Of a DNA stretch of 64,000 bases, positions 1 to 64,000 are shown one piece after another. A program made the position numbers and the translations under genes. Source of the DNA: Scenedesmus sp. PABB004 (Eukaryota). The notes beneath the pieces were generated by a model that saw only the letters and a program-made list of their open reading frames with translations, searched no databases and had not been told where the DNA came from. Where the stretch lies: contig JABVCE010000008.1 in assembly GCA_014905635.1 (NCBI GenBank), forward strand, positions 992,001 to 1,056,000, in the 5' to 3' direction. Position 1 is the stretch's first letter, and every line of letters starts with the position of its first letter.

Positions 1-3000
1 GGTGCTGCCGAGGACAAGGCCGCGGGCCTGACAGAGGACCTGCAGGCGGCCGCGCAGCGGGAGCAGGCGCTGCAGCAGGCGCTGGCAGCGGCGCAGGAGG
101 AGCTGGGTGCGGCAAACGCGCGGGCGGCGGCGGCAGCGGCAGACCTGCAAGCGCAGCTGGGCGCGGCGCGCGCTGGCGCCGAGAAGCTGCAGAGCGACGC
201 AGCGGCGGCGCAGCAGGCGGCTGCCGCGGCGCAGGAGCAGCTCGACGCCGCCGCGGCGGCCATGTCGGCGGCCGAGGCGGACGCCGCCGCCGCCCGGTCC
301 GAGCTCAGCGCCGCGCAGGAGCGGCTGCAGGCAGCGCAGCACCAGGAGCAGCAGCTGCGCGGGCAGCTGGCCGAGGCGGAGGCCGGCCGCGCCGCCGCGC
401 GGACAGACGCCGCCGCGGCCCAGGCGCAGGCAGAGGCCGTCGCGCGGCAGCTGGAGGCAGCGACAGCGGCCGCCGCCACGAGCGGTGCTGCCGAGGACAA
501 GGCCGCGGGCCTGACAGAGGACCTGCAGGCGGCCGCGCAGCGGGAGCAGGCGCTGCAGCAGGCGCTGGCAGCGGCGCAGGAGGAGCTGGGTGCGGCAAAC
601 GCGCGGGCGGCGGCGGCAGCGGCAGACCTGCAAGCGCAGCTGGGCGCGGCGCGCGCTGGCGCCGAGAAGCTGCAGAGCGACGCAGCGGCGGCGCAGCAGG
701 CGGCTGCCGCGGCGCAGGAGCAGCTCGACGCCGCCGCGGCGGCCATGTCGGCGGCCGAGGCGGACGCCGCCGCCGCCCGGTCCGAGCTCAGCGCCGCGCA
801 GGAGCGGCTGCAGGCAGCGCAGCACCAGGAGCAGCAGCTGCGCGGGCAGCTGGCCGAGGCGGAGGCCGGCCGCGCCGCCGCGCGGACAGACGCCGCCGCG
901 GCCCAGGCGCAGGCAGAGGCCGTCGCGCGGCAGCTGGAGGCAGCGACAGCGGCCGCCGCCACGAGCGGTGCTGCCGAGGACAAGGCCGCGGGCCTGACAG
1001 AGGACCTGCAGGCGGCCGCGCAGCGGGAGCAGGCGCTGCAGCAGGCGCTGGCAGCGGCGCAGGAGGAGCTGGGTGCGGCAAACGCGCGGGCGGCGGCGGC
1101 AGCGGCAGACCTGCAAGCGCAGCTGGGCGCGGCGCGCGCTGGCGCCGAGAAGCTGCAGAGCGACGCAGCGGCGGCGCAGCAGGCGGCTGCCGCGGCGCAG
1201 GAGCAGCTCGACGCCGCCGCGGCGGCCATGTCGGCGGCCGAGGCGGACGCCGCCGCCGCCCGGTCCGAGCTCAGCGCCGCGCAGGAGCGGCTGCAGGCAG
1301 CGCAGCACCAGGAGCAGCAGCTGCGCGGGCAGCTGGCCGAGGCGGAGGCCGGCCGCGCCGCCGCGAGGACAGACGCCGCCGCGGCCCAGGCGCAGGCAGA
1401 GGCCGTCGCGCGGCAGCTGGAGGCAGCGACAGCGGCCGCCGCCACGAGCGGTGCTGCCGAGGACAAGGCCGCGGGCCTGACAGAGGACCTGCAGGCGGCC
1501 GCGCAGCGGGAGCAGGCGCTGCAGCAGGCGCTGGCAGCGGCGCAGGAGGAGCTGGGTGCGGCAAACGCGCGGGCGGCGGCGGCAGCGGCAGACCTGCAAG
1601 CGCAGCTGGGCGCGGCGCGCGCTGGCGCCGAGAAGCTGCAGAGCGACGCAGCGGCGGCGCAGCAGGCGGCTGCCGCGGCGCAGGAGCAGCTCGACGCCGC
1701 CGCGGCGGCCATGTCGGCGGCCGAGGCGGACGCCGCCGCCGCCCGGTCCGAGCTCAGCGCCGCGCAGGAGCGGCTGCAGGCAGCGCAGCACCAGGAGCAG
1801 CAGCTGCGCGGGCAGCTGGCCGAGGCGGAGGCCGGCCGCGCCGCCGCGCGGACAGACGCCGCCGCGGCCCAGGCGCAGGCAGAGGCCGTCGCGCGGCAGC
1901 TGGAGGCAGCGACAGCGGCCGCCGCCACGAGCGGTGCTGCCGAGGACAAGGCCGCGGGCCTGACAGAGGACCTGCAGGCGGCCGCGCAGCGGGAGCAGGC
2001 GCTGCAGCAGGCGCTGGCAGCGGCGCAGGAGGAGCTGGGTGCGGCAAACGCGCGGGCGGCGGCGGCAGCGGCAGACCTGCAAGCGCAGCTGGGCGCGGCG
2101 CGCGCTGGCGCCGAGAAGCTGCAGAGCGACGCAGCGGCGGCGCAGCAGGCGGCTGCCGCGGCGCAGGAGCAGCTCGACGCCGCCGCGGCGGCCATGTCGG
2201 CGGCCGAGGCGGACGCCGCCGCCGCCCGGTCCGAGCTCAGCGCCGCGCAGGAGCGGCTGCAGGCAGCGCAGCACCAGGAGCAGCAGCTGCGCGGGCAGCT
2301 GGCCGAGGCGGAGGCCGGCCGCGCCGCCGCGCGGACAGACGCCGCCGCGGCCCAGGCGCAGGCAGAGGCCGTCGCGCGGCAGCTGGAGGCAGCGACAGCG
2401 GCCGCCGCCACGAGCGGTGCTGCCGAGGACAAGGCCGCGGGCCTGACAGAGGACCTGCAGGCGGCCGCGCAGCGGGAGCAGGCGCTGCAGCAGGCGCTGG
2501 CAGCGGCGCAGGAGGAGCTGGGTGCGGCAAACGCGCGGGCGGCGGCGGCAGCGGCAGACCTGCAAGCGCAGCTGGGCGCGGCGCGCGCTGGCGCCGAGAA
2601 GCTGCAGAGCGACGCAGCGGCGGCGCAGCAGGCGGCTGCCGCGGCGCAGGAGCAGCTCGACGCCGCCGCGGCGGCCATGTCGGCGGCCGAGGCGGACGCC
2701 GCCGCCGCCCGGTCCGAGCTCAGCGCCGCGCAGGAGCGGCTGCAGGCAGCGCAGCACCAGGAGCAGCAGCTGCGCGGGCAGCTGGCCGAGGCGGAGGCCG
2801 GCCGCGCCGCCGCGAGGACAGACGCCGCCGCGGCCCAGGCGCAGGCAGAGGCCGTCGCGCGGCAGCTGGAGGCAGCGACAGCGGCCGCCGCCACGAGCGG
2901 TGCTGCCGAGGACAAGGCCGCGGGCCTGACAGAGGACCTGCAGGCGGCCGCGCAGCGGGAGCAGGCGCTGCAGCAGGCGCTGGCAGCGGCGCAGGAGGAG

Positions 3001-3275
3001 CTGGGTGCGGCAAACGCGCGGGCGGCGGCGGCAGCGGCAGACCTGCAAGCGCAGCTGGGCGCGGCGCGCGCTGGCGCCGAGAAGCTGCAGAGCGACGCAG
3101 CGGCGGCGCAGCAGGCGGCTGCCGCGGCGCAGGAGCAGCTCGACGCCGCCGCGGCGGCCATGTCGGCGGCCGAGGCGGACGCCGCCGCCGCCCGGTCCGA
3201 GCTCAGCGCCGCGCAGGAGCGGCTGCAGGCAGCGCAGCACCAGGAGCAGCAGCTGCGCGGGCAGCTGGCCGAGGC
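1..3275 (+). repeat. Coding tandem repeat, 483-bp unit, ~6.8 copies visible
   Basis: The identical MSAAEADAAAARSELS segment starts at 262, 745, 1228, 1711, 2194, 2677 and 3160. The only variant I saw is a synonymous C>A at 1366 and 2815. Confidence 0.98.
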
Positions 3276-4604
3276 AGACGCGGCCGCCGCCGCAACGGCG
3301 GCTGGTGCGGCCGCCACCGCGGGCGGCGGGGGCGCGGCTGCCGCCGCCGCGCTGACGGGCGCGCAGGAGGAGGTTGCACGGCTGCGCGCTGTGTCCGCTT
3401 CGCTTGCACAGGAGGTGGCGCAGCTGCAGGGCGGCGCGCAGCAGCTGCAGGAGCTGCGGTCCGAGCATGCGCGCGCCAAAGCGCAGTTGGCGCGTGCGCG
3501 CGAGCAGCTCCAGGACGCGGGGCGGCGCCTGTCGGCGTCGAGCGGCGGCGCCGAGGAGCCGGCCGACGCCGAGCTGGTGGGGCTGCGGCAGGAGGTCCAG
3601 CAGCTGCGGCAGGAGCTGGCCGCCGCACGCGCGGAGGCGGCGGCTGCGCTCGCCGCACCGCCCGACGCGGCGGGCGGCCCCGGCGGCGAGCTGGAGCTGC
3701 TGCGGTTTGAGAACGAGCTGCTGCGCGGCGACCTGGAGCGGCTAAGAACGGCGGGCGACGGCGCCGGCGGCGCCGGCGGCGCCGGCGGCGCCGGCGCCGG
3801 CCTGGACGGCCTGGTGGTGCTGCTGGCCGAGCTGCGGCACGTAGTGGAGGACTTCCCGGCTGCCGACCTCGACGCGACGGCGGGCGAGGCGCGCGCCGCG
3901 CTGGCCGGGGGCGCGGCGAGCGACGAGGCGGTGGAGCAGCTGCTCGCCGCGGTGGCTGCCAGCGCGGAGCGGCTCCACTCCGCCACGGAGCGCGCGCAGG
4001 GCCTGCTGCAGCGCCTGCCGGCCGCGCAGGCCGGCGACGCCGGCGGCGCGGAGCAGCTGGCGGCGCTGCTGTCGCGCATGACTGCCCTGCTGTCGGCGCG
4101 CAGCCAGCAGCTCAACGAGCTCAAGTGCGACCGCCTGCTTGCGCAGGCGGTCAGCAGCGGCGGCGCCGCCAACGGCGCGCCCGCCGGCGCGGGCCAGGCG
4201 CAGCACGGCGGCGTGCTCAGCGCCGCGCGCGGCGTGGGCGCCCAGGCGCTGGCGGCGGGCGAGGGCGTGCGCAGCGCGCTCGCAAAGTTTGTGGGCCCCG
4301 CGGCGGACGGCGCCAGCGGCGGCGGCGGCGGCTGGCCGTTCACCGCGCCGCACGCGCCCGGGCCCCCGGCGCCGACGCGCACGGCGGCGGCGGCGGCGCC
4401 GGCCCGCTCAGCGGGCTGGGCGGCCGCGCGGGCGCGGGCGTGCACACGGCGCCCCCCAACGTCCTGGGCGGCCTCGGCCAGCGCGTGACGGAGGGCATGT
4501 CGGGCCTGGGCTCGCTTCTGGGGCGCAGCGCGTCGGCGCGCCAGCCGGCGTCGCCTGGGGCGCAGCCACCGCCGGCGCAGCAGCCGCCGCAGCACCACTG
4601 GTAG
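1..4604 (+). CDS. Large coiled-coil protein (5'-truncated by the window) made of 161-aa tandem repeats plus a unique C-terminal region
   Basis: Frame +1 is open from base 1 and is rich in A/Q/E/L heptads. The listed ORF stops at 4488, but a more protein-like C-terminus (PGADAHGGGG...QQPPQHHW*) continues in another frame to TAG at 4604. The apparent shift is near a C-run at ~4362. Confidence 0.8.
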
Positions 4605-4822
4605 CGAGCGGAGGGGGCGCTGTGCCGCTGCAACCGACGTGCGTCACCCCGGCGGGCCGCAGCCGAAAACGGCGCCGTGCCTGTTGCAGCACGCGCGCGG
4701 CAGCACTACTACTCCATTCTTCGCTGCGCCCAGCGGCGCGGTGGCTGACCTAGATCTAGACTTAGATCCGTGAACTAGCTACACAGCAACCTAGGACACC
4801 CAGTAAGCAGACTGCCAGGGGT

Positions 4823-5880
4823 TCAGCCCCTGCGGCCGCCCATGCCCTGCCCGCCGGCACCGCCGCCGCCGCCTGCAGCGCCCCCGCCGCCCGCGCTCGC
4901 TGCGCCCCCGCCGCCGGCAGCGGCGGCGTCGCCCCCGGCGCTGGCGCACGCCACGCGGCGCCCCGCGCGCCGGCTCGCGCCCGTGCGGGCGAGGGCCAGG
5001 CGCGCCGCGTCGACGGGCTTCCAGCGCAGCACCGGCAGCAGCACGGGGTCCAGGTCAACGCTGCGCTCCAGCTGCGCGGCGGCGGTGGCGGGCGCAGTGG
5101 CCAGGCGGTGGCCGCGCGTGAGGGCTGGGTGGGGCCCACGCCGGACGGCGCCGTCGCCCCTCGCGAGCCCAGGATCGAGCTCGGCGGCCCTGCGGGCTCA
5201 CCAGGCGCAGCGCGGCCCAGAGGTTGCCCTTCTCGAGCTCCATCAGCCCCCACGCCTGCGCAAGGCACCCGCTGCGCGGGTTGGCGTGCAGGCCGCGCTG
5301 GAGGATGGCGCGCGCCTCCGCGAGCCGCGCGGCGTCGCCCGTCGTGCGCCACATGCGGCGCTCGAGCTGCGCGCGCACGAGGCGGGGGCGGGGGCAGCAC
5401 GTTGGGTGACGGGCGCCGGCGCTGGCTGGTCGCGCGCCGCGCGTGGCTCGACCGGCGACCTTTGGCGCACACCTGCGCGTACGACACCCACGCCCGGCAG
5501 AGGCCCGGCTGCGCCTCCAGCAGCTCCTGAAAGGCGGCGCGAGCCTCGTCGTAAGCCTCGTGCCGAGACAGCTCCAGCGCGCGCCTGTGGAGGGCGGGCG
5601 GGTGGCGGCGAGTTCGCCGGCGCCGGCGGGTGGCGGCGAGTTTGCGGGCCACGCCGGGCCCGGCGCCCGCGCTGGCTGGCTGGCGGCCGGCTCGCCGCCG
5701 CCGCGCCGGGCGCCCGCACTCGTAGAGGAGCTCAGAGCTGCTGGGGTCGTGCTCATGAGGCACCGCTTGGGCGCGGATGGGGCGCAGCGCGCGCGCAGGA
5801 CCGGGCCGGGGCGCTCGCGCCGGAACGCTGGCGCGCAACCGGTCGGCCGGGCGCTGGCCGGCCCCGACAGCTGCCCTCAT
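4823..5880 (-). CDS. HAT/TPR-repeat protein, probably organelle-targeted (HCF107/Mbb1-type helical repeats), 3 exons
   Basis: Spliced exons give YDEARAAFQELLEAQPGLCRAWVSYAQ / LERR...LAEARAILQRGLHANPRSGCLAQAWGLMELEKGNLWAALRL / LERSVDLDPVLLPVLRW. The N-terminus is R/A/P-rich and transit-peptide-like. Confidence 0.75.
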
Positions 5881-6269
5881 GAGTGCGTGCGCTGGACGCA
5901 ACCGCGCGAGCGCTGCTGCGCGCGAGTGCGCCGCGCAGCAGCGCACTCGACGGCCTCGCGCGGCCCGCTGCCCGCGGCGTATGGGCGCACCCCCGGCCGC
6001 GGCACGTCGGGGAGGCGACAGTCGTGAGGACCACGCGCGCGAGGCTTTTCAGCCTGAGATCCGCGCCGCGACGCCGCCGCTCGGCGCACGCCCCGCCGCG
6101 CGGGGCGCACGCCGCACACAAGCCGCACCCAGCGAGCGACAGCGCTGACCACAGCGTGCCCAAAACGCGCGCCACCGCCTGCGACGCGCGGCGCACGCCG
6201 CGCCCGCAACACCCCAACGTCCCCGCAACGCGCCGCCCCGCCCCCCGCAACGCGCGGCGCCCCGCCGCG

Positions 6270-9976
<3,707 letters not shown>

Positions 9977-10441
9977 TCACGCCTTGTGCGCCGCGGGGCG
10001 CGTTCGGCCCCGACGCTGCACCCGAAGTGCCCGGCACGCTGCTCGGGCTGCGGGGCTGCCGGCGCGCCGCTCGCGCCCAGGATCGGTGTCTCGGCTGGCG
10101 CAGGCGCGGCGCGGGTGCAGCGCGGCGAGCAGCGGCGAGGCAGAAGTCGAGCCCAGGACGCCTTGCCCGGTCTGCGCCGCGCATCGCGGGAGCCATGGTG
10201 CGGATCGCGCCACGACCGCCGCGTTCTGGCGGCGAGCGGGCGCGCGGGCGCTGCGGCGCCATCGGTCGGCCAGGGATGCGGGCGCTGGGGGGCGCTGGTG
10301 GGCGCGCGACGGCGGCCCGTCGCGCCGCGGCGCGCCGGGGGCGCACTCGGAGGCGGGGGCGGGGCCCGGATGGCCAGCCCGCGGCCCGCGGCCCAGCCTC
10401 CCGCGCCTGCTGCCGCTCGCAGAGTCTGCTCGTGCCGCGGG

Positions 10442-12773
10442 ATGGCCACTGAGGCGCACCGCGAGGCCCCACAGGTGCGCCGAACGGGTCCCAGCAGTGC
10501 GGGGGCGCGGCGCGGGCGCCAGCGGCGCCGCGCCGGCGCGGGGGCGCGCGCTGCTGCTGCGGGCGCCGCGCCCGCGCGCGCTGCGGGCGCCGCAGGCCCG
10601 CCCGCCCCGCCCGCGGCCGCGCCGCAGGTCGATCGCTCGCCCGCCGGCCCCTGCGGGGCCCGCGGCGACGGTGCAGGGCCCGCGGCGGGGAGCGTCGAGT
10701 GCAGCACCCGGGCGCCGCCCGCCTCGCGCGTGGGGGAGCCCCGTGATGCGCCGGACGGCCTAGGCGGCGCGGGCATGCCAGCCCCGCCAGGCCAGCAGGA
10801 CAGCACCGTGTCCGGCTACACGTCGACCGACGCCGCCGCGCCGCCAGACGGCGGCGGCGGCGGCGGCGCCGCCGACTGGTCGCCGTCGGGCATGGACGCC
10901 AAGCGCGGCGGGGGCGAGCTGGAGCCGCCGGACGGCGCGCGCGGCGAGCGCGCGGGCTCGGGCACCGACGCCAGCAGCAGCCCGCGCGGGGGCGGCGACG
11001 GCGCCTGCGACGCCGCGGCGGAGCCTGCGGCGCCCGCGGAGCAGCTGCAGCAGCAGCCGGGCGGCGACGGCGGCGGCGACGGCGAGCGGCTGCCGGCGCG
11101 CGCAGAGCCGCCGGCGCAGCAGCAGGCGGCGCAGCAGGCGCAGCAGGCGCAGCAGCAGCAGCAGGCGGCGCAGGCGGCGGCGCAGGGCAGCAGCAAGCGT
11201 TCGAGCCCGACCAGCATGCCGATAGCAAGGTTTGACCCGTCGCTCGTGGCTGCCGTGCGGTGCGCGGCCGACATCCTGCAGACCGACGACGGGTGGAGCA
11301 AGGAGGAGGCCGCGTCCACCATCGCGGCGCTCGCCGCCAAGTTTCAAAACTCCAAGAGCCGCTCAGCGGCGGTGGCGGCGGCCGCCGCCGCCGCGGCGGC
11401 GCCCAGCGGCGCGGCCGCGGCCGCGGCCGCGGCCGCGCACACGCTGCTGGCGCCGCAGCCGGGCGGCAGCGCGACCAGCCTGCTGCAGCAGGGCTCGCAC
11501 AGCTCGGGCGGGCTCGGGCCGGGGCTGTCGACGCTGCTGCCCGGCCAGGACCTGCTGGCGCGGCAGGCGCCGCGGCTGCACCCCTTCCTGCCCAGCCTGG
11601 GCAAGCCGGCGCTGTCGGCGGGCGCCAGCGGCGGCGCCGCGCCCTGCGGCAGCCTGCCGCGCACGAGCCCGCTGCTGAGCTGGGGCGCCGGCGGCGGGGC
11701 GGGCCGGCGATGTCGGCCGGGCCGGCCACCAGCGGCGGCGGCGCGGGCGCGACCAGCAACGGCCTCGTGCATGGCAGCCTGCACGTCGCGTGCTCAGTCG
11801 GCCACCTGGGGCTGCGGCAGAGCAACCAGCCCGCGGAGCAGCAGGGCGGCGCAGGTGCGGGCGGCACGCCCGGTGCGCAGGGGCCCGACTGCGTCAGCGG
11901 CAGCACCGGCGCGCCCGCGGGCAGCGGCGGCGCGCCGGGCGGCCCGGGGCTGGCCAGCAAGCCCAGCATGCAGGGCTCGTCTGCGCTGTGCAGCATGCCC
12001 TGCTCGCCCGCCGCTGAGGAGGGCAGCGACGCGGCGGAGGCGGCGAAGCGCGCGTTGGCGGCGAAGCAGGCCGCCGCGCTGCACGCGCGCGCGACCAGGC
12101 CCAGCCGGCAGCAGTCCGCCAGCGAGGCAGCCAACGCGGCGGTGGCCGCGCTCTGCGGCGAGGACACAGCCGCCACCGCCGACGACACCGTCGCGGCCGC
12201 GGCTGCCGCGGCCGCGGTCGTCGCGTCGGCGGCCACGGAGCGCGCCGCCGCCGCCGCCGCCGCGGCGGGTGCCGGCGACCGGCAGCAGGCCAGCGCGGGC
12301 GGCTCCACCAGCGACCGGCAGCCAAATTCGGCGCAGCCGCCGGCGGGCGCGCCCGGCGCCGCGCCCAACCACCTGGCCGGCCACGTCACCGCGAGCGTGA
12401 GCGAGGCCATCAACCAGTCGGCGGCGCAGGGCCAGCAGCCGCAGCTCCCCATCGCGCTGCTGGCGCTGCTGCAGTCGGGGCAGCCGCAGGCGCTGCCCCT
12501 CATGTCGGCGCTGCTGCGGTCGGGCAACCTGCGGCCGCCGGTGGCGGAGGCGCTCAAGGCGCGGCTGGCGACCTACCTGCAGCAGCAGCAGGCCGCAGGC
12601 GGCAACAGCGGTCAGGCCGCAGCCGCGGCGGCCGCTGCGGTCGCGGCCGCCTCCGCGGACGACGCCACTGCCGGCGAGGCTGCGGACCCAGCGGCGGCGG
12701 CGGGTCAGCAGCAGCAGCCGGACGAGGCGCAGGCGCTGGTGCAGCAGCAGGAGCAGCAGCAGGAGCAGCAGCA

Positions 12774-12825
<52 letters not shown>

Positions 12826-13481
12826 CAGCAGCAGCAGCAGCCACAACAGGAGGTGGACGGCGCAGCAACGGCCGAGCCAAAGCCCACGCTGCCGGCCTCG
12901 TCCGACTCGCGCTCCGTGGGCAGCATCGCCGCCGCGGGCTCGCACGCATCGGCAGAGGCGCACGCGGCCGAGCCCGCCAAGCGAAAGCGCGGCCGGCAGC
13001 CGTCGGCCAAGGCCGTCGAGGCTGCCGCCGCCGCCGCGGACGCGGCGGCGGCGGTGCCGGACGTGCGGCCGCCCAAGCGCCAGGCCAAGGGCTCGGCGGG
13101 CAAGGACGTGCCGCCACCGCCGCAGCCGCCGGGCGGCAAGGGCAAGCGCGCCCGCAACAGCAAGTCGGACAAGGCCGCCGCGGCGGCGGCGCGCGACGAG
13201 GAGGCCGGCGGCGACGGGCTGGGCATGCAAGGCTCGTTTGGCGGCGACGGCATGGCAGGCATGCTGTCAGCCCAGCTGGCCATGGCGGGCCAGCAGGGCC
13301 TCGCCTCGCAGCTCAGCCTCGGCCAGCTGGGGTCGGACGCCTTTGGCGGCCTCGGCGGCGGCGGCGCACTCGCGCAGCTGCAGCAGGCCGGCGGCGGCGA
13401 CGCGATGGGCCAGCAGCAGCAGCTGCTCATGCTCATGCAGCTGCAGCAGCAGCAGGCGCAGCAGCAGCAGCTGCAGCAGGC

Positions 13482-13513
<32 letters not shown>

Positions 13514-14561
13514 CGGCGCTGGCGCTGCAGCAGCAGCACCACCAGCACCAGCAGCAGCAGGCGGTCGGCGGCGCGCAGCAGCTGCTGCAGCAGATCCAGC
13601 AGCTGCCGCCCGCGGCGGCGCAGCAGGTGGCCGCGATCGCTGCCAAGCTGCCGCCGGACATGCCGCAGCCGATGCGGCAGGCGCTGCTGTCGCGCGCCGC
13701 CAAGTCGGTGATGGCTCGCATGGGCCTCTCCGGCGGCGACGACAAGCCGCCCGGCGCGTGGGGCGGCGGCGCTGCCGGCGGCGCGCCGGACTCGGCCGCG
13801 GCGCTCGGGGGCGCCAGCGGCGCGGAGCTGCTGCCCGGCATGCTCGCGGCCGCGCAGAACCACCCGCAGCTGCGCGCGCTGCCGCCGGAGCGGCGGGAGC
13901 AGTTCCTCAAGCAGCTCCTGCAGCAGCAGCAGGCGCGCAAGCTGGCGGCCGCGCAGGCGGGCAAGCCCGACCCGGCCGCCGCGGCGGCGGCCATGGCCGG
14001 CGGCGACGTGTGGCACGCGCTGCAGGCGCACAAGGAGCAGCAGGCCAAGATGCAGGCGGAGGCGGCGGTGAAGCAGCTGATGGGCGGGTCGCAGCCCATG
14101 GCGCTCGACGGCGGCTGGGGCGGCGACGGCTCGGTGGAGCAGGCCGGGGGCGTGCAGGGCATGCACGGCGTCGGCGACGGCGGCTTTGCAGCCATGCGCG
14201 CCACGCTCTCGCCCGACGGCCTGCTCGACACCACCGCCGCGGCGCGCGCGGCGGCGGGCGGCGACGGCGCCGGCGGCCTGCTGGGCGGCGGCGGCGGCAT
14301 GCTCGGCGGCGCCGCGGGCAACGCGGCGGCGCTGCAGAGCCTGCAGCGGCCGCAGTACATGCAGACGCTGGAGCAGCAGCTCGCGCTGCACGGCATGACC
14401 AAGAAGCGGCTGCTGGAGCTGATGAAGGAGGTCGGCCCGCTCGCGGCGCTGAAGTCGATCGGCATGCACCACTCGGCGCTCTCGCTGCCCGGCGCCGGCG
14501 GCGGCGGCGGCGGGCTCGACCCCGCGGCCGCGGCGGCGATGCCGGCCAGCCTCAGCCTGCT

Positions 14562-14605
<44 letters not shown>

Positions 14606-15576
14606 CCGCGTTTGCGGCGCAGCAGCAGATGCTGCTGAACCAGCGCCTGCAGCAGCAGCTCGGGGGCATGGCCGGCGACGGCGGCGCGGGCCTGTTCATG
14701 CAGCAGCAGCTGTTCCAGCAGCAGCAGCAGGCGGCGGCGGTGCAGCAGCAGCAGCAGCCGCAGTGGCTCAGCTCCATGGCCGGCGCCGGCATGGCTGGCC
14801 TCGGCGGCTTCGACCTGTCAGGCATGGGCGGCGCGTTTGGCGCGGCCGGCGGCATGCCCGGCGCCGGCTACGGCATGCCCGGCGCCGGCGACCCCCTGGG
14901 CGAGCTGCTCGCCGGCATGCAGAACGGCGCCAGCGGCAGGGGCAGCATGGCCTGCTTCGACGGCCTGGCCGGCGGGGACGGGCTGGGCGGCGGCGCGCAG
15001 ATGCAGGCTCAGATGTCGGGCCTGCTGGCGCTCGGCGGCGCCGGGGCGCCGGGCGCGGCCGTGCCGAGCTCGGACGGCCTGCCGGCGGCCATGGCGGGCG
15101 TCGGCGGCTGGCTCTCGGCCGGCTTCGGCGCCCAGCAGCAGCAGCAGCAGCAGCGGCAGCAGCAGCAGCCGCCGCCTGGCGGCTCAGCGGCGCTGGACCC
15201 GCCCATCCTGGACTTTCCAGACTCCCTGGGCGGGCTGCTGGCGCAGGCCGGCGCAGGCCAGGGCGGCCAGCAGCTGCAGCCCGCCGGCGGCAGCGCCGCG
15301 GTGGCGGCGGCGGCGCAGCAGCAGTCGCAGCTACAGCCGCAGCAGCCGCAGCAGCCGCAGCGGCCGCAGCAGCCGCAGCAGCCCGCGGCGAGCGCGGACC
15401 TCGCGGGCGGGCTGCTGTCGTTCCAGGGCGACGACGACCCGCTGGCGCTCGAGATGGGGGACGTTGACGCGCTGCTGGCCAGCATGGACGCCGGCCTGAT
15501 GGGCATGCAGGCGCTGGCCGGCGACGGCGGCGCGGCGTCGCAGGCGCTGCAGGACGTGTGGAGCCGCGCCACCTAA
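10442..15576 (+). CDS. Large Q/A/G-rich low-complexity protein, putative nuclear regulator
   Basis: Exon 1 MATEAHREAPQ, GT-AG intron 10475-10627, then a long exon. An apparent frameshift at ~11695 joins ORF 9986..12400 to ORF 11260..15576. It has polyQ tracts and basic patches (KRKRGRQP, GKGKRARNSK). Confidence 0.7.
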
Positions 15577-16592
15577 CTGCCGCGCCACCTGACCGCGCGG
15601 CCGCGTCCGCGGCGCGCATGCAATTGGGCGGCACTGAACGCGGCGGCGGGCGGCGGGCGGCCTCTGCACGCGAGAACAGCGCGGTCGGCGCGCCCGGTGC
15701 CGGGCTGGGGGGCCGGGCTGCCTTTGGCATCAACTCTCGGGCGGGGGCCCGGGCCGTGTGTGCGACCGGGTGGCAACTAGTTCCCCGGGCTGGCGACTGA
15801 CAGCCGTGACGCGTTCGCTTTGTGTGTGGTGCGGGCACGCCCCTCGCGCGCGGTGGTGCCGGCAGACGCCCCACCCGCTTCTCTGCCCCACGGTGGTGGT
15901 GGTGCGCTTGCATCGCTGCCGTCGCGTGTGCTGGCCTCGGTTGGTCTTGGAAAGCAATCAACTGCTCAGGCGCTGGCCTTCAAACGCGTGTTTGTTGATC
16001 GCGCGTGCGCCGGCGGCGGCCCCTCGCCGCCCCCTGACCGCGGCCACCGGGCGCGCGGCGGGGCGGCGCGCCCCCACTTGCGATGCGCGGCCGCGTCCTC
16101 GCGCGCGCAGACCAGGCATCAATAACATTGAGGCACGCTGTGCATGGCGCCCTGCCGGGGTCGGTTGCGACGGGCGCCGACGCGCGTGCCCGCGGCGCGC
16201 CACGCTGCGTGAGCTGTGCGACGTGCCTTTCTGCATCTCTCTAACTGTCCGATCACCCCTTTGGCAACAAAACAATTGCAGGACCTCATTTAACGGGCGG
16301 GAGGAGGCGTGGACTTGGCGCGCGACGGACCGCCCGTGCCCTGCTCAAGCGAGCGAGTGCTGTTGGTTTTTCTTGGACTGGCCTCGGCGTGTAACGATGA
16401 CCGCGATAAGCTGTGTCCTTCTCACGTCGCACGCGGTCAGGCCGCAGACAGCGTGGTTGCCGGCGCTCGAGCGGGCGCTGCGGGCCCTGCGCCGCCGGTG
16501 TCCGCCGCAGCGCCCTTCCCGCCTCCGTGCGGCCCCTGCTCGAAATTGCGCACGTGCTTGGGGCGCAACGCAGCTCCGCGGCCTGGCACACG

Positions 16593-17669
16593 ATGGCAGC
16601 AGCAGCAGCGCTGCCGGCAGGCGGCCTCCTGGCCAGCCGGGCCGCCGGGCCGCCGGGCCTGGCGTCGCATTGCCCGACGAGCAGCGGAACTGACTCCCTC
16701 CGGCGCTGCCACGCTGGGAGGGGGGCGCTTGGCGGCGCTGCTGCCGGCGCGCCCAGCCAGGGGTGCGCTGGAGCCGCGGGGCGCCCGAGGGCGCAGCGGG
16801 CGAGCCTCCCGCGCCCCACTGACCCCGCGGTCGCCCCGCCCGCAGGCGCGCGGGCCGGGCGGGCGCCGCGCCCGGCCGGCGCGCGCTGCGCGTGCGCGGG
16901 CGCGGCGCCGCCGCTGCTGCGGCGAAGACGCCCTACCCGCCGGCGGAGGCGCAGGCGGCGCTCGTCACGGACGCGCCGACGGACGTGCTGTACGACGCGG
17001 TGGTCATCGGCGGCGGCATGGGCGGGCTCACCGCGGCGGCAAAGCTGCTCGAGCGCGGCGCGCGCGTGCTCGTCCTCGAAAAGTACCTGCTGCCCGGCGG
17101 CAGCGCCGCGCACTACAAGCGCGCCGGCTACACCTTTGACGTCGGCAGCAGCATGATGTTTGGCTTCGGCGACAAGGGCACGACCAACCTCATCACCAAG
17201 GCACTCGAGTCGGTCGGGCGGCGGCTCGAGACCGTGCCAGACCCCACGCAGGTCCACTACCACCTGCCTGCCAGCCTCGCGCACCCGCAGGTGCGCCGCG
17301 CGCGCGGGGGGGGGGGGGCGTCAGGGTCGCCAGCGGCGCCGCCGCGCCATGCGCTGCACGCCACGCGCCGCGCGCCACGCGCCGCGCGCCGCGCGCGACG
17401 CGCGCGCGCGCGCGCGCGCCGCCGCCGCCGCCGCCGCGGCGCAGGGCCTGAGCGTGCAGGTGTGGCGGGAGTACGAGGCCTTTGTGGCGGAGCTCACCGC
17501 GCGCTTCCCGGCCGAGGGCGCCGGCATACGCGCATTCTACGGCGAGTGCTGGCGCGTGTTCAACGCGCTCAACAGCCTCGAGATGAAGAGCCTGGAGGAG
17601 CCGCGGTGCGCCGCCGCACTCGGCGCGGCCGGCGCGGCCGCCGGCTGCAGCCCGCGCTGGACGGCCGCG

Positions 17670-17701
<32 letters not shown>

Positions 17702-19802
17702 TGTGCTCAGCCGCCCGGCCCTGCCCTGCCCCTGCCGCAGCTACCTGATGGGGGAGTTTTTCAAAGACCCGCTCTCCTGCCTCACCCTCGCCTCGTACCT
17801 GATCGCAAACACGGGTGCGCGGCCCGGCGCGGCGCGCGCCGCGCGCGGGCCCCTCGGCCCCTTGGAAGCGCGCGCCGCCCGCGGCCGCCGCGGCGACGCC
17901 GCCGCGCGCGCCGCCGCGCGCCCACACGCGCCGCCAGGCGACGTCGCGGCGCGGCACATCACCGACCCGGAGCTGCGGCGCTTCGTCGACCTGGAGTGCT
18001 TCATCTGGAGCACCGTCCCCGCGGCCCTGACGCCCATGATCAACGCGGGCATGGTCTTCTGCGACCGCCACTACGGCGGCATCAACTACCCGCTCGGCGG
18101 CGTCGGCCGCATCGCGGAGGAGATGGCCGCGGGTGGGCGCGGCGCCCGGGCGGGTGGGCGGGTGGGGTGCGCGGGCGGGCGGGCGGGCGGGTGGGTGGTT
18201 TAGGGGAGGGGGCAGGGGGCTGCGCGGCGCCGTGGGGCGCGGCGCGCCCACGCGGACGCGCCGGCGCGGCGCGCAGGCATCGTTGAGCGCGGCGGCGCGG
18301 TGGTGTACAAGGCCAACGTCAAGCAGATCCTCACAGAGCCAGAGCCGGGCGGCGGCGAGCGCGCGACGGGTGCGCGCAGCGCGCCCGGGCGCGGCGTCGC
18401 GCAGCACGCCGCCCCCCCCCCCCCCCCTGCCCCGGCGTGCCACGCCACGCGCGCCCCAACGCCGCATCACCCGCGCCGCGGCAGGCGTGCGGCTGGCAGA
18501 CGGGCGCGAGTACCGGGCGCGCGCGGTCATCTCCAACGCGACGCGGTGGGACACGTTTGAGGGCATGCTCGGCGAGGACCGCATGCCAGAGAGCGAGCGG
18601 CTCTTCAGGCGCGCGCGGCGGCGCCGCCCCGGGGCGTGGCCGGCGGCCCTGGGAGCAGCGCTGGCGCCGGCGCGCGCGCGGCCGGAGCGCGCGCAGCATC
18701 TCGCTCGCCCGGCTTGCCCCGCCCCCCATCTTCTGCCTCCCACACACACTCACGCGTCCCACACACACGCCACGCGTCCTCCTCCACGCGGCCGCGTCCC
18801 GCGCAGGCAGCGCTACAAGAAGAGCCCCAGCTTCCTCAGCCTGCACATGGGCGTGCGCGCAGACGTGCTGCCGCCCGGCACCGACGTCCACCACATCCTG
18901 CTGGAGAGCTGGGACGCGATGGAGCGCCCGCGCGGCACGCTGTTCGTCTCGCTGCCCTCGCTGTGAGCGCGCGGGCGCGCCGGCGCGTCGGGCCGCCCCG
19001 CGGCGCGCGCGCTGTGCGGGGCGGCGCGCGGCGGCCCGGCCCGACGCGCCGCGCCGCGCCGCGCCGCGCCGCGCAGGCTGGACCCGTCGCTGGCGCCGCC
19101 GGGGCGGCACATCGTCCACGCCTTCACGCCGGACTGGATCGACGCCTGGCAGGCGCGCGCGGGGGCGGGCCCCGCACGGGGCGGCGCGCCAGCCGCGCCC
19201 GCCGCGCAGCACGCGCGCCGCCGCGCGCGCGCAAACGCCCGCGCGCCCTGCGCCGCGCCGCGGCGCGCAGGGCATGTCGCCGGAGGACTACGAGGCGCAG
19301 AAGGAGGCCGTGGCGGACGAGCTCTGCGCGCGCCTCGAGGCGCTGTGGCCGGGGCTGCGCGGCGCGATAGAGTTCCGTGAGGTGCGCGGCCGGCGCGCGC
19401 GCGCGCGCGCGTGCCCCCGCTGCGGAAGCACAGCAGGAGGGGGCGGCCCGCGCCGCAGCTCGCACCCCCGCGCCGCCCCACGCGCCCCGCGCGCCGCGCG
19501 GCGCGCAGGTCGGCACGCCGCGCACGCACCGGCGCTACCTGTCGCGCGCGGACGGGAGCTACGGGCCCATCCCGTCGCGCGCGCCGCGGGGCATGCTGTC
19601 GATGCCCTTCAACTCCACGAGCGTGCCGGGGCTCTACTGCGTCGGCGACAGCACCTTCCCGGGCCAGGGCGTCAACGCGGTCGTGTTCAGCGGCTTTGGC
19701 GCGGCGCACCGCGCCGCGGTGGACCTGGGGCTCGAGCCGGGCTGGCCCGCCGCGGACGCCGCGTACGGCGCACTGCTGCGCTGGGCGCGCGACACGAGCT
19801 GA
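16593..19802 (+). CDS. CRTISO: Carotenoid (prolycopene) isomerase, chloroplast, ~11 exons
   Basis: Contains [75 protein letters not shown] and [22 protein letters not shown]. Confidence 0.95.
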
Positions 19803-21374
19803 GGGCGGGCGGGGAGGCGGGGCTCTGCGCGGGGCCGAGTAACAGGCTAACAGGCGCTGGCTGGCCCACGGCGGCGCGGCGCGGCGAGCGAGCGAGCGAG
19901 CGAGGGAGCGCGAGCGGCAGTTTACAGAGAGATGGGGGGCCGCGCAGTTCCGTCTGGCAGCAGTTCCGTCACACCTCGCACACTTGGAGGCCGCGGTTCA
20001 ACGACCAGCGGCATATAGCAGGTCAATCAGATGACATGGATGTGCGCTCGGGTGTGTGCAGCTGGCTGGTGCAGGCGCGCGCCGCGCGTGGCCGCACGGC
20101 AGCCCGCCCAGCCAGCTCCGCTCCTGCACCCAAAGTTCCCCAGGCCGGTGCCACGGCACCGCCCCGCACTCGTGGCCGCGGTGGTGGTGGGCGCGTGCGA
20201 GCCAGATTCCCCAGGCCAGTGCGGGCGCAGCCCGTGCGAGCCTGCCCCAGCGGGCAGCGCCGCAAAGCAAGACGGCAGCCGCCGCAGCGGCGCCACGACC
20301 CTGCTGCGCCCGCACCCAACAGAAGTTGGAGAGTAGTGTGCCCGCAACAACATCGAGTCACTACGGTGACTACCTCGCCAAAAGCGCCTGCGCGCGCCTC
20401 CATCCCTCAATCCCTCCGGCCTATAGCCGTTGGACACACACCCGCCGGCTGCGCGCGTGCAGCGACACGTGCCCAGAGTGTGTTGTGGAAGCCTTTCATT
20501 GCGTGCCAGCCATTGATTGGGTCCCAGGCACGTGCCTCGAGAGGCTGCAGCCGTGACGGCGCGGCGCCCGAGCCGCGCCGCGCGAGCAGACAAACAACGG
20601 CAGCGTGCGTGCGCGGCGCTCAAACAAAGCACCAGAGCGCGCGCGGCGCACTTTATGGGTGGGCCAACACGCCGTGTTGGGTATACTGACCTAGATGGGT
20701 GGGTGTGGTGTGGTGTGGCCTAGATGCAGCTAGCTGAGGTGCAAGGTGTGTCCGCGCGCGGCCCGGGCAGCCTGCTCCGGCGTGCGTGGAGGTGTGGTGA
20801 TTGTTGGGTGATTGTTGGGGCGGGTGCGTGTATAGGTGTAAAAGCCGCTGTGCTTTATTGTGCGAGGCGGCGCCCGCGGGGCGCCGATCGGCGCAGTCGC
20901 GACTGCGCAGCGCAGCAGCCGGCAGCGCAAGAGCAACGCCGCCGGCCGGGGTGCGACAACAGGGACAGGGTGCACCGGCACCACGGTGTGCGGGCGCAGG
21001 GGGCGCGCAGCAGGGAGGGGTGCGGGCGGCCCGGCCGGCAGCGGTGAGCTACCGGGAGGGGGGTGTTATGCTGGTGGCGGCGCCGCTGGACTGCCAGCGG
21101 CGCGTGCCGGTGCGCGGCGCAGCAGCCGGCACGTGGTTGCGTTGGCGACCAATCAATATGCCTGCAAGCCCACGGCCCGCGCGGACGACAAATAACAGCC
21201 AACCATACGTAGCGCGCGTGAGGCGGTGCCGAGAGGGGTGAGAGACAGAACAGTGCGTGACGTGAAAGGACGTAAGGGCGTCGTAGCCGGGTGAAGGATC
21301 AGAACCAGGTGAAGAATTCATTGGCGCGCGGGCGCGCCGGGCAGTGCCCGGGCGGCGGCGGCGGTCGGGCCCAA

Positions 21375-24300
21375 TCACCAGTTGAGGCCCGTGGTGTTGG
21401 TGGGGAGGCGGAAGAACGTGCGAAGGTCGAGCGCGTCGGTGCCGCCGCGCAGCACGCAGGCGTTGCCGCTGGACTGGACGGTGAAGCCCCAGCACGTGCT
21501 CATCTCGTCGCACGAGCGCCGGCACTGGCGCAGGCTGGTGGAGCCCGTGGCGCCGCTGAGGGTCGTGAACGCCCCGATCTGGGCCACGGTCGCGCTGCAG
21601 CGCGCGTAGAGCCCGGACGACATCGACTTGGCCTTTGCCTCCTCGCCGCGGAGGCTGGACGCGGCGATGACGTCGCTGGGGAGCATCTTGTAATAGACCA
21701 GGGGGAAGGTCGTGTCGCTGGTCGCGGGGGGGAGCTCGAGCCTGAGGCAGCGGGTGGTGTTGGAGTTGAAGTAGCCGTAGTCAAAGCTCACGAAGCAGCA
21801 CGTGCCGGCGCCGCAGCCGTTGATGCAGGCCGTGGCGTTGGCCGCATCCGACGGCGCGCTCGTCATGAAGCTCTCGTTCATCAGCCGCGCGCCGACGTCG
21901 ATGCCGACCTGCGCAAACCTGGGCACGCACTCCTCGCGCCCGCGCGCCGTCGTGCGCCAGGTCGTGCCGGGCGTGCTCAACACCGGCTCCGCGCCGCGCG
22001 ACGAGAGGAAGATGTAGGAGGTGTTGGCGCAGGCCGTGCAGGTGAACCCGTCGCCGTTGCCGCCGCTCGCGGCGTAGCCGGCCTGGTAGGTGCCCGCGGC
22101 GCAGGCCGTGCAAGGAAGGCTGGATACATAGCCGTAGCCCGGCTGGCACACTGCACGGGGGCAGGGGCGGGCAAGAGAGGCGGGCGCGCGCGGCAGCGGC
22201 CGTGAGCAGCGCGCGGAGGCGCGCGCTGCAGGGGCGCACACAGGCGCTCAGCGCTGCCGAGCGGCCGCTCTGCCCCTGCGTGCGCCGCTCACCCGTGCAC
22301 TCGGCCAAGCTGGTGGCGCCCTGAGAGTAGGTGCTGCCAGAGGTGGGGCAGGGCGTGCACACGGACGTGGTGCTGAGGCCGGTGCTGAAGTAGCCGACGG
22401 GGCAGGGCAGCACGGTGGTGGTCGCGTTGACTGAGCTGGGGTTCCAGGGGTTGGTCGAGTTGCCGTCGTACACGCCCATGCCAGGCATGACGTAGCAGTC
22501 GTTGATGCTGGTCTGCCGCGTGGAGTTGAAGTCGGTGGTGCGGCCGGGGGGGCACTTGAGGCACGGCACCAGGCTGCCCGCCGCGGCGTAGTAGCCCGGC
22601 GGGCAGGCCGACGCGCCGTCGGGGCCGACGCCAAAGCCCGCGGGGTTGACGCACGCCGAGTAGTTGGTGGAAAGCGGCGGCGAGAACGTGTTCCTGGCGC
22701 AGGGCTTGCACGGCGACGAGGCGAGGCCGTTGGTGGTGGTGGCGACGCCGTAGGTGTTGTTGGGGCAGGGCGAGCCGATGAACTCCATGGACTGGTCCGA
22801 CATGATGCGCCCGCTGGGCACCACGCCCCAGCCGGCGGCGATGTAGCAGGAGAAGGGCGAGGCCGCGACCAGCTGGGTCGTGTCGTTGCCCGCGCCCCGC
22901 TCGTCAATGTCAGTCGTCGCCGACAGGATGCCGGGGCCGCAGGGCTTGCACGCGGTGCTGCCGTCGCCTGCCTCCTGCACCGATGAGTCGGACCAGACCG
23001 TCCACGTCTCGCGGTAGAAGCCCGCCTGCGTGCCGTTGTAGGTCACGTTGTTGGGGCACTTGGCGATGGCGCTGGTGTTGAGGTTGATGTAGTAGCCGGG
23101 CGGCACCATGCAGTCGCCCATGCTTGCTGCGCCCATGTTCTGCGTCTGCGTGCCGAAGGGGCAGGCCTTGCAGGTCATGTTGGTGGTGGAGTTGATGGGC
23201 CCGCCCTCAAAGTAGGTGCCATAGGGGCAGAGGTCGGCCGAGACGTCGCTGCCGCTCTGGCTGAGGAGCGGGGCGGCGGTGCCGTTGTAGCGCACGCCGG
23301 GCAGGGCGATGTTGCAGTCGTCCAACGACGAGGGGCGCGAGCTGTTGCCGGTGAGGCCAGGCGGGCAGCCCTGGCAGTAGCGCGCCGCCGGGTCGCCCGC
23401 ATAGGCAAAGCCGTTCCTGAACGTGCCGGGCTTGCAGTCGCGCACCACGTTCTGCACGAGGTAGCGCCCCGACGGCACCTCTGCGGGGCGGGCACAGGGC
23501 GGCGTGGCGTGAGGCGCGCGCGCGCGCGCATGCGCCGGGCGGCCGGCGCGGGCGCGGCGGGCGCAGCGCAGCGCCGCTCCGCGCGCGGGCGGCGCTCACT
23601 GCAGACAACAGTGCGGTCGACGCGCAGCTTGGGGTTGCCCACGAGCGGCAGCAAGGTGGGGTTGGTGGCGTTGATGAAGAGATCGGCAGGGTCTTCCTCC
23701 AGGCCAGACTGGCACCGGAGGCACTGCCGGATGCGGCCAAAGCCGGGGCTGTAGGTGCTGGTCGGGCACAGCGCCGCAGACTGCGTGGCCGGGCTGGTCA
23801 ACGCCAGGGAGAAGCCGGGGATGGGCACTGCGGCGGCAGCGGCCAGGGGCTCGGCGCGGTCGCGCAGCGGGCGCGGCTGCCACCGACCGGCGCCGCTCGC
23901 CCGCCTGACACGGCCAGCGCGCTGCCTGGCTGGCCAGCGCGCAGCAGCAACTGGCTGGGGCGCGCGCGCGGGCGCGCAACAGCAGCACACCCCTCCTCTG
24001 TGGCTGCCCGGGCCGCTGCGCACGCCCAACGCGCCAGCGCGCTCACCGCAGTCCTGGTGGCGCCTCGCGCGCGAGAACTTGGTGGTCAGGCCCCACGCCT
24101 CTATCGCTGCCTGGGTGGCTGTCTCATTGGAGACCGTGCCCCGGCGGCAGGCGCGCTTCCAGCCCATCTGCTCGGCCGTCGGCACGCCGTTCCTCATTTC
24201 CTGGTTGCCGCCGGCGCAGTAGTAGCCCCGCTCACACGGGATGCACGACGTCTTGTCATCGTTCTCGTACGTGCCGGGCGGGCAGACTGCGGGCGAGCGC

Positions 24301-24908
24301 GGTCGGACCGTGAGCAGCCGCGCGCCGACGCGGGGTGCCGCCGCGGGGCGCCGACCGCGGCCGCCGCTGGCTGCACCGCGTCCGCCCCGGCGCCTGCTGC
24401 CTGCTGCTGAAAGACCTGCCGCAGACGCCGCCTGCTGCGGCGCCTGGTGCCACTGGTGCAGGAGCCGAAACACCGGCCACGTTTTCCCACCGCCGCCGGC
24501 GCAGTAACCCGGAAAAGCTGCAGCGCAGCAGCGACGCCGCGCTGCCCCAGCCTGCACGCCGCGCTGGGGCCCGGGTGAGCGCTGGTGGCGCAAACGCATC
24601 GGCGACCGCCGGCCCCGCCGCGGCGCGCCCGCACGCCCAGGCCCGCCCGAGATTCAACCCTGACGCTCACCGCAGTTAAGGCTGTTCGTGGAAGGCATGT
24701 ACGTGGCTGAGCAGCGCTCGCACACCGACTGCATCTTGCCGTCCACCTCCTGGATGGAGCAGCGCGTAGCAGCGCACGCGGGGATGATCCCAGGGCATGT
24801 CCCGCCCGTCTGAGCCAGTACGCGGGCGGAGCCGGCCGCGCACGGCTGCGCCAAGGCTGCGAGGCAAGTGAAGGCCACCACCAGCCAGGCCTGCGCCTTT
24901 CCAGCCAT
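21375..24908 (-). CDS. Secreted Cys-rich glycoprotein with GCC2/GCC3 (ephrin-receptor/TNFR-like) repeats and C-terminal PAN/apple-like modules; mastigoneme-protein-like
   Basis: Signal peptide MAGKAQAWLVVAFTCLAALAQPCAA. Many CPxG(T/Y)Y...CxxCPxGxxT...C repeats and many NxS/T sites. C-terminal SLRQCRRSCDEMSTCWGF...CVLR. Introns have GTGAG donors. Confidence 0.85.
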
Positions 24909-26047
24909 GCCTGCTGCGCTGCGGGAATCCCCGGCCTGAATCGGAGCCTGGGGCCGCTGAGGCCGGGGCGGGCAGCGACGACGGGCCCTCGGCGCGCGGG
25001 GGGGCTGGCGGGCGGCGCTGCTGGCGCGTTTGGGGCGGCTTGGGCAGCCGCTAGGGGTCGGGAGGCATAAAAGAAGCGTGGTGTGGGCGGGGGAAGGCTG
25101 GGGCGCGCTGGGCGAGCGGGGCGGCGGGCGAATCCACCGCTCGTCGCCTGCCAGAGCCGTGAACTCCTCCCGTTCGCACTGCGAAGCCCGGCCTCCCGGG
25201 CGCTGCAGCCTGCGCTGCTGCTCCCGTGCACGCGCATCACGGCTGGGAGCGTGAGGCGCGCAGTCCCAGCGGCTCCCACGGCACGGGGCGGGCTGGGGCG
25301 CTGGAGGGCGCGGGCATCCCAGAAACAGGCCCGCTCTGCCGCGAGCTCGACCCAGCCGCGCGTCACGCCTGCGCGGGCTGGCCGATGTGACGATTCCTAC
25401 TCGTTTGTCGCCGGCGACCGCGCTCCTGCGGTCGCCGGTGGCGGCGCGGCGCAGCAGCGGTCGCTTGGGAGGGCCGGGCCTGCGGCGGCGCCAGCTTTTC
25501 ATCCGCGAACAGCTGTGCTCCGTCGAGTGCATGATGGTCGTGCCGAGCACACAGGCTCAAGCAGGGCAGCCGGCCGGCGAGCGGCCAGCTGAGAGAGCTC
25601 AGCGCTGTCGCGCACGCGCGCCGCTCGGCGCGCCGCACGCCGCTCGGCGCTCGGCGCCGCACGCCGCTACCGCCCAGACCGCTCCTGACTGCTGCACGCG
25701 TGCAGGAGCAGTCGCTTCACGAGCGCAGTGCCGCGCTGGCGGCGGCCGGGGCCTGGCCGCACCGCTCGGCGGCAGCGGCGGCAGCGGCCGCGCGCCGGTG
25801 ACGCCCCCCTCGCCCCCGCTCGTGCGGGCCCGGCGCGACGCCCTGGTTCAAAGCGACGCCGTCGCATGCCGCAGGGGCCAGGTAGCTGCCCGCGCGGGCT
25901 CGGAGGTTCTGCGGGCGGTCGCCGTTCGCCGCTGCGGCGGACCCGTCCTGCCCGCTGCGTGGGCCAGACACAATCTATTCGGTCTTAGCGAGTGGCGATG
26001 CGCCGCGCCACGTCCGTGCCGGGCTGATTGGGCCCTGCGCAGGCCGA

Positions 26048-29000
26048 ATGCGCGCCTGGGCGCTGTGGGCGCTGCTGCTGGCCGTTCCCTTGGCCGCAGC
26101 GGCGCCCACAGGGTCCAGGGCGCTCGCGCAGGCGCCGCGCGGCGTGCAGGGCACGCCCTCGTGCCGGCTGCTGGTGCCAGGCTGCGGCGTTGAGGACTGC
26201 ACGCTCACGGTCGTTGGCTGGCGCTCAATCCCCAGCTGTCCACGCTGTGCCAGCAGGCTGTACGTGCGCAGCGAGGACGGCACGCGCTGTGGTGAGGCCG
26301 GCGGCGCGGCGGCGGCAGCAGCAGAGTTGTTGGCCGCGCGCCCTCGCGGCGGGGGCGCAGGGCGTGCCCGGGGCCGCAGCACCCTGGCAGACTGGTGCCA
26401 TGGACGCAGCCCGGGCTGCAGCACGCGCGCCGCGCATTGCGCTGCTCACGACCGACGCGGCGCCCGCGGCGTGCCCGGGGCGCACCGCGCCGCAGACTGC
26501 GCCGCCGGTGCGTTTACCAACTGCACCGACACTGCCGAACCGAGCACCTGCCTGTGCAGCCGCTGCCCGACCGACAGCTGGTGCGGCGGCGGCCTCAACG
26601 CGCCGGGGCAGGCCACCGCGGTGCCGTGCGGCACGGGGCGGACCACGCGGGCTGGCGTCGTGGCGCGGAGCATTAGCGCCTGCGGTGAGTGGCGGCGGCG
26701 GGGTCGCCAGCGGCCGGGCGGCGCCGCGTGCCTGCTGGCGGTGGCTGCGGCCGGCTGCCGCCTGGTCGGCGGGGCCTCCGCTCCACTGACCTGGCGCGTC
26801 TGCCCGCCGCTGCGCCGCTGCCGCACGCAGTGCTGCTGCCTGGCTGGGGCTGGCCCTCGCGTGACGCAGCCGGGCCGGCGCTGTGCCCGTTTGGCACGTA
26901 CAGCACCGGCTGGAGGGCTGCGCGCACGCCCTGCAACCGCTGCCCCTCGGGCTACACGACGCAGTCAGCCGGCTCGACGGCGCGCGAGCAGTGCGGTGAG
27001 CGCGAGCGCGAGGCGGGCTGGGGCGTGGGCCGGCGCGTGGGGGATGCTGCAGCCAAGGCGCTCTAGGGCTGCGCCCAACCTGCAGCGCGTTTGCCGCCTG
27101 TGCCGCGCGCAGTCGCAGCGCCTGGCCTGTTTGTGGACCTGGGTCTGGTGCGGCCCTGCCGCGCTGGCACGTACCAGCCAGCATACACCATGGACGGCCT
27201 GGCAGCGTGCACGCCCTGCGCGACGGGCGTGACAACGGCAACTGCAGCGGCCGTGAGGGCGGCAGACTGCGCAGGTGAGGCGCTCGGGCGCGCGCTGGCG
27301 GGCAGGAAGAGGCAAGGACGAGCGGGGGCACGCCAGCTGCGGCACCTGCCTGACGCGCCTGCACTTGCGCTCGCCTGGCACCGCCCCGCCGCCGCCCCGC
27401 CGCCGGCGGCCCGCCGTCACCACGCTGCAGTCGCGCAGCCGGGCTACGGGCTGACCACCTGCAGCAATGTCACGGGCTGCCAGGCGGCGCAGTGCAGCGT
27501 TGGCACGTACAACCCTGGCGGGCCCGGCAGCAGCAGCTGCCTGGCCTGCCCGTGGGGCCTCACGACCGCCAGCGCGGGCGCGGAAGACGAGAGCCTGTGC
27601 CGCGTGCCGCCCGGCTTTGGCCTGGTGTTCCCGCTGCCAGCCAACAGGAGCGTGAACGCCACAGAGCGGTGCGATTTTGGCTACAACCCTGGCTGGAACC
27701 GGCAGGCGTGCACAAGCTGCGGCTTGAACGTGACGGCCCTGTTCAACCGCACCAGCGCGGCCGACTGCTGTGAGTGTGCGCGCTGGCTGGGGGCGGGCGC
27801 GGGCTGGCCGTCGGGTGCACCTCTCTCCCTCTGCGACGGCCCACGGCTGACGCCCGCTGCGCCGCCCGCCCGCTGCGCCTGTGCGTCTTCTGCATGCATG
27901 TCTGCTGCGCGCAGACGTGCTGCGGGGGCAGGGCCTGCAGGTGGTGGTGCAGGACGACGGCACACGCGTACGCGCGGCGGTCAACTGCTGGGCGGGCTCT
28001 GTCGGCATGCCGGCGCCCACCCCGGCCAGCAGCGCCCTGCCGTGCGACACATGCCCGCGCTTCATGAGCACTCTGCTGGAGCTGAGCACCAACCGCAGCG
28101 CCGACTGCCAGGCGCTGCCTGGCTACACGCCGGTGGTGGGCGCGGCGACGATCCAGGCGGTGGCGTGCGCTGTGGGGACCTACAAGGCCAATTTCAGCAA
28201 TGCCGCGTGCACGCCCTGCCCGTCCTTCACCAGCACGCCGGGCGTCGCGTCGACGAGCGCGGCCAACTGCACAGGTGCGTGGGGTCACGCGCACGTGTCG
28301 TGCGAACAGTCGCCTGGCTGGCGGGCGGGCGGGTGGCATGGGAGGTGCCTGCCGCCGCCGGCACCGCCCGGTGACCGCCGTGCGCCGCTGTGCTGCCGCC
28401 ACCGCCTCCGCCGCCGCCGCCGCCGCTGTTGTTTGATCGCCGCAGTGTGCGCGGCGGGCTACGGCGGCTGGTCGGCTGTGGGCCCTGCCTGCACGCCTTG
28501 CGCGGTGGGCACGGTGAACAGCGGCGGCTCCAGCTCCTGCACCTCTTGCCCGTCCTTCACCAGCACGCCGGGCATCGGGTCAACCAGCACGGCCAACTGC
28601 ACAGGTGCGTGGGGTCACGCGCGCGCGTGCGTGGGAACAGACGCCTGGCGGGCGGGCGGGTGGCATGGGAGGTGCCTGCCGCCGCCCGTACCGCCCACTG
28701 ACCGCCATGCACCGCTGTGCCGCCGCCGCCGCCTCCGCCGCCGCCGCGACCACTGTTGTTTGATCGCCGCAGTGTGCGCGGCGGGCTACGGCGGCTGGTC
28801 GGCTGTGGGCCCTGCCTGCACGCCTTGCGCGGTGGGCACGGTGAACAACGGCAGCTCCAGCTCCTGCACCTCTTGCCCGTCCTTCACCAGCACGCCGGGC
28901 ATCGGGTCAACCAGCACGGCCAACTGCACAGGTGCGTGGGGCCACGCGCGCGCGTGCGTGGGAACAGACGCCTGGCGGGCGGGCGGGTGGCATGGGAGGT

Positions 29001-30606
29001 GCCTGCCGCCGCCCGTACCGCCCACTGACCGCCATGCACCGCTGTGCCGCCGCCGCCGCCTCCGCCGCCGCCGCGACCACTGTTGTTTGATCGCCGCAGT
29101 GTGCGCGGCGGGCTACGGCGGCTGGTCGGCTGTGGGCCCTGCCTGCACGCCTTGCGCGGTGGGCACGGTGAACAGCGGCGGCTCCAGCTCCTGCACCTCT
29201 TGCCCGTCCTTCACCAGCACGCCGGGCATCGGGTCAACCAGCACGGCCAACTGCACAGGTGCGTGGGGTCACGCGCGCGCGTGCGTGGGAACAGTCGCCT
29301 GGCTGGCGGGCGGGTGGCATCGGAGGTGCCTGCCGCCGCTGGCACCGCCCGCTGACCGCCATGCGCCGCTGTGCCGCCGCCGCCGCTGTTGTTTGATCGC
29401 CGCAGTGTGCGCGGCGGGCTACGGCGGCTGGTCGGCTGTGGGCCCTGCCTGCACGCCTTGCGCGGCGGGCACGGTGAACAACGGCAGCTCCAGCTCCTGC
29501 ACCGCTTGCCCGGGCGGCCAGGTGGCCGTCAACACGACCACGTGCTCGCTGCTGCTGCCTGACGTGTCGACGTGCACGCCCCGGCCGGCCGCCTCGTCGG
29601 CCTTGCCCGCCGGCCTGACGTGCCCCGGAGGCCAAAACAACCTGCAGCTGACCGCGGCCGGCAACAGCTATGGCCTGCCCCCTGGGTGCACACCAATGCC
29701 AAACAACATAAACAATCTCGACTGCAGCGTCTCTCCTGGGCAGTGGGAGAATTCTGTCAGCTACACGCTGACGGTGCTCAACATCAGCGGTACGCTGCGA
29801 TGCGTCTGTCCAGGGCTCTACACGCAGGGGCACATGCTGGTGAATGTGGCCGCCGGGGTCCCTGGCATCTTCAACCCTGCTGGCAACAAGTGGAACTGCG
29901 TGCCGCTGCTCACGTTCCTGCCGGACAACGCCAGCCAGCCCACCGGCGCGGGGGTCTGGCTGTTCAACGCGTCCACCACCGCCGACGCGCGCTGCAACAG
30001 CACACAAGGGTGCTGGGACATGTGCTTCTTCTGTGACGGCTCACGGCGCTACTCAGCCAACGTGAGCCCCGCTGCGCCGCACGCGCGCTCGGGCCGCTTG
30101 CTGGCTCAAGTGCTTGTGGCACCGTGCCCCGCCCTGAGCTGTCGCCGCCCCTGCCGCTGCTCACAGACGGCGGTTGGCTTGACCAACGGCACACGCACAG
30201 CCAGGCCCCTGCTCAACACCACGTGCGGCAATCAGACGTGCACCCTGGGCAGTGCAACCACGGCGGTGCGCCCGTTCTGGCAGGCGTGCGAGGAGTACGC
30301 GGGCAGGGTGAGGCGCTCGCGGGCGGGCCACCGCAGTTGCTGCTGCTTCTGCGGCCACTGGCGCCCCCATGCTTCACTCCAGCAGCAGGCAGCACTGCAC
30401 CCAATCTGACGCGCTCTGCCGCCGCCGCCGCCGCCGCTGCTCAGGCCACGCCCGAGGTGCAGGGCAACCTGGCGTTGGTCGGCGGCACGTGGCCCTTCCG
30501 GCCAGCCAACTCCAATACTACGACGCTGCGGCTGCCGCAGGCGCTGCCTAGCCCGCTGACAGTGAATCAAGGGCAGGTGGTGTTGCAGAGCTTCTCGATA
30601 CCATAA
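26048..30606 (+). CDS. Secreted Cys-rich repeat protein, paralogue A (multi-exon)
   Basis: Signal peptide MRAWALWALLLAVPLAAA. Mostly phase-1 exons encoding CPFGTYSTGW...CNRCPSGYTT, CRAGTYQP...CTPCATG and CAAGYGG...CTPCAVGT. Last exon ATPEVQGN...LQSFSIP*. Confidence 0.85.
28205..29500 (+). repeat. Intragenic tandem exon+intron repeat (327-bp unit = 159-bp exon + 168-bp intron)
   Basis: Exons start after CAG at 28446, 28773, 29100 and 29406. Confidence 0.93.
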
Positions 30607-31649
30607 CGCCGGCGCGCGCAGCTGCGCGCTGCGTCTGCGCGCGGCACCAACGGTGCCGCGGCGCTGCCGTGCTGGCGCAGCCAGCCATGCGCGAATCAGC
30701 GCGGGCCGAGGGGGAGTGCGGCCGCTTCAGCGGCGCTGGCCCCGCCCTGCTCCCTCCGGGCAAGGGCAAGGGAGTGTCCTCGCGCACGTTATTGGCGTTC
30801 CCGCACGGCGCCGCTGGGAGTCGCCCGCCTTGCGGCCTGCGCGCTGACGCATGAATAATGAAACCTGTGTGTTTGAGAATTTGTGGCAGAACAGAGGATT
30901 TGGTTGCCGCGTGGATGCGTTTCCGCACGGCGGAGGAGAGGTTTTTTTTGTTGCACAAACACACCCGCGGCCGCTGTCTCGGCAAGGCGCCCACGGGCGC
31001 GAGCGGTAGGGCGTGACTTGGCGGCCCCGTCACGTGTGTGCGCGCGCCCCTGCTCTGGCGTGCTCTGGCGCACACACGCCCCGTGACCACTGCAGCGCAC
31101 GGACGCGCTTCGCACAGCTGTGTGCCTCGCGACCTGGAGCGCCGCGGCCACCCCCCCCCCCTGCTGTGCTGGGCACAGCAGCAGCACGTGGTGTGCTGCG
31201 CTATGGCTGCGGCTGGCGCTCGCCACATTTCGTGCTGTGCTGCACGACCAGACGCCGGCCACCCACGCTTTGCCGGCATCTTCATCCACCTCACGTCACC
31301 CCCCCCCCGGCAAACTGCCTCGCTGTGCTGTGTGTGCTGTGGACAGGCACCCATGACCACGGCTGGCCGCGCGGTTGGTCGTGGCACGACCAACCGCGCA
31401 GCGGCGGTGCGGCAGCCGGCCCCGGGCGCGCCGGCGCGCACGACCACACGACAAATTCACCTTCGGTGGCAGACGGCTCTTGGCTGCAGACAGAGCGCCC
31501 TGGTGCGGTGGAATGGTGCGGCGGAGTGGCTGGCCGCTGTATCGGGCTGAGAGTGGGCGCGCGCCGCGCGGAGAGCGGTGCGCCGCGCTCGCCGGCGCCG
31601 GTCAAATGTATACCTTTTTTTTCATTCGTTTGACCTGCAGTGCTAAATG

Positions 31650-31654
31650 TGTAA
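31650..31654 (+). promoter_or_regulatory. Candidate TGTAA polyadenylation signal for paralogue A
   Basis: UGUAA is the established chlorophycean poly(A) signal. This copy lies in an AT-richer patch ~1 kb after the stop codon. Confidence 0.45.
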
Positions 31655-32162
31655 CTCGGCATTTAGTGGAGCGCCCGGCTCAAGCCCAAGCCGAGCACGG
31701 TGGGTGGTTGGCCGCCGCGCGACGCGCGCGGCGCGCACTCGCGCGCCGCAGGCCGCTCGGCGCTCGCGCCGCACGCCGCTACCGCCGCCCAGACCGCTCC
31801 TGACTGCTGCACGCGTGCGGGCGCAGTCGCTTCACGAGCGCAGTGCCGCGCTGGCGGCGGCCGGGGCCTGGCCGCACCGCTCGGCGGCAGCGGCGGCAGC
31901 GGCCGCGCGCCGGTGACGCCCCCCTCGCCCCCGCTCGTGCGGGCCCGGCGCGACGCCCTGGTTCAAAGCGACGCCGTCGCATGCCGCAGGGGCCAGGTAG
32001 CTGCCCGCGCGGGCTCGGAGGTTCTGCGGGCGGTCGCCGTTCGCCGCTGCGGCGGACCCGTCCTGCCCGCTGCGTGGGCCAGACACAATCTATTCGGTCT
32101 TAGCGAGTGGCGATGCGCCGCGCCACGTCCGTGCCGGGCTGATTGGGCCCTGCGCAGGCCGA

Positions 32163-35100
32163 ATGCGCGCCTGGGCGCTGTGGGCGCTGCTGCTGGCCGT
32201 TCCCTTGGCCGCAGCGGCGCCCACAGGGTCCAGGGCGCTCGCGCAGGCGCCGCGCGGCGTGCAGGGCACGCCCTCGTGCCGGCTGCTGGTGCCAGGCTGC
32301 GGCGTTGAGGACTGCACGCTCACGGTCGTTGGCTGGCGCTCAATCCCCAGCTGTCCACGCTGTGCCAGCAGGCTGTACGTGCGCAGCGAGGACGGCACGC
32401 GCTGTGGTGAGGCCGGCGGCGCGGCGGCGGCAGCAGCAGAGTTGTTGGCCGCGCGCCCTCGCGGCGGGGGCGCAGGGCGTGCCCGGGGCCGCAGCACCCT
32501 GGCAGACTGGTGCCATGGACGCAGCCCGGGCTGCAGCACGCGCGCCGCGCATTGCGCTGCTCACGACCGACGCGGCGCCCGCGGCGTGCCCGGGGCGCAC
32601 CGCGCCGCAGACTGCGCCGCCGGTGCGTTTACCAACTGCACCGACACTGCCGAACCGAGCACCTGCCTGTGCAGCCGCTGCCCGACCGACAGCTGGTGCG
32701 GCGGCGGCCTCAACGCGCCGGGGCAGGCCACCGCGGTGCCGTGCGGCACGGGGCGGACCACGCGGGCTGGCGTCGTGGCGCGGAGCATTAGCGCCTGCGG
32801 TGAGTGGCGGCGGCGGGGTCGCCAGCGGCCGGGCGGCGCCGCGTGCCTGCTGGCGGTGGCTGCGGCCGGCTGCCGCCTGGTCGGCGGGGCCTCCGCTCCA
32901 CTGACCTGGCGCGTCTGCCCGCCGCTGCGCCGCTGCCGCACGCAGTGCTGCTGCCTGGCTGGGGCTGGCCCTCGCGTGACGCAGCCGGGCCGGCGCTGTG
33001 CCCGTTTGGCACGTACAGCACCGGCTGGAGGGCTGCGCGCACGCCCTGCAACCGCTGCCCCTCGGGCTACACGACGCAGTCAGCCGGCTCGACGGCGCGC
33101 GAGCAGTGCGGTGAGCGCGAGCGCGAGGCGGGCTGGGGCGTGGGCCGGCGCGTGGGGGATGCTGCAGCCAAGGCGCTCTAGGGCTGCGCCCAACCTGCAG
33201 CGCGTTTGCCGCCTGTGCCGCGCGCAGTCGCAGCGCCTGGCCTGTTTGTGGACCTGGGTCTGGTGCGGCCCTGCCGCGCTGGCACGTACCAGCCAGCATA
33301 CACCATGGACGGCCTGGCAGCGTGCACGCCCTGCGCGACGGGCGTGACAACGGCAACTGCAGCGGCCGTGAGGGCGGCAGACTGCGCAGGTGAGGCGCTC
33401 GGGCGCGCGCTGGCGGGCAGGAAGAGGCAAGGACGAGCGGGGGCACGCCAGCTGCGGCACCTGCCTGACGCGCCTGCACTTGCGCTCGCCTGGCACCGCC
33501 CCGCCGCCGCCCCGCCGCCGGCGGCCCGCCGTCACCACGCTGCAGTCGCGCAGCCGGGCTACGGGCTGACCACCTGCAGCAATGTCACGGGCTGCCAGGC
33601 GGCGCAGTGCAGCGTTGGCACGTACAACCCTGGCGGGCCCGGCAGCAGCAGCTGCCTGGCCTGCCCGTGGGGCCTCACGACCGCCAGCGCGGGCGCGGAA
33701 GACGAGAGCCTGTGCCGCGTGCCGCCCGGCTTTGGCCTGGTGTTCCCGCTGCCAGCCAACAGGAGCGTGAACGCCACAGAGCGGTGCGATTTTGGCTACA
33801 ACCCTGGCTGGAACCGGCAGGCGTGCACAAGCTGCGGCTTGAACGTGACGGCCCTGTTCAACCGCACCAGCGCGGCCGACTGCTGTGAGTGTGCGCGCTG
33901 GCTGGGGGCGGGCGCGGGCTGGCCGTCGGGTGCACCTCTCTCCCTCTGCGACGGCCCACGGCTGACGCCCGCTGCGCCGCCCGCCCGCTGCGCCTGTGCG
34001 TCTTCTGCATGCATGTCTGCTGCGCGCAGACGTGCTGCGGGGGCAGGGCCTGCAGGTGGTGGTGCAGGACGACGGCACACGCGTACGCGCGGCGGTCAAC
34101 TGCTGGGCGGGCTCTGTCGGCATGCCGGCGCCCACCCCGGCCAGCAGCGCCCTGCCGTGCGACACATGCCCGCGCTTCATGAGCACTCTGCTGGAGCTGA
34201 GCACCAACCGCAGCGCCGACTGCCAGGCGCTGCCTGGCTACACGCCGGTGGTGGGCGCGGCGACGATCCAGGCGGTGGCGTGCGCTGTGGGGACCTACAA
34301 GGCCAATTTCAGCAATGCCGCGTGCACGCCCTGCCCGTCCTTCACCAGCACGCCGGGCGTCGCGTCGACGAGCGCGGCCAACTGCACAGGTGCGTGGGGT
34401 CACGCGCACGTGTCGTGCGAACAGTCGCCTGGCTGGCGGGCGGGCGGGTGGCATGGGAGGTGCCTGCCGCCGCCGGCACCGCCCGGTGACCGCCATGCGC
34501 CGCTGTGCTGCCGCCACCGCCTCCGCCGCCGCCGCCGCCGCTGTTGTTTGATCGCCGCAGTGTGCGCGGCGGGCTACGGCGGCTGGTCGGCTGTGGGCCC
34601 TGCCTGCACGCCTTGCGCGGTGGGCACGGTGAACAGCGGCGGCTCCAGCTCCTGCACCTCTTGCCCGTCCTTCACCAGCACGCCGGGCATCGGGTCAACC
34701 AGCACGGCCAACTGCACAGGTGCGTGGGGTCACGCGCGCGCGTGCGTGGGAACAGACGCCTGGCGGGCGGGCGGGTGGCATGGGAGGTGCCTGCCGCCGC
34801 CGGCACCGCCCGGTGACCGCCATGCGCCGCTGTGCTGCCGCCGCCGCCTCCGCCGCCGCCGCCGCCGCTGTTGTTTGATCGCCGCAGTGTGCGCGGCGGG
34901 CTACGGCGGCTGGTCGGCTGTGGGCCCTGCCTGCACGCCTTGCGCGGTGGGCACGGTGAACAGCGGCGGCTCCAGCTCCTGCACCTCTTGCCCGTCCTTC
35001 ACCAGCACGCCGGGCATCGGGTCAACCAGCACGGCCAACTGCACAGGTGCGTGGGGTCACGCGCGCGCGTGCGTGGGAACAGACGCCTGGCGGGCGGGCG

Positions 35101-36741
35101 GGTGGCATGGGAGGTGCCTGCCGCCGCCCGTACCGCCCACTGACCGCCATGCACCGCTGTGCCGCCGCCGCCGCCCCCTCCGCCGCCGCGACCACTGTTG
35201 TTTGATCGCCGCAGTGTGCGCGGCGGGCTACGGCGGCTGGTCGGCTGTGGGCCCTGCCTGCACGCCTTGCGCGGCGGGCACGGTGAACAACGGCAGCTCC
35301 AGCTCCTGCACCTCTTGCCCGTCCTTCACCAGCACGCCGGGCATCGGGTCAACCAGCACGGCCAACTGCACAGGTGCGTGGGGTCACGCGCGCGCGTGCG
35401 TGGAACAGACGCCTGGCTGGCGGGCGGGTGGCATCGGAGGTGCCTGCCGCCGCTGGCACCGCCCACTGACCGCCATGCGCCGCTGTGCTGCCGCCGCCGC
35501 CTCCTCCGCCGCCGCGACCACTGTTGTTTGCCCACCGCAGTGTGCGCGGCGGGCTACGGCGGCTGGTCGGCTGTGGGCCCTGCCTGCACGCCTTGCGCGG
35601 CGGGCACGGTGAACAACGGCAGCTCCAGCTCCTGCACCGCTTGCCCGGGCGGCCAGGTGGCCGTCAACACGACCACGTGCTCGCTGCTGCTGCCTGACGT
35701 GTCGACGTGCACGCCCCGGCCGGCCGCCTCGTCGGCCTTGCCCGCCGGCCTGTCCTGCCCAAAAGACGGCGGCGACCAGATGGCTGTCTTGGCGCCAGAC
35801 AGCAGTTACGGAGCGCCCCCAGCGTGCGCGCCGGCCCCAGGTTTCAGAGCCGACAAGCCCTGTGACACCTCAAACGGGCGATGGCTTGGCGGCAACGTCG
35901 ATCTCATGCTTGTGAACGTTGGCGGCGTCATGCGCTGCGTCTGCCCGGGGCTCTACACGCAGGGCGACATGATCATACCAGTCACAAACGCCGGCGTGTT
36001 CAACCCCAACGGCACCGAGAACAAGTTTGTGTGCCGGCCGCTGCTCACGTTCCTGCCAAACAACGCCAGCCAGCCCACCGGCGCGGGGGTCTGGCTGTTC
36101 AATGCGTCCACCACCGCCGACGCGCGCTGCAACAGCACACAAGGGTGCTGGGACATGTGCTTCTTCTGTGACGGCTCACGGCGCTACTCAGCCAACGTGA
36201 GCCCCGCTGCGCCGCACGCGCGCTCGGGCCGCTTGCTGGCTCAAGTGCTTGTGGCACCGTGCCCCGCCCTGAGCTGTCGCCGCCCCTGCCGCTGCTCACA
36301 GACGGCGGTTGGCTTGGCCAGCGGCACACGCACAGCCAGGCCCCTGCTCAACACCACGTGCGGCAATCAGACGTGCACCCTGGGCAGTGCAACCACGGCG
36401 GTGCGCCCGTTCTGGCAGGCGTGCGAGGAGTACGCGGGCAGGGTGAGGCGCTCGCGGGCGGGCCACCGCAGTTGCTGCTGCTTCTGCGGCCACTGGCGCC
36501 CCCATGCTTCACTCCAGCAGCAGGCAGCACTGCACCCAATCTGACGCGCTCTGCCGCCGCCGCCGCCGCCGCTGCTCAGGCCACGCCCGAGGTGCAGGGC
36601 AACCTGGCGTTGGTCGGCGGCACGTGGCCCTTCCGGCCAGCCAACTCCAATACTACGACGCTGCGGCTGCCGCAGGCGCTGCCTAGCCCGCTGACAGTGA
36701 ATCAAGGGCAGGTGGTGTTGCAGAGCTTCTCGATACCATAA
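32163..36741 (+). CDS. Secreted Cys-rich repeat protein, paralogue B (multi-exon)
   Basis: Same exon structure and sequence as 26048..30606 apart from a diverged 95-aa segment. Confidence 0.85.
34320..35635 (+). repeat. Intragenic tandem exon+intron repeat (327-bp unit)
   Basis: Exons start at 34561, 34888, 35215 and 35541. Confidence 0.93.
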
Positions 36742-37623
36742 CGCGGCGCGCACAGCTGCAACCACGCCGTGGTGCCGCGGCGCTGCGGTGCCAGCGCAAC
36801 CCCGTCACGCGCAACTCGGCGCGGCGGGGCGAGCCTAGGCTGTGTGTTTCTAGCCACTTCAAAGGGTCCGCCTTTTTCTCCCGGGCGGCAGGCAAGGAGT
36901 TGGTGGGTGAAGGGGGGAGGGGGGCTCACTTGCACCTGTATGGTTTGGTTGCCCCTATCGAGGGGCATTTTCGAACACAAGTGTCGCTTGTTGCTCGCAC
37001 CGCGTGAAAGCGCTGCGGCGAGCTCTGCATGTGGCTGCCAGCCGCAGGCGCAACTTGATGATCAGACGAGCCGCTGCGCGTGACCTGCTATCTATGTGAG
37101 GCCCCCCTATCTGAGGCCCCCCGGGCCTGCTCTGTGTTGTGCGCGCCGCTGACGCCGCCGCCGCACCGGCTTGCTGCCAAGCCGGGCGCGCCCAGCATGG
37201 GCGCGAGTGATGCGCATTCCATGTCGTGCATGTCCTGTGGGCCCTGCTATGTTCCGCCTCCAGCCTCGTGTGTTGCGCAGCGGCCTGCCCGCGTTGCGCC
37301 GTCTCACAACTCAGCCTTGGCTGCACTGCGCCTCGCCTCACTTACCTCGCCTCACAACACTGTGAGCCACGTGTGGGTGCCCTTGTATTAGCGGCGCCGC
37401 TTGTGGCTGGCGCCCCGCCAGCCGCGCGGCCCGGCGCCACGAGCGACACACCTGTGAGAGGTGCGTGGGGCACGGCAGCGCCGGCGCTCGCCAGCCGCAG
37501 CTGTGCCCCCCGGCGGGCTTATCGACAGGGAGGGGCGTGGGGCGTTTGGGGGCGTATCGGCAACGCACGGTCTCGCGGGCTGGGCTGTCCGGACTGCAGC
37601 GTCTGGGGCCTGATCAAGCCAGC

Positions 37624-37628
37624 TGTAA
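37624..37628 (+). promoter_or_regulatory. Candidate TGTAA polyadenylation signal for paralogue B
   Basis: TGTAA ~0.9 kb after the stop codon, close to the convergent RAE1 stop. Confidence 0.4.
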
Positions 37629-37709
37629 CCACTCGTTACCACCAACCCGCCCCGCAGTCACGCAACGACTCGCGAGTCGGGCCTCTGCCACCTCGCCCCC
37701 CTCCCGCCG

Positions 37710-39353
37710 CTACTTGCGCCCCGTCGCGGGCGGCTTCTGGCGCGCCTTGACCTGCGCGCGGCAGGCAGACGGCGGGCAGCGGGTGACGGGCAGCGGCGCG
37801 CGCGCGCCGCGGGGGCGGCGGGCGCGCGCTGCTACACCCGCGCGCCGCGCAGCCCGCGCGCCGGACCTCGGTCTCCTGCGTGCCGTGCAGGTGGACGTAG
37901 CTGGGCATGGCGCCGGGGTTGTAGCCGGCAAAGCCGCGGCCCCAGTCGTAGCTGACGCCATAGGCGTAGATCGAGCCATCGGCGTTGAACGCGCCCGCCG
38001 TGATGGGCGCGGGGTCGGCGCCGTAGCTCGCCTTGGCCATGGCCTTGAGGCGCTGCTTGGAGTCCTTGTCCCAGAAGTTGTACGTGCTGCGGCGCGGGCA
38101 GCGCGGGCGGGGGGCGGGGTGGGGCGGCGCCGGGCGGGGCGGCGCCGGGCGGGGCGGCGCGCGCGCACGGGCGCGCGCGCCCGCAGGCAGCGGCGCGCCG
38201 CGCGCGGGAGGGCAAGCGCGGCGGCGCGCACCCGTCGCTGCCGGCGGTGACAAACGTGCCGTGCACGGGGTGGAAGGCGATGGCGTTGACCGGATAGATG
38301 TCCGCGCCCTCGCGGTGGCACTTGAACGTAAAGTTCTTGGTCGCGCCAACCGACTCCTCCACGTGCTGCACCGCGACGCGGCCCTCGATCGAGCCGATGA
38401 GGTACCCCGCCTTGTCTGTGCGTGTGTGTGATTGTGTGTGTGCGAGTGAGTGTGTGAGTGTGTGAGTGATTGTGAATGAGTGAGTGAGTGAGTGAGTAAA
38501 GGGGGGCAAGGGGCAGGGGAGCGCAGGTGGGCGCGGCAGCGCGCGGGGGCGGGGGCGCGGGAGCGCCGGCGGCGGAGGCGCGGCCGCGGCGCGGCGCCGC
38601 ACCCGGGAAGCACGCGACGCAGCGCGTCTGCCACTTGAGCGGCGACTGCAGCGTCTTGTACGGCGTCTGCGGCTGCTGCAGGTTGAAGACCAGCAGGTGG
38701 CGGTCGGCGGTGCCGACGACGAGCAGCGGGTGCCGCACGTCGAGCGCGTAGCAGCGCTCCGGCAGGGTGTAGCTGAACACCGCGCTCGGCGTGCGGCAGT
38801 CCCAATACTTGAGCGTCTTGTCCCAGCTGCCTGCGCGGGGTTTACGGGCGGCGCGGCGGCGCGATCGCGGCGCGGTGGCGCGGCGGCGCGGGTGCGCAGG
38901 CGCGGGCGCCGCGCCGCGCGCGGCCGCTGCGCGCCGCCGCAGCCCGTCCCGGCGCGCGCGTGCGCGGGCCGCACCCGTGACGAGGAGGTTTGTCTCTGGG
39001 ATGAAGGCGCAGTGGCGGACGGGGCCGTCGTGCGCGGCGACCTGCTGGCTCTGGTTGGTCGCGAGGTTCCAGAGCTTGACCGTCTTGTCGCAGCTGCCCG
39101 TGAACACGCCGGTGCCGTCGGCGTTCCACGCGCTGCACAGCACCGGCTGCGCGTGGCTGGTGGAGGCCTTGGCGGTGGCCTGGCCCGTCGGCGAGACCTC
39201 CCAGCAGTACGCGCTGTTGTCCCAGCACGTCGCGACGAGGATGTTGGCGCGCGGGCTGAACGCCACGCTCGTCACGCCGTCCGGCAGCGCCGGCGTGACC
39301 TGGACGTCCTTGTTGGGGTTAACCCCGCCGCTGGCCGCGGCCGCGCCAAACAT
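37710..39353 (-). CDS. RAE1: mRNA export factor Rae1/Gle2 (WD40), 5 exons
   Basis: Contains [74 protein letters not shown] and [10 protein letters not shown]. Confidence 0.96.
38417..38497. repeat. Degenerate (TG)n/(GTGA)n microsatellite in a RAE1 intron
   Basis: Sequence tgtgcgtgtgtgtgattgtgtg...gagtgagtgagtgagt lies immediately upstream (on the minus strand) of a splice acceptor. Confidence 0.85.
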
Positions 39354-39764
39354 GGCGCCCCCGCGCGCGCGCCGCGCCGGCGCCGCCGCTGCCCGCCGCT
39401 GCTGCTGCGCCGCCCGCCGGCAGGCGCGCTACGGGTTGCCGCTGCGCCCCTGCGCCCCTGCGCGCGCAGGCGGTCCAGATCAGCCGCCTCCGCCTGCGCT
39501 CCGCGGCTAGGGGCGGCTAGGGGGTCACGGTCGCGTCGCAGGGCGGGCGATGCAACGCAGCGCTCGCGGCGCGGGCACGGCCGGATCGGCGCTGCGGGCG
39601 GGGTCGGTGTGCGGGGAGCGCGGAAGTCGGGTTGGTGAAGGACAACCGCGGCTTGCATCAGTTGAACCGCTGCCGCCGCAACCGCTGCAGCCGGCGCGCA
39701 CCGCCCGATCGCGCCAGTCGGCTGCGCCCGCTCCCGACCGCGCAGCAAAGCCAACCCACTAGCA

Positions 39765-41977
39765 ATGGAAGAGGCGCCAGCCCCGCCGCCAGCCCCCCAT
39801 TCGCGCGCGCCGCGCGCCTCCGGCGCGTGGGTGCCGCCGCACCTGCGCGGCGGCGCCGGGGGGGCGGCGGCCGCGCCGCGCAGCCTCGAGGAGCTGGCTC
39901 CGCTGAGCATACAGGTGCGCTGCCTCCGCCTGCTGCCCCGCGTCTGCGACCGCCGCCGCGGCCGGGACACTGCCGCTGCTGCCGCTGCTGCCCGGGCGCT
40001 CACGCGCGCGCGCCCGCCGCACAGATCAAGGTGACGTTCACGGCGGGCGGGGCGTTCAGCTTCGACGCCTGCCCCGACCTGATCACCGGCGAGGAGCAGG
40101 CCGCCGAGCCTGGCGACGGCGGCGGCGGCGACGGCGCGCCGGCTCTCGCGGTGAGCCCGCCGCGGCGGCCGCGCGGCGGGCCGGCCGGCGGGGAGCGCGC
40201 CCCACGCCCGCCGCGCCGTCGCGGGCCCGCCGCGCAGTTCCGCGTGCTGGACAGCCCCGCCTGCCCCGACGACCACCAGATGGGGCAGCTGCTGGCCTGG
40301 TTCAAGGCGGCCGCGGCGGCTGACGCCGCGGCCGAGATGGCGATGCCGGCCGCGCTCTCGAAGCGCGAGCGCGCGCTGTGGCACGGCCGGGCGCAGGCGC
40401 TGGGCCTCGTGTCCGAGAGCAGGGGCTTTGGCGACGCGCGGCACCTGACCGTCCGCCCCGCGCCGCCGAAGCCGCCCTGCGGCTGGCGCGCCGCGCCCGC
40501 GGGCGACGCGCCCGCGGGCGCGACGCCCGCGGGCCGCGGCGCGGAGGCCGGCGCGCGGGGCGGCGGCGCCCGGGGCGCCCGCGGCGGCGGCCGCGGCGGC
40601 CGCGGCCCCGGCGGCGGCGGGCGGCGGCACATGCAGGTGTGGCAGTGGTGCCAGATGGAGGGCGGCGCGTTTGAGCGCTACAGCCAGGGCGAGCTGGCGG
40701 AGCTGCTGGCGGCGGGGGATGACGCGCTGCCAGCGCCACTGCGGGGCATGATCCGGCGCCGGTGAGCCCCCGGGGCGCAAGGCCGGGGCGGGCCCCGCGC
40801 GGCCGCCGCCCTGCACCCGCCAACACCCCCCCCCCCCCCCCCGCCCCTGCCCCCGCCCCGCCCGCTGCCGCGCGCCCTCCGCCGTCCGCGCGCAGCGAAA
40901 CGGCCGCCGAGCTGGTGGCGGCGCTGCAGCGCCGCGACGAGGCGGCGGCGCTGCAGCTGCTTGCGAGCTGCCCGCCGGGCGCCAAGCTCGGCTGGGTGCG
41001 CGACCCTGCGAGCGGCGGCTACCCGGCCCATGTGGCAGCATTCCACGGCCTGGGAGGTGTGCTGAAGCAGCTCGTGGCCGCGCACGGTGCGGCCGGTGGC
41101 GCCGCGCGCCGCTGCAGCGGCAGGGCGCTGGCCGCGGCGGCCCGGCGCGCGCTCGACGCCTGCGCGGCCGCCCTGCCCGCCGCGCGCAGGGCCGGAGGTG
41201 CTCCAGCAGCACGACGCGGCGCGCGCCACGCCGATCGCCTTGGCACAGCGGCGCGGCCACGAACAGCTGGCGGCGGAGCTGGAGGCGCTTCGGCTGTCAG
41301 CGGGTGCGCCGGGCCCGCGGCCCGTGCCCGGCGCCGCGCCCGGTGCCGGCAGCGGCGGCGGCGGCGGCGGCGACAGCGGCGCGGCGGCCGGCGGTGCCAG
41401 CCGCCCTGCGACCGCCGACGGCTTCGAGGGCAGGGGCTTTGGCCGCGGCCGGGGCGCGCCGCTGGTGGGCGGGGAGCCCGTCGCCCCGGGCGCTGCGGCG
41501 GCAGCGCAGGAGGGGCACGGCGAGCCGGGCATGCCGGTGGTGGCGGCGGGGCCGCCAGCGCCGGGGGCGCGCGGCTTTGGCGCGCGCTGGCCGAGCGGCG
41601 AGGGCGCCGCGCGCAGCGAGGCACCGCCAGCGGCGGTGGGGGCGGACGGCCAGGCGTCGCAGCCGCCGCCGCAGCAGGAGCAGCAGGAGCAGCAGGAGCA
41701 GCAGGAGCAGCAGGAGCAGCAGCAGGAGCAGCAGCAAGAGCAGGAGCAGCAGCAGCAGCAGGAGCCGGGCAGCCAGGCGCGGCGGGGGGATGCGGACGTC
41801 TATTGCTCTTTCGCCAGTGACTCCGACAGGGCGTACACGCTTTTCGGCCGCGGCGGTCGCGCGCCCGGGCGCGCGCGCGGCGGCGGCCGCTGGGCCGGGC
41901 CGGGGCGGGGCGGCCGCGGCGCGCCGGGGCCGGCCGGGGGTCGCCGGCCCGAGCCGCCGTCGCGACCGGGGTGGTGA
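39765..41977 (+). CDS. R3H-domain + ankyrin-repeat protein with RGG-rich segments
   Basis: R3H: MPAALSKRERALWHGRAQALGLVSESRGFGDARHLTV. Ankyrin-like: GGYPAHVAAFHGLGGVLKQLV / ATPIALAQRRGHEQLAAEL. RGG clusters follow the R3H domain and occur at the C-terminus. Confidence 0.8.
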
Positions 41978-42157
41978 GCGGCGGCGGCGCAATTGGAAGT
42001 TGCAACTTGGCCGTTGCCCCGTGGCCGTCCGAGGCCGCGCCGCGCTGCAGCGAGGCAGCCAGACAGATGGTCTACAACTTGTACACGTGGCGCGCGCGGG
42101 CGCAGCCGCCGCCGCGCCCATTGACGAGCCCCGCGCCGCCGGCCGGCGGGCAGGCGG

Positions 42158-42603
42158 TCAGGTGAAGCCGAGCGCGTCGTTGACGGTGCAGTGCATCATC
42201 GCCACGACGCTGCTCGCGCGCCGCAGCGCGCCGTCGTGCCGCGCCGCGTGCCCCGGCCCCGGGCTCGGGCACTGCGGCAGGTGCCCGTGGCCGTGCGGCA
42301 GGGGCGGGCCCATGCTGCCGCCCAGCAGCCCCGCCGCATGCGCGGGCGGCGCGCCCGCCGCGGCCGCCGCCAGCGCACCAAAGGGGCACGCGGGCGGCGC
42401 CCCGCCGGGGCGGCGCGCGGCGCCGCGCAGCGAGCTGATGTCCCCGGCACCACCGCCCGCCGCGATCATGGCGTTGGGCGTGCGGCCCGGCGCGGCGCCG
42501 CGCACCGCGGCTGCCCAGCCGCCGCCGCCGGCCGCCGCGACGGCGCCTGGCGCCGTGGCGCCTGGCGCCGTGGCGCCGCCGGGGGGCACGCCAGCTGCCG
42601 CCG

Positions 42604-42635
<32 letters not shown>

Positions 42636-44146
42636 ACCTTCTGCTGCTCCTGCAGCTGCTGCTGCTCCTGCAGCTGTTGCTGCCTCGCCACCGCCGCCGC
42701 CGCTGCGGCGTGCGGCGAGACCGCGTCCGCCACCATCATCGTGGCGGGCCCGTCCAGGGAGAGCGGGCTCACTTCGCGCGGCGCAAACAGGCCGCCCCGC
42801 GCACCGACGACGGGCGTGGCGCGCGCGCGCTTGGCCGCGAGCAGCACGCGCTGCGCCGCGCTGGCGGGCGAGCCGCCGCCCGCCGCGACCGACGCGGTGT
42901 CGGAGGAGAGCAGCGGCAGGTGCTGCAGCTGGTCCGCGACCTCCAGGATGTCGGGCGGCCGCCGCTTGCTGCGGCGGCGGCGGCGGCGCGCAAGGAGCGC
43001 GGTCGGCGGCACCCCGCGCCCGATGCGCGTGGCCGGCCCCCCGGCTGCCGCGCCGTGCCGCGCGCCGCACCCCGCCGCGCGCCGCGCCGCACCTGCCGCT
43101 GCGCGGCGACACCGCGGCCATCGGCCGCGCCGCCCAGGGGCTGAGCGGCTCGAGGTGGCGTGCCCGGCCGCCGCCCTTGACGTGCTCCACAAAGTCGTCC
43201 AGCAGCACCGGCCACGCGCTTGCGGGGTCATAGTTGCTCAGGTCTTCGTGCACGGTGCGGCTGAAGTCGAGCACCTGGCGCCACGTGTCCTCCAGCACCA
43301 CGCTCGCCTTGTGGTGCCCCCCGACGTACGCGCACCAGCGGTCGAGCAGCCGAAAGCGCCCCGCGAGCACCAGCCGCCACGCCGCGACCGCCGTCGTCAC
43401 CTGCACGGCGGCGGCGCGGCCGTGAGTGGCGCACTCGCCGCGCACCCTGCCGCCCGCCGTGCCTTGCCGCCGCGCCCCCCGCCCGCGCGCGCGCGCCTGC
43501 ACGTTGCGCTTGTTGGGCTCGCGGCAGATGAAGTAGACGAAGCGGTAAAAGGTGGGGAACAGCTCGGGGGCCATGCCCTGCAAGGCGCGCGGCGCGCGGC
43601 AGCGTGGGCGGCAGCGCGGCGAGCGGGGGCCGCCGGGCCGCTGCCGGCGCGCACGCAGAGCGCGCGGCGCGCGCGGCGCGCGCGGGCTCGCCTGCCAGTT
43701 GATCTGCGCGGCGTGCCGCTGCAGCAGCGCCAGCGCGTTGCTCCTGCGCGGCGCGGCGGCGGCGGCGTGGGCGCCCGGCGGCGCGGGCGCCCGGCGCCGC
43801 CCGTGCGGCGCGGGCCGCGGCCGCCCGCGCGGCCCCGCGCGCACCCGTAGACGCCCTTGGCCAGCAGCTGGTCGGACAGGGCGGTGAGCCGCGCCTTGCC
43901 GACCTCGAAGGGGTCGCGCAGGGCGCCTGCACGGCACGGCGCGCGCGAGCAGCGGCGGCGTTTGAGCGCGCGCCGCGCCGCGCCGGGCGTGCAGGGCGCG
44001 GGGCGCGGCGCGCGGGGCGCACCCGCGTACTCCAGGAACGCGGCCTCCAGCTCCGGCAGCGGCGTGGCGTGGCCGGGAGGCGCCGCGCCGGCGGGGAGGC
44101 CGGCCGTGCTGCTGCTGCCCTGCTGCGACGACGCCACCGCAGCCAT
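42158..44146 (-). CDS. DCN1-like (cullin-binding/PONY domain) protein with a long low-complexity C-terminus
   Basis: [21 protein letters not shown] / [26 protein letters not shown]...[37 protein letters not shown]. Confidence 0.9.
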
Positions 44147-44503
44147 GGCGCGCGACGCCGGGCCTTAATCCCGCGCCGCCATGCCGCGGCGCCGCGGCGC
44201 GGGGCGGCCCAGCGGCGACAGTCGACAGTCGACAGCGGCGTCGAGGCCGCAGGGCGACGCGGCGTGCGGCCCGATCGGCTGGAGTGCGCGGGCTGGGAGG
44301 AGTGCGGGCTGGCGGGGCGGAGCGCGGGGAGGCGGGGGGCGAGCGGGGCGGTGCGGTCGTGCTGGACCCTGCTCCGCTCGCCGTGTGCTCACTTGCGACG
44401 TGTGGCGCCCCTGACCGCCTCCCCGCGCGCCCCACGCACGCGCCCGGCTCGCTGTGCTCGGGGGACCCACGCAAGCAAGCGCGGCCCTCGCTCCTGCCTC
44501 CCG

Positions 44504-46817
44504 ATGGCGCAGCCCGAGGTGCTGGAGCTGCTGGACAGCCAGGACCTGGACGCGCCGACCCCGGCGAGCCGGCGCAAGCGCGCCCGCGCGGCGGAGGAGG
44601 AGCCGGGCGCCCCCCGCGCGGCCGGCGCGGAGGTCATCGACCTCGCCGGCAGCGAGCCCCTGGGTGAGCAGGAGCAGGGGACGCAGCGGCGGCAGCGCAG
44701 CGGGAGCGGCAGCGGCCCTGCCTGGCCGCCCGCGGCGGCGGCGGCAACAGCAGCGGCGGCGCGGGCGCCGGCGCGGGCGCCGGCGCGCCGCACGCGCGGC
44801 GCGGCAGCTCCAGGGCCCGGCAGCTGGACGGAGCGTGACAGGCAGCGCTGCGCCAGCAGCGCCGGCCCCCTCCGCTGCCGCTGCGCCGCGGCCGACGGCC
44901 GCCCGCGCTCGCCGCCGCGCAGACGCGAACAACCACCTCGCCCAGCCGCAGCCGGCCGGGCTCCCTGGCGAGACGGCGGCGGCGCAGCAGGTGCGGGCGG
45001 CGGGCGGCGCGCGCGAGGGGCGCCCCGCGCAGTCGCTGTCCCGCGCGCGCGTGTGGTCGCCGTCGCGCTCATGCATGCCCGCGCGCCGCGCCCGCCGCGA
45101 CGCGCAGCAGGCGGCCGAGGCGGCGGCCGCGCAGCAGCTCGTGTGGGGCGGCCACGGCGCGCGCCTGCCGCGGCAGCGCGCGCACGCCGGCAGCGAGGCG
45201 GCCGCCGAGCCGGGCGAGGGCGCCGCGGACAAGCGGCGGCGGCTGGCTGGCCAGCGGCCGCGCTCGTGCGCGCCGGCGCCCGCGGCGGCTCCCCCGCCGC
45301 AGCAGCAGTCCCAGCAGCAGCCGCCGCAGCAGCAGTCCCAGCAGCAGGTGCAGCAGCAGCAGCAGCAGGTGCAGCAATCTCAGTCCCCGCAGCAGCAGGA
45401 GCAGCAGCAGCAGCCGCCGGCGCGGCGGCAGCGGCGCCAGCCGGCGGCGGCGATCCTGATCGACGACGACCCGCCTGGCGGCGAGCCCGACGCGGACGTC
45501 GCCGGCGCGGCGTCGGCGGCGCTGCAGCCGCGCAGCGCCCTCGGCGCGACACTCGCGATGGCGGCGATGGCGCGCGCGGGCGGCCGCGGCGCCGCGCCCG
45601 CCGCGATCCCCGGCAACCCGCGCTTCGGCAGCCAGGCCTCGCACATCGCCGCGGTGGCGGCGCGGCGGCGGCGGCGGCGGCGGCCGGCGGCAGCGGCGGC
45701 CGGGCGCCGGGCCTGGACCAGGCCGCGGGCCAGCGGGCGCTGCACAAGGCGCTGGCGGCGTCGCGCGGCGCCCGGGCGCCGTTCGGCACCGCCGGCGGCA
45801 GCTTTGACGACGCCGACGCGGCGGCCAGGCTGGCTCAGGAGGAGGAGGACGCGGCGCTGGCGCGCCGCCTCATGGAGGAGGAGCGGCAGGCCGTGCAGCA
45901 CGAGGCGGCGGAGCGATACCGGGTGCGCGCACAGGCGGCCGGGCGCTGGGGCAGCAGGCGCTTTTTAGCGGCGGCGGCGGCGGCGGCGGCGGCATGCGCT
46001 GCTGGCCGCTCACCGGCGCCTGCCCGCGCTGGCGCATCGCGCGCAGGCGCGGCTGGAGGCGCCGGACGAGGCGGCAGGCAGCGGCGCGGGCGGCGGCGCG
46101 GCGGCGCGGCGGCGGCGCCGCGGCGGCCGCGCGCCGGCGCAGCCCGCGCACACCTACGCGGCGGCCGCCGGCCCGCCCGCGCACTGGGGCGGCGCGCTGG
46201 CGCAGGCGCTGATGACGCTGCCGTCGCGCTGGGGCGGCCCGCCGGCGGGCGCGGCGGGCGCGGGCGCGGGCGCGGCGGCGGGCTGCCGCCGGGCCTGGGC
46301 GCGATGCGCGACGCGGTGCTGGGCATGCAGCGCGCGGGGCTGCCGCCGCAGATGCTCTTCAGCGACCGTGACTTCACCGCGGGTGCGGCGCCGCGCCGGC
46401 CGGCCGACGCGGCGCCGCGCCGCGGGCAGTCGGTGCCCAGGGCCCCGCCCGCGCGCGGCGCGCCTGCCGCGCCGCGCCGGCCGGCCGACGCCGCGCCGCG
46501 CCGCGCCGCGCCGCGCCGCGCCGCGCGCAGACGACTACGAGGCGCTGTGCCGGCTCGACGAGGGCGTTGAGAACCGCAGGGGCGCGAGCGCGGCGGCCAT
46601 CGCGGCGCTGCCGACGCAGACGGTGCCCGCGGGCGGCCTTGCGGGCGTCGCGGGCGAGCGGCTCGGCTGCGCGGTGTGCCTTGAAGAGTTTTGCGAGGGC
46701 CAGGAGCTGCGCACGCTGCCCTGCCTGCACCGCTTCTGCAAGCCCTGCATCGACCAGTGGCTCGCGCAAAAGGCGGCGTGCCCGGTCTGCAACCGCGGCT
46801 GCGACGTCGGCGAGTGA
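44504..46817 (+). CDS. RING-finger E3 ubiquitin ligase with N-terminal SIM-like motifs
   Basis: C-terminal CAVCLEEF...[28 protein letters not shown], preceded by [17 protein letters not shown]. The middle exons are uncertain, with apparent frameshifts at ~45680 and ~46270. Confidence 0.85.
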
Positions 46818-47041
46818 GCGGGCGAGCGAGCGCGCCGGCGGCGGCGCGCGCCGCGGGCGCGCGCGGCGGGCGGCGGCGGGGGTGGGCTAGGAGTGGGGCC
46901 GGCAAGCACGAGCGTAGCGCAGTTGGGCGGCGCGGGTGCGTGGGCCGGACTCGGCGTCGGCGAGGCCGCAGCGCGCGCCCGCGCCGCGGGCGGTTTGGCG
47001 CGCCAGACCGCTGACGACCGAGCGTCACGGAGAGCGGCCGC

Positions 47042-47046
47042 TGTAA
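47042..47046 (+). promoter_or_regulatory. TGTAA polyadenylation signal of the RING gene
   Basis: 225 bp after the stop codon, in a locally AT-richer context. Confidence 0.6.
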
Positions 47047-47152
47047 CATCAGTTGCACCCACACTCTCTCGCTGATGGCAACCTTGCAGCCGCGCCAGCA
47101 CGTGCGCCGCCCGCCGCCGCTTCGCTGCGCCGCGCTGCGCCGCGCCGCTGCC

Positions 47153-48638
47153 ATGCAGCGCTCCGCCGCCGTGCCATGCAAACGGCGACACGAGCAGGAG
47201 GGGCGGCAGGAGACGAGCCAGGCGCGTGTGGAGATCGGGGGTCCAGCGAGCGCTGCGGCGGCGGGCCGGCGGGGGGCAGCAGCAGCGACGGCGCCCCGCG
47301 CCCACCGCGTCCGCCTGCCGCTCGCAGGACGAGGAGGTGAGACCCCTGCTGTACCCTGAGATCGCGCCCGGCGGGGGCGCTGCGGCGCTGCCCACGGCGC
47401 CGGCGGCGCTGTCGGACGGCGAGCAGGAGGGCGACCTCGCTGACGCTCCCACCGACGCTGAGGCCACGCTGATGATGCTGCGCAGCCAGCTCTACCCCGA
47501 CCCGGCCGCCGCGGCGGCTGCCGCCGCGGCGACCGCGTCGACGCGGCACGCGAAGCGCAGCCGCGGCGCGGCGGGGCCCTCGCGCGCCGCGGCCGCGGCC
47601 GTGGCCGCCGCCGCGGCGTCCGCCGCGGCGGCGGCGGGCCTGCCGCGCCTCATCCTGCGCAGCCAGCTGTACACGGTCCTGTCGGACCGCACCGCGGTCG
47701 ACCGCGATCTCGAGGCCCTGCGCGCCGCGGGGCGCGCGCGGCTGTTCAAACTGGGCACAGGTGCGCGCGCCGCGCGTGCGCGCGCGCGCTGCTGCGGCCC
47801 GGCGGCCGGCCGGGGCGCGCACGCCGCCGCCGGGCGCGGCGCGGCGCAGGGGCGCCGGCCGCCGACGGCCGCGGCCGCCGCCGCCGCGCGCGCACGCGCC
47901 GCGCCCGCAGGCGCGGACGAGTACGTGGTGCTGCTGGCTGGGGACTACCTGGCCATGATTGATGCCCTCATCGCGCACCACACGGCGGCAGCTGCGGACG
48001 GCGGCTGCAGCGGCGACGGCGCGCCGGGCGGCGCGAGCGCCGCGCAGCACGCGGCGGCCGCGGCCACGCTGCGCCTGTTCCGCGCGCGCGTCGTGCCCGC
48101 GTGCCGCGAGCCGCACGTGAGCCGGGAGGAGCTGCTGGCCCTCATGGCCGCGCCGCCGACCGGCGCCGCCGCCGCGCCCGCGGGCGCGGCCGCGCCGCCC
48201 CCGGCGCCGCCGCCGGCCGCCGAGGTCGAGCGCCACCTGCTCGCCGCGGAGCTGGTGTGCCGCGCCGACGGCCGCGGGCCCGAGGGCTACGCCTTCACCG
48301 TGCCGCGCGCGGCGGCGTGGGTGCGCAGCGTCGTGGCGGGCCGGCAGGAGCTGCTCGCGGCGCTGGGGCGCAAGAAGTGAGCGCGCGCGCCGCCGGCGCC
48401 GCGCCCCGCTCGCCGGCGTCGCGCCGCGGCTTTGCGAAGGCTCGCCGCCGCCGGCTGCCGGCGCCGCCGCCGCCGCGGCAGGTACCGGGAGCTGCTCGAG
48501 AAGGAGGCCGCGTGCCTGAAGCTGCGCGGCAGCGTGCTCACGCCGGCGTTCCACCTGCGAGACCTGCAGGGCCGCGGCCTGGTGACGCTCGCCGACACGA
48601 CAGCCGGCAGGCTCGTGCGGCTGGTCAACCGGAAGTGA
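47153..48638 (+). CDS. STK19: STK19-like winged-helix DNA-repair protein, 4 exons
   Basis: Contains LPRLILRSQLYTVLSDRTAVDRDLEALR...RLFKLGTG, GRQELLAALGRKK/YRELLEKE and FHLRDLQGRGLV...TTAGRLVRL. The start codon is inferred via a GC-AG first intron. Confidence 0.85.
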
Positions 48639-48665
48639 CGGCGCAGCGTGCTCGGGCGGCGGCGC

Positions 48666-49009
48666 CGCGTCGGCCGCGGCGGCCGACGCCATCCCCGGGA
48701 TCGCCAGGCAGGCACTGCGCCTGCGACGAGGCTCGCAGCTGGTGTGGGGGCGCCATGCGGCCGCGTCGGTGATGGCGCCCCCGCAGCACCCGTGTCGATC
48801 GGCCGAGGCGCGGCTCAGGGCGGCACGACCGCGGGCGCACCGCGCGGCGCGCGCGCGTGTGTCCCTGCGCGCGCGATCGGACGCGCGCGACGTAACGAGT
48901 TACCCTCCAGGGCGTGCGTGGCACGCGCGGCGCCCGCGGGCCCCCATCCCGCGCCGCCGTGGCCGCGCCGCCGCCCCACACCGTGCGCAGCGCCCCGTCC
49001 CGCCCGCCC
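48666..49009 (+). repeat. Direct repeat, left copy (~344 bp)
   Basis: Near-identical to 50659-51002 (offset 1993). Confidence 0.93.
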
Positions 49010-49101
49010 CGTCGCCTGCCGCTGCGGCTCCGCCGCAGGCGCGCGCCTCCATCGCCGCGGCCACCGTCCCTGGGCAGCGGCAGGCCTGCCGCTCATGCTG
49101 A

Positions 49102-50685
49102 CTAGGCCGGCAGGTCGTCGGCCTCGTAGGCGCTGGCGTAGTAGTGCGTGGGCGGCGGCAGCGGCAGCACCCCGCGCCCGCGCGCGCCTGCGAGCAGGCT
49201 GGTCCAGAACGTGTCGGCCGCCGTGCACCCGTCGGCGTAGTGGCCGCGCCGGCAGCGCTTGAGGAGCGCCAGGTGCAGCACGCCGTCGTCTGCCGGCGCG
49301 GCCGGCGCGGCCGGCGAGCGCGGGTGACCGCCGTGGCGGGCAGGCGCCCTTGGCGTGCGGCGCGCCGCCCCGCGTCACGACGCAGCAGCTCCGGCGGGCT
49401 CGCGCGCGCGCACCGCAAAACCAGGTGCTCTCCTCTGCCTTGACCTCGGCCGCGAGCTGCCCCGCCAGCAGCACGTCGTCGCCCGACGCGACGACCTCGA
49501 GCGACCGCGGCGCCAGCGCCACGCGCACCTGCGCGGCCGGTGCCCGGTGCCCGGCCGCCGCTCGGCCGGCCGCGGCGGCCGCCGCTGCCGCGTGCGCGCG
49601 GACGTGCGCACGCCCCCGCTGCCGCTGCCGCGCCGCGCCTGCTTGCCGCCGACGCCGCGCGGCAGGCGCACAAACACCTCGACGTGGCTGAGGCTCTGCC
49701 GCCACTTTAGGCGGGTCCCGTCAAGGCCGAGGCCGGCGGGCACGGTCAGTGCCGCCCACGCGCGCTCGCTCGTGCTCGCCGGCTCGGCCACGGGCGCCGG
49801 CGGGCGCTCCGCGGCCGGCGCCGGCCCGTAGCGCGGCGCTGCGGCAGAGGCGGGCCCGGTCAGGCGCGGGGTGGGGCGGCCCGCCGCGTGCACACGGCGG
49901 GCCCGCCGCGTGCCGGGCGGCGCGCGCGCGCGAGCCGGCCTGGCCGCGGCCGTGCGCGCGGCGCGCGCACCCGCGGGGCGCGGGTCGGCGCGGCCGTACA
50001 GCCCCGCCAGCACCTCGTCCCGCGAAAGGCCGAGCCAGCCGCCGGGCCGGCCCGCGCGCTCGAGGCGCTCCACCTCGTCGTCCTGATATCAGGCCGCATC
50101 GACGCGGCCGCGGCGGCGGCTGGCTGAGCTGGCTGACCAGGGTCGCGACGCGCGCGCCGGCCGGGCCGGGCCATGCGGCGCTCCGGGTCCGCACCTGCAG
50201 CGCCGCGAGCTTGCCGTGCGCGCGCAGCCACGCCGCAAAGCGCGGGTCGGAGGGCTCCACCGCGTCGGCAAAGTCATTGCGCCGGCAGGCCGCCGCCCGG
50301 TGGAAGGGCCAGTATGCCTGGCGGTGCGGGCGCGGCGCGCCGCCGGGTGCCGCGGGCGGGCGCCGGCGGGGGCGGCGCGCGCTGCCCTCCCCACACCCAC
50401 ACCCTCCCCGGCGGCGGGCCGTGCGCGCGCGCCGCGGCCGCCGCGCGCACCCGGTGGCACTTGAGCGAGCAGAACATCGCCGCGTGACAGCGGCTGCAGC
50501 GCAGCAGGCCCTCGGTGGCGCCGCAGTTCTCTGCGGCGGCGCCACGCCCGCCGCAGCCGGCAGCTCGCGCCGCAGCAGCTGCGGCGTGGAGGAGCGGAGC
50601 GGCGGCGGCGCCAGCGCGCGCAGCGGCGGCGGCGGCGCCCACCGCACTCCGGAGCGCCCGCGTCGGTCGCGGCGCCCGACGCCAT
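49102..50685 (-). CDS. zf-MYND + CS (p23/NudC-like) domain protein, ~7 exons
   Basis: MYND: NCGATEGLLRCSRCHAAMFCSLKCHR/AYWPFHRAAAC. CS: KWRQSLSHVEVFVRLP...VRVALAPRSLEV...LLAGQLAAEVKAEESTWFC/DDGVLHLALLK...FWTSLL. Confidence 0.85.
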
Positions 50686-51002
50686 CCCCGGGATCTCCAG
50701 GCAGGCACTGCGCCTGCGACGAGGCTCGCAGCTGGTGTGGGGGCGCCATGCGGCCGCGTCGGTGATGGCGCCCCCGCAGCACCCGCGTCGATCGGCCGAG
50801 GCGCGGCTCAGGGCGGCACGACCGCGGGCGCACCGCGCGGCGCGCGCGCGTGTGTCCCTGCGCGCGCGATCGGACGCGCGCGACGTAACGAGTTACCCTC
50901 CAGGGCGTGCGTGGCACGCGCGGCGCCCGCGGGCCCCCATCCCGCGCCGCCGTGGCCGCGCCGCCGCCCCACACCGTGCGCAGCGCCCCGTCCCGCCCGC
51001 CC
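50659..51002 (+). repeat. Direct repeat, right copy; covers the MYND-CS start codon and most of the divergent intergenic region
   Basis: Contains the CAT at 50683-50685 and runs to within ~80 bp of the ATG at 51080. Confidence 0.93.
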
Positions 51003-51079
51003 GATCAGCGCCTGGCCGAGCCGCAGGCCACCTCCGCCCGGCTCATTTTCTTCCGCAGCTCGCCGGAAGCGGCGACACG

Positions 51080-52452
51080 ATGTCGAGGACCGCCCTCGTC
51101 GCCCTGGCCGCGCTGGCGTGCGTCGCGGGTGCGTCCCGAGCGCGCCGGGCGGGGGATCGCGTCGATGCCAGCGCGGCCGGCCCTGCGCGGCACCGGGCGC
51201 CCGCCGGCCGCGCGGGCGTGCCCCGGGTCGATCCGGCATGGCGCCGGCGTCGGGGCGCCAGTGCCCCGCGGCCGACTCGCGGCCAGCAGGCCGGCGCGGG
51301 CGCCGCCGACCGCTGCCGAGCGGTGCTGCCGCCGCCCGCCGCCCGCCCGCCGCGCGCAGGCCTGGCCCGTGCCGCGCCCGAGGACGCGCTGCCGCGCAAG
51401 ATCATGTGCGCGCGCTGGCGCCGCGCGCGCGCGCATTCTCGCGGCACGTGGCAGCCACGTGTCACGGCCGCGGCGCCCACGTGACCATCATGCCCCGCGA
51501 CGCCCCTCTGCGCGCGCCCGCAGGACGCCCGGCGCCGCCGACCTGCCCGTCAGCTGCGGCGACCACAAGGCCAAGCACGCGTGCCTGGGCGGCGCGCAGG
51601 AGGGCGCGTGCGCGTGGTGCGAGGGCGACTACATGCCCGCGAGCTGCGTCGCCGAGGCGGCCGCGCGGCACCTGCCCGAGACCGTCGCGCGCTGCAAGAT
51701 GCCGCCGTCCAAGCCCGCCGCGCTCGCGGTGCGCCGCGCCGCCGCCGCGGCCCGGCGAGCGCGGGGCCGCCGCGCGGCGCCCCGGCGCCCGCAGCGCGGG
51801 CGGCCCGCGCGCGCGCGCGCGCGCGCGCCGACCGCGCGCCGACCGCGCCCCGGCGCGCGCCGACCGGCCCGGCGCGCAGGCCGCGCCCGCCGCGGAGAAC
51901 AAGGGCAAGGGCAAGGGCAAGAAGGCCAAGACGCCCGCGACGTGCGCCGACAACGCCGACAAGCACGACTGCCTCCACCTCGGCGCGGAGGAGGGCGACT
52001 GCTCGTGGTGCTCCGGCGGCTACATGCCCGCGACGTGCATGGCCGACATGGCCGCCAAGTACCTGCCCGCGATGGTCGCGACCTGCAAGCAGTCCAAGAA
52101 GCACCGCGACCACGCCGACGACGACGCCGCGCTCGCGTCGTCCGGCGGCGCCGACTGGCCGTCCGGCGGCGGCGACTGGCCGTCCGGCGGCCAGGGCGGC
52201 AAGGGCAAGGGCCCGGCGCCGGGCCCGCCCGGCCCGGGCATGGGCTGCGCGAGCGCCAAGACCAAGAAGGCCTGCCTCAAGACCAAGGGCGCCGCGGGCG
52301 GCTGCGCGTGGTGCGAGGGCGGCTTTGCCGCGGGCATGGGCCCCTGCCTCGACGAGATGGCTGCCAAGTACATCCCCGGCGCAAAGTGCAAGTTCCCCAA
52401 GAAGAAGGACGCCGCCGCCGCCGACGACGACGCCGCCGTCGCCGCGTCCTGA
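51080..52452 (+). CDS. Small secreted protein with three PSI-like Cys repeats
   Basis: Signal peptide MSRTALVALAALACVAG/LARA. Three C..C..C(A/S)WCxG...C....A(K/R)(Y/H)(L/I)P...CK modules. Confidence 0.75.
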
Positions 52453-52838
52453 GCGCGCCCGCCGCCGGTCGACCCCGGCCGGGGTCGCCGCGCGCGCGGG
52501 GGGAGCGCGCGCCCGCGCGCGCCCTGCTGCGCCCGTCTGCGCCTGTGTGTCTGTGATGTGTGCCAGGTTGCTCAGCGGCGCGACGCCGCCCTCGTCCAGG
52601 CTGCACTTGTGTGTTGCACCCATGCGCGCCCACGCGCACGCCAGTTTTGATCGCTAATTGCGCCCGCGCCTCGCCGCGTTGCGCCCGGCGGCCCCGTCGC
52701 GCCGTCGCCAACGCATGCTGCGGCCTTGGCGCCCGCGCAGCCCGCCACGAACGCATGCCTGTGAGGAGGAGGAGGAGGGCCCGTCTTTCTGCCGACCGCC
52801 GTGGGCGGTGGCGCCGCACGCTGCGGCGGCGGCAGCGC

Positions 52839-52843
52839 TGTAA
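52839..52843 (+). promoter_or_regulatory. Candidate TGTAA polyadenylation signal
   Basis: ~390 bp after the stop codon at 52452. Confidence 0.5.
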
Positions 52844-53025
52844 ATGTGATGCTCTCCACGATGCCTTGCCGTGCGAACGATGCCCGGCCGCGATCGGCGA
52901 GGGTCGCACGCCGCGAGAAGACGTTAGTTCCATTCGCCTTCCGCTCGCGGGCTGCAGCCGCGCGGCGCCTCCCCGGCGCGCCCACACCCAAGGCATGGCG
53001 GCGAAGAGTCTCTGGAGCAGAGGGC

Positions 53026-55244
53026 ATGGCACGACCGGGCCGCGCCGCGCCAGCCTGGCCGCGCGCGCTGCTCGGGCTCGCCGCGGCCTGCGCGCTGGCG
53101 GGCGCGGGCGTCGCCGCCACCGATGAGCTCCGCCACGTGGTCCTGTTCAGTCCCAGCACGGCGGCGCCCGCGGACGCGGTGGCCAGGTGCGGCGGCGGCG
53201 GCGGGGAGTAGGCGTGGTCGGCGCAGCCTGGCGGGCCTGCGCGCCCACCCCGCCCGCCGCCACGCCGCACGCTGCACGCCAGCCTGGCCGCCCACGTGTC
53301 GGCGGCGCGCTACGCGGCTGGCGGCCCACTCTTCAGGGCGGCGGCAGCGCTCGGCGCGGCGGCGGAACAAGAGCCACTCTTCACCGTCGCCGAGGTGCTC
53401 GGCGTGCCCCCCGGCAGCGAGCCCAGCAGCAGCCCGCTCGGCGGCGGCGGCGGGCAGCCGACCACGCAGGGCGTGGTCGTGATGGCGACGCCCGCCGTGG
53501 CGGCGCTCCTCCGCGCCCAGCCCGACGTGGCGGCTGTCTTCCCTGACGTCTGGCTCCAAGGTGGGCCTGTCTGTGACAGCTGGGCTGAAGCTCAGCTGGG
53601 CTGGGATGCACGGTGGGCGGGCGGGGCGGCGCCGACCCCACACCACCCGCCCCTGCTCACTCACGCTCCCCCCCCCCCCCGCCGCTGCACCGCGCCACCC
53701 GCAGCGCCCCCACCGGCCGCGCCGCGGGCGCCCGAGGCGGTGCCGCTGGCGGCCCAGCCCGGCTGCGTGAACGCGACGCGGGGCGCCGCCGTGCGCGCGA
53801 GCGCGATCCCGCGGCCGGGCGCCGCCGTGGACTGGCTGGCGTGCCTAGCCCGCCCCGGGGGCAGCGCGTGCGGCTGGTGTGGACGGGGCGGCGCTGCGGC
53901 CCGGGGCTGCGGCGCGTGCGCTGGGACAGCCTCGCGGCCGTCGGCCCGCGCGGCGTGGCCCTCACCGACGCGGCCGGCGCGCCGTGCGCGCTCGCGCGCG
54001 ACGCGCGCCGCGCCGCCTGGAGCGCCGCCCGCTTTGGCGGCGGCTGCGGCGAGGCGCCGGGCTGGGCGCCGCAGCTCGCGACGAGCGTGTGCGCCGACGC
54101 CGTGCCGCCGCCGCCGCTGCTGGGCGCCGCGCCGCCGCCGCCGCCGCCAGCGGCGTCCCCGTCCCCGTCCCCGTCCCCGTCCCCGTCCCCGGCGCCGCCC
54201 GTGAGCGACGGCCTGCCGCGGCAGCCGCTGGCCGCGGGCGAGGAGGTGCCGGCCGGCGTGGCGCGCGTCGGCGCGTACCTCGCCGGCGCGGGCGTGCTGG
54301 CGCTGCCGCCGCGGGACGCGCTGCCGCCGGAGCGGCGCGTCGTCGTCGGCGTCGTCGACAGCGGCATCGACGCCAAGCACCCAGACCTCAACGTCGTCGG
54401 CGGCGTCAGCTGGGCCGGCAGCGCGCCGCCCGCAAACGGCACGGCGGCGGACCCGAACGACGCCGTGCCGGGCGTGGACGCGTTTGGGCACGGCACGATG
54501 TCGGCGGGCGTCATCGGCGCGGAGAACGACGGCGCCGGCCTCGTCGGCGTCGCGCCGGGCATCCCGCTGTTTGCTCTCAAGGTCTTTGACGCCCGCGGCG
54601 GCGGCTGGCTCTCCTGGTCCCTCTCCGCGGTCATCTGGGCGGGCGGCCCCGGCGGCGCGGAGGCGGGGCTGCGCGTGCTCAACCTGAGCCTCGGCTTCAC
54701 GCTCGCCGGCGGCGCGGCCGACGGCACCGGCGCGGCGCTGTGCCGCGTCTACGCCGACGCCGCGGCGGCGGGGCTCGCGATCTTTGCCGCGGCCGGCAAC
54801 GACGACTCCGACCTGGGCACCTTTTTCCCGGCCGCGTGCGCCGGCGTGGTGGCCGGCGTGGCCGCCGTGACGGCGCTGGACGCGGCCGAGCGCGCCGCCG
54901 CGCCGTTCAGCAACTGGCTGCCGGCGAGCTCGCCGGCGGACGTGCGCGGCCGCGTGCTCGCCGCGCCCGGCACCGACGTGCGCACGACCGCGAGCACGTC
55001 CGTGCGCGCGACCGGCTACACCACGGAGGACGGCACCAGCCTCGCCGCTCCGTACGCGGCCGGCGCGGCCGCGAGCTGCATCGTGCTCGGCGCCTGCCCG
55101 TCCGGCGACGCCGCGGGCGTGGTCGCCGCGCTCGCCGCGGCGGCGGCGCGCAGGGCGGCGGCCGACCCGTCGTCCGGCTTCAACGGCACCAACGCGCAGC
55201 GCGACTACGGCCCGCTCGTGTGGGCGGGGGGCCTGACCTCATGA
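53026..55244 (+). CDS. Secreted subtilisin-like serine protease (S8) with a Pro/(SP)n linker
   Basis: Signal peptide; catalytic triad VVDSGID, HGTMSAGVI and GTSLAAP; oxyanion AAGN; linker PPPPPPAASPSPSPSPSP. There is an apparent frameshift at a C4G5 run near 53855. Confidence 0.9.
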
Positions 55245-55891
55245 ACGGGGCTGGAATGCACCCCGGGGGAGGAGAGGGGGCAGCTGGTGTGGGGCTGGCT
55301 GGCGCGGGCTGCGCCTGGTGTGCGGGCGCCGCGCCGCGCAAACGACATGACGCCTGTCACGCCGGCGGCGGGCCATTGGGGGCTGCAGGCTGCGGCTGCC
55401 TGCCCCGCGCGCGTGAACGTGTGTGGCTGAGGGGCATACTTTGTTTTTGTGCCGCTGGCGCCAGTGAAGAATGTATTGCAGCTTGGTGAGCGGGCTGTCG
55501 CAGCACGGTGCGATGTGTGGCTCTGCGCAGGGGGATTCTGGGTGCAGGGGGATCCTGGGGTGCTGGCATTTGATCTAGCGCTGCTGGCTGCAGCGCTGGT
55601 GTGTGTGCAGTCGGGGCGCCGCGGCATGCCATGGTGTGTATCTCAGTCCCAGGGCGCTGCGACAGCCAGGGCGGCGTTTGCTGCCGCGCGGGCGGGCGGT
55701 GGCGTGAGCGCGCTGGAGCCGCGACGGAGCTCGCGGACTGCAACGGCGATTGCAATCTGGACGCCGGCGACCGAGCGTCGCCGCAACAGCCAACGCCTGC
55801 ACAGCCGCGCGCGCGCCGCGCAGCCAACCTCGCGCGCGACCCCGCCAACGCCCCCTGCGGCCTGAATCAAACGCCCGCGCGCGCCCGCGCC

Positions 55892-58800
55892 TCACGTGCG
55901 CGGCTGCGCGGCGGCCGCCAGCTGGCGCGTGAGCGCCTGCAGCATGTCCGGGCTGAGCTGCGCCACCGCGGCGCCCAGGCCCGCCTGCGCCTGCTGCTGG
56001 CTGAGCGCCGCCTGCAGGGCGAGCAGGTCCGGCACGCCCACGCCCACGCCCGCGCCCGCCGGCGCGGCGGCGCCGCTCGCGGCGAGCGCCAGCATCGTCT
56101 GCATGGGCAGGCTTGGCGCCGCGGCGCCCTGGAGCGCGGCAAGCGCCGCGGGGGCGCCCAGCCCGGGGGCGCCCAGCCCGGCGGCGCCGCCGAGCAGCTG
56201 GCGCAGCAGAAGGTCCCCGGCCGCCGCCTGCACAGGTGCTGCCGGCGCCGGCACCGATGCCTGGCTGGCCGATGGCGCGGCCGGCGCCGGCGCGGGCGGC
56301 TCCTGCTGCGGCGCGGGCGGCTCCTGCTGCGGCGCGGGCGGCTGCGTCGGCGCGCCCGCCGGCGCGGCCGCCGCCTCGCCCGGCGGCGCGTCCGCCGCCG
56401 CGCCCGCGCTGCTGCCGCGCCCCGACGCATCGTGCCGCAGCTGCCCCAGCGCCATCAGTGCCTCCACCTCGTCGGCGTCCGCCTCGCTCCGGCGCCGCGC
56501 GCCCTTGCCGCCCGCGGCGGCGCCCTGCTCCCCCAGCGCCTGGTCGCGCGCGGCGGCCGCCTGCTGCAGCGGCGGCGGCGGCGCCGCCGCGTCGCCGGCG
56601 CCGCACGCCGCCTCCGCCTCGCGCGGCTGCACGCCCGCAAAGCCCGCCGCTGCGAGGCCCGCCTGCAGCGTCTGCAGCGTCGCCTCCGCGGCCGACGGAG
56701 CCGGCAGCGGCACCGCCTCCGGCTGCTGCAGCGGCAGCACGCCCTTGACGTCCAGCGGCGCGATGCTCAGCGGCTCGTGCAGCAGCGCGGGCTTGGCCTC
56801 CGCCAGCTGCCCCGCGCCGCCGCCTGCCGCGGACTGGCCGCCGCCGGCGCGTGCTGCGGGCGCCGCCTCCCCGACTGCGCCCTGGGCGCCCGCGCCGCTG
56901 CTTGACGCCCTGGCGTCAGCCGCCTCGCCGCCGTCGGCGGCCGGCGCGGCGGCGACAGCGCCGCCGCCGGTGAGCAGGCCGCTGAGCGCCGCCAGCGCGG
57001 CGGCCGTGCCGGCGGGCGCGCCAGCCGCCACGCCCAGGCCAGTCAGCGAGGTCTGCTCGCTCTGCTGCGCGCTCAGCGGCTGCTCCGCGCCGCCGCCAGA
57101 GGGCAGCGCGCCGGCGCCCGCAGGCGCTGCCGCCGCCGCGGCGTCCGCGCTGGCCGCCGCCCCGGCGCCGAGCATGGCGAGCGCGCGCTGCAGCGCGCCG
57201 TCGGCCGCCGGCTCGGCGGCGCTCGGCTGCTTGGCGGCGGCCGCCAGGATCGCCATCAGCTGCTGCTGCTGCTGCTGCTGCTGGCCAGCGCCCGCTGCCG
57301 CTGCCGCGAGCAGCAGCTGCTGCGCGTCGGCCTGCTGCATGCCCGGCAGGCGCAGCTGCTGCTGCAGCTGCTGCTGCTGGAGCAGCGCGCCCAGCGAGCC
57401 CGGCTGCAGCACCGACTGGAGCACCTGCTGGCCCAAAATCGCCGCCAGCTGCTGCTGCTGCGCCTGCTGCGCCTGCTGCTGCTGCAGCGCCCCGAGCACG
57501 CCGAGGACGTTGCCGCCGGGGTGGAACGCCGCCGCGCCGGCGAGCTGCGCCTGCAGCGCCGCCACCGCGAGCGGGTTGGCCGCCGCGCCCGCGAGCTGGC
57601 CGAGCAGGGCCGCCTGCGGGTTGCCGCCGCCAAAGAGGCCGGCGACCGCCGCCGCGGCGGGCGCGGCGGCGGCGGCGGCGGGGTCGACGCTGCCCGAGCC
57701 CGCCGCCGCCAGCGCCGCCTGCAGCAGGCTCTGCGGGGTGGCCGCCGCCGCGGCGCTCTGGCCCCAGGGGTTGGCTGCCGACGCCGCCGCCGCTGCCGCA
57801 GCGGCCGCGGGGTCCGGCGCGCCGTAGCCGGCGCCCGACCACGCCGCCATGCCCGCCGCCTCCAGCATCTGCTGCTGCAGCGCGTGCGCTGGTGCGCGGC
57901 GCGCGGGGCGGCGGCGCGGGCGCGCGGGGCGGGCCGGGTCGATCGAGCGCGTGCACAAGGAGGGGGGAGGGGGCGCGAGGCGTGCGGCCGGCAGCGCGCG
58001 CGCGCGCCCCGCGAGGCCGAGCCTCCCCCCTCCCCCCTGGGCGCTCACCGGCCTGGCCCTGGTGCTCCATCTTCATGCGCTTTGCCACGCCGCCGTCGCG
58101 CGGCTCCACCTGGCGCTTCAGGTAGCCGTTCCTGCCGCGCGCCCGCGGCGGCGGCGGGGTCGGGGCCGGCGCCCGGCCCGCGCCGCGCGCGCGCCGCGCG
58201 CCGCGCCGCGCGCGCGCCCGCGCGCGCCGCCGCGCCCACCGCCGCGCGCTGAGGCCGGAGCCCCACCAGTAGTTCTTGATCGCGTTGTCGGTGCGCCCCG
58301 GCAGGAACTTGGCGATCTGCGCCCACCGGTTGCCCAGCTGCGCGTGCTTCTCGATGATGATCTTCTTCTGCGGGGGGCGACGGCGCGGCGCGCGTGCGGC
58401 GCTCGGCGCGCGGCGGCGCACGGACGGCGGGCCGCTGGCCGAGCAGGCAGGGGCCGGCCGCGCCCCGCCGCGGCCGCACCTCCTCCTCCGTGAACGGGTC
58501 CTTGCGCACGCCCGGGTTGAGCTGGTTGCACCACCTGCGCGCAGGCGCGCGGCGCCGCGTTCAGCGCGAGCGGCGCGTGGCTGCGCCGGCCGCCGCGCTG
58601 CGCCGCCGCCGCCGGCGCCGCGCCGGGCTCGCGGGCCCACCTCAGCCGGCAGCTCTTGCCGTTGCGCCCGCCCAGGCCCTGCGCGGGGCGGGCGGCAGGA
58701 AAATCACCGTCAGCGGGCGGCCGTTGGCGGGCCGCGGCGCGCATGCGTCGCCCAGCGGCCCGTCCTGGCCGCTCCCGCACCTGTGCGATGAGCGTCCAGT

Positions 58801-59145
58801 TCTGGGGGCCATACTTCTCAACCAGCTCCACCAGGCGCGCGTCCTCCTGCGCCGCACACCGCGCCGCAGGCCTCAGCGCGGCGCGGAGGGACCCTCCGTC
58901 GCCGTCCGCGGCCCACGGACCGCCCGGCGGGGCCGCCCGGGGCCGCAGCGCGGCGCCGGCCCCAACTGTCGCCAGTTGGCCGCTACCCGCCGCTCCATGC
59001 CCGCGCGCCCCGGCCGAGCCCGCCATGGGCACGGGCGCCGCACCTCGGGCGTCCAGGAGGAGCGCTTGGGCAGCACGCCGTGGTCGTGCGCGGCGAGGCC
59101 GGGCGCCGCGCCGCTCGCGCCGCTGCTGCTGCTCGGCTCCGCCAT
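55892..59145 (-). CDS. R2R3-MYB transcription factor with a long Q/A-rich C-terminal region
   Basis: [47 protein letters not shown]...[41 protein letters not shown]. Confidence 0.95.
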
Positions 59146-60422
59146 GCCGGCCGGGTGGCTCGGGCGGCGTGGCGCGGTGTGGGCGGCAGCGGCGGCGCCG
59201 CGAGCTGCGGCGGCGCGCTGCGGCGGCGGCGGCAGCCGGCGGCGGCTCTGCTCGGAGAACCGCCCCCGGCAGCGCGCGGCACGCGCCTGCGCGGCCGCAA
59301 AGGGCGAGGCGCCGTCGCCGGGCGCCGCCAGCTGCATCGCGCCGGCGCGGGGCTGGCGTGCGCGGGCTCGCGCGGGCGGGCGGTGCTGCGGGCGCGCGCG
59401 GGCTAGAGCTGCTGCGTGCCGGCCATGTGCGCGCGCTGCCGGGTCTCTGGGCGCTGCGTTCGCTGCGTCGCTGGCCGGGCAGAGTCTCCGCGGCGCGGGC
59501 GGGGCGCGCCGCGTAAAGGCTGCGCGCCCCCGCCCCTCGAGCTTCCCCGGCCGCGCCACCCCGCGAGCTGCGCCGCACCGGCCGCGGACGGCGGCTCTCG
59601 CGTCGGCGTCCCACCCCGCGCAGCATCGCCTCCCCGCCGCCAACGCGCCCCCGCCGCGCGCGCGCGCGCCCCAGCACGTGCCGGGGCGCGGCGGCGGCGC
59701 TCCCAAAAACAGCGACGCGCAGAGAGGGCCTGCCCGCAATGCATTGCTGCCGCGGCGCCGCGGCGACCGGCCAAATGCGCCCCGCGCCTGGCACGCCGCA
59801 GTGCCGAGGCAAGCCATGAGCGCCACCGCCGCCCGCCCGAGCGGGGCGGCGGCCCGCGCGCCATCCCCGCCCCGCGCGGCCTCGCCGCCCTCCTGTGATG
59901 ACCACCAAACAAAAACAAACACGCAAACAACACAGCGGCGCGGCGGCGCGCTGCGGGCGCGCCGCCGCATGCCGCACGGACCTCCCCCCTCCCGCCTGGG
60001 CTCGTGGGAGCCAGCAGGGGCGTGCTTGGACGAGACGACGACGACGACGACGACGCAGGCCCGGGGCCTGGGGGCTGCGTGCACCTCTGTTGCGTGCAGC
60101 AAAACGAATCGATGACAAGGGAGACAGTCAGTTCACTGTCGCTGAATAACGCACACGCCAACGGGTCACGCATCGCAGTCATTCCGGCGCGGGGCGCGCT
60201 CGCCCAAGCCGGCGGCAACAAGCCGCCCCGTGCCGCGGCGGCGGCGGCGGCAGCGGCGACGGCGGCGGCGGCGGCGGCGGCGGCCGCCCGCGTTGGGGCG
60301 CGCCGCACGTCCGCGTCGACCGGCCTCCACCTCCCGCGCCGCCCTCTCCGTGCGCGCGGCAGCGCCGGCTGAAGCACGCGCGCCGGCCCGCGGCGCGCCA
60401 CTGCTGCGCGGTGCCACCCGGC

Positions 60423-61514
60423 TCAGAGCGCCACCTTTTTGGCCCAGTGGTGCGCGTAGGACAGCCGCGACTGGCGGGCCACCAACTTGCTCGCGGGCGC
60501 GGCGGCGCCGGCAGCCAGCTGCTCCGAGCGCGGGCTGTCAAAGTCCTGCGCGCGTGCGGCGGCGGCGGCGGCGGCGGCAGAGTGGGGCGGGGCGCCGGCG
60601 CTGCGAGAGCGCGCGCGCGCGCCCGCGCGGCGCGTCGCGCGGCGCCGCCCCCGCGGCCGCGGCGGCCGCGCACCGACGACGACGCGCCGCCGGCCGCCAG
60701 CTGCTCCGCGACCCGGGCGAGCGTCTCGGCCGCGTCCTGGCACAGCGCGCGCCACGACACCTCCGCCGCGGCGGTGCCGGCGGTGCTGCTGTTGCTGCTC
60801 CCGCTTGCGTCGTCCAGGCTGCTGGCGCTGCTGCCGGCGTCGCCGGCCGCGCCGTCGCCCGCGGCCGCCTGCACCTGCCTGTCCAGCTGCAGGACGAAGC
60901 CCTGCAGCGCCTTGAGCCACTGCCGGCAGTCCGCCGTGTCCGCGGCGGCGCCTGCGCGCGGCGCGGCGCAGCGCGCGCGCCCGTGAGCGCGGGGCCGGCG
61001 GCCGCGGCGGCGGCGCGGGTACGCGGCCGCACCCGGCGAGACTCGGCGCTCGTCGAGGGTGTCGTCCAGGGCGACGATGCAGGAGTGCATCTCCTGCAGC
61101 TTGTCCAGCAGGCCGCGCGCCTCGCCGCCCGACGACCCGAGCGTGGCGAGCGCGTCGAGCGCCGCCGTCGCGACGCGCGCGGCGGTCGCGAGCTGCGCGG
61201 CCCACTGCTGCTGGTCCGGCGTCGCGCCGGGCGCGCAGAGCTGCGACACCACGTGCTTGCTGGCGCCTGGGGCAGGGGGCGCAGGCGGGGGCGGGGCGGG
61301 GGCGGCGTCGGCGCGCGCGCGAGCAGCGGGCGGCCGCTGCCGCTGCGCGCCGCCGCCCGCCGCGCCGCCGCCGCGCCGCCGCCGGGCCTGCCGCCGCGCC
61401 GAGGCGTCGGGCTGCCTGGCCGGCGCGGCCTGGCGGCGGTGTCCGGCCCCCCTTCGCGCGCCCCGCGCCGGCCGGGCGCTCACCGAGGGCGAAGCTCTCG
61501 GAGTCGAAGCTCAT
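60423..61514 (-). CDS. Hypothetical helical protein, ~4 exons (start uncertain)
   Basis: Coding-like exons bounded by GT/AG: MSFDSESFALG / ASKHVVSQLC...LLDKLQEMHSCIVALDDTL / ...CRQWLKALQGFVLQLDRQV... / DFDSPRSEQ...HHWAKKVAL*. Confidence 0.6.
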   Translation of the reverse strand: MSFDSESFALGERPAGAGRAKGGRTPPPGRAGQAARRLGAAAGPAAARRRRGGRRRAAAAAARCSRARRRRPRPAPACAPCPRRQQARGVAALRARRDAGPAAVGRAARDRRARRDGGARRARHARVVGRRGARPAGQAAGDALLHRRPGRHPRRAPSLAGCGRVPAPPPRPPAPRSRARALRRAARRRRRGHGGLPAVAQGAAGLRPAAGQAGAGGRGRRRGRRRRQQRQQPGRRKREQQQQHRRHRRGGGVVARAVPGRGRDARPGRGAAGGRRRVVVGARPPRPRGRRRATRRAGARARSRSAGAPPHSAAAAAAAARAQDFDSPRSEQLAAGAAAPASKLVARQSRLSYAHHWAKKVAL

Positions 61515-62158
61515 CTCGGAGTCGCACCCCCGCGGGCGGGCAGCGGCGCGCTGGCCAACCGCCCTGAACCGCCTGGGCTCTCTGTGCCCGACCGCCAGCG
61601 CCCGGGCTGTCACCAGACCGTGCACGGTGAGAGGCACACGCAGCGGCGGGGGGGGGGGCAGCGCGCTGCTGTTGATGGGGTGGCCGCGCGTGCTGCCGCG
61701 GCGCCCCCTCGCGCCCCACGGACGCAAGGACGATCTGCTTGATCCTGGGTGATCGGGGCCGGGGCGGCTGCCTTTCTCTGCACGCCCGCTGCGGGGCTGC
61801 TCGGCGGTTCAGGGCGGCACGCCGCGACCGTCTGCACAATCCGGTGCGCGGCGCTTGGGCACCAGATCGTGCACGGTCGGAGGCACGCAGCGGTCACCCG
61901 CGCCCGGCGAGAGCCTCCCGCGTTGCACAGCCGGTCGATCGGGCGACTGGGGCGCGCGCGCTGCCGGCAGCCCAAGCCGGCGCGCGCCGCGATGGGCAGC
62001 CTGTGAGGCGCGTGTGTGGTGCGTGCGTCGCGGCCGCTCGGATCGCGCACTCCGCCGCGTTCCGGAAGATTCATGCCGCCGCCCCGCGCCGCCCCGCGCC
62101 GCGCCGCGCCGCCCCGCCGTCCGGCGCCACGGCCTCGGTTGAGGGCGCGCTGGGCGCC

Positions 62159-62504
62159 ATGGAGCCGGAGCCGGAGCCGCCGCCGCCGCCGATCGGCGGC
62201 GGGCAGCAGGAGGCGCAGCAGCGCGCCGGCGCGCCGGCTCAGGCCGATCCCGCGCACCCCGTGGCGCCCGCCGGCCTTTTCGCGCTGCCGGTGCTGAACT
62301 GGGGCGCGCCGCAGCCCGCGCCGCAGCCGGCGGGCGCGGCTGCGCTGGCGCCCAGCGCAGCCGCGCCCGCCGGCGGCTGGCGCCGGCTGGCGCCGCGCGT
62401 ATCGCGGGCCGGCAGAGGACGACTGGCTGCAGCCGCCGGAGCAGCAGCAGCAGCAGCAGCAACAGCAACAGCACCAGCACCAGCACCAGCACCAGCAGCA
62501 GCAC

Positions 62505-62535
<31 letters not shown>

Positions 62536-62852
62536 GCGGCGCGGCGCCGCGGCAGCCGCCCGCCGCCGGCGGCTTCGCATACCAGGAGGTGGTGCGCGGG
62601 CCGGCGCGCCAGGACCTGCCGGGGCACGACTGTGCTCAGTGCCGCGACTTCTACGGCGCCCTCTCCACCTGGGGCGCGCCGGCGCCGGGCACCATGATGC
62701 TGCTCCCGTGCACGCACGCGCTGGCCCCGGCCGCGCTGCAGGCCGCGTCGCGGCACCGCGCCAAGCACGCGCCTCCCGAGACCCCGCCGGGGTTTTGGGA
62801 CATCGGGTTCACGCCCGATGAGCAGGCGGCGGTGTTTACGCTTGGCGACCCT

Positions 62853-62885
<33 letters not shown>

Positions 62886-63292
62886 GGCGTGCCCGCCCCG
62901 TGCGGCGGGCGCAGCCGCAGCCCGCCGCAGCCGCAGCAGCAGCGGCCGCCCATGGACGCGTCGCCGCCGTGGCGCACCGTGGCGCGCGCGCGCCGCCCCC
63001 CCGGCGGCGGCGGCGGCGGCGGCGGCGGCGCGCTGCCCGCCGCGCGCGGGCCGCGCCCTGGCCGCGCAGCCGCGCCCGGCGGTGGCGGCAGGGGCAGCCC
63101 CGGGCCCAGCAGCAGCAGCAGCGGCAGCGGGAGCAGCAGCAGCAGCGGGAGCGGCAGCGGGAGCGGCAGCGGGAGCGGCTGGCGCGGCGGCAGCCCGGCG
63201 CCGCGGCCGGACGACGCGCCGGTGCAGGCGCCGGCGCCGCCGCCGCCCGTGGCGCCGCAGCAGCGGCAGCCGCAGCCGGTCGCGCCGCCGCC

Positions 63293-63337
<45 letters not shown>

Positions 63338-64000
63338 CGTGGCGCCGCAGCAGCGGCAGCCGCCGGCGGCCGCGCCAGCGCCGCCGCCGGCGCCGCCGAA
63401 GCTCATGGCGCCGGCGGGCACGTGCACCGGCGCGCAGCTCGCGCTGCTGAAGCGCGAGCTGGAGGACAAGGGGTTGGCGCTCGTGCACGGCCGCGCCAAC
63501 GGCCTGTGCGGGTTCTCCCTCATCGCGATTGCCGTGCTGCGCATGCTGGACGCGGCGGAGCTGCAGGAGCCGACCCACGACCTGCGCAGCTTCGACCCCG
63601 ACACGCTGGACATGCTGGACGAGCAGGCGGGCGAGCTGCGGTCGCGGACGGTGGAGCTCATCCGCGAGCTGGGCTTGAGCGACCAGCTGCACCCGAGCGG
63701 CGTGCCCTGGCGCGATGCGCTCGGCGTGGCCGGCGCGGACGCCGTGGAGCTGGCGCGAGACCTGGAGGCCGGGGGCTACCCCAGCGAGGCTGAGCTGCGG
63801 GCTCTGTGCATGAGCCTGGCAGACTCGGTCTTCCTGGCCGACGTCTACAGCCTTGACACGGTCCTCATCGCCCTGCAGGAGCAGGGCGACGCGTTCCAGG
63901 CGAGCGAGGGCAACCGGCTCGTGGCGCTCGCGCTGCCGGCCGCCGCGGCGCCGGAGTTTGCGCCCGTGCTCGGGGCGGAGAAACTGCAGCTCGACCACTG
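62159..64000 (+). CDS. CtIP/Sae2 C-terminal-motif protein fused to an OTU-like domain (3'-truncated by the window)
   Basis: The frame with codons starting at multiples of 3 is open from 62298 to the window end, so it is absent from the ORF track. It reads FAYQEVVRGPARQDLPGHDCAQCRDFY...SRHRAKHAPPETPPGFWDIGF and later GLALVHGRANGLCGFSLIA. The ATG at 62159 is in another frame, implying a shift or small intron at ~62300-62370. Confidence 0.75.

What the first reader, a model, noticed from the sequence alone, without database searches (positions are those of the whole stretch)
29618..36037. Twin secreted Cys-rich genes that are near-identical except for one hypervariable 95-aa cassette
Seen in sequence: paralogues A and B match almost base for base over ~5 kb, including the upstream region and introns. 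Inside one exon, 29618-29902 and 35753-36037 (both exactly 285 bp, 95 codons) are strongly diverged. A reads TCPGGQNNLQLTAAGNSYGLPPGCTPMPNNINNLDCSVSPGQWENSVSY...KWNCV; B reads SCPKDGGDQMAVLAPDSSYGAPPACAPAPGFRADKPCDTSNGRWLGGNVD...KFVCR. Six cysteines, SYGxPPxC, a Trp, RCVCPGLYTQG and FNP are kept, and identity resumes abruptly on both sides. Inference: coding sequence far more diverged than the neighbouring introns is the opposite of neutral ageing. It suggests gene conversion or cassette exchange homogenising a scaffold while a specificity domain is held polymorphic. This is a candidate diversified surface-recognition system (self/non-self, mating, or pathogen/virus/grazer interaction) in a green alga.
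Basis: partly seen in the sequence, partly recalled or inferred. Interest (0 to 1): 0.85.

Follow-up and report, generated by a model that had tools for sequence, protein, structure and literature searches.

The report
Twin algal genes with frozen block
Two neighbouring copies of a secreted cysteine-rich gene in a green alga are kept almost identical by copying between them, except for one 95-codon block that has stayed different for a very long time; this pattern is known from other gene pairs, but here the contrast is unusually sharp.

Summary
The window is from Scenedesmus sp. PABB004. Two tandem 941-aa genes, A (26048-30606) and B (32163-36741), have no differences over 2,672 bp, introns included. 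Codons 717-811 (29618-29902 / 35753-36037) share only 55% of bases and 40 of 92 residues. There dS is 1.18, against 0.003 in the rest of the coding sequence.

The pair is not hypervariable. Only two cassette forms turned up. NG86 dN/dS is 0.49. A freshwater-metagenome relative carries the A form at 96.7% identity, plus a second form of the same length on the same flanks.

The ends of the duplication decay to about 75-80% identity. The relative differs from both PABB004 copies at flank sites where the two copies agree with each other. The best reading is therefore an old tandem duplication homogenised by interlocus gene conversion, with an ancient block that conversion does not cross.

The cassette is the N-terminal two thirds of a rare Cys-rich domain. 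It has no Pfam family and no PDB fold match. Its function is unknown. The GenBank model ('SVEP1') wrongly fuses the two genes. This is a new, extreme member of a known evolutionary pattern.

The parts
25604..30704 (+). Duplication unit A. It holds 444 bp of upstream sequence, gene A, and about 100 bp past the stop codon.
   Evidence: BLASTN; pair alignment.
31711..36824 (+). Duplication unit B, the tandem copy of unit A.
   Evidence: BLASTN; pair alignment.
26048..30606 (+). Gene A. It has 12 exons and encodes 941 aa. Exons: 26048-26291, 26496-26684, 26831-26995, 27113-27274, 27431-27769, 27915-28274, 28446-28604, 28773-28931, 29100-29258, 29406-30061, 30236-30307, 30445-30606 (stop included).
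   Evidence: Exons 1-11 and the start of exon 12 come from exact mapping of GenBank protein P0003. The end was set by analogy with copy B's last exon. Translation. All introns are GT..AG.
32163..36741 (+). Gene B. It has 12 exons and encodes 941 aa. Exons: 32163-32406, 32611-32799, 32946-33110, 33228-33389, 33546-33884, 34030-34389, 34561-34719, 34888-35046, 35215-35373, 35541-36196, 36371-36442, 36580-36741.
   Evidence: My model, built by homology with gene A. It gives an open 941-aa frame. The GenBank model instead fuses B to A and splices out 35657-35962.
29618..29902 (+). Cassette A: codons 717-811 within exon 10.
   Evidence: A metagenome contig spans 29530-29953 with 14 differing letters and no gaps (X1 record 1).
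35753..36037 (+). Cassette B: codons 717-811 within exon 10.
   Evidence: This stretch was not itself laid on reads. Metagenome contigs laid on copy A's stretch carry a non-A form of the same length on the same flanks (joints 29625>29796 and 29836>29902).
29543..30061 (+). Copy A: the exon-10 stretch (173 aa) used as query and fold model for the C-terminal Cys-rich domain. The cassette is the N-terminal part (residues 26-120 of the 173). The conserved part ends in ...CWDMCFFCDGSRRY.
   Evidence: Homologues P0004-P0018. AF2 model with pLDDT 74.6. No Pfam family at E up to 1 beyond the Ephrin_rec_like/NCD3G repeat region.
35678..36196 (+). Copy B: the matching exon-10 stretch (173 aa) covering the same C-terminal domain.
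   Evidence: AF2 model with pLDDT 74.2 and the same main strand pattern as copy A.
25708..28379 (+). A 2,672-bp tract with no difference from 31823-34494. It covers the promoter, exons 1-6 and introns 1-5 and reaches into intron 6.
   Evidence: Difference list.
28217..29512 (+). A 327-bp exon-plus-intron tandem array in gene A (4 units). Each unit encodes one Ephrin_rec_like repeat.
   Evidence: Pfam.
34332..35647 (+). The same 327-bp array in gene B (4 units). Unit A2 is closest to B3 (2 differences), not to its positional partner B2 (9 differences).
30705..31710 (.). Unique spacer between the two units (68% GC). It holds the rest of gene A's 3' region.
   Evidence: No repeat found; GC. It is present at about 93% identity in metagenome contigs (X1 record 4 and X2 record 12).
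30607..30704 (+). Decayed 3' edge of the duplication, about 75-80% identical to 36742-36824.
   Evidence: 76 of 100 columns, then 56 of 100. (alignment score 31, against 200 shuffles with mean 12.9, sd 3.1, max 24).
25598..25688 (+). Decayed 5' edge of the duplication, matching 31705-31803 at 79 of 100 columns with 10 gaps.

Best explanation
A and B are an old tandem duplicate pair of a secreted, heavily disulphide-bonded glycoprotein. The architecture is a signal peptide, an N-terminal Cys knot, Ephrin_rec_like/TNFR-like repeats, a 'TPRP' linker, and a lineage-restricted C-terminal Cys-rich domain with a WPFRP tail.

Interlocus (non-allelic) gene conversion, with unequal exchange in the 327-bp exon-intron array, keeps the promoter, exons and introns of the two copies identical. 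This is concerted evolution.

The 285-bp block that encodes the N-terminal two thirds of the C-terminal domain is not converted, and has not been for a very long time (dS about 1.2). Each genome therefore keeps two ancient forms of that domain on one shared scaffold.

The block is kept apart in one or both of two ways. Selection may remove convertants, because the two forms do different things, most likely bind different partners. Alternatively, at 45% base divergence, heteroduplex formation may simply stop at the block's edges. That would explain why the edges are sharp.

Shown here: the sequence pattern, its age contrast, its presence in an independent wild sample, and the fact that both forms keep the residues that are invariant across the family alignment. 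Inferred: conversion as the mechanism, selection, and any binding function.
For: (1) Contrast in divergence. Cassette dS is 1.18 and dN 0.58 over 92 codons. Outside it dS and dN are both 0.003 over 846 codons. There are no differences over 25708-28379, introns included.

(2) The duplication is old. Both ends of the unit decay to roughly 75-80% identity over about 100 nt, rather than stopping at a sharp breakpoint.

(3) Signature of concerted evolution in the freshwater metagenomes X1 and X2.
- An A-type contig spans 29530-29953 with 14 of 424 letters different.
- A second contig type has the same flanks and matches the conserved island 29796-29836. It is otherwise diverged, and the stretch between the island and the right flank is reported as 'same length' (65 nt).
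- At 30055 and 30108 the wild contigs read G, where both PABB004 copies read A. In X1 a single contig covers these sites to the right of both cassette forms.

(4) Two loci exist in the wild sample. An X2 contig laid on A's 3' end runs on into 23 letters that are identical to B's own downstream sequence, 36799-36821. X2 also holds the A-specific spacer (records 12 and 13).

(5) In a tree of the cassette region, A and B are sisters (support 0.979) on long branches. The divergence therefore arose within this gene lineage and was not imported from a distant paralogue.

(6) The remaining non-array differences lie within about 285 bp to the right of the cassette. This is expected if conversion tracts end variably near a barrier.

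(7) GC3 is 74/95 in each cassette against 749/846 in the rest (Fisher p = 0.005). Homogenised introns are 77% GC, against 68-70% for the unconverted spacer and right flank. This fits GC-biased conversion acting everywhere except in the block.

(8) Array units are shuffled between and within the genes. A2 is closest to B3, with 2 differences against 9 to B2. This shows active exchange at the locus and argues against the two copies being a collapsed artefact.

(9) Both cassettes keep the six Cys and the motifs shared across the family. Both give the same main predicted strands at pLDDT about 74.

(10) The pattern is an established one: a 'peak of divergence' in duplicates undergoing conversion (Fawcett and Innan 2011, PMC3924837, passages read).
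Against: - No raw long reads of the strain could be examined, so the tandem arrangement rests on the deposited assembly plus indirect metagenome evidence. No contig in the rows shown bridges either junction of the spacer (69 rows were not shown).
- Short-read polishing could have exaggerated the perfect identity of the flanks.
- The non-A wild cassette was not itself aligned to B. It could be a third form.
- Wild contigs cannot be assigned to a copy. Point (3) assumes that both cassette contigs flow into the single flank contig.
- dN/dS of 0.49 with saturated dS gives no positive evidence for diversifying selection. A passive divergence barrier would suffice without any functional difference.
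- The genome outside this window could not be searched, so a third, donor copy is not excluded.
- No RNA run was listed, so expression of either copy is unknown.
Confidence: 0.65

Rival explanations
1. Recent tandem duplication followed by replacement of the block in one copy. The donor would be a third, diverged paralogue elsewhere in the genome, acting by a single ectopic conversion (cassette import).
For: Zero differences over 2.7 kb would be the simplest outcome of a very young duplication. The rest of the genome could not be searched.
Against: - The edges of the unit have decayed to about 75-80% identity, which a young duplication would not show.
- A wild relative about 2-3% diverged already carries both forms on the same flanks, including at least 440 nt of right flank with intron 10 (X2 record 9).
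- A and B are sisters in the cassette tree.
- The only other PABB004 family member found, P0017, is 33% identical.
- No other copy lies in the window.
Confidence: 0.1
2. Assembly artefact. A and B would be two alleles or haplotypes, or two strains in a mixed culture, joined in tandem, with their flanks made identical by polishing.
For: Perfectly identical multi-kb repeats are where assemblers and polishers make errors. No raw reads of the strain were available (one search lists only metagenomes).
Against: - A 1,006-bp unique spacer separates the copies, and the two copies have different downstream sequences.
- The array composition differs between the copies, including a 21-nt indel in the last array intron.
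- The contig is 1.46 Mb long, and the assembly has 77 contigs with N50 1.3 Mb (PMC12571836, table passage).
- An independent metagenome holds both A's downstream spacer and B's own downstream sequence. X1 holds both cassette forms at similar depth, 8.8 and 10.
Confidence: 0.07
3. Targeted hypermutation, or a genuinely hypervariable multi-allele recognition cassette under diversifying selection.
For: The block is sharply bounded and in frame, with its length preserved. It falls in the more variable half of the family's domain.
Against: - Between PABB004 and the wild relative, the contig over the A cassette and its flanks differs at only 14 of 424 positions, similar to other parts of the gene at about 2-3%.
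- Only two forms were seen.
- dN/dS is 0.49.
- Synonymous sites are as saturated as replacement sites. This points to age rather than to selection-driven replacement.
Confidence: 0.05

Closest known systems
Human red/green opsin tandem duplicates: a 'peak of divergence' under ongoing gene conversion (Teshima and Innan 2008, as described in Fawcett and Innan 2011, PMC3924837; passages read)
   Same: Tandem duplicates are kept alike by conversion, introns included. A short coding stretch that carries the functional difference stays diverged.
   Different: As I recall (from no call), the opsin genes differ at only a small fraction of sites even at the peak in exon 5. Here the island is a 95-codon block at 45% base divergence with saturated dS and near-rectangular edges. 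The functional difference is unknown.
RHD/RHCE and clustered protocadherin variable exons (Innan 2003; Noonan et al. 2004). I saw these only as entries in the reference list of PMC3924837; the details are recalled.
   Same: Conversion homogenises parts of paralogous genes, while regions that determine specificity remain distinct.
   Different: Those are animal membrane proteins with known functions, and the protocadherins have many paralogues. Here there are two copies of a secreted algal protein with an uncharacterised domain.
Arabidopsis halleri HMA4 tandem paralogues: mosaic divergence from interlocus gene conversion (bioRxiv 10.1101/2025.10.29.685298; abstract read)
   Same: Tandem paralogues in which the effective conversion rate varies within the gene, giving a mosaic of divergence.
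   Different: That study models the early evolution of recent copies. Here the island is ancient and the contrast is about 400-fold in dS.
Cassette-based antigenic or recognition variation with silent donors (trypanosome VSG, Neisseria pilE/pilS, Plasmodium var). Recalled; not from a call.
   Same: A constant scaffold carries a replaceable, diverged coding block, and exchange is by gene conversion.
   Different: No donor archive, only two forms, both in complete genes with their own promoters, and no sign of fast turnover.
SVEP1, the name the GenBank record gives this protein
   Same: It is a large extracellular multi-domain Cys-rich protein, and animal SVEP1 also contains Ephrin_rec_like repeats (recalled).
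   Different: Pfam finds only Ephrin_rec_like, with no sushi, VWA, EGF or pentraxin domains. The name comes from automatic transfer and does not indicate orthology.

Membership tests
Ephrin_rec_like (PF07699) repeat proteins | Match to PF07699 above the gathering score (23.1 bits). | tested here: met
   82.9 bits with 5 stretches on the read-through frame 27851-30409. 218.3 bits with 14 stretches on the fused model P0003, that is about 7 per gene.
Duplicates under concerted evolution with a divergence peak (Teshima-Innan type) | In the homogenised part, paralogues in one genome are more alike than orthologues between lineages. | tested here: met
   A and B are identical at 30055 and 30108, where the wild contigs read G. 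Wild flank contigs are about 2-3% away from both copies, against 0-0.3% between A and B. Caveat: wild contigs cannot be assigned to a copy.
Duplicates under concerted evolution with a divergence peak (Teshima-Innan type) | In the island, the paralogues are far more diverged than the orthologues. | tested here: met
   A against B is 45% different. A against the wild A-type contig differs at 14 of 424 positions.
Duplicates under concerted evolution with a divergence peak (Teshima-Innan type) | The duplication is older than the similarity of the homogenised part suggests. | tested here: met
   Edges are at about 75-80% identity. Cassette dS is 1.18. Both forms are present in a diverged wild lineage.
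Duplicates under concerted evolution with a divergence peak (Teshima-Innan type) | The island is maintained by selection for functional difference. | tested here: inconclusive
   dN/dS is 0.49 with saturated dS. A passive barrier from sequence divergence fits equally well. No functional data exist.
Hypervariable cassette / silent-donor recognition systems | Many cassette variants or donor copies exist in the genome or the population. | tested here: not met
   Only A and B score in a six-frame HMM search of the window; the next best hit has E = 0.91. Protein databases give no further cassette on these flanks. Two forms appear in the metagenomes. The rest of the genome was not searchable.
Hypervariable cassette / silent-donor recognition systems | Excess of replacement over silent change (dN/dS above 1), or fast turnover between strains. 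| tested here: not met
   dN/dS is 0.49, or 0.81 in an ungapped and poorer alignment. The wild A-type contig over the cassette and its flanks is 96.7% identical.
SVEP1 orthologues | Sushi/CCP, VWA, EGF and pentraxin domains. | tested here: not met
   Pfam on P0003 at E up to 0.001 lists only PF07699.
Known structural folds (PDB) | The predicted C-terminal domain resembles a solved structure. | tested here: inconclusive
   Foldseek finds no match at E up to 0.001; the best is 0.29. VIA-align finds 1 of 48,161 chains at Z of 2 or more (Z = 2.7). The sequence profile finds nothing in the PDB at E up to 1. The model is only moderately confident (pLDDT 74.6).

The most novel reading that the evidence does not exclude
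The block encodes two anciently fixed binding specificities of a lineage-restricted extracellular domain whose predicted fold matches nothing solved. Selection against conversion would keep both forms in every genome because the alga needs the pair. One possibility is a heterotypic A-B contact, or two-target recognition, in cell-wall or coenobium assembly, gamete contact, or defence. That would make it a paralogous, two-type recognition module kept across lineages, and not merely a passive leftover of divergence.
Probability: 0.2. Interest if true: 0.65.

Novelty: new member of a known kind. Interest (0 to 1): 0.45.

Why it matters
This is one of the sharpest natural examples of mosaic concerted evolution. 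Two gene copies have no differences over 2.7 kb, introns included, next to a 285-bp block whose synonymous sites are saturated. It comes from an alga with an extreme 78.5% GC genome, where GC-biased conversion is probably a dominant force. The pair offers an internal control for measuring conversion tract limits and GC-biased conversion, comparing converted with unconverted sequence in one gene. It also marks the part of an uncharacterised, rare algal extracellular domain most likely to carry specificity. In practical terms, the public gene model is wrong and should be split into two genes.

Tried and rejected
- Whole genome of the window: none is held. A genome-wide search for third copies was therefore impossible.
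- The listing of cluster members for names and taxa of the homologues: the database was switched off. The taxa of P0004-P0016 remain unknown.
- Earlier findings of this scan: nothing by sequence or by place.
- JGI metagenome contigs:
  - The first alignment was too diverse to give a search pattern.
  - With a five-sequence alignment, 179 pattern matches were found and none was a relative.
- Sequencing runs:
  - Only 5 metagenome runs were listed, and no RNA holder was listed. Expression is therefore untested.
  - Runs X3 and X4 gave mostly matches of about 30 nt, plus a few near-identical pieces of 151-188 nt; I did not use them.
  - The A-type cassette is not covered in X2, and neither spacer junction is bridged in the rows shown. 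These gaps prove nothing.
- ESM Atlas: best score 0.78, below the useful range.
- Fold searches and PDB sequence search: nothing.
Only secondary structure and pLDDT could be compared.
- Diversity-generating-retroelement-like or template-driven mutagenesis: no second near-copy of the cassette lies in the window. Not pursued further.
- A literature search for Ephrin_rec_like in green algae returned only irrelevant papers.
- The proteomics paper on Scenedesmus cell walls (PMC11839794) does not mention this protein among the passages found; 'SVEP1', 'ephrin' and 'cysteine-rich' each occurred 0 times.


Full report
WHAT IS THERE

The window is from the green alga Scenedesmus sp. PABB004. The exon holding cassette A matches, at 100%, a 1725-aa GenBank protein named 'SVEP1' on a 1.46-Mb contig. 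A comparative-genomics paper lists this genome as 39.8 Mb, 77 contigs, N50 1.3 Mb, 78.5% GC and 1.31% repeats (PMC12571836, table passages). The window itself is 70-82% GC.

Self-BLASTN shows a tandem duplication. 25602-29625 matches 31717-35760 at 98.5%, and 29902-30625 matches 36037-36759 at 99.0%. A permissive alignment joins these into 25604-30704 = 31711-36824. A unique 1,006-bp spacer (30705-31710) separates the two units.

GENE MODELS

Exact mapping of the GenBank protein onto the window shows that the public model fuses the two copies. It leaves gene A at 30561, enters copy B through two invented exons, and removes 35657-35962 as an 'intron', which deletes most of cassette B.

Read by homology, each unit holds a complete 12-exon gene with its own ATG and stop codon. 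Gene A is 26048-30606 and gene B is 32163-36741, and both encode 941 aa. Each protein has:
- a hydrophobic N-terminus and no other hydrophobic 19-residue window,
- 77 Cys and 20 NxS/T sites,
- about seven Ephrin_rec_like (PF07699) repeats above threshold.

Four of these repeats are encoded by a 327-bp exon-plus-intron tandem array.

The diverged block is codons 717-811, at 29618-29902 and 35753-36037, and is 285 bp in both copies.

Inside the block, 40 of 92 aligned residues and 152 of 276 bases are identical. By the Nei-Gojobori method, dS is 1.18, dN is 0.58 and dN/dS is 0.49. An ungapped, poorer alignment gives 0.81.

Outside the block, 846 codons carry 2 silent and 6 replacement differences, so dS and dN are both 0.003. 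Five of the six replacements lie in the repeat array.

Across all sequence classes outside the array and the cassette, the differences are 2 of 358 upstream, 4 of 1891 exon and 2 of 1079 intron columns. There are none at all between 25708 and 28379, a stretch of 2,672 bp. The few non-array differences downstream of the cassette lie within about 285 bp of its right edge.

WHAT THE BLOCK ENCODES

A full HMMER scan of 1.84 billion representative proteins found 14 proteins at E up to 0.001, one of which is the fused model itself. Word-indexed searches added another PABB004 paralogue on a different contig (P0017, 33% identical) and a EukProt protein.

Aligned, these proteins define a Cys-rich domain of about 150 aa that ends in ...CWDMCFFCDGSRRY. 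In the sequences that extend far enough it is followed by a tail containing a WP[FY]RP motif. The cassette is the N-terminal two thirds of this domain, and that part is the less conserved one across the family. All columns that are invariant across the full alignments lie at or after the last cassette Cys.

The domain has no Pfam family, no sequence match in the PDB and no useful Atlas neighbour.

AlphaFold2 with the 17-sequence alignment gives mainly beta models for A (pLDDT 74.6, pTM 0.68) and for B (74.2, 0.69). Both have the same main strands (77-81, 84-88, 97-102, 116-121, 123-127, 136-141) and the same helix at 154-161. The two models share one alignment, so they are not independent.

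Neither Foldseek (best E = 0.29) nor an exhaustive structural alignment (1 of 48,161 chains at Z of 2 or more, Z = 2.7) finds a known fold. Function is therefore unknown. I infer only that this is an extracellular, disulphide-rich module, probably a binding module.

HOW OLD IS THE SPLIT, AND WHERE DID IT ARISE?

In the cassette region, A and B share 39 of 92 residues. That is little more than either shares with homologues from other sources, where the nine sequences spanning the cassette share 23-37% with A or B. In the conserved remainder of the domain, A and B share 52 of 53 residues, against about 37-63% for the others.

A FastTree of the cassette region places A and B as sisters (support 0.979) on long branches of 0.65 and 0.82. 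The two forms therefore diverged within this gene lineage long ago. They were not borrowed from a distant paralogue.

EVIDENCE FROM WILD SAMPLES

No run of the strain itself was offered, but two freshwater metagenomes from one study hold 35% and 20% of the sampled words of 29406-36196. I laid four runs on 29513-34322. I chose that stretch because it holds no long internal repeat.

In X1:
- A 424-nt contig spans the left flank, cassette A and the right flank (29530-29953), with 14 differing letters and no gaps.
- A second contig, also seen in X2 as record 9, matches the same flanks and the conserved island 29796-29836. It skips the rest, and the tool reports the stretch between the island and the right flank as 'same length, diverged'. 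This is what cassette B, or a B-like form, would look like when laid on A.
- The depths of the two contigs are similar, at 8.8 and 10.

To the right of the cassette, X1 has a single contig. It reads G at 30055 and 30108, as does the B-type contig of X2. Both PABB004 copies read A at these sites.

An X2 contig laid on gene A's 3' end runs on into 23 letters that are identical to B's own downstream sequence, 36799-36821. X2 also holds the A-specific spacer (records 12 and 13).

A relative about 2-3% diverged in genic sequence, and about 7% in the spacer, therefore carries both cassette forms and both downstream contexts. Its flanks differ from both PABB004 copies at sites where those copies agree with each other.

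Between lineages the A-type contig, which spans the cassette and its flanks, differs by about 3%. That is no more than the rest of the gene. The block is ancient and dimorphic, not fast-evolving.

Limits of this evidence:
- These are Logan contigs, not reads, and 69 rows were not shown.
- No listed contig bridges the spacer junctions.
- Contigs cannot be assigned to a copy.
- The non-A form was not compared with B directly.

MECHANISM

The best-supported account is an old tandem duplication whose copies undergo concerted evolution by interlocus gene conversion, with one block that conversion does not cross. Beyond the points above, four observations support it:
- The unit's ends decay to roughly 75-80% identity over about 100 nt instead of stopping sharply. 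For the 3' edge the alignment score is 31, against 200 shuffles with mean 12.9, sd 3.1 and max 24. This is what an old duplication looks like beyond the reach of most conversion tracts.
- The array units are shuffled. A2 differs from B3 at 2 positions but from its positional partner B2 at 9.
- Each cassette has lower GC3 (74/95) than the rest of the gene (749/846, Fisher p = 0.005).
- The homogenised introns are 77% GC, against 68-70% for the unconverted spacer and right flank. This fits GC-biased conversion acting everywhere except in the block.

This kind of pattern is established. Fawcett and Innan describe how selection under conversion leaves high divergence in one region and very low divergence elsewhere, producing a 'peak of divergence', with the human red/green opsins as the example (PMC3924837, passages). 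A recent preprint reports mosaic divergence in the tandem HMA4 paralogues (abstract).

I cannot decide whether the block is held by selection, meaning two useful specificities, or is simply frozen. At 45% divergence, strand exchange may stop at its edges, which would also explain why the block is nearly rectangular. dN/dS of 0.49 with saturated dS does not help to choose.

RIVALS

- A young duplication with cassette import is disfavoured by the decayed edges, by the presence of both forms on the same flanks in the wild relative, and by the sister relation in the tree. It cannot be closed without the whole genome.
- A mis-joined pair of haplotypes is disfavoured by the unique spacer, the different downstream sequences, the differences between the arrays, and the wild sample holding both downstream contexts. 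Only long reads of the strain would settle it, and polishing may have exaggerated the perfect identity.
- A truly hypervariable or hypermutated cassette is not supported. Only two forms were found, there are no donors in the window (next best E = 0.91), and turnover between lineages is ordinary.

VERDICT

'Hypervariable', 'cassette exchange' and a recognition function are not supported.

This is a new and unusually sharp member of a known evolutionary pattern, sitting in a rare algal extracellular domain without a known family or fold. Interest is moderate: it is a clean natural system for studying conversion limits and GC-biased conversion, and a pointer to where specificity may lie in an unknown domain. 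It is not a new kind of system.

Noticed in passing
window 1-3293: A 483-bp tandem repeat with 6.8 copies at 99% identity, running off the start of the window. It is open in several frames. The two long read-through frames gave no Pfam hit at E up to 0.001.
   Followed up: partly
window 26048-36741 (GenBank protein P0003): The public gene model named 'SVEP1' fuses genes A and B into one 1725-aa protein. It splices out 35657-35962, which is most of cassette B. It should be two 941-aa genes.
   Followed up: yes
window about 21784-25556, minus strand: A further gene encoding an Ephrin_rec_like repeat protein (PF07699, 62.7 bits), transcribed away from gene A. Its N-terminus has a signal-like peptide and a Cys knot resembling gene A's. 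No C-terminal cassette domain was found in it.
   Followed up: partly
window 20000-40000: This 20-kb stretch, which holds the Cys-rich genes, is 70-76% GC. The sequence on both sides is about 80% GC.
   Followed up: no
window 48662-49009 and 50654-51002: A 349-bp direct repeat at 98.6% identity, with the copies 2 kb apart.
   Followed up: no
protein P0017 (another PABB004 contig): The only other family member found in this species is also a fused gene model. It joins a large Cys-rich protein carrying the same C-terminal domain to an HSP20 domain at residues 1582-1692.
   Followed up: partly
window 29796-29836 / 35931-35971: A 41-nt conserved island (RCVCPGLYTQG) lies inside the cassette. At 29800 both wild contig types read C, as in copy B, where copy A reads A. 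This may be a small conversion within the island.
   Followed up: no
window 37713-39428 (-), 39521-40762 (+), 42075-44633 (-), 16823-18283 (+): The neighbouring open frames carry WD40, R3H, Cullin_binding and FAD/NAD-binding amine-oxidase-like domains. These are ordinary housekeeping genes flanking the Cys-rich cluster.
   Followed up: no
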